Notes under the pieces: generated by a model
What the model saw: only the letters and a program-made list of their open reading frames with translations
Database searches by the model: none
What the model was told of the DNA's origin: nothing
Virus record (IMG/VR): IMGVR_UViG_2617270976_000003
Location: 1 to 13,188 of that record
Reading direction: 5' to 3' (one strand)
Source of the DNA: a virus
Taxonomy: Duplodnaviria > Heunggongvirae > Uroviricota > Caudoviricetes
DNA length: 13,188 nucleotides
Made by a program: the position numbers and the translations under genes
Part shown: positions 1 through 13,188 of the stretch, in pieces
How the letters are laid out: each line of letters starts with the position of its first letter
Position numbering within the stretch: position 1 is the stretch's first letter

Positions 1-1
1 C

Positions 2-118
2 CAGAAAATCATTGATATGGCCATGAATGGCGTTGGATGCCGGGCAACAGCCCGCATTATGGGCGTTGGCCTCAACACGATTTTACGTCACTTAAAAAAC
101 TCAGGCCGCAGTCGGTAA
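2..118 (+). CDS. insA: IS1 InsA, C-terminal part only (5' end off-window)
   Basis: Frame from position 2 translates to [38 protein letters not shown], stop taa at 116-118; matches the InsA C-terminus as recalled. Confidence 0.85.
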
Positions 119-540
119 CCTCGCGCATACAGCCGGGCAGTGACGTCATCGTCTGCGCGGAAATGGACGAACAGTGGGGCTATGTCGGGGCTAAATCGCG
201 CCAGCGCTGGCTGTTTTACGCGTATGACAGTCTCCGGAAGACGGTTGTTGCGCACGTATTCGGTGAACGCACTATGGCGACGCTGGGGCGTCTTATGAGC
301 CTGCTGTCACCCTTTGACGTGGTGATATGGATGACGGATGGCTGGCCGCTGTATGAATCCCGCCTGAAGGGAAAGCTGCACGTAATCAGCAAGCGATATA
401 CGCAGCGAATTGAGCGGCATAACCTGAATCTGAGGCAGCACCTGGCACGGCTGGGACGGAAGTCGCTGTCGTTCTCAAAATCGGTGGAGCTGCATGACAA
501 AGTCATCGGGCATTATCTGAACATAAAACACTATCAATAA
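37..540 (+). CDS. insB: IS1 InsB (transposase catalytic part; expressed in vivo as the InsAB' frameshift fusion)
   Basis: 167-aa [28 protein letters not shown]...HYLNIKHYQ, which I recognise as the IS1 InsB sequence; it sits in the -1 frame relative to insA. Confidence 0.9.
94..100 (+). other. IS1 programmed -1 ribosomal frameshift slippery heptamer (A6C) producing the InsAB' transposase
   Basis: Sequence aaaaaac at 94-100 inside cttaaaaaactcagg, near the insA 3' end and overlapping the insB frame; this is the established IS1 recoding site. Confidence 0.8.
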
Positions 541-560
541 GTTGGAGTCATTACCTGTTA

Positions 561-1247
561 GTGGATGACTGTCCACGATGTGGATCACAAAAAATAGCGT
601 TTGATGTTAATGGGCTGAATTGCACTAGGGTTTACAATGCATTGGGCGGGGGTAAAACATACGAGTACGAGGTCTATTGTGTTTGCCGAGAGTGTCATAA
701 AACGACAATGTTTCTTTGCAGACCTTTAACGAAAAATAAAACTTTAGATGGCTATAATTGGGAAAGTGGAATATTCGGCTTAAAGGAAGTTGCAGAGGTT
801 GTTAGGCCTATATCACCGGCAGACTTAGCAGTAGAGGAGCCACCAGAGTTCTTACCTGAGCATATCAATAGTGCATATGAGGAAGGGGCGAAATGTTTGG
901 CTATAGGTTGTTATAATGCAGCAGCAACCATGTTTAGGCTTTGCCTTGATTATGCCACAAAAGGACTTCTTCCTGATGGGGAGCAAGGGCCTGCGCAAAA
1001 AATAAGGAGAAGCCTAGGGTTAAGAATGGAGTGGTTATTTGATAATCATCTACTGCCTGAAGCTTTAAGGGAACTAGCTGAATGCGTTAAAGATGACGGA
1101 AATGATGGAGCGCATGAAGGTATTTTGGATAAAGCTGCTGCTGAGGATCTTGAAGATTTTACCTATCTTTTTTTAGAACGGCTTTACACTGAACCTCAAC
1201 GCCTTATCGAAGCCAAGACAAGGCGTGAACAAAGAAGAAACAAATAA
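561..1247 (+). CDS. Cargo protein: N-terminal C4 zinc ribbon plus C-terminal domain with a GN..AH motif (DUF4145/HEPN-like?); candidate abortive-infection or defence effector
   Basis: 228-aa ORF in visibly AT-rich DNA between the IS1 end (555) and the portal gene stop (1256). Cys at residues 4, 7, 42, 45 (CPRC ... CREC) suggests a zinc ribbon. C-terminal ECVKDDGNDGAHEG (nt 1089-1115) resembles the GN..AH signature I associate with DUF4145-type domains. The start is uncertain: GTG at 561 is the first start after the IS1 end and the frame stays open upstream into IS1, so the native 5' end may have been removed by the insertion. Confidence 0.75.
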   Translation: MDDCPRCGSQKIAFDVNGLNCTRVYNALGGGKTYEYEVYCVCRECHKTTMFLCRPLTKNKTLDGYNWESGIFGLKEVAEVVRPISPADLAVEEPPEFLPEHINSAYEEGAKCLAIGCYNAAATMFRLCLDYATKGLLPDGEQGPAQKIRRSLGLRMEWLFDNHLLPEALRELAECVKDDGNDGAHEGILDKAAAEDLEDFTYLFLERLYTEPQRLIEAKTRREQRRNK

Positions 1248-1255
1248 GTTCGGAA

Positions 1256-2290
1256 TTATTCTTCTGAAAGAATATAGGGCGTAAATTTAATCACTTCTTC
1301 GCCCAGCCAGTCGTTCAGCTCTTGTAGCCTTTTTTGCAAGGGCGTTAATTCATTACGTACAAATACGCGACTGGCCTTCTCCACATCCCCAAACCCTCCA
1401 ACATTATTAGGCATAATCCCCATCATTTGCGGCGGCACGCGGTGCGCAGCCATCATGTCGTCGCGGCTGACATTTTTGATATTCAAAAACTCATCCTTCG
1501 CCGCGACTTCTGACAATGGGATGATCTGAAGCCCGTCTTTTTTGCCGTTAGGCGAGTACATAAACAGGTTGCGGAAGTTGCCTGGACCTTTGGCGCTTTT
1601 CATCGCATTGCGGAGGTTGTTCACATCCTCCTGGTTTTGCGCGGCATCGGTCATGTACATGATAAAGCCCGCATGACTGCCGTTAATGTAATACTTGCGA
1701 CGGAACAGCGTGGCGGACTCGTTGAGCAGGGCTGACGGAATGGCAGAAAGATAACCGGGCAGGCCGTAGATCTCCTGATTAATATCCGGTTCCATCAGAT
1801 GAAAAATGCTGCCTTTCGTGAACTGATACGGCTGGGTTGTCATACCGTATTGCACAAACCAGTAGGTATCCAGGTCTAACCCGCGTCGGGTGTATTTTGC
1901 CAGTGCAGGCTCAAGGGCGATAACTTCACCGAAGCGGTTCGTGCGTTTCTCCAGGTAGGCGTTACCAAAAACCAGATAGTCCTGCACAAAACGCGAAAAA
2001 GCCTGCTGGCTGAGCAGCGGGTGAGGGATGTAGGTGCTGGTCAGAATGTTGCACTTTACTGCAATCGGGGAACTATGATGCACGGCAGCGCGGAAGGTGC
2101 GCGCCAGTCCGTCAAAGCTGACGGGCGGCTCATACCAGCGGTCCATCTGTACGCATTCCACATAATCCAGCAGTTCTCGGCGGTCCAGAACAGGAACGGG
2201 ATCGCCGAAGCTGAATGCTTCGGCTGTAGTTTGACTTTTAAGCTGGATCTGTTTCGTCGCCGCAGCGCGGTTCTTCTTACTCTTTCCCAT
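1256..2290 (-). CDS. Q: Portal (capsid portal vertex) protein, P2 gpQ-like
   Basis: 344 aa from the ATG at 2290-2288, the same length as P2 gpQ; immediately downstream of the large terminase with a TGATG stop/start overlap, as in P2. The ORF track extends it by one TTG codon to 2293. Confidence 0.9.
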   Translation of the reverse strand: MGKSKKNRAAATKQIQLKSQTTAEAFSFGDPVPVLDRRELLDYVECVQMDRWYEPPVSFDGLARTFRAAVHHSSPIAVKCNILTSTYIPHPLLSQQAFSRFVQDYLVFGNAYLEKRTNRFGEVIALEPALAKYTRRGLDLDTYWFVQYGMTTQPYQFTKGSIFHLMEPDINQEIYGLPGYLSAIPSALLNESATLFRRKYYINGSHAGFIMYMTDAAQNQEDVNNLRNAMKSAKGPGNFRNLFMYSPNGKKDGLQIIPLSEVAAKDEFLNIKNVSRDDMMAAHRVPPQMMGIMPNNVGGFGDVEKASRVFVRNELTPLQKRLQELNDWLGEEVIKFTPYILSEE

Positions 2291-4056
2291 CAAAAAATCT
2301 CCACAATATTGCTGGTATTGGCGGATTCGCCCTGCAGCGGTTCGTTAAACAGTGCGTGCATCGTTGCCCAGGCCAGATCGGCGTGGCTGGCTTCTTCGCT
2401 GCGGCTGGCTTCATAGGTCGGGCGGTTGCCACTGGCGGTGGTGGCGCGACGGATTGCCATAAAGGACTGCGCTATGTCGGTGTGTCCGGCGTCAAACTCC
2501 AGACGGCGGTGGCTGATAATGTCGTAGGCCTTGAGTACCAGGGCGTTTTTAACGTTGGGGTTGTAGACAAACTCCCGGACGGCAGGAAAAAACGCTTTCA
2601 CGTTCTCGTAAACCCCGTGACCAACGCCGGTTGAGTCGATACCGATATAGGTCACGTTGTACTGTTCGGTCAGTTTTTTGATGGCGTCAGCCTGGGCGCG
2701 GAAGTCCATTCCGCGCCACTGGTGACGCTCAAGAATGCGGAACTTACCGCCCGGCACGGCTGGCGGCGCCACCACCACGCATCCGGCGCTGTCGCCGTTC
2801 TGCGTACCTTTCGCCGGGTCATATCCGATCCACACTTCGCGCCAGCCAAACGGGCGCAGGGCCAGTGCATGAAAGTCGGTCCAGACTTCCCAACTGTCCA
2901 CCATGCACGCCTGCAGCTCGCTGAGCGGGAACACGGACGCGAGATCGTCCACGAACTCGCACATCAGCAGGTTCTGGTATTCGTCCGGGCTGTACTCCAT
3001 GCGCAACTGGTCAAGGTCGAACAGGTTACAGCCGCCGCGCACCGCATCTTCCACGGTGACTATCTGGCGGTACTGCCCGTCTGCGCACAGCAGGCCGGGG
3101 GCCAGATTGCTGTGGGACAGGTCGATGTCCACCTTATCGGCTTTGTTGCGCCCTCGGTTGAACAGCGCACCGGACCAGAACGGATAAGCACTGTGTGTCA
3201 GGCTGGATGGCGTGGAAAAATAGGTTTGTCGCCATTTTTTGTGAATAGCCATACCGGAAGCCACTTTGCGCAGCTCCTGGAATTTCGGTATCCAGAAATA
3301 TTCATCCAGATACAGGTTGCCGTGGTAACTCTGGGCCGTGCGGGCATTGGTGCCGAGGAAGTAAAGCGTGGCCCCGTTAGGAAGCACCATCGGATCGCCT
3401 TTCAGCTCCACCTCGACTTCTTTGGCGAAGTCGATGATGTACTGCTTAAAGACGTGGGCCTGTGCCTTACTGGCGGAAAGGAAAATCTGGTTACGTCCGG
3501 TCAGCAGGGCGTCAATCAGGGCTTCACGGGCAAAGTAAAAGGTCGCGCCGATCTGGCGAGACTTCAGCAGGTTGCGGATGCGATTGGTTTTTCCGGCTTC
3601 CCACCAGTGGCGCTGGTAGTTGAACATGGAGGAATGGAAGATTTCTTCCAGCTTCTCAATCTGTTCATCGGTGAAAACATTCTTTTCCGGCTGACGGCGC
3701 GGCCCTTTGTTGCGGTTGGCGACGTTAGGGTTTAAGTCGGCTTCGTTGCCGCCATTGTTAAACTTGCCGATCCGCGCGTGGCGCTCCGACTGGCGCGCCA
3801 GCAGGTCAATTTCTTTGAAATCTTTCCCTTCTTTGTGCTCCTTCATAATGAGCTGGCAGTAGCGGGCGGCGGTGGTGAGCTGCATCTGATCCAGCGGCCC
3901 ATAGTCACCCCACTTGTCGCGTTTTTTCCAGCTGTGAACGGTTGCAACTTTCTCGCCCAGCATTTCAGCAATGCGGGCTACGCGGTATCCCTGAAAGTAC
4001 AGCAGCATGGCCTGCCGACGGGGATCGAGATCTGCGGGTGTCAGTGTGGTGTTCAT
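2290..4056 (-). CDS. P: Terminase large (ATPase) subunit, P2 gpP-like
   Basis: 588-aa ORF (P2 gpP is ~590 aa), divergent from the scaffold/capsid operon as in P2. The long plus-strand ORF inside it is antisense noise. Confidence 0.9.
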   Translation of the reverse strand: MNTTLTPADLDPRRQAMLLYFQGYRVARIAEMLGEKVATVHSWKKRDKWGDYGPLDQMQLTTAARYCQLIMKEHKEGKDFKEIDLLARQSERHARIGKFNNGGNEADLNPNVANRNKGPRRQPEKNVFTDEQIEKLEEIFHSSMFNYQRHWWEAGKTNRIRNLLKSRQIGATFYFAREALIDALLTGRNQIFLSASKAQAHVFKQYIIDFAKEVEVELKGDPMVLPNGATLYFLGTNARTAQSYHGNLYLDEYFWIPKFQELRKVASGMAIHKKWRQTYFSTPSSLTHSAYPFWSGALFNRGRNKADKVDIDLSHSNLAPGLLCADGQYRQIVTVEDAVRGGCNLFDLDQLRMEYSPDEYQNLLMCEFVDDLASVFPLSELQACMVDSWEVWTDFHALALRPFGWREVWIGYDPAKGTQNGDSAGCVVVAPPAVPGGKFRILERHQWRGMDFRAQADAIKKLTEQYNVTYIGIDSTGVGHGVYENVKAFFPAVREFVYNPNVKNALVLKAYDIISHRRLEFDAGHTDIAQSFMAIRRATTASGNRPTYEASRSEEASHADLAWATMHALFNEPLQGESANTSNIVEIF

Positions 4057-4102
4057 GGCACAAACCTACAGCCTTGAATGAAGGCTTTCCCCGCCTGCGG
4101 TT

Positions 4103-4120
4103 TGTGTGGTTGTCGGTACA
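4103..4120. promoter_or_regulatory. Candidate late-promoter activator (Ogr/Delta-type) binding element, TGT-N12-ACA, in the P/O divergent region
   Basis: tgtgtggttgtcggtaca fits the TGT-N12-ACA partial dyad reported around -55 of P2-family late promoters; its centre is ~87 bp upstream of the O start codon, compatible with a rightward promoter carrying a ~30-nt leader. Motif match only. Confidence 0.4.
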
Positions 4121-4198
4121 AATACCGCGCATTGTTTCACTGCCCCCATCACCGCAACCATAAGGCTCCAGTAAGTTTTTTCTAACGGAGCACGGCTC

Positions 4199-5032
4199 AT
4201 GACAGTGAAAGCAAAGCGTTTTCGCATCGGGGTGGAAGGTGCCACTACCGACGGACGCGAAATCCAGCGTGAATGGCTGGAACAGATGGCAGCCAGCTAC
4301 AACCCGGCGGTGTATACCGCGCTGATTAACCTTGAGCACATTAAGTCTTATCTGCCGGACAGCACGTTTAACCGCTACGGCAAGGTGACGGCGCTGTTTG
4401 CTGAAGAAATCGCGGAAGGTCCGCTGGCAGGCAAGATGGCACTGTATGCCGACGTTGAGCCAACGGAGTCCCTGGTGGAACTGGTGAAAAAAGGCCAGAA
4501 ATTATTCACCTCTATGGAAGTCAGCCCGAAGTTTGCTGATACGGGCAAAGCCTACCTGGTCGGCCTGGCTGCCACTGATGATCCCGCCAGTCTGGGTACG
4601 GAAATGCTGACATTCAGCGCCAGTGCAGCCCATAACCCGCTGGCAAACCGCAAGCAGAATCCTGCCAATCTTTTTACCGCTGCAGAGGAAACGGTGATCG
4701 AACTGGAAGAAATCCAGGAGGACAAGCCGTCCCTGTTTGCCCGCGTCACGGCGCTGTTTACCAAAAAAGAGCAGTCCGATGACGTCCGGTTCTCTGATGT
4801 GCATAAGGCCGTGGAACTGGTCGCCACTGAGCAGCAGAACCTGAGCACGCGCACCGAAAAATCCCTGTCTGAGCAGGAAGAACGCCTGTCTGAGCTGGAG
4901 ACTGCTCTGCAGGAGCAGCAAACCGCCTTTAACGAACTGGTGGATAAGCTGAGTCATGAAGACAGCCGCCAGGACTACCGCCAGCGTGCAACAGGCGGCA
5001 ACGCCCCCGCTGACACTCTGACCAATTGCTGA
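4199..5032 (+). CDS. O: Capsid scaffolding protein, P2 gpO-like
   Basis: 277-aa ORF; N-terminal FRIGVEG..DGR and C-terminal ATGG....TLTNC closely resemble P2 gpO as recalled; GGAG RBS upstream; position before the major capsid gene. Confidence 0.92.
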   Translation: MTVKAKRFRIGVEGATTDGREIQREWLEQMAASYNPAVYTALINLEHIKSYLPDSTFNRYGKVTALFAEEIAEGPLAGKMALYADVEPTESLVELVKKGQKLFTSMEVSPKFADTGKAYLVGLAATDDPASLGTEMLTFSASAAHNPLANRKQNPANLFTAAEETVIELEEIQEDKPSLFARVTALFTKKEQSDDVRFSDVHKAVELVATEQQNLSTRTEKSLSEQEERLSELETALQEQQTAFNELVDKLSHEDSRQDYRQRATGGNAPADTLTNC

Positions 5033-5048
5033 TGGAGCATAAAACCCA

Positions 5049-6107
5049 ATGAAGAAGAATACCCGTTTTGCTTTTAACGCTTACCTGCAGCAACTGGCGC
5101 GTCTGAACGGTGTGGCAGTTGAGGAACTGTCCAGCAAGTTCACCGTAGAGCCGTCTGTGCAGCAGACGCTGGAAGACCAGATCCAGCAGTCCGCCGCTTT
5201 CCTGACGCTGATTAACGTCACGCCAGTGACTGAGCAGTCCGGTCAGCTGCTTGGATTGGGTGTTGGCAGCACCATTGCCGGAACCACTGACACCACCGCG
5301 AAAGAGCGTGAACCTGTCGATCCGACGCTGATGAGCGATGTGGAATACAAATGCGAACAGACCAACTTTGACACGGTGCTGACCTACGCGAAGCTGGACC
5401 TGTGGGCGAAGTTTCAGGATTTCCAGGTGCGTATCCGTGACGCCATCGTGAAACGCCAGGCACTGGACCGCATCATGATCGGCTTTAACGGCGTGAAGCG
5501 TGCGAAAACCTCCAACCGTAGCGAAAACCCGCTGCTGCAGGATGTGAACAAAGGCTGGCTGCAGAAAATCCGTGAGGATGCACCGGATCACGTCATGGGC
5601 AGCACCACCACGGGCGGTGAAACCACACCGGGTGCGGTGAAAGTCGGGAAAGGTGGCGAATATGCCAACCTGGACGCCGTGGTGATGGATGCGGTCAATG
5701 AGCTTATCGACGTGGTCTACCAGGACGATGACGATCTGGTGGTGATTTGCGGTCGTGAGCTGCTGTCTGACAAGTATTTCCCGCTGGTCAACAAAGAGCA
5801 GGAAAACAGTGAAAAACTGGCTGCCGATATGATCATCAGTCAGAAACGCATGGGTGGCCTGCAGGCCGTGCGTGCGCCGTTCTTCCCGCCGAATGCGCTG
5901 CTGATCACCCGTCTGGATAACCTGTCCATTTACTGGCAGGAAGACACCCGCCGCCGTTCGGTTATCGACAACCCGAAACGTGACCGGATTGAAAATTTTG
6001 AATCCGTTAACGAAGCCTATGTGGTTGAGGACTACCGCTGCGCCGCACTGGTGGAAAACATCCAGATTGGCGACTTCAGCGCCGCCGCAGCAGAAACCGG
6101 AGCGTAA
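5049..6107 (+). CDS. N: Major capsid protein, P2 gpN-like
   Basis: 352-aa ORF with strong recalled similarity to P2 gpN throughout (e.g. RFAFNAYL, FTVEPSVQQTL, LDLWAKFQDFQVRIRDAIVKRQALD, GFNGVKRA, LAADMIISQKR); GGAG RBS. Confidence 0.95.
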   Translation: MKKNTRFAFNAYLQQLARLNGVAVEELSSKFTVEPSVQQTLEDQIQQSAAFLTLINVTPVTEQSGQLLGLGVGSTIAGTTDTTAKEREPVDPTLMSDVEYKCEQTNFDTVLTYAKLDLWAKFQDFQVRIRDAIVKRQALDRIMIGFNGVKRAKTSNRSENPLLQDVNKGWLQKIREDAPDHVMGSTTTGGETTPGAVKVGKGGEYANLDAVVMDAVNELIDVVYQDDDDLVVICGRELLSDKYFPLVNKEQENSEKLAADMIISQKRMGGLQAVRAPFFPPNALLITRLDNLSIYWQEDTRRRSVIDNPKRDRIENFESVNEAYVVEDYRCAALVENIQIGDFSAAAAETGA

Positions 6108-6110
6108 ACC

Positions 6111-6761
6111 ATGAGCCTGAGTCCCGCACGGCAGCATCGCCTGCGCGTTCAGGCTGAACAGGCCGCCCGCGAGGGCGGCAGCGTTCGCCACGCGTCGGGC
6201 TATGACCTGATGCTGCTGCAACTGGCAGAAGACCGCCGCCGTCTCAAGGGCGTTCAGTCCACGGTCAAAAAAGCGGAAATCAAGGTGGAGCTGCTGCCGA
6301 AATACGCCGCCTGGGCGGAGGGTGTCCTGGCTGCCGGAGGCGCTCAACAGGATGACGTGCTGATGTACGTGATGCTGTGGCGCATTGATGCCGGAGATTA
6401 TGTCGGAGCGCTGGAGATCGGGCGTCATGCCCTGCGTCATGGCTGGGTGATGCCGCTGGGTAACCGCAACGTGCAGACCGTGCTGGCAGAGGAAATGGCA
6501 GACGCAGCGCAGAGCGCAATGCTTGCCACTACCGGCTTTGATGTCGATCTGCTGCTGCAGACGCTGGAGCTGACAGACGGTCTGGATATGCCGGACCAGT
6601 CACGGGCGCGTCTGCATAAAGCGATTGGCGCTGTCCTGAGTGAAAGTAATCCGGCTTCCGCCCTTAATCATCTCAACCATGCGTTACAGCTCGATCCCCG
6701 CTGTGGCGTGAAAAAAGACAAACAGCAGCTGGAGCGCAGACTGCGCAATGACAGCCGCTGA
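6111..6761 (+). CDS. M: Terminase small (endonuclease) subunit, P2 gpM-like
   Basis: 216-aa ORF directly after N; recalled similarity to P2 gpM (RHA.GY..ML..LA.D, GAQQDDVLM.VMLWR.D.GD..GALEI); shorter C-terminus than P2 gpM (~247 aa). Confidence 0.9.
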   Translation: MSLSPARQHRLRVQAEQAAREGGSVRHASGYDLMLLQLAEDRRRLKGVQSTVKKAEIKVELLPKYAAWAEGVLAAGGAQQDDVLMYVMLWRIDAGDYVGALEIGRHALRHGWVMPLGNRNVQTVLAEEMADAAQSAMLATTGFDVDLLLQTLELTDGLDMPDQSRARLHKAIGAVLSESNPASALNHLNHALQLDPRCGVKKDKQQLERRLRNDSR

Positions 6762-6856
6762 CAGAACGTGCCCCCGCGCACGGGCGGCACGGGGTGGCGA
6801 AAGGCACTGCCACATCAAAACCCCGTCCACCGCCCTTTATTTCAGGAGAAAGCAGC

Positions 6857-7321
6857 ATGAAGTTTGTTGCGCCAGAACAGGCACCGGAACAGGCGGAAAT
6901 CATCAGAAATACGCCGTTCTGGCCTGATGTGGACCTGTCGGAGTTTCGCAGTGTCATGCGCACTGACGGCACGGTGACGCAGCCGCGTTTAAAGCAGGTT
7001 GCGCTGTCGGCAATTTCGGAGGTCAACGCAGAGCTGTATGAGTTTCGCAGACGCCAGCAGATGCTGGGGTATGCCTCGCTGGCAGAAGTCCCGGCGGAAC
7101 AACTGGACGGCAAAAGCGAGCGCATTCAGCACTATTTCAACGCGGTTTACTGCTGGGCACGCGCCATGCTCAACGAACGTTACCAGGACTATGACGCCAC
7201 GGCATCCGGTGCGAAGCGAGGCGAGGAACTGGCGGAAGCAAGCGGTGATTTATGGCGTGACGCCCGCTGGGCCATCAGCCGGGTGCAGGATGCGCCGCAC
7301 TGCACAGTGGAGCTTATCTGA
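6857..7321 (+). CDS. L: Head completion/stabilisation protein, P2 gpL-like
   Basis: Start chosen at the ATG at 6857, which has an AGGAG RBS 8 nt upstream; the ORF-track start at 6794 has no RBS and would add a non-homologous N-terminus. ELWRD.RWA..R.Q..P.C.V..I at the C-terminus resembles gpL. Confidence 0.88.
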   Translation: MKFVAPEQAPEQAEIIRNTPFWPDVDLSEFRSVMRTDGTVTQPRLKQVALSAISEVNAELYEFRRRQQMLGYASLAEVPAEQLDGKSERIQHYFNAVYCWARAMLNERYQDYDATASGAKRGEELAEASGDLWRDARWAISRVQDAPHCTVELI

Positions 7322-7524
7322 TGAAAGTGCGTGCGCATCAGTATGACACGGTGGACGCACTTTGCTGGCGTCATTACGGGCGCACGCAGGGTGTCACGGA
7401 GCAGGTACTGAAGGCAAATCCGGGGCTTGCCGAATACGGCCCCTTTTTACCTCACGGGCTGCAGGTGGAGCTGCCGGACATTCCGACAACCACCACCGTG
7501 CAGACCGTCCAGCTATGGGACTGA
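7321..7524 (+). CDS. X: Tail protein X (LysM-like), P2 gpX-like
   Basis: 67 aa, the same length as P2 gpX; ATGA stop/start overlap with L; conserved position before the lysis cassette. Confidence 0.85.
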   Translation: MKVRAHQYDTVDALCWRHYGRTQGVTEQVLKANPGLAEYGPFLPHGLQVELPDIPTTTTVQTVQLWD

Positions 7525-7527
7525 ATT

Positions 7528-7743
7528 ATGACGCTTGAGCGAATCAGCGCCTTTATCACGTATTGCATCGCCGTCGTGCTGGCCTGGCTGGGCGATTTGT
7601 CCATCAAGGATGCCTCAACGCTGGGCGGCCTGATGATTGGTGTGCTGATGCTGGCTATCAACTGGTACTACAAACACAAAGCCTACCAGCTTCTGCGCGA
7701 CGGGCAGATTTCGCGGGAGGACTATGAATCCATCAATCGTTAA
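7528..7743 (+). CDS. Holin, small two-TMD class (possibly a pinholin given the SAR endolysin downstream)
   Basis: 71 aa with two hydrophobic segments (ISAFITYCIAVVLAWLG and LGGLMIGVLMLAINWYY) and a charged C-terminal tail; overlaps the endolysin start by 20 nt. Confidence 0.8.
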   Translation: MTLERISAFITYCIAVVLAWLGDLSIKDASTLGGLMIGVLMLAINWYYKHKAYQLLRDGQISREDYESINR

Positions 7744-8239
7744 ACGCTGCCTTGTCGGGGCCGTGCTGGCTATTGCTGCCACGCTGCCGGGGTTTCAGCA
7801 GCTTCACACCTCCGTGGAGGGGCTGAAACTGATTGCCGATTACGAAGGTTGTCGTCTGCAGCCGTATCAGTGCAGCGCGGGTGTCTGGACCGACGGCATT
7901 GGAAATACGTCGGGCGTCATTCCCGGCAAAACAATCACGGAACGACAGGCAGCAGAAGGGCTTATTTCCAACGTGCTGCGTGTGGAGCGGGCGCTGGAAA
8001 GGTGTGTGAAGCAACAGCCGCCGCAGAAGGTATATGACGCTACGGTGTCGTTTGCCTTCAACGTGGGAACGGGCAATGCCTGCAGTTCTACGCTGGTGAA
8101 ATTGCTCAATCAGCGGCGCTGGGCAGAAGCGTGCCGACAGTTGCCGCGCTGGGTTTATGTGAAAGGTGTGTTTAATCAGGGGCTGGATAACCGCCGTGCG
8201 CGGGAGATGGCCTGGTGCCTTAAAGGAGCTGGATTATGA
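7724..8239 (+). CDS. SAR (signal-anchor-release) endolysin, T4-lysozyme fold, P1 Lyz-like
   Basis: 171 aa. N-terminal Gly/Ala-rich weakly hydrophobic segment with a Cys (KRCLVGAVLAIAATLPG) followed by EGLKLIADYEGCRLQPYQCSAGVWTDGIGNT, which closely matches the P1 Lyz catalytic region as I recall it, including the Cys pair. GGAGG RBS. Confidence 0.88.
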   Translation: MNPSIVKRCLVGAVLAIAATLPGFQQLHTSVEGLKLIADYEGCRLQPYQCSAGVWTDGIGNTSGVIPGKTITERQAAEGLISNVLRVERALERCVKQQPPQKVYDATVSFAFNVGTGNACSSTLVKLLNQRRWAEACRQLPRWVYVKGVFNQGLDNRRAREMAWCLKGAGL

Positions 8240-8664
8240 CGCGTGCGCTGGCGGTAGTGGCGGCGCTGGCACTCGTTGCGCTGGGCTGGCAGTCGTGGCG
8301 GCTTAACAGCGCCAGCCACACCATCGAAACGCAGCGCACGGCGCTGAAAAGTAAAGCGCACGAACTAACGAAGAAAAATAGCCAGCTGATCAGTCTGTCC
8401 ATTCTGGCTGAAACCAATAACCGGGAGCAGGCGCGGCTCTATGCCGAAGCAGAACAAACCAGCGCGCTGCTGAGACAACGACAACACCGGATCGAGGAAC
8501 TGAAACGTGAGAACGAGGATTTACGCCGCTGGGCTGATACTCCTTTGCCTGCTGACATTATCCGGCTGCGGGAACGTCCGGCACTCACCGGAGGTGCAGC
8601 TTACCGTCAGTGGTTGTCCGCGAGTGACGCCGTGTCGGCTGGAGCAGGCAGCGCCGCGCACTAA
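8236..8664 (+). CDS. lysB: Inner-membrane spanin (i-spanin), LysB/Rz-like
   Basis: 142 aa, N-terminal TMD (LAVVAALALVALGW) then coiled-coil-like charged region; AAAGGAG RBS; contains the embedded lysC start in another frame. Confidence 0.85.
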   Translation: MTRALAVVAALALVALGWQSWRLNSASHTIETQRTALKSKAHELTKKNSQLISLSILAETNNREQARLYAEAEQTSALLRQRQHRIEELKRENEDLRRWADTPLPADIIRLRERPALTGGAAYRQWLSASDAVSAGAGSAAH

Positions 8665-8797
8665 CGGTGATCTGAACGCATTGCTGGATGAAACGGAGGC
8701 CGCCTGGGCGGTCTGTGCAGACAAAGTGGACATGATTATTGCGTGTCAGGAGCGAAACAGTGAACAAACCACAATCCCTGCGCCACGCCCTCAATAA
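8507..8797 (+). CDS. lysC: Outer-membrane lipoprotein spanin (o-spanin), LysC/Rz1-like
   Basis: GTG-initiated 96-aa ORF in the +1 frame overlapping the lysB 3' end; signal peptide with lipobox LTLSGC. Start codon choice is tentative. Confidence 0.75.
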   Translation: MRTRIYAAGLILLCLLTLSGCGNVRHSPEVQLTVSGCPRVTPCRLEQAAPRTNGDLNALLDETEAAWAVCADKVDMIIACQERNSEQTTIPAPRPQ

Positions 8798-9191
8798 AGC
8801 AGTGCCTTATGTCCGCAATAACCCGGATAAGCTGCATCTGTTTGTGGATAACGGTTCGCTGGTTGCCACGGGGGCCAGCTCCATGTCATGGGAGTACCGT
8901 TATACCCTCAACGTGGTGATTGAGGATTTCAGCGGCGACCAGAATCTGCTGATGGCCCCGGTTTTGCTGTGGCTGCGTGATAACCAGCCCGATGCCATCA
9001 ATAATCCGGCGTTACGGGAAAAGTTATTCACCTTTGAGGTGGATATTCTGCGCAACGATGTCTGTGATATCAGCCTCAACCTGCAACTGACGGAACGTGT
9101 GCTGGTCAGCACTGACGGAAGTGTGTCGAGCGTTGAAGCAGTAGCGGAACCCGATGAACCTGAAGAAATGTGGACGGTGAAACGTGGCTGA
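8760..9191 (+). CDS. R: Tail completion protein, P2 gpR-like
   Basis: Start placed at GTG 8760 (AGGAG 8 nt upstream); the ORF-track TTG at 8739 adds 7 non-homologous residues. FVDNGS, RYTLNVV, LLWLR.NQPD and LTER.LVS resemble gpR. Confidence 0.85.
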   Translation: MNKPQSLRHALNKAVPYVRNNPDKLHLFVDNGSLVATGASSMSWEYRYTLNVVIEDFSGDQNLLMAPVLLWLRDNQPDAINNPALREKLFTFEVDILRNDVCDISLNLQLTERVLVSTDGSVSSVEAVAEPDEPEEMWTVKRG

Positions 9192-9636
9192 ACTGCAGAA
9201 GGTGGACGACTGGCTGAGTGCTTTGCTGGCGAATCTGGAACCAGCCGCAAGAAGCCGAATGATGCGCCAGCTGGCGCAGGAACTGCGCCGGACACAGCAG
9301 CAGAATATCAGGATGCAGCGCAATCCAGATGGCAGCAGTTATGAGCCGCGCAGGGTAACAGCACGCAGCAAGAAGGGGCGCATCAAACGTCAGATGTTTG
9401 CAAAGCTGCGCACCACAAAATACCTGAGAACTGCCGCCAGCGCGGATTCTGCCAGCGTACAGTTTGAAGGTAAGGTACAGCGTATTGCCCGTGTTCATCA
9501 CTACGGTCTGCGCGATCGCGTCAGTCCAAAGGGGGGAGTCATTAAGTATCCATCCCGAAAATTGCTGGGTTTAAATGAACATACTGAAAATGAAGTAAGA
9601 GATTTACTTTTAAAGTATTTATTGATGAAAAATTAG
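9184..9636 (+). CDS. S: Tail completion protein, P2 gpS-like
   Basis: GTG start overlapping the R stop; 150 aa, as P2 gpS; DWLS.L..NLEP and ARVHH.GLRDRV resemble gpS. The last ~30 codons are encoded by markedly AT-rich DNA (see findings). Confidence 0.88.
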   Translation: MAELQKVDDWLSALLANLEPAARSRMMRQLAQELRRTQQQNIRMQRNPDGSSYEPRRVTARSKKGRIKRQMFAKLRTTKYLRTAASADSASVQFEGKVQRIARVHHYGLRDRVSPKGGVIKYPSRKLLGLNEHTENEVRDLLLKYLLMKN

Positions 9637-9641
9637 AATGT

Positions 9642-10172
9642 TTACGCTCTTAATAAACTTAAATAACTTTTTATGCTTTGGCAAAAAGGGAAAAGGTCTA
9701 TTTTAATTTTCCAGTTTTTTTTGTTTTGAACCCCAGAAGCAATAATAGAACCGTCCCAATATTTTATTCCATTTTTGCCGGTCTTTTTTGTTAACTCAAA
9801 ACTTAATGCGTGAATAATTTTATTGCAGCATTCGCGTATAGAATCTTTAACATGACCATCTATAACAAAAAGTATATTTTCATGTTCTTCAAATGCTTCT
9901 TTCTCAGGTGAGTAATCTGGGTTCCACTCATGTTCACTAGTGTCTTGGAGAATTCGTAGTTTTGTACAAAGGCTAATAAGATTGTTGCTAATGGTATATT
10001 CCAACCATCCGTTGTACGATAACTCCTCCATTTCAAATTCAGTTACTATAGAACCATCATATACTTTCTGTGTGGAATATATACGCTGTAAATAAAATTC
10101 AGATGAACAGCATAATTGCTCAATTATTCTTGCGTGTTCTTCTATAGCGTAATAATCAATTGGATGGCTCAT
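9642..10172 (-). CDS. Hypothetical protein of unknown function in a very AT-rich island; candidate defence or accessory cargo
   Basis: 176 aa from the ATG at 10172-10170 (MSHPIDYY...), with an AAAGG RBS about 7 nt upstream. The ORF-track start at 10211 has no RBS and overlaps the dyad element at 10204-10221. Stop is 5 bp from the S stop (convergent). No homologue recognised; contains RECCNKIIH (R113, N117, H121; nt 9810-9836). Confidence 0.75.
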   Translation of the reverse strand: MSHPIDYYAIEEHARIIEQLCCSSEFYLQRIYSTQKVYDGSIVTEFEMEELSYNGWLEYTISNNLISLCTKLRILQDTSEHEWNPDYSPEKEAFEEHENILFVIDGHVKDSIRECCNKIIHALSFELTKKTGKNGIKYWDGSIIASGVQNKKNWKIKIDLFPFCQSIKSYLSLLRA

Positions 10173-10203
10173 TCTTTTACCTTTCTTTGATTGGAATTGT
10201 ATT

Positions 10204-10221
10204 TGTGTCATTTACCACACA
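10204..10221. promoter_or_regulatory. Candidate late-promoter activator site (TGTGT-N8-ACACA inverted repeat, fits TGT-N12-ACA) between the cargo gene and V
   Basis: tgtgtcatttaccacaca is a perfect 5-bp inverted repeat and fits the P2-family late-promoter dyad. Caveat: its centre is only ~55 bp upstream of the V start codon, which leaves no room for a leader if the -55 rule holds, so spacing is atypical. Confidence 0.35.
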
Positions 10222-10267
10222 AGGACGTATTGATGCCATAGATTCAAGGTCCGTGCAACCTAACCCT

Positions 10268-10846
10268 ATGAACGCACAACTAACCGAAATCATGCGCCTT
10301 ATCACCAACCTGATCCGCACTGGTGTAGTCACCGAAGTGGACCGGGAAAACTGGCTTTGCCGGGTGAAAACGGGCGAGCTTGAAACCAACTGGATCAGCT
10401 GGCTGACGCTGCGTGCCGGGAATGCCCGCACATGGTGGCGACCATCGGAAGGTGAGCAGGTGGTGCTGCTGAGTCTGGGCGGCAATCTGGAAACTGCCTT
10501 TGCGCTGCCCGCTGTCTATTCGAATCAGTTCGCACCACCGTCGACGTCGGCAGACGCCTGCGTGACAGAACATCCTGACGGCGGCTGGTTTGAATACGAA
10601 CCCACTACCGGGCGCTGGTATGTCAGGGGCATCAAATCAATGGTCATTGAGGCCGCTGACAACATCACCATGAAAACCAGTGAGTTTGTACTGGAGGCTG
10701 ACCGCACGCGCATTAACAGCGAAGTGGTGATCAATGGTGGCGTTACCCAGGGCGGCGGAGCGATGAGTTCTAACGGGATCGTGGTTGATGCGCATCAGCA
10801 TACTGACGTCCTGAAAGGCGGCGACACAACCGGAGGCCCGGTATGA
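10268..10846 (+). CDS. V: Baseplate central spike protein, P2 gpV-like
   Basis: Start set at the ATG at 10268 (MNAQLTEIMRLITNLIRTG), which aligns with the gpV N-terminus as recalled; the ORF-track start at 10160 lies inside the reverse cargo gene and is rejected. RAG..RTWW.PS.GEQV....GG.L.TAF.LP.YS matches gpV. Confidence 0.88.
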   Translation: MNAQLTEIMRLITNLIRTGVVTEVDRENWLCRVKTGELETNWISWLTLRAGNARTWWRPSEGEQVVLLSLGGNLETAFALPAVYSNQFAPPSTSADACVTEHPDGGWFEYEPTTGRWYVRGIKSMVIEAADNITMKTSEFVLEADRTRINSEVVINGGVTQGGGAMSSNGIVVDAHQHTDVLKGGDTTGGPV

Positions 10847-11202
10847 CGCTTTATAGCGGGATGAACAATACCAGCGGTAAAGCCATTACTGATATTGATC
10901 ATCTGCGCCAGTCGGTGCGGGACATTTTGCTGACGCCGCAGGGTAGCCGCATTGCCCGTCGGGAATATGGTTCCCTGCTGTCGGCACTGATAGACCAGCC
11001 ACAAAATCCGGCATTACGCCTGCAGGTCATGTCGGCAGTGTATGTGGCGCTGAGTCGCTGGGAGCCACGGCTGACGCTGGATTCCATCACCATTAACAGC
11101 AATTTTGACGGTTCAATGGTGGTGGAGCTGACCGGGCGGCGTAATAACGGTGTGCCTGTTTCCCTTTCCGTATCAACAGGAGCAGAGAATGGCAGTGATT
11201 GA
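10843..11202 (+). CDS. W: Baseplate wedge protein (gp25/lysozyme-like fold), P2 gpW-like
   Basis: 119 aa; ATGA overlap with V; GGAGG RBS; REYGSLL and DQPQ.PAL resemble gpW. Confidence 0.88.
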   Translation: MTLYSGMNNTSGKAITDIDHLRQSVRDILLTPQGSRIARREYGSLLSALIDQPQNPALRLQVMSAVYVALSRWEPRLTLDSITINSNFDGSMVVELTGRRNNGVPVSLSVSTGAENGSD

Positions 11203-12097
11203 CCTTTCGCAGTTGCCTGCGCCGCAGATTGTGGATGTGCCGGACTTTGAGACGCTGCTTGCCGAACGCAAGGCAGAATTTGTGGCGCTTCATCCGAAAG
11301 ATGAGCAGGAAGCAGTGATCCGCACGCTGGAACTGGAATCTGAACCCGTCACCAAATTGTTGCAGGAGAATGCTTACCGTGAGTTGCTTCTGCGCCAGCG
11401 CATTAACGAAGCTGCGCAGGCGGTGATGGTGGCTTATGCCATAGGGGGCGATCTGGACCAGCTCGCCGCCAACTACAACGTGAAACGCCTGACGGTGACG
11501 CCTGCTGATAATGACGCTGTGCCGCCCGTTGCAGCTGTGATGGAAAGCGATGAAGCGTTACGCCTGCGTGTGCCTGCAGCCTTTGAAGGGCTTTCAGTTG
11601 CGGGGCCAACTGCAGCTTATGAATTTCATGCCCGAAGCGCCGACGGTCGGGTGGCGGATGCCAGTGCAACCAGCCCGGCACCTGCAGAGGTGGTGCTGAC
11701 TGTCCTTAGCCGCGAAGGCGATGGAACTGCAGAAAAAGACCTGCTGGACGTGGTGGAAAAAGCTCTGAACAGTGAGAACGTCCGCCCGGTGGCTGACCGT
11801 CTTACGGTTCGCAGCGCAGAAATCATCCCGTATCGCGTGGAAGCCACCATTTTTCTCTATCCGGGACCGGAAGCAGAGCCGGTAATGGCAGCGGCAAAAG
11901 CCAGTCTGCAGAAGTACATTGCCAGCCAGACGAGGCTTGGTCGGGATATTCGCCGTAGCGCCATCTTTGCTGCTCTGCATGTTGAGGGTGTTCAACGTGT
12001 GGAACTGGCTTCTCCGCTGGCGGATGTGGTCCTGAACAAAACACAGGCGGCATCATGTACGCAGTGGAGCGTAACCAACGGAGGAACGGATGAATAG
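11189..12097 (+). CDS. J: Baseplate assembly protein, P2 gpJ-like
   Basis: ATG at 11189 with AGGAG RBS gives 302 aa, the length of P2 gpJ; the ORF-track start at 11150 is an upstream extension. Confidence 0.88.
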   Translation: MAVIDLSQLPAPQIVDVPDFETLLAERKAEFVALHPKDEQEAVIRTLELESEPVTKLLQENAYRELLLRQRINEAAQAVMVAYAIGGDLDQLAANYNVKRLTVTPADNDAVPPVAAVMESDEALRLRVPAAFEGLSVAGPTAAYEFHARSADGRVADASATSPAPAEVVLTVLSREGDGTAEKDLLDVVEKALNSENVRPVADRLTVRSAEIIPYRVEATIFLYPGPEAEPVMAAAKASLQKYIASQTRLGRDIRRSAIFAALHVEGVQRVELASPLADVVLNKTQAASCTQWSVTNGGTDE

Positions 12098-12695
12098 TCT
12101 GCTGCCACCGGGTTCAACTTCACTGGAGCGCCGACTGGCGCAAACCTGTAGCGGGATTTCTGATCTGCAGGTGCCGCTGCGTGACTTGTGGAATCCGGCT
12201 ACCTGTCCGGTCAGCTTCCTGCCTTATCTCGCCTGGGCGTTCTCTGTGGATCGCTGGGACGAGGGCTGGACAGAAAGCGTCAAACGCCAGGTAGTGAAGG
12301 ATGCTTTTTATATTCATCAGCATAAAGGAACTACCAGTGCCGTGCGGCGGGTGGTGGAACCGTTCGGATTCCTGATCCGCATTATTGAGTGGTGGCAGAC
12401 CGGAGAAACACCGGGCACGTTTCGCCTGGATATCGGCGTGCAGGACCAGGGCATCACTGAAGATACCTATCTGGAACTTGAGCGGCTGATAAGCGATGCC
12501 AAACCATGTAGCCGTCACATGATCGGCATGTCCATCAATCTGCAGACCAGCGGTCCGCATTGGGTGGGGGCCGCCAGCTATCTTGGCGAAGAAATCACGA
12601 TCTATCCGTATATCAACGAAACAATTATTTCCGGCGGCACCGCGCATGAAGGCGGGGCGGTCCATGTTATTGACACAATGAGAGTGAATCCATGA
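12090..12695 (+). CDS. I: Baseplate/tail protein, P2 gpI-like
   Basis: 201 aa; overlaps J end; LWNP.TCP, LPYLAWAFSVDRWDE.W, HKGT, RRVVEP.G, PGTFRLDIGV and DAKP.SRH match gpI; somewhat longer than P2 gpI (~176 aa). Confidence 0.88.
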   Translation: MNSLLPPGSTSLERRLAQTCSGISDLQVPLRDLWNPATCPVSFLPYLAWAFSVDRWDEGWTESVKRQVVKDAFYIHQHKGTTSAVRRVVEPFGFLIRIIEWWQTGETPGTFRLDIGVQDQGITEDTYLELERLISDAKPCSRHMIGMSINLQTSGPHWVGAASYLGEEITIYPYINETIISGGTAHEGGAVHVIDTMRVNP

Positions 12696-13188
12696 GCACA
12701 AAATTTTATACCCTGCTGACGGATATTGGCGCGGCGAAACTTGCCAGCGCCGCCGCGCTCGGTGTGCCGCTAAAAATTACTCATATGGCGGTGGGCGATG
12801 GCGGCGGAACATTGCCAACGCCGGACGCCAAGCAGACAGCATTGGTAAATGAGAAACGCCGGGCTGCGCTGAATATGCTCTATATCGACCCGCAGAACAG
12901 CAGCCAGATTATTGCTGAACAGGTGATCCCTGAAAACGAGGGCGGTTGGTGGATACGTGAAGTGGGCCTGTTTGATGAGTCCGGGGCATTGATTGCCGTG
13001 GGCAACTGCCCGGAAAGCTATAAGCCGCAACTGGCTGAAGGCAGCGGGCGTACCCAGACCGTGCGCATGGTGCTGATTACCAGCAGCACGGACAATATCA
13101 CCCTGAAAATCGACCCTGCCGTAGTGCTGGCAACCCGCAAGTATGTGGATGACAAGGTACTGGAGCTGAAGGTGTACGTGGATGATCA
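12692..13188 (+). CDS. H: Tail fibre protein, N-terminal part (P2 gpH-like); 3' end beyond window
   Basis: ATG at 12692 opens a frame with no stop to the window end, so it is absent from the ORF track. Translation MSTKFYTLLTDIGAAKLA...MAVGDGGG...AESYKP.LAEGSGR.QT.RMV matches the conserved gpH N-terminal baseplate-attachment domain. Confidence 0.85.
   Translation, partial: MSTKFYTLLTDIGAAKLASAAALGVPLKITHMAVGDGGGTLPTPDAKQTALVNEKRRAALNMLYIDPQNSSQIIAEQVIPENEGGWWIREVGLFDESGALIAVGNCPESYKPQLAEGSGRTQTVRMVLITSSTDNITLKIDPAVVLATRKYVDDKVLELKVYVDD

Follow-up and report, generated by a model that had tools for sequence, protein, structure and literature searches.

IS1A in codon 3 of a putative RAZR-like defence gene of a Cartapus-type P2-like prophage of Escherichia coli

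Organization of the locus

The stretch of DNA analysed here (in the following, the window; 13,188 bases) is the complete contig JNQT01000071.1 of the draft assembly GCA_000704325.1 of E. coli 2-316-03_S4_C2. It consists of the 3' part of an insertion sequence of the IS1A type, the almost complete body of a putative RAZR/PD-T7-4-like gene, and a large portion of a P2-like prophage that begins with the portal gene (Table 1). From position 556 to its end at 13188, the window is 99.9-100% identical to the P2-like prophage of E. coli TOK-001, LF82, and others. The LF82 copy has been named phage Cartapus (genus Elveevirus, NC_070909), for which a low level of spontaneous induction was described in LF82 (PMC9928086). 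On its left side the contig breaks inside the IS1 repeat, its first base corresponding to IS1 position 214, and on its right side it stops inside the conserved N-terminal part of a tail-fibre gene (window 12692-13188, gene start at 12692). As both ends are located within repeated sequence, both represent assembly breaks.

The putative defence gene and the portal gene are convergent, and the latter, a homologue of gpQ, marks the right border of the cos-proximal hotspot of the prophage. Only 8 nt separate the stop codons of the two genes, and a terminator-like hairpin was not predicted in this interval (window 1245-1258). Further to the right, the genes S (tail completion) and V (baseplate) flank an ORF of 176 aa that is oriented antisense to the late genes (9642-10172, minus strand). 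This ORF is without a Pfam domain, matches PHROG 18838 (unknown function), and is a moron-like gene at a second variable position of P2-like phages.

Table 1 Features at the left end of the window
Feature	Position	Strand	Basis or remark
IS1A-type element, 3' 555 bp (IS1 positions 214-768 of the 768-bp element)	1..555	+	Identity to complete IS1A copies
insA, 3' end (stop 116-118)	within 1..555	+	
A6C frameshift motif TTAAAAAAC	92-100	+	
insB frame (stop TAA 538-540)	37-540	+	Pfam DDE_Tnp_IS1
IS1 right terminal inverted repeat, 23 bp, ATCAATAAGTTGGAGTCATTACC	533..555	+	Terminus shared with three full-length IS1A copies
RAZR/PD-T7-4-like gene body, second base of native codon 3 to stop	556..1247	+	100% identical to the LF82/Cartapus gene from 556 on
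N-terminal Cys4 zinc-ribbon region	570..695	+	Cys codons 570-572, 579-581, 684-686, 693-695
DUF4145 (HEPN-superfamily) domain	888..1157	+	Pfam PF13643, E 4.5e-7, 30.3 bits (gathering cut-off 23.1)
P2-type portal gene (gpQ homologue)	1256..2290	-	Pfam Phage_portal; annotated as phage portal protein in LF82 and Cartapus

The IS1 segment and its junction with the prophage

The first 555 bases of the window were compared with three complete 768-bp IS1A copies located at unrelated chromosomal sites, to which they are identical in 555/555, 554/555, and 553/555 positions, respectively, and the segment has thousands of matches of at least 99% identity that are annotated as IS1A family transposase. All three complete copies terminate at the base equivalent to window 555 (...AAGTTGGAGTCATTACC), exactly where a preliminary description of this DNA had placed the right end of IS1, and the 23-bp inverted repeat ending ...GGAGTCATTACC is present at this terminus. 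The coding region shows the insA/insB' layout with an A6C -1 frameshift site and insB in the -1 frame, the start of insA being located outside the window. The 100% identity to an active-type copy agrees with a recent event. Clean 9-bp target duplications flank two of the three IS1A copies used for comparison.

Homology with the IS1-free genomes breaks exactly at 555/556, and the match to IS1 is therefore no chance resemblance. A misjoining of an IS1 segment to a prophage contig by a short-read assembler might be considered, since the draft assembly is fragmented and the contig ends in repeats on both sides (IS1 on the left, the N-terminal part of the tail-fibre gene on the right). We regard such an artefact as extremely improbable, because the join coincides with the very last base of the IS1 inverted repeat, which is predicted by transposition but not by a chimeric join, and because the contig shows the usual behaviour of assemblers, which carry unique sequence on into an adjacent repeat before stopping.

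The native gene and its start

Alleles without IS1 and with at least 99% identity are present in about 40 complete E. coli genomes and in phage Cartapus (gp01), and in the IS1-free genomes inspected a single uninterrupted alignment extends from the cos region through the gene. The native coding sequence specifies a DUF4145 protein of 232 aa (WP_000245245.1 in RefSeq) and starts with an ATG 7 nt upstream of the base that corresponds to window 556, the native 5' sequence being GGGAGGAGTAATTGAC-ATG-GTT-ATG-TTA-GTG-GAT-GAC-TGT. This ATG is preceded at a distance of 9 nt by a strong ribosome-binding site (GGGAGGAG), whose Shine-Dalgarno (SD) sequence UAGGGAGGA pairs with the 3' end of the 16S rRNA with -11.6 kcal/mol.

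The longest ORF remaining in the window starts with GTG 561, ends at 1247, and encodes the 228-aa protein KDY13613.1. Two alignments of 28 and 54 homologues, which range from Enterobacteriaceae to Nitrospira and are 48-100% identical, revealed the N-terminus M-x-x-[L/M/F]-V-x-[D/N]-C-P-R-C in all of them. The GTG of the window aligns with the conserved Val5 across the homologues and is thus not the native start; judged from these alignments, the codon is that of native Val5 and never serves as a start codon. The preliminary description had proposed, as one of two alternatives, a 5' truncation with loss of the native N-terminus, unless homologues free of IS1 began at the same GTG. They begin four codons earlier, the IS1-free alleles at the ATG 7 nt left of the junction, and the truncation is thereby supported. 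Its extent differs between protein and DNA: IS1 lies inside native codon 3 and leaves 228 of the 232 codons intact, so that the protein loses only four residues, whereas both ATGs (through loss of ATG-GTT-A), the SD sequence, and all DNA further upstream, including cos, are lost from the gene.

A distant relative of RAZR

PD-T7-4, a single-gene abortive infection system, has been renamed RAZR for ring-activated zinc-finger RNase (Vassallo et al. 2022, PMC9519451; Nature 2026, PMC13017515). RAZR consists of a Cys4 zinc ribbon and a DUF4145/HEPN RNase domain; once assembled around ring-shaped phage proteins, e.g. portals, it cleaves RNA (PMC13017515). Fusions of zinc ribbons to DUF4145, a member of the HEPN RNase superfamily, have been described (PMC3710099).

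The gene described here resembles RAZR in being a single gene of ~200-230 aa with an N-terminal Cys4 zinc ribbon, a C-terminal DUF4145/HEPN-like domain, and a conserved histidine. In the alignments of 28 and 54 sequences, C4, C7, C42, and C45 (window numbering; CPRC...CxxC) as well as His185 (1113-1115) are invariant, and Lys177 (1089-1091) is nearly so. The profile for PD-T7-4 of PADLOC (PDLC04109) gave a weak, remote match to the window protein (E 1.2e-6, 26 bits) and matches 52 of the 54 homologues with a best E value of 8.2e-10. Two differences from RAZR are evident. A lysine is found eight positions before the invariant histidine, whereas RAZR-Ec has the catalytic residues R146 and H154 (matched by the offset from the histidine), and the gene is located in the cos-portal hotspot of a P2-like prophage, whereas PD-T7-4 was described as 'often overlapping an integrase gene' (PMC9519451). 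The arginine of the canonical HEPN motif R-x4-6-H is absent, the sequence being GNDGAH. Searches of PDB chains with the single sequence and with a profile yielded no match at E<=1, the solved RAZR structures 9Y9C and 9Y6U included, and an AF2 model built from the single sequence (pLDDT 36) was unusable. Taken as a comparison of sequences, these data partly establish the gene as a single-gene distant relative of RAZR, and the RAZR-like family presumably functions in defence. The DUF4145 defence protein BxaP differs in architecture and is too distant to matter.

An ENA metagenome contig of 7,060 bp encodes a variant of 206 aa (P0027) whose identity to the native protein extends to residue 144, where 63 unrelated residues take over. 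This C-terminal part was considered as a further IS insertion, an idea that was rejected, as it matched neither IS1, nor the window, nor enterobacterial plasmids, the only match being a weak one to an Azospirillum plasmid.

Location next to cos

P2-like phages possess a cos-proximal defence hotspot, which in P2 holds old and tin (Rousset et al. 2022, PMC9122126; PMC9519451). The prophage of LF82 shows the order A, small ORFs, cos, gene, Q, and in Cartapus cos occupies positions 1-59, gp01 162-860, and the portal gene 869-1903. The gene thus shares with the old/tin hotspot of P2 its position between the replication gene A and the portal gene Q, the proximity to cos, and the variable content of the site, and differs in being located on the portal side of cos. 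The flank carrying cos is common to about 1,270 E. coli genomes, whereas the gene occurs in about 44 only, as expected of a hotspot. In the text of PMC9122126, the gene family is absent from the systems named and DUF4145 is not mentioned. A P2-type cos is located upstream of the gene at positions 5833-5891 of locus L001 (corresponding to Cartapus 1-59), which makes the gene the first one of the packaged linear genome; counted from the left end of the phage genome, the insertion point of IS1 is at 168 bp.

Transcription and translation signals left at the junction

The observations of the preliminary description on the junction hold true in all details. GTG 561, 5 nt past the end of IS1, is indeed the first start codon; the reading frame is open upstream into IS1, where it extends back to the TGA at 495-497 and contains no ATG, GTG, or TTG ahead of 561; the only upstream SD-like sequence is GGAG (544-547), for which a pairing energy of -5.9 kcal/mol was calculated (pairing 540-547) and which lies 13 nt from the GTG; and the gene is co-oriented with insB. 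The reading frames differ (insA 2, insB 1, cargo gene 0), and these differing frames together with the in-frame TGA at 495 rule out an InsB-cargo fusion protein.

A consensus scan of window 1-1400 detected no sigma-70-like promoter, and no intrinsic terminator was predicted in the same region, the interval between insB and the gene included. Activation of downstream genes by hybrid IS1 promoters has been reported for bla TEM-1, acrEF, and afaA (Prentki et al. 1986, as cited in PMC9330008 and PMC8764528), such a promoter being formed only with a correctly spaced -10 region (PMC8764528; PMC9330008). The junction resembles these cases in that IS1 is co-oriented and directly upstream of the gene and carries an outward -35-like TTGGAG 8 nt from its end, but differs from them in that no usable -10 is present 16-18 nt downstream. 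Even a scan with relaxed threshold found no -10 at 15-19 nt from the terminal TTGGAG of IS1. The hybrid promoter that had been suggested for this gene was therefore rejected: a -10 at the required spacing is missing, and the transcript would start downstream of GTG 561 and of the first cysteine codons.

A second way in which the gene could have been rewired and remained functional is read-through from IS1 (from P-IRL through insA/insB) or from phage promoters, with translation starting at GTG 561 by means of GGAG and yielding, at an altered level, a protein that lacks four residues. The orientation of IS1, the undamaged body of the ORF with an in-frame GTG and an upstream GGAG, the lack of a predicted terminator in window 1-1400, and the retention of all four zinc-ribbon cysteines and of the whole DUF4145 domain agree with this possibility. 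Moreover, the measured effect of co-oriented IS1 insertions on downstream transcription varies, with increases, decreases, and cases without change (PMC8764528).

We consider such a rewiring unlikely, however, because the pairing energy of the SD sequence is halved (-5.9 vs -11.6 kcal/mol), the spacing of 13 nt exceeds the optimum, and GTG takes the place of ATG as start codon. In E. coli, initiation is optimal at an SD spacing of 5-9 nt. P-IRL is a weak promoter under autorepression by InsA, and polarity is the classical effect of IS1 insertions (references in PMC9330008). Since insB is translated only after a rare frameshift, translational coupling would be negligible, and the hybrid promoter is absent. 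The start codon would be occluded by a local hairpin predicted between 546-554 and 561-570; since its stability does not exceed that of shuffled sequences, this hairpin is given little weight.

Probable consequence of the insertion

The observations at the junction are, in our view, best explained by a knock-out: with a probability of roughly 70%, the insertion of IS1A into codon 3 of a stand-alone, Cartapus-type gp01 created a null allele or a strong hypomorph, recent and private to the strain, rather than a rewired gene. According to this proposal, a 768-bp IS1A would have transposed into codon 3 of gp01 in a Cartapus-type P2-like prophage and thereby detached both ATGs, the strong ribosome-binding site, and all upstream signals from the ORF. 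The remaining ORF would be able to start only at GTG 561, 13 nt after the weak GGAG in the IS1 terminus, would be without a promoter of its own, and would be out of frame with insB. Expression would be possible only by read-through transcripts that enter the gene from the IS1 promoter or cross IS1 from phage promoters, and initiation on them would be inefficient. Expression is thus presumably lost or very low, and low read-through expression may occur; the outcome would be the loss of a prophage-encoded defence.

The classic IS1 mutations of gal and lac are polar gene disruptions. IS1 insertions have been mapped across ST131 genomes and were found to be enriched in horizontally acquired regions (PMC8764528). 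The insertion described here corresponds to such disruptions in the 768-bp IS1A element, the standard terminus, the separation of a coding sequence from its start and signals, and the location in a horizontally acquired region; it differs from them in that the right junction alone is visible and in that nearly all of the ORF is preserved, the cut being located very near its 5' end.

For the source strain, the knock-out would mean that one prophage-encoded anti-phage gene is probably off, which is relevant only for predicting its susceptibility to phages. For annotation, it would mean that the 228-aa 'hypothetical protein' KDY13613.1 represents the remnant of a disrupted gene and not a normal gene. 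The locus would also provide one more case of IS elements eroding the defence cargo of prophages. Recent surveys found defence pseudogenes in P2-like prophages to be rare (bioRxiv 10.64898/2026.02.27.708500).

Simple insertion or rearrangement

We infer a simple insertion with a 9-bp duplication, a target of this length being assumed because other IS1A copies carry 9-bp duplications. The predicted target is TGTTAGTGG at 556..564 (plus strand); it would include GTG 561 and recur as a duplicate at the left end of IS1, outside the contig. In a simple insertion, the left end of IS1 should be preceded by ...GACATGGTTATGTTAGTGG, that is, ...GGAGGAGTAATTGACATGGTTATGTTAGTGG should be followed directly by GGTGATGCTGCCAAC (IS1 left end; GGTGATGCTGCCAACTTACTG), and the rest of the prophage should be found on another contig. 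A simple insertion, if true, lengthens the packaged genome by 777 bp (about 2.3%). The preliminary description had assumed that the rest of a cargo locus was displaced by IS1. This view was not sustained, since the gene is a stand-alone unit, and beyond IS1 a simple insertion would leave 7 nt of coding sequence, the SD sequence, cos, and the early genes.

An event of a different kind would be an IS1-mediated adjacent deletion or inversion, or a recombination between two IS1 copies, by which the 5' end of the gene, cos, and the early region would have been deleted or moved, the prophage being a defective remnant. The contig stops inside IS1 with its left flank unseen, and IS1 is able to generate adjacent deletions (PMC9330008). 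An IS3 in the same gene of strain A7 has an unrelated left flank, in a genome without the cos region. On the other hand, simple transposition is the commonest outcome, as illustrated by the clean 9-bp duplications at two of the three IS1A copies compared, the IS21-family element of strain MFDS1019527 was acquired by a simple insertion that created an 8-bp duplication, and the 12.6 kb following the junction on its right side are 99.9-100% identical to intact Cartapus-type prophages. A rearrangement at this site is hence judged to be of low probability.

None of 5,426 complete E. coli genomes contains the exact right junction, which also gave no match in metagenome contigs, and the predicted left junction, searched as a gapped pattern, gave no match in metagenome contigs or in species-representative genomes. 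The 228-aa form of the protein is encoded on one contig only, compared to at least 1,000 contigs for the 232-aa form. Most likely, the insertion is recent and strain-private. In summary terms of classification, it is an ordinary IS1 gene disruption in the prophage of one E. coli strain.

Other IS insertions at the locus

Among roughly 45 alleles, three independent IS events were found within about 290 bp, involving IS1, an IS21-family element, and IS3. In strain MFDS1019527 (L009, NZ_CP169309.1, 884-3000), the IS21-family element of 2.1 kb precedes the ATG by 43 bp, the gene itself being intact, and the 8-bp duplication corresponds to positions 5944-5951 of L001. In strain A7 (L008, NZ_CP028767.1, about 1750-3000), IS3 lies inside the gene at the position equivalent to L001 6233 and window 788.

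It is conceivable that the 5' end of the gene is a recurrent target of inactivating IS insertions because its silencing is selected, an abortive-infection RNase triggered by portal-like rings being possibly costly in the presence of several inducible prophages. We regard this as quite improbable, and the three events equally fit a neutral accumulation of IS elements in a dispensable, AT-rich accessory region. In strain A7, the gene fragment of 116 aa left by IS3 is annotated as a normal CDS.

Follow-up and report, generated by a model that had tools for sequence, protein, structure and literature searches.

The window (the whole stretch of DNA analysed, 13,188 nucleotides) corresponds to the full length of draft contig JNQT01000071.1 (assembly GCA_000704325.1), whose first base lies within an IS1 element. 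The 167-aa product of ORF 37-540 is InsB (Pfam DDE_Tnp_IS1), and the first 555 bases of the window, being multi-copy, have thousands of matches in E. coli genomes. The IS1 genes are transcribed toward an ORF that encodes an N-terminal zinc ribbon and a C-terminal DUF4145/HEPN domain, the ZF-HEPN ORF. This is the sole ORF of at least 50 aa in all six frames within positions 556-1255. The portal gene Q is convergent with it, the gap being 8 nt, and the RefSeq annotation of the same pair in LF82 agrees. Beyond the portal gene the window contains terminase, scaffold, capsid and tail genes. The GC content is 0.41-0.44 over positions 451-1350 versus 0.51-0.63 in the adjoining phage genes. Thus the locus is as a preliminary description of this DNA had drawn it, with a 228-aa ORF in AT-rich DNA beside the portal gene and abutting IS1. 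An Rfam scan of the window found no RNA family. The coordinates of all features are given in Table 1.

Table 1. Features of the region between the IS1 fragment and the portal gene (positions in the window; residues of the 228-aa window protein)
Feature	Position	Strand	Comment
Right-hand 555 bp of IS1	1..555	+	InsB ORF 37-540; terminal inverted repeat up to 555 (...GGAGTCATTACC)
Remnant of native codons 3-4 (..tG TTA)	556..560	+	IS1/target junction between 555 and 556
ZF-HEPN (RAZR-like) ORF	561..1247	+	228 aa; begins at GTG 561 (Val5 in the native protein of 232 aa); ends with stop codon 1245-1247
Beta-rich zinc-finger domain	561-815, residues ~1-85	+	AlphaFold2 strands 14-26, 32-42, 48-55, 78-84
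Cys4 zinc-ribbon core	570..695	+	C4 570-572, C7 579-581, C42 684-686, C45 693-695
Inter-domain linker	816..854, residues 86-98 (..PADLAVEEPPEFL..)	+	Family-wide conservation; can be aligned to the linker of RAZR
DUF4145/HEPN domain	855..1130, residues 99-190	+	Pfam match spans residues 110-199
Putative catalytic motif K177-D-D-G-N181-D-G-A-H185	1089..1115	+	Counterpart of RAZR R146...N150...H154
Long C-terminal helix with basic tail	1131..1244, residues 191-228	+	AlphaFold2 model and RAZR alignment
P2-type portal gene Q	1256-2293	-	Pfam Phage_portal, E=3.6e-18; marks the hotspot boundary

C4/C7 and C42/C45 form two CxxC pairs in the window protein, and residues 174-187 make up the motif ECVKDDGNDGAHEG, which includes N181 and H185. 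The zinc ribbon and the GN..AH motif had both been read off the letters in the preliminary description, with the correct numbering, and its assignment of the C-terminal part to DUF4145/HEPN is borne out by the profile search and by structure prediction. The match to Pfam PF13643 (DUF4145) scores 30.3 bits against a gathering cut-off of 23.1 (E=4.4e-7). DUF4145 belongs to the HEPN superfamily (Pfam clan CL0291), and its fusion to a zinc ribbon was catalogued in 2013 (PMC3710099). In PHROGs the protein falls into phrog_1305 (E=1e-51), labelled "DNA binding protein", a label that probably derives from the zinc ribbon alone. A single-sequence AlphaFold2 model was unusable (pLDDT 36), and a model based on an alignment of 115 homologues was used instead (pLDDT 87.7, pTM 0.70). 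In this model the N-terminal domain is rich in beta strands and the C-terminal one is helical, with the alpha-helical HEPN fold. A Foldseek comparison of this model with the PDB gave no significant match.

The family is large, with more than 1000 members at E<=0.001 and 888 cluster representatives in an exhaustive search, and ranges over Enterobacterales, other Gammaproteobacteria, Nitrospira and further groups. Among the 115 homologues (at least 48% identity), the positions C4, C7, C42, C45, N119, R126, D130, G180, N181, D182, G183 and H185 are invariant, and K177 is conserved in at least 90%. To judge from the more than 1000 homologues and the invariant cysteines and motif residues, the ORF is not a chance one. 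A more diverse set consisted of 112 full-length representatives of 50%-identity clusters. In this set each zinc cysteine is retained in 102-110 of the 112 proteins, R126 in 111, H185 in 109 and N181 in 105; the motif [K/R]xxGNxxxH, together with R126 and D130, is nearly invariant. Position 177 is occupied by arginine in 65 representatives and by lysine in 37. Since family members have either residue here in an otherwise fixed motif, Lys177 is likely to be the working equivalent of an arginine and not a sign of decay, and its interpretation as the mark of an inactive HEPN domain was rejected. The HEPN domain varies far less (mean column entropy 1.0 bits) than the zinc-finger domain (2.1-2.8 bits). 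A second metal or redox site formed by C112, C117, C128 and C175, four further conserved cysteines located in the HEPN domain, was also considered and rejected as unnecessary, as S, A, V or T replace these cysteines in 10-30% of the diverse representatives.

The comparison with intact relatives, which had been proposed as a way to learn the native start, shows how IS1 has changed the gene. From position 556 on, the DNA is 100% identical to the allele of E. coli LF82 and of its prophage, phage Cartapus (Peduoviridae), and a 100% identical locus occurs in at least 26 other complete E. coli genomes. The identity begins exactly at window position 556, which is position 6001 of the LF82 locus (L001); the native coding sequence starts at L001 5994. 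Thus position 556 is nucleotide 8 of the native gene, and IS1 was inserted after nucleotide 7, inside codon 3. The intact allele (WP_000245245.1, annotated "DUF4145 domain-containing protein") opens with ATG GTT ATG TTA GTG GAT GAC TGT, preceded at 7-8 nt by the Shine-Dalgarno box GGGAGGAG. It is 232 aa long and has four codons (ATG GTT ATG TTA) more than the ORF of the window. Hence the 228-aa ORF of the preliminary description stands as an ORF, but not as the full length of the gene. The native ATG, the Shine-Dalgarno box and the upstream region of about 290 bp, which in Cartapus contains the cos site, have all been displaced in the window copy. No further mutation is seen in the ORF past the junction, and the insertion is therefore recent. 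The junction was absent from all 5426 complete E. coli genomes, and an exact scan of GTDB representative genomes for it gave 0 matches. As the contig starts within IS1, the left flank of the element and the target-site duplication lie outside it; a simple IS1 insertion would leave a 9-bp direct repeat, expected to begin TGTTAGTGG.

The loss of the start codon, the Shine-Dalgarno box and the promoter region makes it probable that expression of the window copy is impaired. This copy is most likely otherwise undamaged but silenced or strongly attenuated. One possibility, which we consider unlikely, is that it still functions, and that enough of the 228-aa protein, minus the residues MVML, is made to defend the cell. 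Transcription of the IS1 genes runs toward the ORF, InsB stops at 538-540 in a frame different from that of the ZF-HEPN ORF, and the earliest in-frame start, GTG 561, has a GGAG (544-547) in the end of IS1 13 nt upstream of it, so some read-through expression is conceivable. Residual expression would need both this read-through and initiation at GTG 561. The sequence past the junction is 100% identical to that of the intact alleles, all zinc and catalytic residues are present, and the gene caller of the public assembly called the ORF. On the other hand, the strong native Shine-Dalgarno box has been displaced together with its ATG and about 290 bp upstream, and the spacing of 13 nt is long. A consensus scan of positions 1-1400 found no sigma-70-like promoter; for promoters and terminators, consensus scanning was uninformative in the window and in the intact allele alike. 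In the family, L4 and V5 at the N terminus are conserved. Finally, the transcription of IS1 itself is weak and autorepressed, which also counts against a functional copy.

The intact allele is expressed. In the RNA-seq data for LF82 (PMC9928086, table S1) it is listed as CARTA_1 (LF82_788; also LF82_RS13705), with values in log2(fpkm+5) of 4.65-4.71 in stationary LB culture, 7.0-7.6 in conditions B1 and B6, and 9.2-9.6 in THP1 macrophages. The rise from stationary LB to macrophages is roughly 30-fold. The adjoining portal, terminase and capsid genes remain at 2.3-3.1 (PMC9928086). Since CARTA_1 stands above these late neighbours, it has its own expression active in the lysogen, as a defence gene carried by a prophage requires. 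In the window copy the IS1 insertion would have cut off this expression.

The closest characterized relative is PD-T7-4, which came out of a functional selection in E. coli (PMC9519451, Vassallo et al. 2022) and is now known as RAZR, a "ring-activated zinc-finger RNase" of E. coli UMB1727 (PDB 9Y9C/9Y6U; Zhang et al., Nature 2026; PMC13017515). RAZR consists of an N-terminal Cys4 zinc-finger domain and a DUF4145/HEPN domain. It acts by abortive infection, is non-toxic when expressed alone and requires no partner. It is activated when 24 protomers assemble around phage rings, either Gp77 of SECphi27 or the portals of T7, T3 and SECphi18, and then cleaves single-stranded RNA non-specifically. 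The specificity is set by the zinc-finger domain, which is its most variable part. Mutants R146A and H154A lose defence, and a role of the linker and the oligomerization residues D179, D180 and R184 have been described (PMC13017515).

The window protein is almost certainly a remote homologue of RAZR with the same architecture, as judged by several sequence comparisons. The PADLOC model of PD-T7-4 (PDLC04109) matches it at E=1.2e-6 with 26.2 bits, covering 60% of the model. As a reference for the true RAZR family we used gene 9 of Streptococcus phage Javan263 (Javan263_0009), which matches the same model over its full length with 236 bits (E=7.7e-71). The profile built from the homologues of this gene (A3) matches chain OA of PDB 9Y9C (RAZR-Ec, 219 aa) at 4.4e-75, and the RAZR-Ec sequence thus recovered fits the numbering of the paper (R146, H154, D179, D180, R184, V21). 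In BLASTP, the window protein is colinear with Javan263_0009 over residues 4-215 (21% identity, E=2e-9) with both CxxC knuckles aligned, and matches RAZR-Ec in the linker and the HEPN domain (25% identity over 136 aa, E=1e-5). An hhalign comparison of the alignment of the window family (A2) with A3 gave 97.8% probability and E=8e-13 over residues 34-218. The putative catalytic residues pair as K177 with R146, N181 with N150 and H185 with H154. The RAZR oligomerization residues D179, D180 and R184 align with E206, R207 and E211, so that an acidic residue is retained at one position and the charges of D180 and R184 are exchanged; these positions are moderately conserved among the 112 diverse representatives. 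On the other hand, a search of PDB sequences with the window protein (phmmer) and with its family profile (hmmsearch) found nothing, RAZR included. The failure of its own profile to reach RAZR argues for a separate family, and the scores of 26.2 and 236 bits, together with a homology that shows only at the profile level, point to a sister family and not to a member of PD-T7-4 sensu stricto.

The genomic context is that of accessory cargo. The gpA-gpQ locus of P2-like phages is a defence hotspot that carries old, tin and the systems of Rousset et al. 2022 and Vassallo et al. 2022 (PMC9519451). The window shows the portal side of this hotspot; for cos and the gpA side we rely on intact relatives. 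In six P2-like prophages (two E. coli lineages, Pantoea, Dickeya, Serratia, Klebsiella; 54-100% identity) the gene is always located directly beside the portal gene, convergent with it, between cos and the portal. Of 5426 complete E. coli genomes, 1245 have portal homologues but only 43 have this gene. Thus it is accessory, and the preliminary description was right to regard it as portal-side cargo and not as a conserved core phage gene.

Taken together, these data make it likely that the intact gene encodes a stand-alone ZF-HEPN anti-phage protein of a sister family of RAZR, carried by a P2-like (Cartapus/Fels-2-like) prophage in the interval from cos to the portal gene, and that the copy considered here has been impaired by IS1. 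In essence this agrees with the preliminary description, to which the architecture had suggested a single-protein abortive-infection effector. A RAZR-like mechanism of the intact protein is fairly probable: it is by analogy with RAZR that we infer the defence function, the RNase activity and the type of trigger. Firstly, the protein would be made constitutively in the lysogen and be harmless alone. Secondly, its variable N-terminal Cys4 zinc-ribbon domain may bind a multimeric, probably ring-shaped, protein of an infecting phage, and assembly on this protein would position HEPN dimers. Finally, the predicted [K/R]-x3-N-x3-H site (K177/N181/H185) would cleave single-stranded RNA, so that translation stops and the infection is aborted. 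Several observations go against this interpretation. With PADLOC the protein scores 26 bits, whereas a true member reaches 236; RAZR is missed by the family profile in the PDB set, and Foldseek gave no significant match. The catalytic arginine of RAZR, whose mutation R146A abolishes defence, is a lysine in the window protein. The trigger is not predictable from sequence. As for the impairment of the window copy, read-through from IS1 could leave some expression.

These differences may be taken further. One possibility, to which we give rather little weight, is that the protein is an independent immune sensor and more than a variant of RAZR, its divergent zinc-finger domain recognizing another class of phage or satellite assemblies. 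The K-type site and the charge-swapped interface could then mean a different geometry of activation, and the induction in macrophages a defence wired to signals from the host environment. The portal-side position might reflect co-evolution with the resident portal ring and avoidance of activation by it.

It is improbable that the gene is a non-immune prophage moron, that is, a nucleic-acid-binding regulator or a stress- or host-induced RNase, possibly with an altered K-type site, which modulates physiology in macrophages. The label of phrog_1305, the strong rise of CARTA_1 in macrophages and the lysine in place of the RAZR arginine could be read in this way. However, the PHROG label probably reflects the zinc ribbon only, the motif, R126 and D130 are nearly invariant, and the free interchange of K and R is what is expected of a working catalytic basic residue. 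Moreover, the location in a defence hotspot, the patchy distribution on mobile elements and the hypervariable sensor domain are typical traits of immune genes.

The remaining question is that of a partner. Nine genomic contexts were compared, and none contains a conserved neighbour, an MNT gene included. Across cos, the genes differ by lineage: DinI and hypothetical genes; YafO, Arc and ORF6N; HicAB; HipA_C, HIRAN and an exonuclease; or two small ORFs. Outside of prophages of this type, the Oceanimonas homologue has an integrase and an IS91-type transposase as neighbours and a gene with an AbiTii domain some 4 kb away, and the Nitrospira homologue is alone in the chromosome. The absence of a conserved neighbour implies a single gene with no partner. 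The preliminary description had offered a partner lost upstream to IS1, and it is very improbable that the protein is the toxin of a toxin-antitoxin or other two-component system whose second gene was separated or deleted in this way: many HEPN proteins are indeed toxins paired with MNT antitoxins (PMC3710099), and the upstream 203-aa LF82 gene CARTA_47 has a similar expression profile, but in the intact relatives some 290 bp containing cos, and then lineage-variable genes, lie upstream, CARTA_47 has no significant Pfam or PADLOC match, and RAZR is non-toxic alone. Thus the idea of a lost partner is largely refuted by the comparison of contexts.

Much of this is already published: the fusion of the zinc ribbon with DUF4145 (2013), the validation of PD-T7-4 (2022), the P2 hotspot (2022) and the mechanism of RAZR (2026), and the gene itself is annotated in RefSeq. 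As the architecture, the hotspot and the class of mechanism are all known, the gene will not surprise a specialist. WP_000245245 is not mentioned in the literature searched, and the family is not among the validated defence systems checked. What appears to be new is modest: a sister family at 21-25% identity to RAZR that PADLOC barely detects, with a K-type catalytic position and a fixed location between cos and the portal, and, in this contig, an allele decapitated by IS1. If the intact allele defends the cell, the principle of RAZR, an RNase switched on around a phage ring, would extend to a second, widespread family, and a comparison with RAZR could show how variation of the zinc finger retargets such sensors. 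In that case the catalogue of the P2 hotspot would also gain a defence gene that is unannotated and barely seen by models of the PADLOC type. The IS1 allele may serve as a natural loss-of-expression variant that, set beside the otherwise identical LF82 allele, offers a ready-made control, and is a small example of insertion sequences eroding immunity carried by prophages.

Like other cargo of the P2 hotspot, the gene is cos-proximal, located beside the portal gene Q, AT-rich and present in only a fraction of P2-like prophages. Unlike the cargo of the gpA side, it is on the portal side of cos and is the first gene of the packaged linear genome. Its position is constant across genera, whereas the gpA-side cargo beyond cos is exchanged.

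Among HEPN proteins, the canonical spacing of the active-site residues is R-x4-6-H, whereas the window protein has [K/R]-x7-H, as does RAZR (R146/H154). Compared to other DUF4145 proteins, its subfamily has a highly conserved GNDGAH core. The HEPN-MNT pairs (HepT/MntA, PDB 5YEP and 7AE2) are different in that the zinc-ribbon sensor domain here replaces the antitoxin partner. DS-38 of DefensePredictor, a validated E. coli defence system, has the same pair of domains, a zinc finger and HEPN, and according to its authors only its HEPN domain aligns with PD-T7-4. Identity with DS-38 was considered and rejected, as the latter (WP_001313577.1, 366 aa) is a different, longer protein outside this family.

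The likeness to RAZR is the closest. Each is a single protein, some 220-235 aa long, in which a conserved linker joins a Cys4 zinc ribbon at the N terminus to a DUF4145/HEPN domain at the C terminus; the zinc-finger domain is the most variable part in either case, and both proteins are encoded by stand-alone genes on mobile elements. The window protein differs from RAZR in the basic position of the putative catalytic site, where the change from arginine to lysine is conservative, in the swap of charges at the oligomer interface from D180/R184 to R207/E211, and, compared to RAZR-Ec, in an extra stretch of 25 residues after the second zinc knuckle. The niches differ as well: that of the family described here is the slot from cos to the portal in P2-like prophages, whereas the gene of PD-T7-4 was described as "often overlapping an integrase gene" (PMC9519451).

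The entire window is a draft contig, JNQT01000071.1 (13,188 bp; assembly GCA_000704325.1), whose position 1 already lies within IS1. Therefore the contig shows neither the left flank of IS1 nor the target-site duplication, nor this prophage's gpA-side cargo. The junction at 555/556 may reflect either a simple IS1 insertion or an IS1-mediated deletion.

In the intact prophage Cartapus of E. coli LF82, the gpA-side cargo consists of CARTA_44 to CARTA_47, that is, a 62-aa ORF, a DinI-family gene, an 86-aa ORF and a 203-aa ORF. All four are strongly up-regulated in macrophages, reaching log2 values of 10-11 (log2(fpkm+5), RNA-seq, PMC9928086 S1 table). The expression of CARTA_47 runs parallel to that of the ZF-HEPN gene across conditions in LF82. 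CARTA_47 has no significant match in Pfam or PADLOC.

Features in the window and in related loci
Feature	Location	Strand	Remarks
189-aa ORF	window 9642-10211	-	AT-rich island flanked by tail gene S and baseplate gene V
C112, C117, C128, C175	window 894-896, 909-911, 942-944, 1083-1085		in the HEPN domain
E206, R207, E211	window 1176-1193		aligned with the RAZR inter-dimer salt-bridge residues D179/D180/R184
CARTA_44 to CARTA_47	L001 (E. coli LF82) 4278-5704		across cos from the ZF-HEPN gene
ZF-DUF4145 homologue	L010 2492-3166		Escherichia phage PhiR5_2; also in Shigella phages POCJ13 and 75/02 Stx

The window contains a second AT-rich island (GC 0.28-0.36), occupied by a 189-aa ORF on the opposite strand, which the public assembly calls as 176 aa. 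It matches phrog_18838 (E=6e-136), labelled as unknown function in PHROG, and has no match in Pfam, NCBIfam or PADLOC. Among phage records, this ORF is found only in Cartapus, where it is CARTA_14, expressed in LF82 at log2 5-6 under conditions B1 and B6, compared to a floor of about 2.3. It may represent a second moron or cargo gene.

Homologues of the ZF-DUF4145 protein with about 25% identity are encoded in Stx-type lambdoid phages, between the replication genes and ninB, adjoining a HigBA pair. The RefSeq name of this homologue, "DNA binding protein", is probably misleading, the gene being another ZF-HEPN defence candidate. A tblastn search with the ZF-HEPN protein yielded a match in Burkholderia phage phiBt-TXDOH (L011 2501-3091, plus strand, 32% identity, E=2e-12). 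The sole CDS annotated across it encodes a 301-aa hypothetical protein on the opposite strand (2393-3298, minus) and may be a wrong-strand gene call.

The four HEPN-domain cysteines are conserved in close homologues of the ZF-HEPN protein, and have no equivalents in the RAZR family. A second metal site is less likely, because serine, alanine, valine or threonine replaces these cysteines in 10-30% of diverse representatives; such substitutions suggest that they would more likely be buried small residues. Positions 206, 207 and 211 are conserved only moderately in the wider family. Where RAZR has D179/D180/R184, they hold E/R/E: the charges of the D180-R184 pair appear to be swapped, an arrangement that would fit a retained interface.

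What the first reader, a model, noticed from the sequence alone, without database searches (positions are those of the whole stretch)
1089..1115. Both cargo proteins share a [R/K]-x3-N-x3-H signature
Cargo 1 has K177-DDG-N181-DGA-H185 (nt 1089-1115) and cargo 2 has R113-ECC-N117-KII-H121 (nt 9810-9836, minus strand), with identical spacing. Two unrelated-looking proteins in separate AT-rich islands of one prophage sharing a basic-Asn-His triad suggests both could be divergent members of one nuclease-like superfamily (HEPN-like motifs are basic-residue/His based). Alternatively this is chance, since the motif is short. Note that cargo 1 has Lys rather than Arg, which could mean altered or lost catalysis.
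Basis: seen in the sequence. Interest (0 to 1): 0.55.

Follow-up and report, generated by a model that had tools for sequence, protein, structure and literature searches.

The report
Shared RNase-type motif in two prophage cargo genes
Two add-on genes of a P2-like prophage carry the same short basic-Asn-His motif: in one it is the proven active site of a known anti-phage RNase family (RAZR), and in the other it is the hallmark of an unannotated family that may be a new relative but cannot yet be shown to be one.

Summary
In detail: KDDGNDGAH lies at 1089-1115 (+) and RECCNKIIH at 9810-9836 (-), each in an AT-rich island of a prophage nearly identical to Escherichia phage Cartapus.

**Cargo 1** is a zinc-ribbon + DUF4145 protein of the RAZR / PD-T7-4 type. 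Its K177/N181/H185 align column for column with RAZR R146/N150/H154, and R146 and H154 are experimentally required for defence. Lys is the usual state in this clade (66 Lys and 12 Arg in 78 viral loci), so it is not a sign of decay. In this window an IS1 element has cut off the gene's native start codon, ribosome-binding site and promoter.

**Verdict:** the HEPN reading is proven for cargo 1 and plausible but unproven (about 55%) for cargo 2.

The parts
561..1247 (+). Cargo 1: a zinc-ribbon + DUF4145 (HEPN) protein of the RAZR / PD-T7-4 type, 228 aa as it stands here. The intact gene in phage Cartapus is 232 aa, starting ATG GTT ATG TTA GTG.
1089..1115 (+). Cargo 1 motif K177-DDG-N181-DGA-H185, the counterpart of RAZR R146-IVG-N150-QAV-H154.
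   Evidence: Translation; profile alignment to PDB 9y9c chain OA; conservation; RAZR mutagenesis in PMC13017515.
936..950 (+). Cargo 1 helix-2 motif R126-LCL-D130. R126 is invariant and D130 is D or E in 18 of 19 sequences.
   Evidence: It aligns with LLRLCLQ of RAZR.
570..695 (+). Cys4 zinc ribbon of cargo 1: CPRC at 570-581 and CREC at 684-695.
   Evidence: C4, C7, C42 and C45 are invariant. The model shows beta-strands at residues 14-55. Coordinates checked.
1..555 (+). Right-hand part of an IS1 element (insB on the + strand, terminal repeat ending ...GGAGTCATTACC at 555), inserted into codons 2-3 of the cargo 1 gene.
   Evidence: Alignment to Cartapus; sequence; IS1 matches. No complete E. 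coli genome carries this junction.
9642..10172 (-). Cargo 2: a 176-aa protein of an unannotated family (phrog_18838), sitting alone in the slot between tail-completion gene S and baseplate gene V, on the opposite strand.
   Evidence: The AF2 model has pLDDT 90. The start has an AAAGG ribosome-binding site.
9810..9836 (-). Cargo 2 motif R113-ECC-N117-KII-H121. The family signature is R-E-x-C-N-K-[IV]-[IVL]-H-A, and it occupies helix 112-120 of the model.
9942..9956 (-). Cargo 2 helix-2 motif R73-ILQ-D77, with R in 90 of 91 relatives and D/E in 89 of 91.
   Evidence: It lies at the C-terminal end of helix 45-78.
9637..10267 (.). AT-rich island (GC 0.33) between the stop codon of S and the start codon of V. 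It is the same slot that holds the unrelated non-essential Orf30 in phage P2.

Best explanation
[quoted passage not shown] This branch has seven residues between the basic residue and His, where classical HEPN has four to six.

Cargo 1 (shown by homology): it is a RAZR-type protein. RAZR uses an N-terminal Cys4 zinc ribbon to dock onto ring-shaped phage proteins such as portals. It oligomerises, its HEPN domains pair to form composite RNase sites, and cleavage of single-stranded RNA stops translation (abortive infection). By inference, K177, N181 and H185 of cargo 1 play the roles of RAZR R146, N150 and H154, with Lys as a natural variant of the catalytic Arg. In this particular prophage IS1 has removed the native ATG, ribosome-binding site and promoter. 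The gene is therefore probably silent, or expressed only weakly from the GTG at 561 by read-through.

Cargo 2 (inferred): it is most likely a second, independently acquired RNase-type effector. It would be built on a HEPN-like helical core with a roughly 38-residue beta-sheet inserted between the motif helix and the last helix. R113, N117 and H121 at the end of the third core helix, together with R73 and D77 from the second, would form a metal-independent RNA-cleavage site. The gene would be expressed in the lysogen from its own promoter, against the direction of the late operons. Whether the likeness to cargo 1 reflects deep common ancestry within HEPN or convergence is not settled.
For: Cargo 1:
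- Pfam DUF4145 above threshold and a PADLOC PD-T7-4 hit.
- DUF4145 is classed as a HEPN family with zinc-ribbon fusions (PMC3710099).
- The profile of cargo 1 and its distant phage homologues finds RAZR, PDB 9y9c, at E 5e-4. K177, N181 and H185 fall on R146, N150 and H154.
- RAZR R146A and H154A abolish defence, and RAZR cleaves ssRNA (PMC13017515).
- Distant phage homologues carry R-x3-N-x3-H in the same column.
- 66 Lys and 12 Arg in 78 viral loci.

Cargo 2:
- A profile search finds 518 cluster representatives, and 136 of 148 examined carry R-x3-N-x3-H.
- R113, N117, K118 and H121 are 93-99% conserved. R73 and D/E77 are 98-99% conserved in the second long helix. That is where HEPN families keep a conserved acidic residue (PMC3710099).
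- H121 ends a helix, as the HEPN histidine does.
- A beta-hairpin directly after the motif is known in the HEPN family Csx1.
- The shared triad plus the upstream pair was never reproduced in 200,000 permutations.
- Relatives sit in mobile or defence contexts: the P2-like S-V slot, an ICE end, and a prophage. Neighbours include an AAA_21 ATPase, HEPN_Toprim_N proteins, an ApeA-like protein with an MNT-HEPN fusion, and a HigBA pair.
Against: Cargo 2:
- hhalign against cargo 1 profiles gives 0.1-0.4% probability, and the motifs are not the aligned segment.
- An HMM of the cargo 2 family scores DUF4145 proteins no better than their shuffled versions.
- None of the 91 relatives hits a HEPN-clan Pfam model or a PADLOC model.
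- The profile finds no solved structure.
- Foldseek against the PDB gives nothing.
- Motif helix 112-120 is only nine residues long and is followed by a beta-sheet, which is not the classical HEPN layout.
- I could not superpose the two models, so the equivalence of the motif positions is untested.

Cargo 1:
- The motif lies in the least confident part of the model, pLDDT about 62.
- No Lys variant of RAZR has been assayed.
Confidence: 0.55

Rival explanations
1. Cargo 2 is not a HEPN protein. Its conserved R-x3-N-K-x2-H sits on an unrelated alpha/beta scaffold and serves another purpose: a different nuclease chemistry, nucleotide or nucleic-acid binding, or an anti-defence or regulatory role. 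On this view the likeness to the DUF4145 motif is convergence or coincidence.
Confidence: 0.33
2. Cargo 1 is a catalytically dead or repurposed RAZR relative because Lys replaces the catalytic Arg.
For: RAZR R146A abolishes defence, so the position matters. No Lys variant has been tested.
Against: Lys is present in 35 of 36 diverse homologues and in 66 of 78 viral loci, and it alternates with Arg inside one family. G180, N181, G183, A184 and H185 stay invariant or nearly so down to about 25-30% identity. This is the pattern of a functional site under selection, not of decay. Lys keeps the positive charge.
Confidence: 0.1
3. The shared motif is a meaningless coincidence of two short strings, with no functional weight in either protein.
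For: The motif has three specified residues. Its probability in shuffled sequences is 2-3% per protein, and InsB carries it as well.
Against: In cargo 1 it aligns with residues proven essential in RAZR. In cargo 2 it is the most conserved segment across 91 relatives that share only 17-60% identity with the window protein.
Confidence: 0.02

Closest known systems
RAZR (ring-activated zinc-finger RNase, formerly PD-T7-4), E. coli UMB1727; PDB 9y9c; Nature 2026, PMC13017515
   Same: Cargo 1 has the same two-domain build: an N-terminal Cys4 zinc ribbon and a C-terminal DUF4145/HEPN domain. It has the same LRLCL helix-2 motif. Its basic-x3-N-x3-H motif aligns with the essential R146 and H154 of RAZR. 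It is a single gene in a mobile-element defence hotspot.
   Different: The relationship is distant, with E 5e-4 for profile against sequence and E 1.2e-6 for the PADLOC model. Cargo 1 has Lys where RAZR has the catalytic Arg. It is encoded between cos and the portal gene of a P2-like phage. Its triggers and activity are untested. Here its 5' end is disrupted by IS1. Cargo 2 shares only the two short motifs with RAZR; it has no zinc ribbon and no detectable sequence homology.
HEPN superfamily (Pfam clan CL0291), e.g. the HepT/HEPN toxins of HEPN-MNT modules (PDB 7ae2, 5yep), as classified by Anantharaman et al. 2013 (PMC3710099)
   Different: The spacer is seven residues, not four to six. There is no adjacent MNT antitoxin. 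Cargo 2 adds a beta-sheet between the motif and the last helix, and it is not retrieved by any HEPN profile.
Csx1-type HEPN domains of CRISPR-Cas systems
   Same: They set a precedent for a HEPN domain with a beta-hairpin inserted directly after the R...H motif (PMC3710099). Cargo 2 has a beta-sheet at the same place.
   Different: Cargo 2 has no CARF domain and no CRISPR context. No sequence or fold-search link to Csx1 was found here.
P2 Orf30 (non-essential moron between genes S and V of phage P2)
   Same: It occupies the same genomic slot, on the same opposite-strand orientation, with low GC, between the O-operon terminator and the V promoter.
   Different: It is unrelated in sequence: hhalign probability is 1.1%, the length is 261 aa against 176 aa, and there is no Pfam hit.

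Membership tests
DUF4145 / RAZR (PD-T7-4) - cargo 1 | Match to Pfam PF13643 above the gathering score | tested here: met
   30.3 bits against a cut-off of 23.1, residues 110-199. All close homologues carry precomputed PF13643.
DUF4145 / RAZR (PD-T7-4) - cargo 1 | N-terminal Cys4 zinc ribbon | tested here: met
   CPRC and CREC, with all four Cys invariant down to 25% identity. The model shows a beta-ribbon at residues 14-55. The RAZR CxxC pairs align (domain 1, weak).
DUF4145 / RAZR (PD-T7-4) - cargo 1 | Catalytic Arg and His spaced by seven residues (RAZR R146, H154) | tested here: inconclusive
   His and the central Asn are present and aligned. The Arg position holds Lys. Lys and Arg alternate within the family. 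Whether Lys supports catalysis was not tested.
DUF4145 / RAZR (PD-T7-4) - cargo 1 | HEPN fold of the C-terminal domain | tested here: met
DUF4145 / RAZR (PD-T7-4) - cargo 1 | Phage defence by trigger-induced ring assembly and ssRNA cleavage | not testable with these tools
   Known only for RAZR of E. coli UMB1727 (PMC13017515).
HEPN superfamily - cargo 2 | [quoted passage not shown] | tested here: inconclusive
HEPN superfamily - cargo 2 | Rx4-6H motif at the end of helix 3, with His exposed at the start of the following loop | tested here: inconclusive
   R113 and H121 bracket helix 112-120 and H121 ends it. The spacer is seven residues, outside the range of four to six, but equal to that of DUF4145/RAZR, an accepted HEPN family. 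The residue after Arg is polar (Glu in 63 of 91).
HEPN superfamily - cargo 2 | Conserved acidic residue in helix 2 | tested here: met
   D77 in 81 and E in 8 of 91 relatives, four residues after R73 (90 of 91), in helix 45-78.
HEPN superfamily - cargo 2 | Profile-level similarity to at least one recognised HEPN family | tested here: not met
   hhalign against two DUF4145 alignments gives 0.1-0.4%. No HEPN-clan Pfam hit in 91 relatives. No PDB sequence hit. HMM scores equal those of shuffled controls. HHpred against full libraries was not available.
HEPN superfamily - cargo 2 | Metal-independent RNase activity dependent on the motif His | not testable with these tools
   No experiment was possible.
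DUF4145 (Pfam PF13643) - cargo 2 | Match to the Pfam model | tested here: not met
   None of 91 relatives at E <= 1. Cargo 2 should not be filed as DUF4145.

The most novel reading that the evidence does not exclude
Cargo 2 founds a previously unrecognised family of small RNase effectors: about 500 clusters at 50% identity, in Proteobacteria and metagenomes. The family carries the RAZR/DUF4145-type active site (R-x3-D/E ... R-x3-N-K-x2-H) on a remodelled HEPN core with an inserted beta-sheet. It acts as a stand-alone anti-phage or exclusion gene in the late-operon (S-V) slot of P2-like phages, and as the effector partner of ATPases, HEPN-Toprim proteins and proteases in defence islands.
Probability: 0.3. 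Interest if true: 0.65.

Novelty: new variant of a known kind. Interest (0 to 1): 0.42.

Why it matters
**Cargo 1.** This part adds little that is new. It places a Lys-bearing clade of RAZR-like RNases in the cos-proximal defence hotspot of P2-like phages. RAZR is known to sense portal proteins of other phages, and here the gene sits right next to the phage's own portal gene. The clade also gives a natural test of whether Lys can replace the catalytic Arg.

**Cargo 2.** This is the more useful lead. It is a compact 176-aa family with no annotation at all, and it has a sharply conserved pair of motifs that mirrors a proven RNase site. It sits in a known accessory-gene slot of P2-like phages and in defence islands elsewhere. 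If it is an RNase effector, it would add a family that current defence finders miss. It would also show that the seven-residue DUF4145-type HEPN site exists outside DUF4145.

Tried and rejected
- **Sequence homology between the two proteins.** BLASTP gave nothing. hhalign with three pairs of alignments, including alignments trimmed to the domains, gave 0.1-0.4%. An hmmsearch of the cargo 2 HMM against DUF4145 proteins and their shuffles showed no difference.
- **Naming cargo 2 from libraries.** Pfam, PADLOC, NCBIfam and PHROGs gave only the unannotated phrog_18838. Scanning all 91 relatives against Pfam and PADLOC gave only scattered noise. All 244 profile hits in the large protein collection are 'hypothetical' and carry no Pfam domain. 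A PDB sequence search gave only a spurious hit at E 0.26.
- **Fold searches for cargo 2.** Foldseek against the PDB found nothing significant. The AlphaFold-database library was not available.
- **Cargo 2 as a homologue of P2 Orf30.** Rejected; the two share only the slot.
- **The two Cys and the His of RECCNKIIH as a metal site.** Rejected. C115 is variable (Ser, Ala, Cys), and C116 is replaced by Phe or Trp in 12 of 91 relatives, which points to a buried hydrophobic position.
- **A fixed partner gene for cargo 2 relatives.** None found; the neighbours vary. The two AAA_21 ATPase cases are one lineage, 85% identical.
- **Promoter and terminator scans of both islands.** Uninformative.
- **Direct superposition of the two models.** Not possible, because the coordinates are not exposed to the scripting tool.

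Full report
**What the window is.**
- From position 556 onward the window is essentially identical to Escherichia phage Cartapus (Peduoviridae), a P2-like phage. Two 1-kb probes matched at 99.9% and 100%. The coordinate offset (window minus Cartapus) is 387 at both cargo genes.
- The gene order is cos, DUF4145 gene, portal Q, terminase P, then O N M L X, holin, lysin, LysB, R, S, a hypothetical gene on the opposite strand, then V W J I.
- Positions 1-555 are the right part of an IS1 element.

**The observation.**
- KDDGNDGAH is encoded at 1089-1115 (+) and RECCNKIIH at 9810-9836 (-).
The latter start is the one annotated in Cartapus and NCBI homologues, and it has an AAAGG ribosome-binding site.
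- Both genes are AT-rich islands, with GC 0.42 and 0.32 against 0.56 for the phage backbone.
- As a bare string the pattern is not rare. It appears in 2-3% of shuffles of each protein, and also in IS1 InsB.

**Cargo 1 is a RAZR-type HEPN RNase.**
- It matches Pfam DUF4145 above threshold, the PADLOC model PD-T7-4 and phrog_1305.
- DUF4145 was classified as a HEPN family, with zinc-ribbon fusions noted, by Anantharaman et al. 2013 (PMC3710099).
- PD-T7-4 has since been characterised as RAZR. It has an N-terminal zinc finger and a C-terminal DUF4145/HEPN domain. R146 and H154 are required for defence. The protein assembles around ring-shaped phage proteins, including portals, and it cleaves ssRNA and blocks translation (PMC13017515).
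- I built a profile from cargo 1, 15 diverse homologues and three distant phage homologues: Burkholderia phiBt-TXDOH, Gordonia Meyran gp1 and Shigella POCJ13 gp20. This profile finds the RAZR chain of PDB 9y9c at E 5e-4.
- In that alignment...laecvkddgNdgaHeg lies against ...AADICRIVGNQAVHPG, which ends at residue 156. K177, N181 and H185 therefore correspond to R146, N150 and H154.

**Lys instead of Arg.**
- Among 36 homologues of 48-99% identity, position 177 is Lys in 35 and Arg in 1.
- Among 78 IMG/VR viral loci with 37-100% identity, it is Lys in 66 and Arg in 12. The rest of the motif, C-[VI]-[KR]-x-[DE]-G-N-D-[GA]-A-H, hardly changes.
- This is the signature of a site under selection in which either basic residue is accepted, not of a decaying enzyme. 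Whether Lys changes the rate or the specificity is unknown.

**IS1 disruption.**
- In Cartapus the gene starts ATG GTT ATG TTA GTG. In the window the IS1 terminal repeat ends at 555 and the phage sequence resumes with TGTTAGTG. The first seven bases of the coding sequence, the GGAG ribosome-binding site and the upstream promoter region are therefore separated from the gene.
- The remaining frame can start only at the GTG at 561, with no good ribosome-binding site at normal spacing. No promoter-like site was found.
- None of 5,426 complete E. coli genomes carries this junction.
- Cargo 1 is therefore probably poorly expressed or silent in this particular lysogen (inference).

**Cargo 2 is an unannotated family whose signature is the motif.**
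- No Pfam, NCBIfam or PADLOC model matches it. Only the function-less phrog_18838 does.
- The word-indexed search gave 12 relatives. A full HMMER profile search of 1.84 billion cluster representatives gave 518 hits at E <= 1e-3, nearly all 170-210 aa.
- 136 of the 148 representatives examined contain R-x3-N-x3-H, mostly as RExCNKIIH.
- In an alignment of 91 relatives (17-60% identity to the window protein) the best-conserved columns are:
  - R73 in 90 of 91;
  - D/E77 in 89;
  - R113 in 85;
  - N117 in 90;
  - K118 in 88;
  - H121 in 90;
  - G147 in 88;
  - W154 in 90.
- None of the 91 relatives hits a HEPN-clan Pfam model or a PADLOC model. All 244 hits in the large protein collection are unnamed.

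**Is cargo 2 related to cargo 1?**

Negative evidence:
- BLASTP finds nothing.
- hhalign gives 0.1-0.4% probability with narrow, broad and domain-trimmed alignments, and it does not align the motifs.
- The cargo 2 HMM scores DUF4145 proteins like their shuffled copies.
- The cargo 2 profile finds no PDB sequence.
- Foldseek against the PDB is empty, with a best E-value of 0.21.

Positive evidence:
- The AF2 model (pLDDT 90) has two long helices (7-34 and 45-78) and an insert. A short helix, 112-120, carries the motif and ends at H121. A three- or four-stranded sheet follows, then a C-terminal helix at 160-175.
- This fits the published HEPN description. The conserved acid lies in helix 2, there is an insert between helices 2 and 3, and the motif lies at the end of helix 3 with His at the start of the loop. 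Csx1 gives a precedent for a beta-hairpin right after the motif (PMC3710099).
- The two families share a second conserved motif, in the same order and in the matching helix. This is R-x3-D/E in helix 2: R73/D77 in cargo 2 and R126/D130 in cargo 1.
- In permutations of the conserved positions the shared triad alone arose in about 1e-3 of trials. The triad plus the upstream pair arose in 0 of 200,000. This is a post-hoc and simple null.

**Context of cargo 2 relatives.**
- In Pantoea ananatis the gene sits in the same S-V slot of a P2-like prophage.
- In E. coli the full island is present in 22 of 5,426 complete genomes, including LF82, which carries both cargo genes.
- Phage P2 has the unrelated non-essential Orf30 in this slot, between the O-operon terminator and the V promoter. 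A recent survey notes defence loci within P2 late genes (bioRxiv 10.64898/2026.02.27.708500).
- More distant relatives have these neighbours:
  - a Brevundimonas island with a ParB-like gene, an ApeA-like protein and an MNT-HEPN fusion;
  - a Methylocystis prophage;
  - a HigBA-like pair;
  - HEPN_Toprim_N proteins, in two cases that are 34% identical to each other;
  - an AAA_21 ATPase placed 5-6 bp upstream, in two cases that belong to one lineage;
  - the integrase end of an ICE;
  - a trypsin-like protease.
- These are typical conflict-system neighbourhoods with variable partners. That suits a small effector, but it is guilt by association only.

**Cargo 1 context.** The gene lies between cos and the portal gene. 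This is inside the gpA-gpQ defence hotspot of P2-like phages described by Rousset et al. 2022 (PMC9122126).

**Conclusion.**
- For cargo 2 it is a reasonable hypothesis, at roughly 55%. It rests on motif conservation, topology, weak fold similarity and context.
- Cargo 2 must not be filed as DUF4145.
- The Lys in cargo 1 is a clade-wide variant, not degeneration.

Noticed in passing
window 1-560: An IS1 element (insB on the + strand, terminal repeat ending at 555) is inserted into codons 2-3 of the DUF4145 gene. This separates the gene from its ATG, ribosome-binding site, promoter and the cos site. The junction is absent from all 5,426 complete E. coli genomes searched, and the gene is intact in phage Cartapus.
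   Followed up: yes
window 9637-10267; L102 1440-2225 (phage P2): The S-V slot holds different, unrelated, low-GC, opposite-strand cargo in different P2-like phages: Orf30 (261 aa) in P2 and the 176-aa cargo 2 here. The slot lies between the O-operon terminator and the Ogr-activated V promoter.
   Followed up: partly
L100 4663-6606; L095 5001-6850: Cargo 2 relatives lie next to HEPN_Toprim_N (PF18871) proteins in two distant genomes; the neighbours are 34% identical to each other. In one case the neighbour is co-directional and 61 bp upstream; in the other it is convergent. This may be a recurring module.
   Followed up: partly
L098 3045-6606; L097 3700-5600: A cargo 2 relative sits 5-6 bp downstream of an AAA_21/SMC_N ATPase (983 aa; a 431-aa version in a second contig is 85% identical). 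This resembles ATPase-plus-effector defence pairs. The two cases are one lineage, not two independent cases.
   Followed up: partly
L003 6001-10065 (Brevundimonas metagenome contig): A cargo 2 relative is followed 7 bp later by an unannotated 285-aa protein with a serine-protease-like GLSGAP motif. Next come a 493-aa protein with a weak ApeA_NTD1 hit and a C-terminal LRQIAAH (Rx4H) motif, and then a Polbeta-HEPN fusion. In L101 a Trypsin_2-like gene sits 15 bp upstream of another relative.
   Followed up: partly
window 10173-10211: The mechanical ORF of cargo 2 extends 13 codons upstream (MTQIQFQSKKGKR) of the annotated ATG at 10172. All homologues start at MSHP or MPH, so the shorter form is the real one.
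   Followed up: yes
window 37-540 (InsB residue 127): IS1 InsB contains RHNLNLRQH, which is the same [RK]-x3-N-x3-H pattern. It was the only other hit in 3,663 residues of the window's other proteins, and it is a useful gauge of the background rate.
   Followed up: yes
window 8507-8797 (+): A 96-aa ORF overlaps the end of lysB in another frame. Its lipoprotein-type signal (LLTLSGC) matches the position of P2 lysC (the Rz1-like spanin). This is ordinary for P2-like phages.
   Followed up: no
NC_011993 (E. coli LF82) 2749491-2759235: The adherent-invasive strain LF82 carries the same prophage with both cargo genes intact. It would be a convenient source for experiments.
   Followed up: no

What the first reader, a model, noticed from the sequence alone, without database searches (positions are those of the whole stretch)
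7528..8239. Lysis cassette uses a P1 Lyz-type SAR endolysin with a cysteine triad and a small two-TMD holin
The endolysin has an N-terminal Gly/Ala-rich signal-anchor with a Cys (C9) and two Cys in the catalytic region (C43, C50 in EGCRLQPYQCSAG). That is the arrangement I recall for P1 Lyz, where a disulfide cages the active site until membrane release allows thiol isomerisation. Paired with a 71-aa two-TMD holin and no lysA-like gene, this points to pinholin/SAR-type lysis, which I believe differs from canonical P2, suggesting mosaic exchange of the lysis module.
Basis: partly seen in the sequence, partly recalled or inferred. Interest (0 to 1): 0.35.

Follow-up and report, generated by a model that had tools for sequence, protein, structure and literature searches.

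The report
P1 Lyz-type SAR endolysin, P2-like prophage
This is the host-lysis gene cluster of a common P2-like E. coli prophage, whose cell-wall enzyme looks like the well-studied membrane-tethered, disulfide-locked lysozyme of phage P1; near-identical copies are already in databases and one has been described in print, so it is ordinary.

Summary
Window 7528-7743 encodes a 71-aa holin with two hydrophobic segments. Window 7724-8239 encodes a 171-aa GH24 lysozyme. Its 16 uncharged N-terminal residues (C9-F24) follow K7R8. Its motif E41-G-C43-x6-C50-x5-T56 aligns without gaps to P1 Lyz E42/C44/C51/T57, whereas R21 has Val and Asp at the two Cys positions.

No lysA lies between the endolysin and LysB. 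LysB and LysC spanins follow.

The best reading is a P1 Lyz-type SAR endolysin regulated by disulfide caging. This is inferred from sequence; nothing was tested biochemically.

It is not new:
- The window is 99.9% identical to Escherichia phage Cartapus.
- Felsduovirus phages share the same layout.
- The P2-like phage HP1, whose Lys carries the same Cys triad, was shown experimentally to use a pinholin plus a SAR endolysin.

"Pinholin" is plausible but unproven: the holin falls in the HP1 holin family, yet its TMD1 is far more hydrophobic than those of S21 or HP1. Absence of lysA is unrelated to the lysis type, because most close relatives with the same holin and endolysin carry lysA. Interest is low.

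The parts
7528..7743 (+). Class II holin, 71 aa, two hydrophobic segments (res 6-22, 28-47), charged C-terminus, single start codon (in-frame TGA 3 nt upstream)
   Evidence: ORF. Pfam Phage_holin_2_3 (HP1 holin family) 36.7 bits > 28.8; P21 S family 23.2 < 26. PHROG 20 holin E 2e-26. Hydropathy. 100% identical to the Cartapus and KP12 proteins.
7724..8239 (+). GH24 (T4-lysozyme family) endolysin, 171 aa, predicted SAR endolysin of the P1 Lyz type
   Evidence: PF00959 E 3e-40. PDB best hit P1 Lyz 1xjt E 3e-26, then R21 3hde 2e-17. 100% identical to the Cartapus endolysin. 97% identical to KP12.peg.319. AF2 model best Foldseek hit 1xjt, TM 0.75.
7748..7795 (+). Codons 9-24 (CLVGAVLAIAATLPGF): putative SAR (signal-arrest-release) segment, 16 uncharged residues after K7R8, containing Cys9
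   Evidence: 44% Gly/Ala/Ser/Thr; crude Hessa sum +5.5 for the 19-mer against +0.5 for P1 Lyz and +0.8 for R21. C9 invariant in 33 homologues. A Cys in this segment in 20 of 22 related clusters.
7844..7891 (+). Codons 41-56: catalytic motif E41-G-C43-RLQPYQ-C50-SAGVW-T56 (Glu-8x-Cys-5x-Thr, with the caging Cys two residues after Glu)
   Evidence: Gap-free alignment to P1 Lyz E42/C44/C51/T57 and HP1 Lys C49/C56; R21 has V and D at the Cys positions. Meaning of the motif from PMC3556154.
8236..8664 (+). LysB, i-spanin (N-terminal TMD, coiled coil), start overlaps the endolysin stop (ATGA)
   Evidence: TIGR03495 phage_LysB 177 bits (cut-off 92.75). PHROG 89 Rz-like spanin. 31% identity to P2 LysB.
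8507..8797 (+). LysC, o-spanin lipoprotein (GTG start, lipobox LSGC, Cys21), +1 frame inside lysB, running past its end into gpR (overlapped architecture)
   Evidence: NF038368 P2_Rz1 124.7 bits (cut-off 27). Pfam LysC PF23793. 41% identity to P2 LysC. Not annotated in the Cartapus RefSeq record.

Best explanation
This is the lysis cassette of a P2-like (Peduoviridae, Elveevirus) prophage, with the gene order holin, endolysin, LysB, LysC, lying between tail genes X and R in the late operon. The endolysin is a P1 Lyz-type SAR endolysin. Inferred mechanism, by homology: the Sec system exports the GH24 domain while residues 9-24 hold it in the inner membrane as an uncleaved type II signal anchor. 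In that tethered form the catalytic Cys50 is locked in a disulfide with Cys43, so the enzyme is inactive. When the holin depolarises the membrane, or slowly on its own, the weakly hydrophobic anchor leaves the bilayer. The thiol of Cys9 then attacks the cage to form C9-C43, freeing Cys50 to complete the Glu41/Cys50/Thr56 triad, and the murein is degraded. LysB and LysC then disrupt the outer membrane. The 71-aa two-TMD holin supplies the timing by collapsing the proton-motive force. Because a SAR endolysin does not need large holes it may be a pinholin, as shown for the family's namesake in HP1, but that is not established here. Shown here: gene anatomy, family membership, residue equivalence and conservation. 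Inferred: topology, lack of cleavage, disulfide isomerisation and hole size.
For: Anatomy and families. P1 Lyz is the best solved relative (E 3e-26). Gap-free equivalence of E41/C43/C50/T56 with Lyz E42/C44/C51/T57; R21 lacks both Cys. [quoted passage not shown] N-terminal segment: 16 uncharged residues after KR, 44% Gly/Ala/Ser/Thr, predicted to insert more poorly than the proven SAR domains of P1 Lyz and R21. Its central 'AIA' aligns with the same tripeptide in P1 Lyz and R21. Evolutionary coupling: of 22 distinct 50%-identity clusters with an N-terminal hydrophobic segment plus the C..C pair, 20 have a Cys in that segment. C9 and C50 are invariant and C43 at least 90% conserved in 33 homologues. 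The AF2 model resembles active full-length Lyz (1xjt, TM 0.75) more than the inactive form (1xju, 0.55). HP1, a P2-like phage whose Lys has the same triad (C11/C49/C56), was shown experimentally to have a SAR endolysin that lyses E. coli alone, Sec-dependent release, and a holin that kills without letting beta-galactosidase out (PMC7312051). The window holin belongs to that Pfam family. The 97%-identical KP12 endolysin was modelled as Lyz-like with a conserved SAR helix (PMC9902359).
Against: There is no experiment on this protein or on any close relative; the KP12 authors state that lytic activity was not verified. C9 sits at the extreme N-terminal (cytoplasmic) edge of the hydrophobic segment and is not in the same alignment column as P1 C13. 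The E-x-C-x6-C pair is not specific to SAR enzymes: 25 of 70 soluble-looking relatives have it too. The hydrophobic segment is short (16 residues) and contains A-I-A, so a cleavable signal peptide cannot be excluded without a dedicated predictor or an experiment. The AF2 model is mediocre (pLDDT 71) and is least confident exactly over residues 42-69, which hold C43, C50 and T56. For the holin: pairwise similarity to HP1 Hol is insignificant (21%, E 0.9), and TMD1 is far more hydrophobic than the S21 or HP1 TMD1.
Confidence: 0.8

Rival explanations
1. The N-terminal segment is an ordinary cleavable Sec signal peptide. The lysozyme would be secreted as a soluble periplasmic enzyme, as with fOg44 Lys44, and controlled by some means other than membrane tethering.
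For: The hydrophobic core is only 16 residues, follows a basic n-region (K7R8) and contains A16-I17-A18. The crude insertion energy is poor (+5.5). SignalP and HMMER called the corresponding HP1 Lys segment a signal peptide according to PMC7312051.
Against: The AIA lies in the middle of the hydrophobic core, not in a polar c-region, and no small-x-small site follows the core (LPGFQQLHTS). The same AIA aligns with P1 Lyz and R21; both of those are uncleaved SAR domains according to my own knowledge of Xu 2004 and Sun 2009, which were not held here. Cleavage would discard Cys9, yet that Cys is invariant and is coupled to the C..C pair in 20 of 22 clusters. The HP1 authors concluded SAR, not cleaved.
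Confidence: 0.08
2. It is a SAR endolysin, but it is regulated sterically like R21 by refolding of the released SAR helix into the catalytic domain. The cysteines would play no isomerisation role.
For: The C43/C50-type pair also occurs in many soluble GH24 enzymes with no TMD (25 of 70), so it predates or is independent of SAR control. C9 is not in the P1 C13 column and lies at the membrane edge. R21 is also a significant relative (E 2e-17).
Against: The catalytic Asp position is Cys here, whereas R21 has Asp. A periplasmic Cys pair seven residues apart is expected to be oxidised (inference from Dsb biology). The third Cys co-occurs with the SAR-plus-C..C combination in 20 of 22 clusters, while SAR-like relatives with Asp mostly lack it (2 of 3).
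Confidence: 0.08
3. Holin sub-claim only: the 71-aa protein is a canonical large-hole class II holin rather than a pinholin. The SAR endolysin would simply use the depolarisation it causes, as P1 Lyz does with LydA.
For: TMD1 (ISAFITYCIAVVLAWLG) is strongly hydrophobic: Kyte-Doolittle 2.1 and Hessa sum +2.4, against +6.4 for S21 TMD1 and +6.8 for HP1. This argues against the S21-style exit of TMD1. The score is below the cut-off for the P21 S family. There is no dual-start antiholin. Most close relatives pair it with a LysA-like multi-TMD protein, as P2 does with its canonical holin. P1 itself uses canonical holins with a SAR endolysin (PMC9025707).
Against: It is a member of the Pfam HP1 holin family, whose namesake behaves as a pinholin (PMC7312051). 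Genes for SAR endolysins typically adjoin pinholin genes (PMC9025707). The P1 pinholin LydD also has a hydrophobic TMD1, so hydrophobicity alone is not decisive.
Confidence: 0.35

Closest known systems
Phage P1 Lyz (PDB 1XJT active, 1XJU inactive)
   Same: GH24 fold. N-terminal SAR-like segment containing a Cys. Glu-8x-Cys-5x-Thr triad with a second Cys two residues after Glu, at gap-free equivalent positions. Best sequence and structure hit in the PDB. The C-terminal Cys pair C137/C165 aligns with P1 C150/C178.
   Different: Only 37% identity. The SAR core is shorter (16 against 20 uncharged residues) and less hydrophobic. The SAR Cys lies at the N-terminal edge (C9, 34 residues before the caging Cys, against 31 in P1) and in a different alignment column. 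It lacks the 11-residue insertion of P1 and HP1 after FNxG. In P1, lyz is followed by the pinholin gene lydD, and the canonical holin operon is unlinked; here the holin is upstream and spanins are downstream.
Haemophilus phage HP1 hol/lys (P2-like, Hpunavirus), shown experimentally as pinholin plus SAR endolysin (PMC7312051)
   Same: A P2-like phage. The holin is in the same Pfam family (PF16080), has no dual start, and overlaps the endolysin gene. The endolysin has the same Cys triad (C11/C49/C56) and is followed by a LysB-like gene.
   Different: Endolysin identity is 34%. Holin pairwise similarity is not significant (21%, E 0.9). HP1 holin TMD1 is weakly hydrophobic, whereas the window's is strongly hydrophobic. 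The cassette position differs: after the tail tube gene in HP1, between X and R here.
Escherichia phage Cartapus, Klebsiella phage KP12 and Felsduovirus phages (RE-2010, SopEPhi, Fels-2 group)
   Same: Cartapus: 99.9% DNA identity, with 100% identical holin and endolysin. KP12: holin 100% and endolysin 97% identical, published as Lyz-like SAR. RE-2010: same gene sizes and order without lysA, holin 80% and endolysin 92% identical, same seven Cys.
   Different: KP12, 4LV2017, 500465-1 and vB_EcoM-813R9 have a 378-bp lysA-like gene between the endolysin and lysB. None of these records annotates the Cys triad. Cartapus lacks a LysC annotation.
Canonical P2 (and 186) lysis cassette Y-K-(lysA)-lysB-lysC
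   Same: Same position between X and R. LysB and LysC are homologous (31% and 41% identity) with the overlapped spanin architecture. Flanking L, X, R and S are 39-61% identical.
   Different: P2 Y is a 93-aa, three-peak Phage_holin_3_2 protein. P2 K is a lambda-R-type soluble enzyme (1am7, E 5e-44) with one Cys and no significant BLASTP similarity to the window endolysin (E 0.1). P2 has lysA.
Phage 21 S21/R21 (pinholin plus SAR endolysin)
   Same: A 71-aa two-TMD class II holin upstream of a GH24 SAR endolysin, followed by spanins. R21 is a significant relative (E 2e-17).
   Different: R21 has Asp at the catalytic position and no Cys cage. S21 has a dual start and a weakly hydrophobic TMD1. 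The window holin scores below the S21 family cut-off.

Membership tests
GH24 / T4-lysozyme-type phage endolysin | Phage_lysozyme domain with the Glu-8x-Asp/Cys-5x-Thr catalytic triad | tested here: met
   PF00959 137.7 bits (cut-off 22.3). E41, C50 and T56 aligned to P1 Lyz E42/C51/T57. Triad definition from PMC3556154.
SAR endolysin | N-terminal weakly hydrophobic, Gly/Ala/Ser/Thr-rich uncharged segment after a basic residue, directly preceding the catalytic domain | tested here: met
   K7R8 followed by 16 uncharged residues C9-F24, 44% G/A/S/T. Crude insertion energy is poorer than for the P1 Lyz and R21 SAR domains.
SAR endolysin | Segment is not cleaved by signal peptidase; the protein is first membrane-tethered, then released | not testable with these tools
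   No signal-peptide predictor or experiment was available. Indirect evidence only: the AIA is inside the hydrophobic core, and Cys9 is conserved.
SAR endolysin | Sec-dependent, holin-independent lysis that is triggered by membrane depolarisation | not testable with these tools
   Shown for HP1 Lys (PMC7312051), but not for this protein or its close relatives.
P1 Lyz-type disulfide-caged SAR endolysin | Catalytic Cys in place of Asp, plus a caging Cys two residues after the catalytic Glu | tested here: met
   C50 and C43 are in the same columns as Lyz C51 and C44. C50 is invariant and C43 at least 90% conserved.
P1 Lyz-type disulfide-caged SAR endolysin | A free Cys inside the SAR domain to perform the isomerisation | tested here: met
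   C9 is the first residue of the hydrophobic segment and is invariant. It is not in the P1 C13 column. It co-occurs with SAR plus the C..C pair in 20 of 22 clusters.
P1 Lyz-type disulfide-caged SAR endolysin | C43-C50 disulfide in the tethered form, switching to C9-C43 on release | not testable with these tools
   Needs thiol trapping, mutants or crystal structures. The AF2 output gives no coordinates and is of low confidence over residues 42-69.
P1 Lyz-type disulfide-caged SAR endolysin | Fold like full-length active Lyz, with the SAR helix packed on the catalytic domain | tested here: inconclusive
   The best Foldseek hit is 1xjt (TM 0.75, 174 columns) against 1xju at 0.55. The model pLDDT is only 71.
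Pinholin (phage 21 S21 type) | Membership of the P21 holin S family | tested here: not met
   PF04971 23.2 bits, below the cut-off of 26. No BLASTP hit to S21.
Pinholin (phage 21 S21 type) | Weakly hydrophobic, releasable TMD1 and a dual-start antiholin | tested here: not met
   TMD1 Hessa sum is +2.4 against +6.4 for S21. There is a single Met start with an in-frame stop just upstream.
Pinholin (functional class) | Forms small lesions that depolarise the membrane but do not pass proteins | not testable with these tools
   Shown only for HP1 Hol (PMC7312051).
HP1 holin family (Pfam PF16080, class II) | Profile match above the gathering score; small protein with two hydrophobic segments and a charged C-terminus | tested here: met
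   36.7 bits against a cut-off of 28.8, profile positions 3-54 of 56. Two hydrophobic peaks. HP1 Hol itself scores 84.6 bits.
Canonical P2 lysis cassette | Y-type holin (PF04550), lambda-R-type endolysin K, and lysA | tested here: not met
   No ORF lies between the endolysin and LysB.
Canonical P2 lysis cassette | LysB/LysC overlapped two-component spanin | tested here: met
   TIGR03495 177 bits and NF038368 124.7 bits, both above their cut-offs.

The most novel reading that the evidence does not exclude
The SAR segment of this Elveevirus/Felsduovirus clade is unusually short and poorly hydrophobic: 16 uncharged residues, with an insertion energy far worse than for P1 Lyz or R21. Its thiol sits at the cytoplasmic edge. 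One reading is that membrane tethering is only a weak brake here, and that the disulfide cage is the main control. The facultative LysA-like membrane protein (present in about 780 complete E. coli genomes and absent in about 234) would then tune timing. That would make this a natural pair of otherwise near-isogenic cassettes for asking what LysA does in a SAR-endolysin context.
Probability: 0.1. Interest if true: 0.3.

Novelty: already known. Interest (0 to 1): 0.1.

Why it matters
It matters little beyond correct annotation. The protein should be labelled a SAR endolysin of the P1 Lyz (disulfide-caged) type, with its start at M1. At least one public record starts it at V14, which removes the regulatory Cys. 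LysC should be annotated. It confirms that Peduoviridae carry at least two non-homologous holin/endolysin pairs at the same locus: the Y/K type in P2 and 186, and the class II holin plus Lyz-type SAR endolysin in Elveevirus, Felsduovirus and HP1. For anyone cloning this endolysin as an enzybiotic, the practical point is that the full-length protein is expected to be toxic and membrane-targeted, and that its activity should depend on the redox state of C9, C43 and C50.

Tried and rejected
- The primary papers were requested and are not held: Kuty 2010 on disulfide caging, Xu 2004 PNAS and Sun 2009 NSMB. The mechanism therefore rests on secondary statements in PMC3556154, PMC9025707 and PMC9239132, plus my own knowledge.
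- A text search for Cys13/Cys44/Cys51 returned only unrelated papers.
- NCBIfam has no model for the holin, and only sub-threshold hits for the endolysin.
- The promoter and terminator scan of 6700-10300 found nothing above shuffled expectation. The cassette sits inside a late operon.
- I checked whether the holin/endolysin pair is a recent compositional import. It is not: GC is 57-59%, as in the flanks.
- A weak BLASTP match of the holin to P2 Y (28% over 54 aa, E 0.002 in a 9-sequence search) was rejected as evidence of homology. It is a TMD-on-TMD match, and the two proteins fall in different Pfam families.
- The many 296-aa 'endolysin+PF28015' database proteins were considered as natural endolysin-LysA fusions. 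I judged them most likely frameshifted gene calls: nearly all are single-member clusters, and the sequence switches frame near residue 160.
- Structure prediction with a shallow alignment (33 sequences, at least 81% identical) gave only pLDDT 71. It could not be used to measure Cys-Cys distances because no coordinates are returned.
Full report
**1. What is in the sequence**

The ORF list and the raw sequence confirm the reported genes.
- A 71-aa ORF lies at 7528-7743 (+).
- A 171-aa ORF lies at 7724-8239 (+). It overlaps the first ORF by 20 nt and is preceded by a strong GGGAGGA ribosome-binding site.
- Immediately downstream are a 142-aa ORF (8236-8664; its ATG overlaps the endolysin stop as ATGA) and a +1-frame 96-aa ORF (8507-8797; GTG start, lipobox LSGC).

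Family scans identify the neighbourhood as the late operon of a P2-like phage:

| Gene | Family evidence |
|---|---|
| gpL | PF05926 |
| gpX | PF05489 |
| holin | Pfam Phage_holin_2_3, the HP1 holin family, 36.7 bits against a cut-off of 28.8; PHROG 20 |
| endolysin | PF00959, E 3e-40 |
| LysB | TIGR03495, 177 bits |
| LysC | NF038368, 124.7 bits |
| gpR, gpS | Pfam PF06891 and PF05069 |

The peptide EGCRLQPYQCSAG is present. There are four further Cys, at 94, 120, 137 and 165.

**2. Where the window comes from**

Window 556-13188 is 99.92% identical to Escherichia phage Cartapus (NC_070909; Peduoviridae, Elveevirus), with 10 mismatches and no gaps. It is 100% identical over the same span to a prophage of E. 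coli TOK-001.

The holin and endolysin proteins are 100% identical to those of Cartapus. In all, 930 of 5426 complete E. coli genomes carry at least 80% of the window. This is therefore a very common prophage type that is already deposited and annotated.

**3. Test of the Lyz comparison**

Against all PDB sequences, the best hit is P1 Lyz:
- 1xjt, E 3e-26.
- 1xju, E 8e-25.
- R21 (3hde), E 2e-17.

I took P1 Lyz, R21 and HP1 Lys from their genome records. MAFFT and phmmer alignments place E41/C43/C50/T56 opposite P1 Lyz E42/C44/C51/T57 without gaps. R21 has Val and Asp at the two Cys positions.

The third Cys lies in the N-terminal hydrophobic segment, as in Lyz. However, it sits at the segment's first residue, not in the column of P1 C13.

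**4. The N-terminal segment**

Residues 9-24 (CLVGAVLAIAATLPGF) are the only hydrophobic stretch in the protein.
- It is 16 uncharged residues long, follows K7R8, and is 44% Gly/Ala/Ser/Thr.
- On a crude position-independent Hessa sum it scores +5.5. That is a worse membrane-insertion score than the experimentally established SAR domains of P1 Lyz (+0.5) and R21 (+0.8).

A stable transmembrane anchor is therefore unlikely. A cleavable signal peptide cannot be formally excluded here, because no predictor was available and an A-I-A tripeptide is present. Three points argue against cleavage:
- The AIA lies in the middle of the hydrophobic core, at the same aligned place as in P1 Lyz and R21.
- No small-x-small site follows the core.
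- Cleavage would discard Cys9.

**5. Evolutionary support for a functional triad**

In 33 full-length homologues at 81-98% identity, C9 and C50 are invariant and C43 is conserved in at least 90%.

A search of 1.84 billion cluster representatives gave 16,482 relatives. Among the best 150 I classified the N-termini.
- Of 22 distinct sequences with both an N-terminal hydrophobic segment and the E-x-C-x6-C pair, 20 carry a Cys inside that segment. The two exceptions look N-terminally truncated.
- The segment sequences themselves are very diverse.

The C..C pair alone is not diagnostic, because 25 of 70 soluble-looking relatives without any N-terminal hydrophobic segment also have it. The informative signature is the three-way combination.

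**6. Structure**

An AlphaFold2 model from the shallow alignment has mean pLDDT 71 and pTM 0.75. Confidence is low over residues 42-69, the hairpin that carries C43, C50 and T56.

Its best Foldseek match in the PDB is the active full-length P1 Lyz (1xjt; TM 0.75 over 174 columns), ahead of R21 (0.66) and the inactive Lyz form 1xju (0.55). This is consistent with the Lyz reading but not decisive, and Cys-Cys distances could not be measured.

**7. The holin**

The holin has two hydrophobic segments (residues 6-22 and 28-47), a charged C-terminus and a single start codon with an in-frame stop just upstream. There is therefore no S21-like dual start.

It passes the Pfam cut-off for the HP1 holin family and fails that for the phage 21 S family (23.2 against 26). 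Its homologues in the phage collection are confined to P2-like phages of Klebsiella, Escherichia, Salmonella (SopEPhi, RE-2010, Felsduovirus), Yersinia and Erwinia.

The family's namesake has been studied. In HP1, itself a P2-like phage, the holin kills E. coli without lysis and without releasing beta-galactosidase. The hol deletion blocks phage release. The endolysin lyses E. coli on its own, and phage release is sensitive to azide. The authors concluded pinholin plus SAR endolysin (PMC7312051). HP1 Lys has the same triad, C11/C49/C56.

This makes 'pinholin' a reasonable guess for the window, but three points weaken it:
- Pairwise similarity to HP1 Hol is insignificant (21%, E 0.9).
- TMD1 here is strongly hydrophobic (Hessa sum +2.4), whereas the TMD1 of S21 (+6.4) and of HP1 (+6.8) are weak.
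- P1 shows that SAR endolysins also work with canonical holins (PMC9025707).

I put the pinholin reading at roughly 0.5-0.65 and the canonical-holin rival at about 0.35.

**8. Comparison with P2, and the lysA question**

P2 has Y, K, lysA, lysB and lysC.
- Y is 93 aa, belongs to Phage_holin_3_2 and has three hydrophobic peaks.
- K is 165 aa. Its best PDB hit is lambda lysozyme 1am7 (E 5e-44). It has one Cys and no significant BLASTP similarity to the window endolysin (E 0.1).

By BLASTP, the window's L, X, LysB, LysC, R and S are 31-61% identical to their P2 counterparts, while the holin and endolysin are not detectably related. The statement 'differs from canonical P2' is therefore correct: this is a non-orthologous replacement at a conserved locus.

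It is not a recent event, nor one peculiar to this phage:
- GC content (57-59%) equals that of the flanks.
- Felsduovirus RE-2010 has the identical layout and gene sizes (holin 80% and endolysin 92% identical, same seven Cys).
- HP1 has the same kind of pair.
- Phage 186 keeps the P2-type pair, also without lysA.

The absence of lysA does not point to SAR-type lysis.
- Relatives about 95% identical (vB_EcoM-813R9, KP12, 4LV2017, 500465-1) have the same holin and endolysin plus a 378-bp gene. It encodes a 125-aa protein with four or five hydrophobic segments, annotated LysA, and lies exactly between the endolysin and lysB.
- In complete E. coli genomes, that gene is found in 780 genomes and the lysA-less junction in 234.

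**9. Prior description**

PMC9902359 analysed Klebsiella phage KP12. Its peg.319 is 97% identical to the window endolysin and its peg.320 is 100% identical to the holin. The authors reported the following:
- A TM-align score of 0.83 to 1XJT.
- Conservation of the 'signal-anchor ... and SAR domain of Lyz'.
- A P2-type cassette with overlapped spanins.
- That lytic activity was not verified.

They did not discuss the cysteines. Together with the HP1 experiments, the kind of system and this particular protein family are already in the literature. What this analysis adds is the explicit residue-level triad and its co-variation.

**10. Verdict**

The core interpretation, a P1 Lyz-type SAR endolysin with a Cys triad, is well supported at the sequence level (confidence about 0.8) but not demonstrated. 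The pinholin and lysA inferences are weak. The feature is ordinary and already known, and interest is low.

Noticed in passing
window 1-555: The left end is not phage. ORF 37-540 (167 aa) is an IS1 transposase (PF03400, E 6e-78). The whole-window BLAST hit 74,154 places in E. coli genomes because of it. The IS1 end abuts window 556, which equals Cartapus 169. That is 7 nt into the DUF4145 gene (Cartapus CDS 162-860), so the gene's start is removed and IS1 separates the packaging genes from the position where the Cartapus record annotates its cos site. None of the best-matching complete E. coli genomes listed (12 rows shown) has this junction.
   Followed up: partly
window 561-1247 (+): A DUF4145 protein lies next to the portal gene on the cos-proximal side. 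It has a weak PADLOC hit to PD-T7-4 (E 1e-6), so it is a possible anti-phage defence gene, here truncated at its 5' end by IS1.
   Followed up: partly
window 9642-10211 (-): A 189-aa ORF on the opposite strand lies between gpS and gpV, at the position of P2 orf30. It sits in a sharp 32% GC island within a 55-60% GC genome. It has no Pfam, NCBIfam or PADLOC hit and is annotated hypothetical in Cartapus (where the CDS is shorter, 9255-9785). It looks like a horizontally acquired accessory gene (moron) of unknown function.
   Followed up: partly
window 8218-8277, compared with L002 2419-2854: There is a presence/absence polymorphism of a 378-bp lysA-like gene encoding a 125-aa multi-TMD protein. 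It is absent here, in Cartapus, in Kp4865-2 and in Felsduovirus RE-2010. It is present in most E. coli and Klebsiella relatives (780 against 234 complete E. coli genomes). The last ~7 codons of the endolysin and the first ~14 codons of LysB also differ across the junction.
   Followed up: partly
window 8507-8797 (+): The LysC o-spanin gene scores NF038368 124.7 bits but is not annotated in the Cartapus RefSeq record. It overlaps both lysB and the start of gpR.
   Followed up: yes
L002 1964-2437 (vB_EcoM-813R9): In this public record the endolysin is annotated from a GTG at residue 14. That cuts off the first 13 residues, including the conserved Cys9 and half of the SAR segment. The full ORF with its ATG and Shine-Dalgarno sequence is present in the DNA.
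   Followed up: yes
protein database hits P0015, P0020 etc.: Dozens of 296-aa 'endolysin + PF28015' proteins join the endolysin to the LysA-like protein. Nearly all are single-member clusters that change frame near residue 160. They are most likely frameshift or assembly artefacts rather than natural fusions.
   Followed up: partly
window 7724-8239; representatives: The E-x-C-x6-C pair, including the catalytic Cys, is widespread in soluble GH24 enzymes with no N-terminal hydrophobic segment (25 of 70 examined). The C-terminal pair C137/C165 aligns with Cys pairs in P1 Lyz, HP1 Lys and R21, which suggests a conserved structural disulfide.
   Followed up: partly
window 7847-7930 (endolysin residues 42-69): AlphaFold2 confidence collapses (pLDDT below 50) exactly over the hairpin that carries C43, C50 and T56, while the rest of the catalytic domain is confident. 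This could reflect the shallow alignment, or the two alternative conformations known for P1 Lyz.
   Followed up: no

What the first reader, a model, noticed from the sequence alone, without database searches (positions are those of the whole stretch)
9541..10267. Very AT-rich single-gene island inserted between tail genes S and V, carrying an unrecognised reverse-strand protein
S and V are adjacent late genes in P2-type phages, with only the V late promoter between them. Here about 700 bp of strongly AT-rich DNA sits at that position inside an otherwise GC-rich, translationally coupled structural operon, and encodes one 176-aa protein on the opposite strand with its own good RBS. Foreign composition, opposite orientation and placement in a late operon are the signature of phage moron or defence cargo. 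I recognise no homologue for the protein, and as far as I recall the S-V junction is not one of the commonly cited P2 cargo hotspots (old/tin near the portal end; Z/fun), so this may be both an undescribed gene and a less-studied insertion site.
Basis: partly seen in the sequence, partly recalled or inferred. Interest (0 to 1): 0.85.

Follow-up and report, generated by a model that had tools for sequence, protein, structure and literature searches.

The report
Unknown cargo gene in P2-phage hotspot
A small AT-rich cassette between two tail genes of a P2-like E. coli prophage carries a conserved, lysogen-expressed gene of unknown function that is probably an anti-phage defence gene, and it sits at a swap site (P2's orf30 locus) that old P2 literature already records.

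Summary
Window 9534-10254 (721 bp) has GC 0.32 against 0.57 in the flanks. It encodes one reverse-strand protein (9642-10172, 176 aa). The window is a Cartapus-like P2-type prophage; Cartapus is a prophage of E. coli LF82.

- The site is not new. P2 itself carries the nonessential, reverse-strand orf30 here, and older literature lists orf30 among three horizontal-transfer loci.
- The site is an operon boundary, not the inside of an operon.
- In a sample of E. coli prophages it is empty in 26 of 41. Otherwise it holds at least eight unrelated AT-rich single-gene cargos, including TIR and DUF2971.
- Each cassette includes the 3' end of gene S and its own late-promoter dyad.

The protein is real.
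- dN/dS is about 0.1 and the AlphaFold model has pLDDT 90.
- R73, R113, N117, K118 and H121 are nearly invariant.
- It has no Pfam, NCBIfam, PADLOC or PDB sequence match and no significant fold match.
- LF82 RNA-seq shows transcription while S and V are silent.
- Distant homologues lie beside Lit, Abi_2 and Septu/Gabija-type genes.

Best reading: an untested single-gene defence candidate. A degenerate HEPN-like RNase mechanism is only a lead.

The parts
9184..9636 (+). Gene S (tail completion / virion morphogenesis, 150 aa). Its last ~35 codons (from about 9527-9533) lie in the AT-rich block and diverge from empty-site relatives, yet still encode an S-type C-terminus.
   Evidence: Pfam Phage_tail_S 4e-42 covering residues 3-146. 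Alignment with phages 500465-1 and KP12. The blastn match to the empty-site reference ends at S nucleotide 350.
9534..10254 (.). Variable cassette at the orf30 locus: S 3' end + cargo gene + P_V promoter. 721 bp, GC 0.32 against 0.57 in the flanks. No terminal repeats.
   Evidence: No flanking direct or inverted repeats. Present at 99.2-100% identity in 22 of 5426 complete E. coli genomes and in 17 IMG/VR contigs, where the gene lies next to V in all 17 and S was also detected beside it in 15 (L043 ends inside the gene; no S match in L045).
9642..10172 (-). Cargo gene (CARTA_14 / LF82_787 / WP_000019234.1), 176 aa, soluble. Predicted helical bundle followed by a short motif helix, a beta-meander and a C-terminal helix. 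Family signature: R73, D77, R113-E-x-C-N117-K118-I-I-H121-A, G147, W154.
   Evidence: ORF and start. phrog_18838, unknown function. No Pfam, PADLOC or NCBIfam match. AlphaFold2 pLDDT 90.3. Conservation over 113 diverse members. dN/dS about 0.1. Transcribed in the LF82 lysogen.
10180..10188 (-). Shine-Dalgarno sequence AAAGAAAGG, 7 nt upstream of the ATG at 10172.
   Evidence: Read directly from the sequence.
10196..10222 (-). Candidate weak sigma-70 promoter for the cargo: TTGTGT (10222-10217), 15-nt spacer, TACAAT (10201-10196). It overlaps the P_V activator dyad. Inferred only.
   Evidence: Read by eye. It was not found by the consensus scan, which requires 16-18 nt spacing. Consistent with the low transcript level.
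10204..10221 (+). TGT-N12-ACA dyad (TGTGTCATTTACCACACA), the Ogr/Delta-type activator site of late promoter P_V. It is centred 55.5 nt upstream of the V ATG and lies inside the AT-rich cassette.
   Evidence: Same geometry as the annotated P2 activator site (centre -55.5 from the V transcription start, which coincides with the V ATG). Every S-V cassette examined has its own sequence-divergent dyad 63-66 nt from the V ATG.
10268..10846 (+). Gene V (baseplate spike, 192 aa). Homology with empty-site relatives resumes at 10255, 13 nt before its ATG.
   Evidence: Pfam Phage_base_V 6.3e-18..

Best explanation
The feature is one allele of a swappable accessory cassette at the S|V operon boundary of P2-like phages, the locus that holds orf30 in P2. 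The cassette consists of an AT-rich replacement of the last ~35 codons of S, one reverse-strand cargo gene, and its own copy of the activator-dependent late promoter P_V.

Cassettes appear to be exchanged between P2-like phages by recombination in the conserved S and V sequences, not by transposition or site-specific insertion. This mode of exchange is inferred.

The cargo is a real, selected, soluble 176-aa protein. It is transcribed at a low level from the prophage while the surrounding late genes are silent.

Its most likely role is single-protein anti-phage defence (abortive infection or exclusion) for the lysogen. The most likely chemistry is nucleic-acid, probably RNA, binding or cleavage at the near-invariant R73/R113/N117/K118/H121 patch. 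This is possibly a degenerate HEPN-type site in which Cys116 occupies the position of the canonical Arg.

The reverse orientation, with no detectable terminator after S, would let late O-operon read-through run antisense to the cargo when the phage itself goes lytic. This too is inferred.

My confidence by step: cassette and hotspot about 0.95; autonomous lysogen expression about 0.8; defence role about 0.55; HEPN-like RNase mechanism about 0.25.
For: Cassette and hotspot:
- Close relatives have an empty 68-bp S-V junction.
- In an evenly spaced sample of the 1039 matching E. coli records, 41 rows had both flanks. Of these, 26 were empty, 2 carried this cargo and 13 carried other cargo.
- Ten sequenced cassettes, representing about eight unrelated cargo proteins, all have GC 0.31-0.37, a left breakpoint inside the S 3' end and a right breakpoint 0-15 nt before the V ATG. 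Each has a private TGT-N12-ACA dyad 63-66 nt from the V ATG.
- No terminal repeats.
- P2 Orf30 occupies the same place and strand.

A real gene:
- dN/dS is 0.09-0.11 and pLDDT is 90.3.
- The motif is near-invariant in 113 members that are 18-41% identical to the query.
- Cargo identity tracks S and V identity across phages (100/100/100, 98/99/97, 84/86/83, 58/76/85).

Lysogen expression:
- LF82_787 reads log2 5.1-6.0 in four of five RNA-seq conditions, while S and V read 2.3-3.3 in most conditions (V 4.0-4.3 at MB6) (S1 table of PMC9928086).

Defence role, by association only:
- Homologues outside phages lie directly next to a Lit-type U49 peptidase (PADLOC Lit 2e-23) in Aliivibrio.
- One lies next to an AAA_23 ATPase matching LmuB, GajA and PtuA models in Pseudoalteromonas.
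- One lies two genes from a DUF2971/PDC-S31 gene in another Pseudoalteromonas.
- Metagenomic contigs place a homologue next to an Abi_2 gene.
- Other cargos at the same S-V locus include a TIR_2 protein (PDC-S66, SpbK, ThsB hits) and DUF2971/PDC-S31.

Mechanism lead:
- hhalign against an Abi_2 profile aligns only the motif: LsLREaCNKIIHA against iSxLRELRNdIAH.
Against: - No experiment links this family to defence. PADLOC v2 has no model for it.
- The association evidence rests on about four independent non-phage loci.
- In LB overnight culture the gene is near background, and the authors did not score it as a moron. I could not confirm that the RNA-seq was strand-specific.
- The HEPN link is statistically unsupported. 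hhalign probability is 0.2-0.5% against DUF4145 and Abi_2 profiles.
- The motif is R-x7-H, not Rx4-6H.
- Foldseek finds nothing in the PDB or BFVD.
- The proposed promoter is weak, has a 15-nt spacer and is not well conserved in the Salmonella allele.
Confidence: 0.5

Rival explanations
1. It is an accessory gene that benefits the phage rather than the lysogen's immunity. Examples would be an anti-defence (counter-restriction) protein, an anti-satellite (anti-P4) factor, or a modulator of lysogeny or induction.
For: It is carried strictly inside P2-like phages in Enterobacteriaceae. The function of P2 orf30 at the same place is unknown. P2-like phages are under pressure from P4 satellites (PMC9122126). 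Expression is low rather than strongly constitutive.
Against: It is transcribed from the repressed prophage, on the strand opposite to the late operons, with no early promoter context. Distant homologues sit in bacterial chromosomes next to Lit, Abi_2 and Septu/Gabija-type genes, not in phages. That is where defence genes cluster, not anti-defence genes.
Confidence: 0.15
2. It is a lysogenic-conversion or fitness factor unrelated to phages, such as stress, virulence or gut-colonisation functions, or a solitary toxin or addiction gene.
For: The host of the reference prophage is the adherent-invasive strain LF82. The gene is more expressed in the growth and macrophage conditions than in overnight LB. 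Most cargos at this locus have no recognisable function.
Against: There is no signal peptide or transmembrane segment in the sequence. There is no partner gene in the cassette. Expression inside macrophages (5.1-5.3 and 4.4-4.6) is not above the bacteria-only samples (5.1-6.0). The family occurs in marine Vibrio and Pseudoalteromonas, a Chloroflexia MAG and a Dokdonia MAG, which argues against a host-specific virulence role.
Confidence: 0.15
3. It is a structural or assembly component of the tail that the first reader did not recognise. That would make it ordinary phage machinery.
For: Its position between tail genes S and V.
Against: It is absent from most close relatives, which have an empty junction (26 of 41 sampled). 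In others it is replaced by unrelated proteins. It is on the opposite strand and is expressed while late genes are off. Only 2 of 50,697 phage records carry it, and both are Cartapus.
Confidence: 0.02
4. It is a decaying remnant or non-functional ORF in AT-rich junk DNA.
For: A few truncated copies (133-158 aa) exist in the 90% cluster.
Against: dN/dS is about 0.1. The fold prediction is confident from only 15 sequences. There are 464 representatives at E<1e-3 with a near-invariant polar motif.
Confidence: 0.02

Closest known systems
Phage P2 orf30 locus (nonessential Orf30 between S and V), one of the three classical horizontal-transfer regions of P2-like phages alongside TO (tin/old) and Z/fun
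   Same: Same position, same reverse orientation, a single gene of unknown function, placed between the end of the O operon and the P_V activator site. The literature describes the locus as variably occupied (PMC3091744 and PMC6823313).
   Different: The proteins are unrelated (BLASTP E 0.22). P2 has an annotated terminator after S; none is detectable here. No cargo from this locus has a demonstrated function in any paper I read.
P2-like prophage defence hotspots: A-Q (old, tin and many systems; Rousset 2022) and Z/fun (Vassallo 2022)
   Same: AT-rich, rapidly swapped cargo inside a conserved phage backbone. Some S-V cargos hit defence-candidate models: TIR/PDC-S66 and DUF2971/PDC-S31. The same window carries a DUF4145 cargo at the A-Q hotspot.
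   Different: In every case sampled the S-V locus holds a single small gene (176-301 aa). It is often empty (26 of 41), whereas the two main defence hotspots were never both found empty in a P2 genome (PMC13586616). The cassette includes part of an essential gene and an essential late promoter.
HEPN-superfamily abortive-infection RNases (Abi_2/AbiD/AbiF, DUF4145, HEPN toxins of HEPN-MNT pairs)
   Different: The canonical Arg is Cys116 (81% conserved), so the motif reads R-x7-H, not Rx4-6H. The motif helix is short and is followed by a three-strand beta-meander, which is not part of the HEPN core. Profile-profile probability is below 1%. Membership is not established.
phrog_18838 (PHROGs v4)
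   Same: The protein matches this family end to end (E 6e-136).
   Different: The PHROG has no function or category. It only shows that the sequence was already in phage databases.

Membership tests
P2-like phage accessory cassette at the orf30 (S|V) locus | Located between the tail-completion gene S and the baseplate gene V of a P2-type late region | tested here: met
   Pfam Phage_tail_S and Phage_base_V on the flanking ORFs. Same place as P2 Orf30.
P2-like phage accessory cassette at the orf30 (S|V) locus | Variable occupancy: absent or replaced by unrelated genes in otherwise collinear relatives | tested here: met
   26 empty, 2 with this cargo and 13 with other cargo among 41 sampled E. 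coli prophages. About eight unrelated cargo proteins.
Moron (prophage gene expressed autonomously in the lysogen) | Transcribed in the lysogen independently of neighbouring late genes | tested here: met
   LF82_787 reads log2 5.1-6.0 against 2.3-3.3 for S and V in most conditions (V 4.0-4.3 at MB6) in four of five conditions, and is near background in overnight LB (S1 table of PMC9928086). Strand-specificity of the data was not verified.
Moron (prophage gene expressed autonomously in the lysogen) | Own promoter and terminator | tested here: inconclusive
   Only a weak candidate promoter found by eye (TTGTGT-15-TACAAT, 10222-10196). The scan found none and no terminator.
Anti-phage defence system (any) | Protects cells or populations from phage infection when expressed | not testable with these tools
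   Requires plaque and growth assays. No PADLOC v2 model matches, and no paper mentions WP_000019234.
Anti-phage defence system (any) | Enriched next to known defence genes | tested here: met
   Lit (adjacent), a LmuB/GajA/PtuA-like ATPase (adjacent), DUF2971/PDC-S31 (two genes away) and Abi_2 (adjacent) in four independent non-phage loci out of about seven examined. The sample is small.
HEPN superfamily (Anantharaman et al. 2013, PMC3710099) | Rx4-6H motif with a polar residue right after the Arg | tested here: not met
   The family motif is R113-E-x-C116-N117-K118-I-I-H121, that is R-x7-H. N-x3-H is kept, but Cys occupies the canonical Arg position. The paper does describe HEPN families that lack the Arg.
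HEPN superfamily (Anantharaman et al. 2013, PMC3710099) | Detectable profile similarity to established HEPN families | tested here: not met
   hhalign probability 0.2% against DUF4145 and 0.4-0.5% against Abi_2. No Pfam HEPN-clan hit in any of 113 members.
HEPN superfamily (Anantharaman et al. 2013, PMC3710099) | Four-helix up-down bundle core carrying the motif at the start of the last core helix | tested here: inconclusive
Transposon or integrase-borne island | Terminal repeats, target duplication or a recombinase gene | tested here: not met
   No flanking direct or inverted repeats and no second ORF in the island.

The most novel reading that the evidence does not exclude
The CARTA_14 family defines a previously unrecognised single-protein anti-phage defence family. 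It has 464 representatives in the 50%-identity library, the signature R73 / R113-E-x-C-N-K-I-I-H121 / W154, and a helical bundle plus beta-meander with no significant fold match in the PDB or BFVD. On this reading it works through an unusual Cys-substituted HEPN-like or otherwise new nuclease or sensor site. The orf30 (S|V) locus would then be a bona fide additional defence hotspot of P2-like phages, whose cassettes carry the end of an essential tail gene and a private late promoter.
Probability: 0.4. Interest if true: 0.65.

Novelty: new member of a known kind. Interest (0 to 1): 0.5.

Why it matters
P2-like prophages occur in about a fifth of complete E. coli genomes here: 1033 of 5426 matched these flanks. 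They are a major reservoir of defence systems.

The two well-mined hotspots have yielded many systems. The orf30 locus has been known as variable for twenty years, yet I found no functional test of any of its cargos.

This work gives three things:
- A concrete, conserved, lysogen-expressed candidate with a clear mutational target list.
- A short catalogue of other S-V cargos for the same screen: TIR, DUF2971, DUF6216 (present in E. coli B derivatives) and several proteins with no match.
- An architectural rule that makes a census of the locus easy to automate: S 3' end + cargo + private P_V dyad.

If the protein is active, it would add a family with no recognisable domain to the defence catalogue.

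Tried and rejected
- Sequence libraries gave nothing for the cargo or for 113 family members: Pfam, NCBIfam, PADLOC and PDB sequences by single sequence and by profile. PHROGs gave only an unnamed family.
- HEPN homology was tested by hhalign against DUF4145 and Abi_2 profiles built for the purpose. It was not significant, so it is kept only as a motif-level lead.
- P2 Orf30 is not a homologue.
- The 189-aa start at 10211 was rejected. The extension is not conserved in the Enterobacter allele, it overlaps the P_V dyad, and all homologues start at MSHPI.
- Transposon or integron-type insertion was rejected because there are no repeats.
- No terminator or stable hairpin between S and the cargo.
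- No Rfam family anywhere in the window.
- The search for related loci with the broad alignment A3 failed for lack of a conserved block. The narrower A2 was used instead.
- Literature search for the protein accession returned nothing.
Full report
WHAT THE WINDOW IS

The S-V region of the window is 100% identical to Escherichia phage Cartapus (OV696611 / NC_070909; Peduoviridae, Elveevirus). Cartapus is a P2-like prophage of the adherent-invasive E. coli LF82. Window coordinate equals record coordinate plus 387.

The window is not LF82 itself. Its first 555 bases are the 3' part of an IS1 element, which interrupts the first codons of the DUF4145 gene next to the portal gene.

CHECK OF THE OBSERVATION

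The compositional break is real and sharp. GC is 0.28-0.36 in 300-nt windows between 9451 and 10200, against 0.51-0.63 from about 1350 to the window's end; the only other low stretch (0.41-0.45 at 451-1500) is the DUF4145 cargo near the portal gene.

Alignment with two relatives that lack the block (phage 500465-1 and Klebsiella phage KP12) and blastn against that empty site define the non-homologous stretch as 9534-10254. It is 721 bp with GC 0.32, and the flanks are at 0.57.

The stretch contains one credible ORF, on the reverse strand. The first ATG is at 10211 (189 aa). The conserved start is the ATG at 10172 (176 aa), preceded by AAAGAAAGG. Every homologue begins MSHPI there, and the upstream extension is not conserved in the Enterobacter allele.

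One correction to the finding's coordinates is needed. The left edge of the foreign block lies inside gene S, at about codon 115 of 150. The last ~35 codons of S are AT-rich and diverged. They still encode an S-type C-terminus, because the Pfam match runs to residue 146.

THE SITE

That is not so for P2 itself. The P2 record places the nonessential Orf30 (261 aa, reverse strand) between S and V. A putative terminator for the O operon lies after S. The P_V activator-binding site lies before V, and the V transcription start coincides with the V ATG. The site is therefore an operon boundary.

Lynch et al. 2010 (PMC3091744), citing Nilsson and Haggard-Ljungquist, name the TO region, the Z region and orf30 as the three loci where P2-like phages carry horizontally acquired genes. 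Phage R18C has yet another ORF here (PMC6823313).

The recent defence-hotspot papers concentrate elsewhere:
- Rousset 2022 (PMC9122126) treats the A-Q locus.
- Vassallo 2022 (PMC9519451) adds Z/fun.
- iLund4u (10.1101/2024.10.15.618418) adds a tail-to-CI locus.
- NAR 2026 (PMC13586616) only lumps 'within the tail genes / downstream of GpL'.

I measured occupancy directly. The S and V flanks match 1033 of 5426 complete E. coli genomes. In an evenly spaced sample of 60 of the 1039 matching records, 41 rows had both flanks joined:
- 26 were empty (626-632 bp span);
- 2 carried the Cartapus cargo;
- 13 carried other cargo.

PGAP names the other cargos as DUF6216 family (including E. coli B derivatives), TIR-domain protein, DUF2971 protein, or hypothetical.

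I fetched nine of these loci. Their cargos are mutually unrelated proteins of 232-301 aa. Eight of the nine are on the reverse strand. Hits were:
- TIR_2 with PDC-S66, SpbK and ThsB models;
- DUF2971 with PDC-S31;
- DUF6216;
- the rest had no match.

ARCHITECTURE OF THE CASSETTES

In all ten E. coli cassettes compared with the empty site, four features hold:
- the island has GC 0.31-0.37 against flanks of 0.55-0.59;
- the left breakpoint lies in the S 3' end (nucleotides 350-447 of 447);
- the right breakpoint lies 0-15 nt before the V ATG;
- each island carries its own sequence-divergent TGT-N12-ACA dyad 63-66 nt upstream of the V ATG.

The Salmonella and Enterobacter alleles of the Cartapus cargo fit the same pattern, with left breakpoints at nucleotides 334-335.

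In Cartapus the dyad is TGTGTCATTTACCACACA at 10204-10221, centred 55.5 nt before the V ATG. This is the same geometry as the annotated P2 site. The Salmonella and Enterobacter alleles of the same cargo keep the dyad with different sequences.

The island has no terminal direct or inverted repeats.

I infer that the exchanged unit is 'S 3' end + cargo + P_V promoter', swapped by recombination in the conserved S and V sequences of co-resident P2-like phages. I also infer that these cassettes have lived in P2-like phages for a long time. The essential promoter inside them has been maintained in function while drifting in sequence.

THE CARGO PROTEIN

It is annotated only as 'hypothetical protein' (CARTA_14, LF82_787, WP_000019234.1). 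It matches phrog_18838, which has no function. It matches no Pfam, PADLOC or NCBIfam model.

Distribution:
- Among 50,697 phage records, only the two Cartapus entries encode it.
- The island is in 22 of 5426 E. coli genomes.
- The exact protein was seen on at least 1000 contigs, and its 90% cluster includes Salmonella-labelled members.
- Alleles 84%, 74% and 58-61% identical occur in other P2-like prophages, always next to V and, wherever S was detectable, between S and V: L004 to L006, and all 17 IMG/VR hits next to V with S detected in 15.
- Cargo identity tracks that of S and V.

dN/dS is 0.11 and 0.09, so the gene is under purifying selection.

A word-indexed search of 5.8 billion proteins found only 16 clusters. 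An exhaustive profile search of 1.84 billion representatives found 464 at E<1e-3. None of the 113 diverse members scanned has a consistent Pfam or NCBIfam hit.

Across those members, which are 18-41% identical to the query, the near-invariant residues are R73 (99%), D77 (88%), R113 (95%), N117 (99%), K118 (97%), H121 (99%), G147 (97%) and W154 (99%). H3, E114 and C116 are at about 80%.

AlphaFold2 gives a confident model from a 15-sequence alignment: pLDDT 90.3 and pTM 0.86. The secondary structure is helices 7-21, 24-34, 45-78 and 89-95, a strand 101-105, the motif helix 112-120, three strands (124-131, 137-149, 152-159) and a C-terminal helix 160-175.

Fold comparisons:
- Foldseek finds nothing in the PDB or BFVD.

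EXPRESSION

The S1 table of Misson et al. 2023 (PMC9928086) lists LF82_787/CARTA_14 in log2(fpkm+5). Values are 3.5 and 2.7 in overnight LB, and 5.1-6.0 or 4.4-5.3 in the four other conditions. S, V, W and J stay at 2.3-3.3 in most conditions, with V reaching 4.0-4.3 at MB6.

The gene is therefore transcribed from the prophage independently of the late genes. It fell below the authors' five-fold moron threshold in LB, and they listed only CARTA_32 and CARTA_47 as Cartapus morons. I could not verify that the data are strand-specific.

By eye there is a weak promoter candidate on the minus strand: TTGTGT, 15 nt, TACAAT, at 10222-10196. It overlaps the P_V dyad. The consensus scan did not report it.

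No terminator-like hairpin separates the convergent S and cargo genes. Late O-operon transcription probably runs antisense through the cargo. This is inference.

CONTEXT OF DISTANT HOMOLOGUES

Outside Enterobacteriaceae the gene is not in P2-like phages. The representative-genome scan found it in Aliivibrio, Vibrio, two Pseudoalteromonas, a Chloroflexia MAG and a Dokdonia MAG.

It is AT-rich everywhere (GC 0.34-0.38), including on a Chloroflexia contig with GC 0.56.

Its neighbours are:
- a Lit-type U49 peptidase directly upstream in Aliivibrio (PADLOC Lit 2.3e-23);
- a DUF2971/PDC-S31 gene two genes upstream in one Pseudoalteromonas;
- an AAA_23 ATPase matching LmuB, GajA and PtuA models directly downstream in the other Pseudoalteromonas;
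- an Abi_2 gene directly adjacent in three of four related metagenomic contigs;
- an AlpA-bearing element in another contig.

No partner gene is conserved, so the protein acts alone or with host factors.

MECHANISM

Shown: the cassette structure, selection on the protein, a confident fold, a polar near-invariant patch, lysogen transcription, and neighbourhood with defence genes.

Inferred: that the protein defends the lysogen against other phages, and that the R/N/K/H patch binds or cleaves nucleic acid.

The HEPN idea rests on a motif resemblance. hhalign against an Abi_2 profile aligns only LsLREaCNKIIHA with iSxLRELRNdIAH. This places Cys116 at the canonical Arg, and it keeps the upstream Arg-Glu, the Asn and the His. 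The probabilities are 0.4-0.5%. Against DUF4145 the probability is 0.2%. The strict Rx4-6H criterion of Anantharaman et al. (PMC3710099) is not met. I therefore do not file the protein as HEPN. I rate 'HEPN-like RNase' at about 0.25, 'defence of some kind' at about 0.55, and the cassette and hotspot description at about 0.95.

NOVELTY AND VERDICT

The locus is known as variable, and the phenomenon (AT-rich prophage cargo, probably defensive) is a known kind. The protein family is uncharacterised and absent from the domain and defence libraries I could query. The regular cassette architecture, with a private late promoter, was not described in the papers I read. This is a good candidate for a defence screen rather than a conceptual surprise: interest 0.5.

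Noticed in passing
window 1-555 (ORF 37-540): This is the 3' part of an IS1 element: InsB, PF03400 at 5.9e-78, with the IS1 end GTTGGAGTCATTACC at 541-555. Compared with the Cartapus record, it is inserted after codon 2-3 of the DUF4145 gene. It removes that gene's start codon, RBS and promoter and displaces the cos region out of the window. The window therefore comes from a Cartapus-like prophage of another strain, not from LF82.
   Followed up: yes
window 561-1247 (+): A second AT-richer cargo (GC about 0.42) sits at the classical A-Q (old/tin) hotspot next to the portal gene. It is a zinc-ribbon plus DUF4145 (HEPN-clan) protein with an invariant K-x2-G-N-D-G-A-H motif. It gives a weak PADLOC PD-T7-4 hit (1.2e-6) and matches phrog_1305. 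In LF82 its transcript rises from log2 4.7 (LB) to 9.6 (macrophage samples). Here it is cut off from its promoter by IS1.
   Followed up: partly
L015-L023 (E. coli prophages), S-V interval: The same S-V locus holds other single-gene cargos. These are a TIR_2 protein (PDC-S66/SpbK/ThsB-like; forward strand), a DUF2971/PDC-S31 protein, a DUF6216 protein (also in E. coli B derivatives such as NEBExpress), and at least four proteins with no family match. All have GC 0.31-0.37.
   Followed up: partly
window 10204-10221 and the equivalent sites in L004, L006, L015-L023: Every S-V cassette carries its own sequence-divergent TGT-N12-ACA activator dyad at a fixed 63-66 nt from the V ATG. The essential late promoter P_V is thus part of the variable DNA. 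As annotated for P2, the geometry implies a leaderless V mRNA, with the transcription start at the ATG.
   Followed up: partly
L026 6430-7299 and L016 640-1509: DUF2971/PDC-S31 appears both as an S-V cargo in an E. coli P2-like prophage and two genes from the CARTA_14 homologue in a Pseudoalteromonas chromosome. This suggests that the phage locus and bacterial defence islands draw on a common gene pool.
   Followed up: no
L028 8001-8546 (Chloroflexia MAG), L007, L024-L027: Genes of this family are AT-rich wherever they are found (GC 0.34-0.38), including 0.38 on a contig with GC 0.56. That points to recent transfer or a compositional constraint on the gene itself.
   Followed up: no
window 9634-9644: The convergent S and cargo genes stop 5 bp apart with no terminator-like hairpin (RNA fold z-score +1.0). 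P2, by contrast, has an annotated terminator after S. Late transcription may therefore run antisense through the cargo.
   Followed up: partly

What the first reader, a model, noticed from the sequence alone, without database searches (positions are those of the whole stretch)
9541..9650. Recombination junctions appear to lie inside the 3' ends of S and Q; cargo genes are convergent with 5-8 bp gaps
The last ~30 codons of S (from about 9541) and the last ~15 codons of Q (1256 to about 1300) are encoded by AT-rich DNA unlike the rest of those genes, as if each cargo module arrived with its own version of the flanking gene's C-terminus. Both cargo genes terminate 5 bp (S) and 8 bp (Q) from the stop codon of the convergent phage gene, leaving no room for a terminator. 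Convergent transcription into late structural genes could let late-gene expression silence the cargo gene, or the reverse, by transcriptional interference.
Basis: partly seen in the sequence, partly recalled or inferred. Interest (0 to 1): 0.45.

Follow-up and report, generated by a model that had tools for sequence, protein, structure and literature searches.

The report
Phage cargo cassettes carry gene ends
In this P2-like prophage, the two accessory ("cargo") genes are swapped between phages as blocks that also carry their own AT-rich version of the last 35-45 codons of the neighbouring essential gene. This sharpens the map of two known phage hotspots but is not a new kind of system.

Summary
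The window is a P2-like prophage, 99.9% identical to Escherichia phage Cartapus, with an IS1 at its left edge.

**Observation.** It holds well for S and weakly for Q.
- S shows a GC change point at 9570 (0 of 1000 shuffles match it). Homology to cargo-free relatives stops at 9532/9533.
- In Q, composition alone is not significant (78 of 1000 shuffles).
- The stop-to-stop gaps are 5 and 8 nt, and neither junction has a terminator-like site.

**Interpretation.**
- Among 83 S loci, each of 7 S-V fillings has its own S C-terminus.
- Among 85 Q loci there are 56 different Q tails, and they track the cargo. Tail identity is 0.59 between loci with unrelated cargo and 0.96 with the same cargo, while the Q body stays at 0.94.
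- In E. coli genomes with a diverged backbone, the cargo plus tail is 99-100% identical to the window, while the S and Q bodies are 92-94%.
- The shared Q block reaches 1366-1393, so it spans 37-46 codons rather than about 15.
- The S-V cassette also carries its own late promoter for V. The Q-side cassette ends at cos.

**Mechanism.** Cassettes most likely move by homologous recombination in the conserved gene bodies. The diverged tails cannot recombine away from the cargo.

Silencing by transcriptional interference remains untested.

The parts
1..555 (+). IS1 (3' part, cut by the window edge). It is inserted 7 nt into the start of cargo gene 1. It is not part of the cassette, but it removes that gene's start codon and promoter.
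   Evidence: Pfam DDE_Tnp_IS1, E = 5.9e-78. Homology to phage Cartapus starts at window 556 = record 169, and the Cartapus CDS starts at record 162.
556..1247 (+). Cargo 1: a DUF4145 protein with an N-terminal CxxC...CxxC motif. It is convergent with Q and lies between cos and Q in the intact phage. GC is 0.42.
   Evidence: Pfam DUF4145, E = 4.4e-7. PADLOC PD-T7-4, E = 1.2e-6. phrog_1305, E = 1.2e-51. Cartapus annotation. Present in 45 of 1268 E. coli genomes that have this Q.
1248..1255 (.). The 8-nt spacer GTTCGGAA between the stop of cargo 1 and the stop of Q.
   Evidence: The spacer is 8, 8, 8 and 6 nt in four other genomes that carry DUF4145 cargo, including two diverged phage lineages.
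1256..1366 (-). Q tail: the last ~37 codons of the portal gene, which travel with cargo 1.
   Evidence: In E. coli H22 and RM10740 there is no mismatch between 1032/1110 and 1366/1393. Q codons 251-315 are 83-87% identical and the Q body is 92-94%. Homology to phages with other cargo begins at 1314-1350.
1256..2290 (-). Q, the portal protein gene.
   Evidence: Pfam Phage_portal. Cartapus annotation 869-1903 plus an offset of 387.
9184..9636 (+). S, the tail completion / virion morphogenesis gene.
   Evidence: Pfam Phage_tail_S, E = 4e-42. The match covers residues 3-146 of 150, so the tail is part of the domain.
9533..9636 (+). S tail: the last 34 codons. It is AT-rich (GC3 about 0.29) and specific to this cassette.
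   Evidence: Homology to cargo-free relatives ends at 9532/9533. The protein is about 98% identical up to residue 114 and about 40% after it, but still alignable. The tail is 99.1% identical on diverged backbones whose S body has 22 mismatches in 349 nt (93.7%).
9637..9641 (.). The 5-nt spacer AATGT between the S stop and the cargo 2 stop.
   Evidence: The spacing is 5, 5 and -12 nt in the Salmonella, Enterobacter and Pantoea homologues.
9642..10172 (-). Cargo 2: a 176-aa protein of unknown function (phrog_18838), convergent with S. An alternative start at 10211 would give 189 aa. GC is 0.32.
   Evidence: phrog_18838, E = 6e-136. No hit in Pfam, PADLOC or NCBIfam. Homologues are 176-177 aa. 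AlphaFold model with pLDDT 90. The only fold matches are weak helical bundles, including HEPN toxins.
10173..10254 (.). Cassette-specific region upstream of V. It must hold the cargo 2 promoter (minus strand) and the late promoter of the V operon (plus strand).
   Evidence: Homology to cargo-free relatives resumes only at 10255. Every cassette type has different sequence here, right up to the V start codon.
10204..10221 (+). TGTGTCATTTACCACACA, a TGT-N12-ACA dyad 64 nt upstream of the V start. It is the likely activator (Ogr-type) box of the late promoter.
   Evidence: The same motif lies at -64 to -66 in 6 of the 7 S-V fillings and at -78 in the seventh; their sequences are otherwise unrelated. 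P2 has an annotated activator site at the equivalent place.
10268..10846 (+). V, the baseplate spike gene. It forms the right-hand homology arm.
   Evidence: Pfam Phage_base_V. Diversity among the S-V alleles is only 0.05 in V codons 1-10. The first V mismatch on the diverged backbones is at 10324.

Best explanation
**What it is.** The window holds two accessory-gene cassettes sitting in two variable sites of a P2-like phage.

**Extent of each cassette.** Each is wider than its cargo gene.
- The S-V cassette runs from about 9533 to 10254. It contains the last 34 codons of S, the reverse-oriented cargo gene, that gene's promoter region, and the late promoter of the V operon with its activator box.
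- The Q-side cassette runs from cos (outside the window, beyond the IS1) through the DUF4145 gene and into the last 37-46 codons of Q.

**How it moves (shown by comparison).** A cassette passes between related phages as one block. Crossovers fall in the conserved body of S and the 5' end of V. On the Q side they fall in the body of Q.

**Why the tails stay with the cargo (inferred).**
- The exchange is ordinary homologous recombination.
- The C-terminal tails of S and Q tolerate change, and between cassette types they have diverged to about 50-60% DNA identity.
- No crossover can occur between such diverged tails, so each tail stays linked to its cargo.
- The cassette alleles are much older than the surrounding backbone, which recombination keeps homogenised.

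**What remains unexplained or untested.**
- The AT-richness of the tails matches the cargo and persists across genera. Its cause is not established.
- The convergent, terminator-less layout means that late transcription from S or Q runs antisense through the cargo, and cargo transcription runs antisense into the late genes. Whether this regulates anything has not been tested.
For: **Identity of the window**
- Window 556-13188 is 99.92% identical to phage Cartapus.

**S side**
- Cargo-free relatives have 152 nt where the window has 722 nt (9533-10254).
- The S protein is about 98% identical up to residue 114 and about 40% after it. Fifteen tail positions are invariant among the three sequences compared.
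- The Pfam S domain spans residues 3-146.
- Seven S-V fillings each have their own S tail.
- Tail GC is 0.29-0.47 with cargo and 0.56 for the empty site.
- Nucleotide diversity among the alleles is 0.05-0.08 up to codon 100, then 0.10, 0.22, 0.33, 0.45 and 0.52.
- Three E. coli genomes carry the same cassette on another backbone. The S body has 22 mismatches in 349 nt, the last at 9507. The cassette has 6 mismatches in 722 nt. The next V mismatch is at 10324.
- Homologues of cargo 2 in Salmonella (74% aa), Enterobacter (60%) and Pantoea (51%) sit at the same site. Their S tails are AT-rich (GC 0.33-0.38) on GC-rich S bodies (0.60-0.62). The Salmonella and Enterobacter tails share the IKYP.R motif with the window.

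**Q side**
- There are 56 tails among 85 loci.
- 3251 pairs with unrelated cargo have tail identity of mean 0.59 (maximum 0.78) and body identity of 0.94.
- 59 pairs with the same cargo have tail identity of 0.96.
- Cargo alleles that are 68-82% identical have tails that are 0.61-0.85 identical.
- Synonymous difference rises from 0.24 (body) to 0.51 (codons 251-300), 0.73 (301-315) and 0.85 (tail). Non-synonymous difference is 0.004, 0.009, 0.07 and 0.29.
- Tail residues N327, W329, F337 and Y340 never vary.
- Genomes H22 and RM10740 have cargo 99% identical and the last 30 Q codons 100% identical, with the Q body at 92-94%.
- Homology between cassette types resumes exactly at the cos sequence.

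**Independent assortment of the two sites**
- One contig has the window's Q-side cassette but an empty S-V site (L089 and L071).

**No signs of site-specific insertion**
- No repeats bracket either cassette.
Against: - Recombination was not observed directly. It is inferred from mosaic identity patterns.
- A simple model of old linked alleles does not explain why the tails are AT-rich. The empty-site tails are not (GC3 0.59 against 0.33).
- The AT-richness persists on GC-rich S bodies in four genera. That hints at some additional force or function.
- The sampled loci are the 80 closest relatives in one viral collection, so they are not independent.
- I could not read the two older papers on these variable loci (Nilsson 2004, Odegrip 2006). 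They may have described the borders.
Confidence: 0.8

Rival explanations
1. The tails are working parts of the cassette and are co-adapted to their cargo. For example, they might hold the 3' end or terminator of the cargo transcript on the opposite strand. They might extend an H-NS-bound AT-rich patch. Or they might alter the portal or S protein so that the phage's own defence gene does not act on it.
For: - The tails stay AT-rich on GC-rich gene bodies across four genera, even though their sequence has diverged to 50-60%.
- The 5-nt and 8-nt stop-to-stop spacings are conserved within each cargo family.
- The AT bias changes amino-acid content. In cargo-linked Q tails FYMINK is 0.38 and GARP 0.12. 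In near-empty tails they are 0.30 and 0.22.
- A preprint abstract reports that H-NS binds AT-rich immunity loci (listed; text not readable).
Against: - The same tail linkage is seen for about 50 unrelated Q-side cargo types and 6 unrelated S-V cargo types. A cargo-specific protein function is therefore unlikely.
- The non-coding promoter region on the V side is linked in the same way, and physical linkage alone explains that.
- Tail positions N327, W329, F337 and Y340 are invariant, and pN/pS is 0.34. This fits conservation of the ordinary protein function.
Confidence: 0.1
2. On the Q side, the exchange uses the cohesive end at cos as one recombination end and needs only one homologous crossover, in Q. 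This is the idea floated by Rousset et al. 2022. It complements the main explanation rather than excluding it.
For: - The boundary at cos is sharp. Every cassette type is unique right up to the conserved cos sequence.
- The boundary in Q is graded.
- In the phage record the cargo starts about 100 nt from the 59-nt cos feature at the end of the linear genome.
- Rousset et al. propose this route (PMC9122126).
Against: - A sharp boundary at cos is also expected simply because cos is conserved and the sequence next to it is not.
- The S-V cassette shows the same behaviour with no cos nearby.
Confidence: 0.3
3. The AT-rich tails and cargo were imported recently from a P2-like phage of an AT-rich host, and the junction marks that single foreign insertion.
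For: - The tail and cargo share low GC (0.29 and 0.32) against 0.57 for the phage backbone.
- The identity drop at 9533 is sharp.
Against: - No deposited phage has an S tail closer than 56% aa identity to the window's.
- No close relative of cargo 2 was found in species-representative genomes.
- The known homologues are all in Enterobacterales, at the same site, and already on GC-rich S bodies.
- Synonymous divergence rises gradually over about 100 Q codons rather than in a single step.
Confidence: 0.1
4. The tails are not homologous to the normal C-termini. Insertion of foreign DNA replaced the gene ends by illegitimate recombination. Alternatively, the tails are hypermutated by a targeted mechanism such as a diversity-generating retroelement.
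For: DNA identity in the tails is close to random (0.45-0.6).
Against: - The tails align without trouble and keep invariant residues.
- The Pfam S domain runs to residue 146 of 150.
- No repeat of the tail exists nearby that could serve as a template.
- Tails co-diverge with their cargo instead of varying among copies of one cassette. Tail identity is 0.96 for the same cargo.
Confidence: 0.02
5. Transcription reading: the missing terminators do not cause mutual interference. Cargo transcripts that run antisense into S or Q are untranslated and are stopped by Rho. Late transcripts simply read through the cargo into the V operon.
For: - Empty-site relatives also have no separate terminator between S and V. 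Their 68-nt spacer holds only the activator dyad.
- The antisense RNA of the S tail would be C-rich and G-poor, because the plus strand has 21 G and 10 C.
- That Rho ends untranslated antisense transcripts is general knowledge, not tested here.
Against: - The strong orientation bias of the cargo suggests that transcription direction matters (7 of 7, and at least 53 of 54, convergent).
- Most Q-side cassettes do have a hairpin (33 of 56 against 0.9% of shuffles). Termination there therefore appears to be selected for.
Confidence: 0.4

Closest known systems
Phage P2 orf30 locus between S and V (NC_001895)
   Same: A non-essential reverse-oriented ORF lies between S and V and is convergent with S. 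The activator site of the V promoter lies just beyond it.
   Different: - P2 has a 71-nt spacer with an annotated rho-independent terminator after S.
- The window has 5 nt and no terminator-like site.
- The cargo protein is from a different, uncharacterised family (phrog_18838), with no match in Pfam, PADLOC or NCBIfam.
The gpA-gpQ (cos-proximal) defence hotspot of P2-like phages (Rousset et al. 2022, PMC9122126; Moura de Sousa et al. 2026, PMC13586616; Vassallo et al. 2022, PMC9519451)
   Same: The location next to the portal gene and cos is the same. The gene content is highly variable between close relatives, and the cargo is AT-rich. A DUF4145 protein with a weak match to PD-T7-4 is present here.
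   Different: - Those papers treat the hotspot as the space between core genes and leave the exchange mechanism open.
- Here the borders are resolved: cos on one side and the last 37-46 codons of Q on the other, with a Q tail specific to each cargo.
- In P2 itself, from the annotation and my own knowledge, old and tin lie on the other side of cos and the cos-Q site is empty.
Morons of tailed phages (Hendrix and colleagues; from my own knowledge)
   Same: An extra gene of different base composition sits between two conserved phage genes and is expressed from the prophage.
   Different: A moron is described as a self-contained unit with its own promoter and terminator, inserted between genes. 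Here no terminator is found, and the unit's borders lie inside an essential gene and include an essential phage promoter.
Hitch-hiking of flanking genes with hypervariable bacterial loci, such as gnd next to the O-antigen cluster in E. coli (from my own knowledge)
   Same: Old, very different alleles are exchanged by homologous recombination. Linked flanking sequence shows raised synonymous divergence that decays with distance.
   Different: The scale here is tens to hundreds of bases inside a phage. The linked flank is the end of an essential structural gene, which has shifted in base and amino-acid composition.
Transcriptional interference between convergent promoters in coliphage 186 (Callen et al. 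2004; from my own knowledge)
   Same: Face-to-face transcription units in a P2-family phage, where a strong promoter can depress a weak one.
   Different: That case involves the lysis-lysogeny switch promoters and was measured. Here interference between late operons and cargo genes is only a possibility.

Membership tests
Variable accessory/defence hotspot of P2-like phages | Lies at a fixed position between conserved core genes of a P2-like phage. | tested here: met
   Cargo 1 lies between cos and Q. Cargo 2 lies between S and V. The gene order matches P2 and Cartapus.
Variable accessory/defence hotspot of P2-like phages | Close relatives carry different, unrelated genes, or nothing, at the same position. 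| tested here: met
   There are 7 S-V fillings and about 50 Q-side fillings among near-identical backbones. Only 22 of 1054 and 45 of 1268 E. coli genomes share the window's cassettes.
Variable accessory/defence hotspot of P2-like phages | The cargo has anti-phage (or other host-benefiting) activity. | not testable with these tools
   [not shown]
Moron (self-contained inserted transcription unit) | Own terminator downstream of the gene. | tested here: not met
   No terminator-like site in 9300-10400 or 540-1600. The longest perfect stem after the Q stop is 3 bp.
Moron (self-contained inserted transcription unit) | Inserted between genes, leaving the neighbours intact. | tested here: not met
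   The unit's borders lie at S codon ~116 and Q codon ~300-308. The unit also replaces the V promoter region.
Moron (self-contained inserted transcription unit) | Own promoter. | tested here: inconclusive
   The consensus scan finds no sigma-70-like site upstream of cargo 2, and the upstream region of cargo 1 is replaced by IS1. Such a scan cannot exclude a promoter.
Site-specific cassette (integron-like, transposon or integrase-borne) | Conserved repeats or a recombination site at both borders, with junctions at a fixed nucleotide. | tested here: not met
   No repeats bracket either cassette. Junction positions differ between cassette types and between genomes: 9508-9532 against codons ~127-131 in S, and 1314 to 1393 in Q.
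Diversity-generating retroelement target (variable 3' end of a gene) | A template repeat of the variable region nearby, plus a reverse transcriptase. | tested here: not met
   No second copy of the S or Q tail lies within about 1 kb. The tails are constant within a cassette type. Not every ORF of the window was screened for a reverse transcriptase.
Allelic exchange by homologous recombination with linked flanks | The same allele occurs on diverged backbones, with a block of near-identity reaching into both flanks. | tested here: met
   The S-V cassette is 99.2% identical where the S body is 93.7%. The Q-side cargo is 99% and the Q tail 100% identical where the Q body is 92-94%.
Allelic exchange by homologous recombination with linked flanks | Synonymous divergence rises towards the variable locus while the protein stays conserved. 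| tested here: met
   In Q, pS is 0.24, 0.51, 0.73 and 0.85, with pN 0.004 and 0.009 in the first two bins.

The most novel reading that the evidence does not exclude
The cassettes may be true plug-in modules whose borders are selected, not accidental. Each would bring a matched C-terminus for the portal or the tail-completion protein, plus its own late promoter. The AT-rich tail would serve the cargo. It might act as the cargo transcript's landing zone, as part of an H-NS-silenced patch, or as a change that keeps the phage's own portal or S protein from triggering its own defence gene. Late transcription running antisense through the cargo would then switch the defence off during the phage's own lytic growth.
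Probability: 0.1. Interest if true: 0.7.

Novelty: new member of a known kind. Interest (0 to 1): 0.4.

Why it matters
- **Mechanism.** The variable sites of P2-like phages are a major store of anti-phage genes, and how their contents are swapped is an open question in the papers I could read. These data add a concrete picture: a graded border inside Q or S, a sharp border at cos or at the V start codon, and cargo-specific gene ends.
- **Practical consequences.**
  - Hotspot-mining pipelines that cut at gene borders will miss part of each unit.
  - Portal or S protein clusters will split by cargo type rather than by phage lineage.
  - The Q or S tail could serve as a quick marker for the cassette type.
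- **Experiments.** The layout suggests simple tail-swap and read-through experiments.
- **Limits.** The phenomenon fits ordinary recombination and linkage, so it refines a known system rather than revealing a new one.

Tried and rejected
- **Cargo 2 in species-representative genomes.** A scan found no close relative. The protein search then found a small family confined to Enterobacterales.
- **A 'home' lineage for the window's S tail.** No deposited phage gives better than 56% aa identity.
- **Rfam on the whole window.** No hits.
- **Repeats at the cassette borders.** Nothing meaningful. Site-specific insertion and DGR-type mutagenesis were therefore set aside.
- **First terminator count.** My first count (52 of 56) used loose rules. 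I replaced it with a perfect-stem measure that has a shuffle control.
- **Diversity around cos.** The ungapped diversity figures around cos are distorted by offset hit starts. Only the visual boundary is used.
- **Papers not held.** Nilsson et al. 2004, Odegrip et al. 2006 and the 2026 H-NS preprint could not be read.
Full report
**What the window is.** Positions 556-13188 match Escherichia phage Cartapus (Peduoviridae, a P2-like phage) at 99.92%. The gene order is that of P2: Q, P, O, N, M, L, X, Y, K, lysis genes, R, S, V, W, J, I. Stretches of the window are identical to the E. coli LF82 chromosome and to several other E. coli genomes. Positions 1-555 are the end of an IS1. It sits 7 nt inside the first cargo gene as annotated in Cartapus.

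Two genes are not part of the P2 core:
- A DUF4145 protein at 556/561-1247 (+) is convergent with the portal gene Q (1256-2290, -).
- A 176-aa protein of unknown function at 9642-10172 (-) is convergent with the tail-completion gene S (9184-9636, +) and divergent from V (10268-10846, +).

**Checking the observation.**
- In S, GC drops from 0.57 to 0.13 over the last 100 nt. The best change point is 9570, and none of 1000 codon shuffles reaches its score. GC3 is 0.61 before codon 115 and 0.29 after.
However, 78 of 1000 shuffles do as well, so composition alone does not establish a Q junction.
- The stop-to-stop gaps are 5 nt (AATGT) and 8 nt (GTTCGGAA).
- Consensus scans find no terminator-like site on either strand around either junction.

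**Cargo-free relatives.**
- Klebsiella phage KP12 and Escherichia phage 500465-1 have S followed by 68 nt and then V.
- Their homology to the window ends at 9532/9533 and resumes at 10255. They have 152 nt where the window has 722.
- The S proteins are about 98% identical up to residue 114. After that they are about 40% identical but align cleanly, with conserved K116, G117, Y122, R125, L127, L128, G129, N131 and others.
- The Pfam S domain covers residues 3-146 of 150.
- The window's S tail is therefore a diverged, AT-rich homologue of the normal tail, not foreign sequence.

**Survey of the S-V site.**
- Among 80 S loci from a viral contig collection plus the window and two phages, the S-V interval takes seven forms: 68 (empty), 631 (the window's), 748, 797, 848, 1894 and 2163 nt. 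There is also a one-off frameshift variant of the empty form (50 nt, L052).
- Each form has its own S tail.
- All six cargo forms are reverse-oriented and AT-rich (GC 0.32-0.34). Their S tails have GC 0.29-0.47, against 0.56 for the empty form.
- The cargo stop lies 5, -4, 1, 17, 55 or 194 nt from the S stop.
- Diversity among the seven alleles is 0.02-0.08 up to codon 100, then 0.10, 0.22, 0.33, 0.45 and 0.52.
- On the other side, every form has unrelated sequence right up to the V start codon. Six of the seven forms nevertheless keep a TGT-N12-ACA dyad at -64 to -66, and the seventh has one at -78.
- In the window this dyad is at 10204-10221. The only other copies outside IS1 and the P gene body lie around the P/O divergent promoter region.
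- P2 has an annotated activator-binding site at the equivalent place.
- The cassette therefore also carries its own version of the late promoter for the V operon.
- V itself is conserved from its first codon (diversity 0.05).

**Survey of the Q side.**
- Among 85 Q loci there are 56 different tails (last 30 residues). They go with the size and content of the segment between the Q stop and cos.
- For 3251 pairs with unrelated cargo, tail DNA identity averages 0.59 (maximum 0.78), while the Q body is 0.94.
- For 59 pairs with the same cargo, tail identity is 0.96.
- Where the cargo itself is a diverged allele (68-82% identical), the tail has diverged with it (0.61-0.85).
- Synonymous difference rises from 0.24 in the body to 0.51 (codons 251-300), 0.73 (301-315) and 0.85 (tail). 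Non-synonymous difference is 0.004, 0.009, 0.07 and 0.29.
- The rise therefore starts about 100 codons before the stop, in a region where the protein does not change. This is the pattern expected for sequence linked to old, very different alleles.
- N327, W329, F337 and Y340 never vary, so the tails remain under selection for portal function.
- Tail GC3 averages 0.33 with cargo, 0.59 at two near-empty sites, and 0.65 in the body.
- The bias reaches the protein. FYMINK is 0.38 and GARP 0.12 with cargo, against 0.30 and 0.22 at near-empty sites.
- On the far side, homology between cassette types resumes exactly at the cos sequence.

**Direct evidence that the tail travels with the cargo.**
- Two genomes (H22, RM10740) carry the DUF4145 cassette. 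The cargo is 99% identical and the last 30 Q codons are 100% identical. No mismatch occurs before 1367 or 1394. Q codons 251-315 are 83-87% identical, and the body is 92-94%.
- The two sites assort independently. One contig has the window's Q-side cassette and an empty S-V site (L089 and L071). Strain CEA212U shows the same combination.

**Depth of the association.**
- Homologues of cargo 2 form a small family.
- Those from Salmonella (74% aa identity), Enterobacter (60%) and Pantoea (51%) all sit between V and S of P2-like prophages. Their stops lie 5, 5 and -12 nt from the S stop.
- Their S bodies are GC-rich (0.60-0.62) and their S tails AT-rich (0.33-0.38).
- The Salmonella and Enterobacter tails share an IKYP.R motif with the window's, unlike the empty-site tail. 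The Salmonella promoter region also resembles the window's.
- Diverged DUF4145 cassettes in two other P2-like lineages keep an 8-nt or 6-nt spacer.
- The units are therefore old, and the tight layout is a property of each cargo family.

**How it most likely works.**
- *Shown:* the unit of exchange includes the end of S or Q and, for S-V, the V promoter. The junctions lie in the gene bodies and vary in position. No repeats mark the borders.
- *Inferred:* exchange is by homologous recombination. The tails tolerate change and have diverged too far from one another to recombine, so they stay attached to their cargo. Meanwhile the rest of the gene is homogenised across the phage population.
- For the Q side, the sharp border at cos fits the suggestion of Rousset et al. 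that a cos end plus one homologous crossover could suffice (PMC9122126). It does not prove it.
- The cause of the persistent AT-richness is open. No AT-rich donor phage was found. Selection for an AT-rich patch or for a function on the opposite strand is possible.

**Transcription.**
- In P2 the S-orf30 spacer holds an annotated terminator, and Q is followed by one.
- 33 of 56 Q-side cassette types have a perfect hairpin of 8 bp or more within 70 nt after the Q stop, against 0.9% of shuffles. The window's type has none.
- The window's layout is therefore unusual on the Q side.
- Cargo orientation is strongly biased. All 7 S-V types (counting P2 orf30) and at least 53 of 54 Q-side types are convergent with the late gene.
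- This suggests that transcription direction matters. Whether late transcription silences the cargo, or Rho simply ends the antisense transcripts, cannot be decided here.

**Comparison with what is known.**
- The gpA-gpQ region next to cos is a well-described defence hotspot (PMC9122126, PMC9519451, PMC13586616). The S-V site holds the non-essential orf30 in P2.
- The papers I could read define the hotspots as the space between core genes. They do not mention breakpoints or C-terminal variation, and they leave the mechanism open.
- Two older papers on these loci were not available.
- The result is a refinement of a known system: a new member with unusually tight junctions, plus a general rule about where the cassette borders lie.

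Noticed in passing
window 1-560: An IS1 ends at 555, 7 nt inside the DUF4145 gene as annotated in phage Cartapus (ATGGTTA|TGTTAGTGG). The gene has lost its start codon and upstream region, and only an in-frame GTG at 561 remains. The cargo may therefore be inactive in this host, or driven from the IS1.
   Followed up: partly
[not shown]
   Followed up: partly
window 4045-4062, 4103-4120 and 10204-10221: TGT-N12-ACA dyads lie at the P/O divergent promoter region and 64 nt before the V start. These are the places where P2 has annotated activator-binding sites for its late promoters. Two other copies (212, 3662) lie in IS1 and inside P.
   Followed up: partly
L088-L167 and L001 (cos region; outside the window): In nearly all relatives the Q-side cargo sits between cos and Q, at the extreme left end of the packaged genome. 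In P2 itself this site is empty, and from my own knowledge old and tin lie on the other side of cos. The published 'gpA-gpQ hotspot' therefore seems to contain two separate sites.
   Followed up: partly
L172 1-179 and L173 1-291; L174 1-325: E. coli genomes that share the DUF4145 cassette have different further genes upstream of it (a P-loop NTPase, a hypothetical protein, a DUF2971 protein). The region beyond this cargo therefore varies independently.
   Followed up: no
L052 3501-3965: One empty-site S allele has an extra G, which extends S by six codons (…AGGSLYQH) into the activator dyad of the V promoter.
   Followed up: no
one search hits H138-H153 (E. coli genomes): Other fillings of the same S-V site in E. 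coli are annotated as DUF6216, TIR-domain and FRG-domain proteins. This suggests the site is also a defence-gene hotspot.
   Followed up: no

What the first reader, a model, noticed from the sequence alone, without database searches (positions are those of the whole stretch)
10173..10267. Late-promoter-like dyad sits in the short divergent region shared by the cargo gene and V
The 95-bp region between the cargo gene start (10172, minus) and the V start (10268, plus) contains TGTGT-N8-ACACA (10204-10221), matching the P2 late activator site pattern. The cargo gene's own promoter must lie in this same stretch, so activator binding at late times could modulate the cargo gene as well as turn on V-W-J-I-H. 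The spacing to the V start is shorter than expected for a -55 site, so the insertion may have reshaped this promoter.
Basis: partly seen in the sequence, partly recalled or inferred. Interest (0 to 1): 0.45.

Follow-up and report, generated by a model that had tools for sequence, protein, structure and literature searches.

The report
P2-type late promoter of gene V
The inverted repeat is the ordinary binding site for the phage's late-gene activator in front of the tail gene V, and its "too short" spacing is the normal one, because in phage P2 the V transcript is annotated to start at V's start codon.

Summary
The window is a prophage identical over window 556-1300 and 9100-10900 to Escherichia phage Cartapus, a P2-like phage of E. 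coli LF82. The dyad TGTGT-N8-ACACA is exactly at 10204-10221.

It is the counterpart of the P2 pV late promoter. The P2 reference record annotates an activator site centred 55.5 nt upstream of the V-operon transcription start, and that start is the first base of the V start codon. The Cartapus dyad centre (10212.5) is also 55.5 nt from the V ATG (10268).

Cargo-free relatives have the same 46-nt gap between dyad and ATG. So do about ten unrelated AT-rich cargo modules in the same S-V slot. All keep a -10-like A and T at a fixed offset from the dyad, an ATG start and, except phage 186, no ribosome-binding site.

Cartapus encodes an Ogr-family activator. Its P/O and F promoters carry the same dyad with the same geometry.

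The idea that the activator also affects the divergent cargo gene is plausible but untested. Published LF82 RNA-seq shows the cargo transcribed independently of V. No convincing cargo promoter can be identified.

This is a known kind of element and of low interest.

The parts
10204..10221 (.). Inverted repeat TGTGT-N8-ACACA (= TGT-N12-ACA), extended form TTTGTGT...ACACAA. Inferred binding site of the Ogr-family late activator for promoter pV. Centre at 10212.5.
   Evidence: Same position as the P2 'activator binding site; activation of pV promoter' feature. Conserved at 54.5-56.5 nt from the V ATG in 13 of 15 classes.
10256..10261 (+). Inferred -10 hexamer CAACCT of pV (A at -11, T at -7 if transcription starts at 10268).
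   Evidence: A at dyad centre +44.5 and T at centre +48.5 in 12 of 15 classes; the other 3 show the same with a 1-nt shift. GCAACCT is shared with cargo-free relatives.
10268..10270 (+). V start codon ATG and inferred transcription start (+1 = A at 10268), giving a leaderless V mRNA.
   Evidence: The P2 record places the V-operon transcription start on the first base of the V CDS. All 15 classes use ATG. 14 of the 15 have no Shine-Dalgarno-like motif in -20..-4; phage 186 has a GAGG inside that stretch.
10268..10846 (+). Gene V (baseplate spike), first gene of the V-W-J-I-H late operon.
   Evidence: RefSeq: baseplate spike, P2 gpV homologue.
9642..10172 (-). AT-rich cargo gene (176 aa, phrog_18838, unknown function), divergent from V, in the slot that P2 orf30 occupies.
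   Evidence: Transcribed independently of V and S in LF82 lysogens (supplement of PMC9928086).
10196..10201 (-). Weak candidate -10 (TACAAT on the minus strand) for the cargo gene. Its partner -35-like TTGTGT (10222-10217, 15-nt spacer) is the right half of the dyad. Not statistically supported.
   Evidence: score 5.6 against a shuffle-best median of 8.1. Not conserved in the Salmonella orthologous module.
10226..10238 (+). Block CGTATTGATGCCA between the dyad and the -10. Conserved in the Salmonella orthologous module and partly in SEN8. Role unknown (about -42..-30 of pV).
4103..4120 (.). Second late-activator dyad of the window, TGTGTGGTTGTCGGTACA, in the divergent P/O region. Serves as an internal control for the geometry.
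   Evidence: P2 annotates one shared activator site for pP and pO. Conserved in SEN8 and ST13-OXA48phi12.1.
9515..10254 (.). Approximate extent of the AT-rich replacement module relative to cargo-free relatives. It covers the last ~30-40 codons of S, the cargo gene, the dyad and most of the pV core.
   Evidence: GC falls to 0.31-0.34. Identity to phage 500465-1 falls from about 0.9 to about 0.5 from 9514-9545 onward and resumes at GCAACCT before the V ATG.

Best explanation
The dyad at 10204-10221 is the binding site of the phage's Ogr-family zinc-finger late activator at promoter pV. This promoter is the Cartapus counterpart of the P2 pV promoter.

Late in lytic growth the activator binds the repeat, centred about 55 bp upstream of the transcription start. 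It then recruits host RNA polymerase through the alpha subunit to a promoter with a poor -35 and a minimal -10 (CAACCT, 10256-10261). Transcription starts at or within a base of the A of the V ATG (10268). The V-W-J-I-H mRNA is therefore leaderless, which is why the dyad looks too close to the gene.

The AT-rich cargo module arrived by replacement of the segment from the 3' end of S to just before the V start. It brought its own copy of the dyad at the obligatory distance, so the promoter geometry is unchanged.

Shown here: sequence, position, conservation of geometry, presence of the activator gene, and equivalence to the annotated P2 features. Inferred: activator binding, the exact transcription start, and leaderless translation in Cartapus.
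For: (1) The P2 RefSeq record annotates the pV activator site at 10239-10266 (centre 10252.5) and the V-operon transcription start at 10308, the first base of the V CDS. Orf30 lies on the minus strand between S and V. The Cartapus centre 10212.5 is also 55.5 nt from the V ATG at 10268.

(2) PMC3152322 states that Ogr binds inverted repeats centred at about -55 and needs contact with the RNA polymerase alpha subunit. PMC3931495 gives TGT-N12-ACA as the consensus for PP, PO, PV and PF. PMC4633059 lists P2 among leaderless genes, citing the P2 late-promoter paper.

(3) Cargo-free relatives have S stop, then the dyad TGTATCAGCACTGATACA, then 46 nt, then the V ATG. This is the same 46 nt as in Cartapus.

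(4) Among 90 loci falling into 15 upstream classes, 13 have an exact TGT-N12-ACA centred 54.5-56.5 nt from the ATG. This holds although about ten cargo modules are otherwise unrelated in sequence.

(5) Anchored on the dyad centre, an A at +44.5 and a T at +48.5 (which would be -11A and -7T) occur in 12 of 15 classes. All V genes start with ATG and lack a Shine-Dalgarno motif.

(6) Cartapus encodes an Ogr_Delta zinc-finger protein (Pfam E 9e-21, CX2CX22CX4C) after gene D.

(7) The same TTTGTGT...ACAA dyad, with a -10-like element at the same offset (shifted by 1 nt at pO), precedes O, P and FI in the same genome.

(8) In class L070/L077 an intrinsic-terminator-like hairpin with a T-run (by eye) fills the space between dyad and ATG. 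This is compatible only with a start at the ATG.
Against: No transcription start, activator binding or activator dependence has been measured for Cartapus. The P2 start was mapped with 1985 methods and could be off by a base or two.

The -10 hexamer is very weak: CAACCT matches the consensus at 2 of 6 positions. A simple weight-matrix scan scores an alternative (TAGATT at 10239-10244, start near 10251) slightly higher, 6.1 against 5.6.

The motif by itself is not enriched in the window. P2, 186 and SEN1 do not have a perfect TGT-N12-ACA at this position.
Confidence: 0.86

Rival explanations
1. An add-on to the main explanation. The cargo gene's sigma-70 promoter overlaps the dyad, so occupancy by the activator and by RNA polymerase at pV shuts the cargo gene off late. 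The 95-bp region would then act as a switch between lysogenic cargo expression and late tail-gene expression.
For: The cargo ATG is only 31 nt from the dyad, so its -35 and spacer must overlap the dyad or the pV core. In other cargo classes and in P2 orf30 the gap is 18-22 nt.

The best candidate is TTGTGT-N15-TACAAT, which uses the right half-site as its -35.

LF82 RNA-seq shows the cargo at log2(FPKM+5) 5.1-6.0 in conditions B1, B6 and MB1, while V, W and S are at 2.3-3.3. So a promoter independent of late transcription exists. In MB6 the cargo drops to about 4.5 while V rises to about 4.2 (supplement of PMC9928086).
Against: No candidate promoter exceeds chance: the score is 5.6 against a median best score of 8.1 in shuffles, and the consensus scan found none on the minus strand. 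TACAAT is not conserved in the Salmonella orthologous module.

The RNA-seq trend is small and population-averaged, and I do not know whether the libraries were strand-specific.

Antisense read-through from the O operon could lower cargo expression late without any role for the dyad, since no terminator was found between S and the cargo.
Confidence: 0.3
2. The dyad is the activator site, but V has a short leader. Transcription would start about 17 nt upstream (-10 TAGATT at 10239-10244, start near 10251), with the dyad acting from about -38.
For: TAGATT is a better -10 match than CAACCT, and this combination scores highest on the plus strand (6.1).
Against: No element at that offset is conserved in the other 14 classes, whereas the A/T pair 11 and 7 nt before the ATG is. 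There is no Shine-Dalgarno motif in the putative leader. P2 annotates the start on the ATG with the site at -55. In class L070 a terminator-like hairpin would sit inside such a leader.
Confidence: 0.07
3. One activator site drives both directions, as at P2 pP/pO, so the cargo gene would be a late-activated gene.
For: P2 annotates a single activator site serving divergent pP and pO, with starts 56 and 55 nt from its centre. The repeat is symmetric.
Against: A start 55 nt to the left of the centre would be near 10157. That is 15 nt inside the cargo ORF, whose next in-frame Met is about 50 codons downstream. The homologues' N-termini fix the start at 10172. The cargo is transcribed in lysogens while the late genes are silent.
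Confidence: 0.04
4. The dyad is something else: a CRP-type site, an RNA hairpin or terminator, or a chance palindrome.
For: TGTGTCATTTACCACA matches TGTGA-N6-TCACA at 8 of 10 positions. The repeat can form a 6-7 bp hairpin.
Against: CRP-like matches at 2 mismatches are at chance level: 6 found against 5.8 expected. The relatives conserve the N12 spacing of TGT/ACA, not the CRP pattern.

The hairpin is no more stable than shuffles (z = -0.65 and -1.13), there is no T-run after the repeat, and no terminator was found. There is no Rfam match. Positional conservation across unrelated modules excludes chance.
Confidence: 0.02

Closest known systems
Bacteriophage P2 late promoter pV (NC_001895: activator binding site 10239-10266, transcription start 10308)
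   Same: Same genomic place: after S, before V-W-J-I-H, and back-to-back with a nonessential AT-rich minus-strand gene (orf30). Same 55.5-nt distance from the site centre to the first base of the V ATG. Similar GTGCAAYCT element before the ATG.
   Different: The Cartapus repeat is a perfect TGT-N12-ACA, whereas the P2 pV repeat is imperfect (TGT-N11/N14-ACA). The cargo gene is unrelated to orf30. P2 has a terminator between S and orf30 and Cartapus has none. Nothing has been measured for Cartapus.
P2 pP/pO shared activator site, and the Cartapus P/O and F late promoters
   Same: Same dyad family (TTTGTGT...ACAA) and about the same distance from dyad centre to the -10-like element (pO fits with a 1-nt shift).
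   Different: Those promoters, apart from possibly Cartapus P, have 30-40-nt leaders with Shine-Dalgarno sequences. pV has none.
Phage 186 promoter of orf32 (the P2 V homologue), activated by protein B
   Same: 69-bp S-V gap with a TGTGTG half-site 56.5 nt from the ATG and CATTCT at the -10 offset.
   Different: Only the left half-site matches TGT/ACA. My recollection that this promoter is called p32 and is B-dependent was not checked here.
Leaderless phage mRNAs such as lambda cI from PRM
   Same: What it works like: an activator-dependent promoter whose transcript begins with the AUG (PMC4633059 lists lambda and P2 together).
   Different: Different activator, different site position, and an early/lysogenic gene rather than a late one. 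There is no homology.
Variable 'orf30' slot between S and V of P2-like phages
   Same: Unrelated AT-rich accessory genes replace one another at this position (PMC6823313).
   Different: The published P2 defence-hotspot analysis concerned the gpA-gpQ locus, not this one (PMC9122126). That each S-V module carries its own dyad and pV core was seen here, and I did not find it stated in the papers I could read.

Membership tests
Ogr/Delta/B-dependent late promoter of P2-like phages | Inverted repeat TGT-N12-ACA | tested here: met
   TGTGTCATTTACCACACA at 10204-10221. Consensus as given in PMC3931495.
Ogr/Delta/B-dependent late promoter of P2-like phages | Repeat centred about 55 bp upstream of the transcription start | not testable with these tools
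   No transcription start data exist for Cartapus. Indirect support: the centre is 55.5 nt from the V ATG, which is the annotated start in P2, and a conserved -11A/-7T pair sits at the matching offset.
Ogr/Delta/B-dependent late promoter of P2-like phages | Position in front of a late morphogenetic operon, conserved in relatives | tested here: met
   Directly upstream of V-W-J-I-H. Present at the same distance in 13 of 15 classes, including cargo-free phages.
Ogr/Delta/B-dependent late promoter of P2-like phages | The phage encodes an Ogr/Delta-family C4 zinc-finger activator | tested here: met
   Cartapus record 22568-22786 (outside the window): Pfam Ogr_Delta E 9e-21, CX2CX22CX4C.
Ogr/Delta/B-dependent late promoter of P2-like phages | The same site occurs at the other late promoters of the genome | tested here: met
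   P/O dyad at window 4103-4120, and F dyad at record 15568-15585 with CAACAT at the same offset.
Ogr/Delta/B-dependent late promoter of P2-like phages | Transcription depends on the activator and on the RNA polymerase alpha C-terminal domain | not testable with these tools
   Requires experiments. The requirement is documented for P2 (PMC3152322).
Leaderless mRNA (P2 gene V type) | The 5' end of the mRNA coincides with the A of the AUG | not testable with these tools
   Annotated for P2. Inferred for Cartapus from identical geometry.
Leaderless mRNA (P2 gene V type) | AUG start codon and no Shine-Dalgarno sequence upstream | tested here: met
   ATG in all 15 classes. No SD-like motif in -20..-4 in 14 of them; phage 186 has a GAGG inside that stretch.
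CRP binding site | TGTGA-N6-TCACA match above chance and conserved in relatives | tested here: not met
   2 mismatches. 6 such matches in the window against 5.8 expected. The pattern is not kept in relatives.
Intrinsic terminator / structured RNA | Stable G+C-rich hairpin followed by a T-run, or a match to a known RNA family | tested here: not met
   -6.5 and -6.9 kcal/mol, z = -0.65 and -1.13. No terminator. No Rfam hit.

The most novel reading that the evidence does not exclude
The S-V slot of this P2-like clade is an exchange site. Each accessory-gene module carries its own late-activator dyad and pV core, joined to the phage exactly at the leaderless +1/ATG of V. Because the module's own promoter must overlap that dyad, activator and polymerase occupancy at pV would switch the accessory (possibly defence) gene off as tail genes switch on.

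A related possibility is that the terminase gene P of this clade is also leaderless. Its ATG (4056) lies 55.5 nt from the P/O dyad centre, with TAGGTT at -12..-7.
Probability: 0.25. Interest if true: 0.4.

Novelty: already known. Interest (0 to 1): 0.15.

Why it matters
The practical value is for annotation. In P2-like prophages a TGT-N12-ACA repeat 55 nt before the V ATG marks pV, and V should be treated as leaderless. A missing ribosome-binding site or a 'short' spacing there is not an anomaly.

The comparison also shows that accessory-gene modules in the S-V slot, several of which match candidate defence proteins, are swapped together with the promoter region while its geometry is strictly kept. 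That makes the slot a convenient natural system for asking how a prophage accessory gene and an essential late operon share about 100 bp of control DNA. That question is not answered here.

Tried and rejected
1. Hairpin or terminator reading of the dyad. Folding is no better than shuffles and there is no T-run.

2. Known RNA family. There is no Rfam match in 9400-10500.

3. CRP-like site. Matches are at chance level and the pattern is not conserved.

4. Identifying the cargo promoter. The consensus scan found nothing on the minus strand. A rough weight-matrix scan gave a best score below the shuffle median. Footprinting against the Salmonella and Enterobacter orthologous modules was inconclusive.

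5. Bidirectional activation of the cargo gene, as at pP/pO. Rejected on distances.

6. Naming the cargo protein.
- No Pfam, NCBIfam or PADLOC hit, and only phrog_18838 of unknown function.
- No meaningful PDB sequence hit.
- The only phage records carrying it are the two Cartapus records.
- The afdb50 library was unavailable.

7. Literature. The original P2 promoter papers and the 2016 P2 review are not in the held library. I therefore relied on the P2 RefSeq features and on secondary statements.

8. LF82_789, listed as an expressed Cartapus moron, is CARTA_47 and not this cargo gene.

Full report
**What the window is**

Window 556-1300 and 9100-10900 are 100% identical to Escherichia phage Cartapus (NC_070909.1 / OV696611.1; Peduoviridae, Elveevirus). 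Cartapus is the P2-like prophage of E. coli LF82. Window coordinate = record coordinate + 387. The gene order is the P2 late region: Q and P on the minus strand, then O through S, a minus-strand hypothetical gene, then V, W, J, I and H.

**The observation**

The minus-strand cargo ORF can start at 10211 or at 10172. RefSeq uses 10172. Fourteen of 15 homologues begin MSHP..., which fixes 10172. TGTGTCATTTACCACACA lies at 10204-10221.

By itself the motif is not unusual:
- TGT-N12-ACA occurs 5 times in the window against 3.25 expected.
- The longer TGTGT-N8-ACACA form, with up to 1 mismatch, occurs once against 0.41 expected.

**What it corresponds to in P2**

The P2 reference record annotates the following:
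- S at 8915-9367, followed by a terminator.
- Orf30, nonessential, on the minus strand at 9439-10224.
- 'activator binding site; activation of pV promoter' at 10239-10266.
- 'transcription start site for V operon' at 10308, which is also the first base of the V CDS.

The centre of the P2 site (10252.5) is therefore 55.5 nt from a start that coincides with the ATG. In Cartapus the dyad centre (10212.5) is 55.5 nt from the V ATG (10268). The architecture is the same in both phages: S, an AT-rich minus-strand accessory gene, the activator site, then V.

Published statements agree with this:
- Ogr binds inverted repeats centred at about -55 and must contact the RNA polymerase alpha subunit (PMC3152322).
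- TGT-N12-ACA is the consensus of PP, PO, PV and PF (PMC3931495).
- P2 is listed with lambda and Tn1721 as a source of leaderless genes, citing the P2 late-promoter paper (PMC4633059).

**Did the insertion reshape the promoter?**

No. Close relatives without any cargo (phages 500465-1, 4LV2017, KP12; V 95-99% identical) have a 68-bp S-V gap. It runs from the S stop, through 4 nt, to TGTATCAGCACTGATACA, then 46 nt, then the ATG. Cartapus also has 46 nt between the dyad and the ATG.

I then collected 80 IMG/VR loci with V at least 96% identical, and added P2, 186, Fels-2, SEN8, SEN1 and ST13-OXA48phi12.1. The 75 nt before V fall into 16 groups; SEN1 is essentially the same as 186, so I count 15 classes.
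- About ten classes are different AT-rich modules (S-V gaps of 547 to 1886 bp, 32-37% G+C) with no sequence similarity to each other.
- Thirteen of 15 classes carry an exact TGT-N12-ACA centred 54.5-56.5 nt before the A of the ATG.
- The exceptions are P2 (imperfect repeat, experimentally annotated) and 186/SEN1 (left half-site only).

With roughly 1e-3 chance per independent class (my arithmetic), this is selection and not coincidence.

**Core promoter and leaderless start**

When the classes are aligned on the dyad centre, the only other strongly conserved columns are an A at +44.5 and a T at +48.5. These occur in 12 of 15 classes, and the other three show the same pair shifted by one base. 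They are the two key positions of a sigma-70 -10 hexamer (-11A, -7T) if transcription starts 55.5 nt from the centre, that is, on the ATG.

In Cartapus the hexamer is CAACCT (10256-10261). Every class uses ATG, and none except 186 has a Shine-Dalgarno-like motif in -20..-4. By contrast O and FI have GGAG and AGGAGG. In class L070/L077 a terminator-like hairpin with a T-run fills the space between dyad and ATG. That arrangement works only if the start is at the ATG.

**The activator and the other late promoters**

Cartapus encodes a 72-aa Ogr_Delta zinc-finger protein after gene D (Pfam E 9e-21, CX2CX22CX4C). It lies outside the window.

| Promoter | Dyad | Coordinates | Downstream features |
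|---|---|---|---|
| P/O | TGTGTGGTTGTCGGTACA | window 4103-4120 | shared divergent region |
| F | TGTGTGAATAACGGTACA | record 15568-15585 | CAACAT at the same offset, about 30-nt leader with AGGAGG |

P2 annotates a single site for divergent pP and pO, with starts 56 and 55 nt from its centre.

Homologues at 74% and 60% identity sit in the same S-V slot of Salmonella and Enterobacter P2-like prophages. Each has its own TGT-N12-ACA, 46-47 nt before V.

Published LF82 RNA-seq values are log2(FPKM+5), with a floor of 2.32. The data come from the supplement of PMC9928086.

| Gene | LB (BLB) | B1, B6, MB1 | MB6 |
|---|---|---|---|
| Cargo (CARTA_14) | 2.7-3.5 | 5.1-6.0 | 4.4-4.6 |
| V | 2.7-2.8 | 2.3-3.1 | 4.1-4.3 |
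| W | 2.3-2.7 | 2.3-2.6 | 2.3 |
| S | 2.3-3.1 | 2.4-3.3 | 3.2-3.6 |

The cargo gene therefore has a promoter that works in the lysogen without late transcription. I could not locate that promoter:
- The consensus scan finds nothing on the minus strand.
- The best weight-matrix candidate is TTGTGT(10222-10217)-N15-TACAAT(10201-10196), whose -35 is the right half of the dyad. It scores below the shuffle median.
- That candidate is not conserved in the Salmonella module.

With the cargo ATG only 31 nt from the dyad, any promoter in the intergenic region must overlap the activator site or the pV core. Interference at late times is therefore plausible, but it is not shown. Activation in the pP/pO manner does not fit, because a start 55 nt to the left of the centre would fall inside the ORF. 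No terminator separates S from the cargo gene, unlike in P2. Late O-operon read-through antisense to the cargo gene is thus an alternative route to late down-regulation.

**Rivals rejected**

- Hairpin or terminator: z = -0.65 and -1.13, and no T-run.
- Rfam: no match.
- CRP-like site: chance level.

**Verdict**

The supposed anomaly is the known leaderless pV geometry, and the cargo-modulation idea remains an untested inference. This is a textbook element in a P2-like prophage, so interest is low.

The by-products worth noting are:
- Accessory modules in the S-V slot carry their own dyad and pV core.
- Several of those modules match candidate defence proteins.
- The terminase gene P of this clade may also be leaderless.

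Noticed in passing
window 4056-4120 (minus strand for P): The ATG of the terminase gene P (4056) lies 55.5 nt from the centre of the P/O dyad (4111.5), with TAGGTT at -12..-7 (4068-4063). P may therefore be leaderless in this clade. P2 has an annotated 23-nt leader. The P N-terminus aligns with P2 P, and the spacing is conserved in SEN8 and ST13-OXA48phi12.1.
   Followed up: partly
window 1-555: 99.8% identical to IS1. It abuts the prophage at Cartapus record position 169, so record bases 1-168 are missing here. The window therefore comes from a strain other than the one behind the deposited Cartapus record.
   Followed up: no
window 561-1247 (+): DUF4145-domain gene next to portal gene Q, in the cos-proximal gpA-gpQ accessory hotspot described for P2-like phages (PMC9122126). 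In LF82 it (CARTA_1) rises to log2 9.2-9.6 in macrophage conditions.
   Followed up: no
L008-L087, region between S and V: At least ten unrelated AT-rich modules occupy the S-V slot in phages whose V is at least 96% identical. Some match candidate defence proteins: PDC-S59 (E 2e-197, L084), an ApeA-like region (L075), a TIR domain (L070), and FRG/PDC-S15 (SEN8, V 86% identical). Most are divergent from V, with their start 18-31 nt from the dyad.
   Followed up: partly
L070 / L077, about 2455-2500: In the one class with a plus-strand cargo gene (TIR protein), a terminator-like hairpin (GCCTGCCA...TGGCAGGC followed by TTTTT) lies between the dyad and the V ATG, inside the pV spacer.
   Followed up: no
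window 9515-9636 (3' end of S): The last 30-40 codons of S are AT-rich and only about 50% identical in DNA to cargo-free relatives, while still encoding a similar peptide. The module's left junction is therefore inside S, as if the module was imported from a more AT-rich P2-like phage.
   Followed up: partly
window 9636-9642: The S stop and the cargo-gene stop are 5 nt apart with no terminator, whereas P2 has an annotated terminator there. Late O-operon transcription probably reads antisense through the cargo gene.
   Followed up: no
[not shown]
   Followed up: partly
window 10226-10238: CGTATTGATGCCA, between the dyad and the -10, is conserved in the Salmonella orthologous module. It recurs as GTATTGATG in SEN8, which carries a different cargo gene. 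It sits at about -42..-30 of pV and its role is unknown.
   Followed up: no
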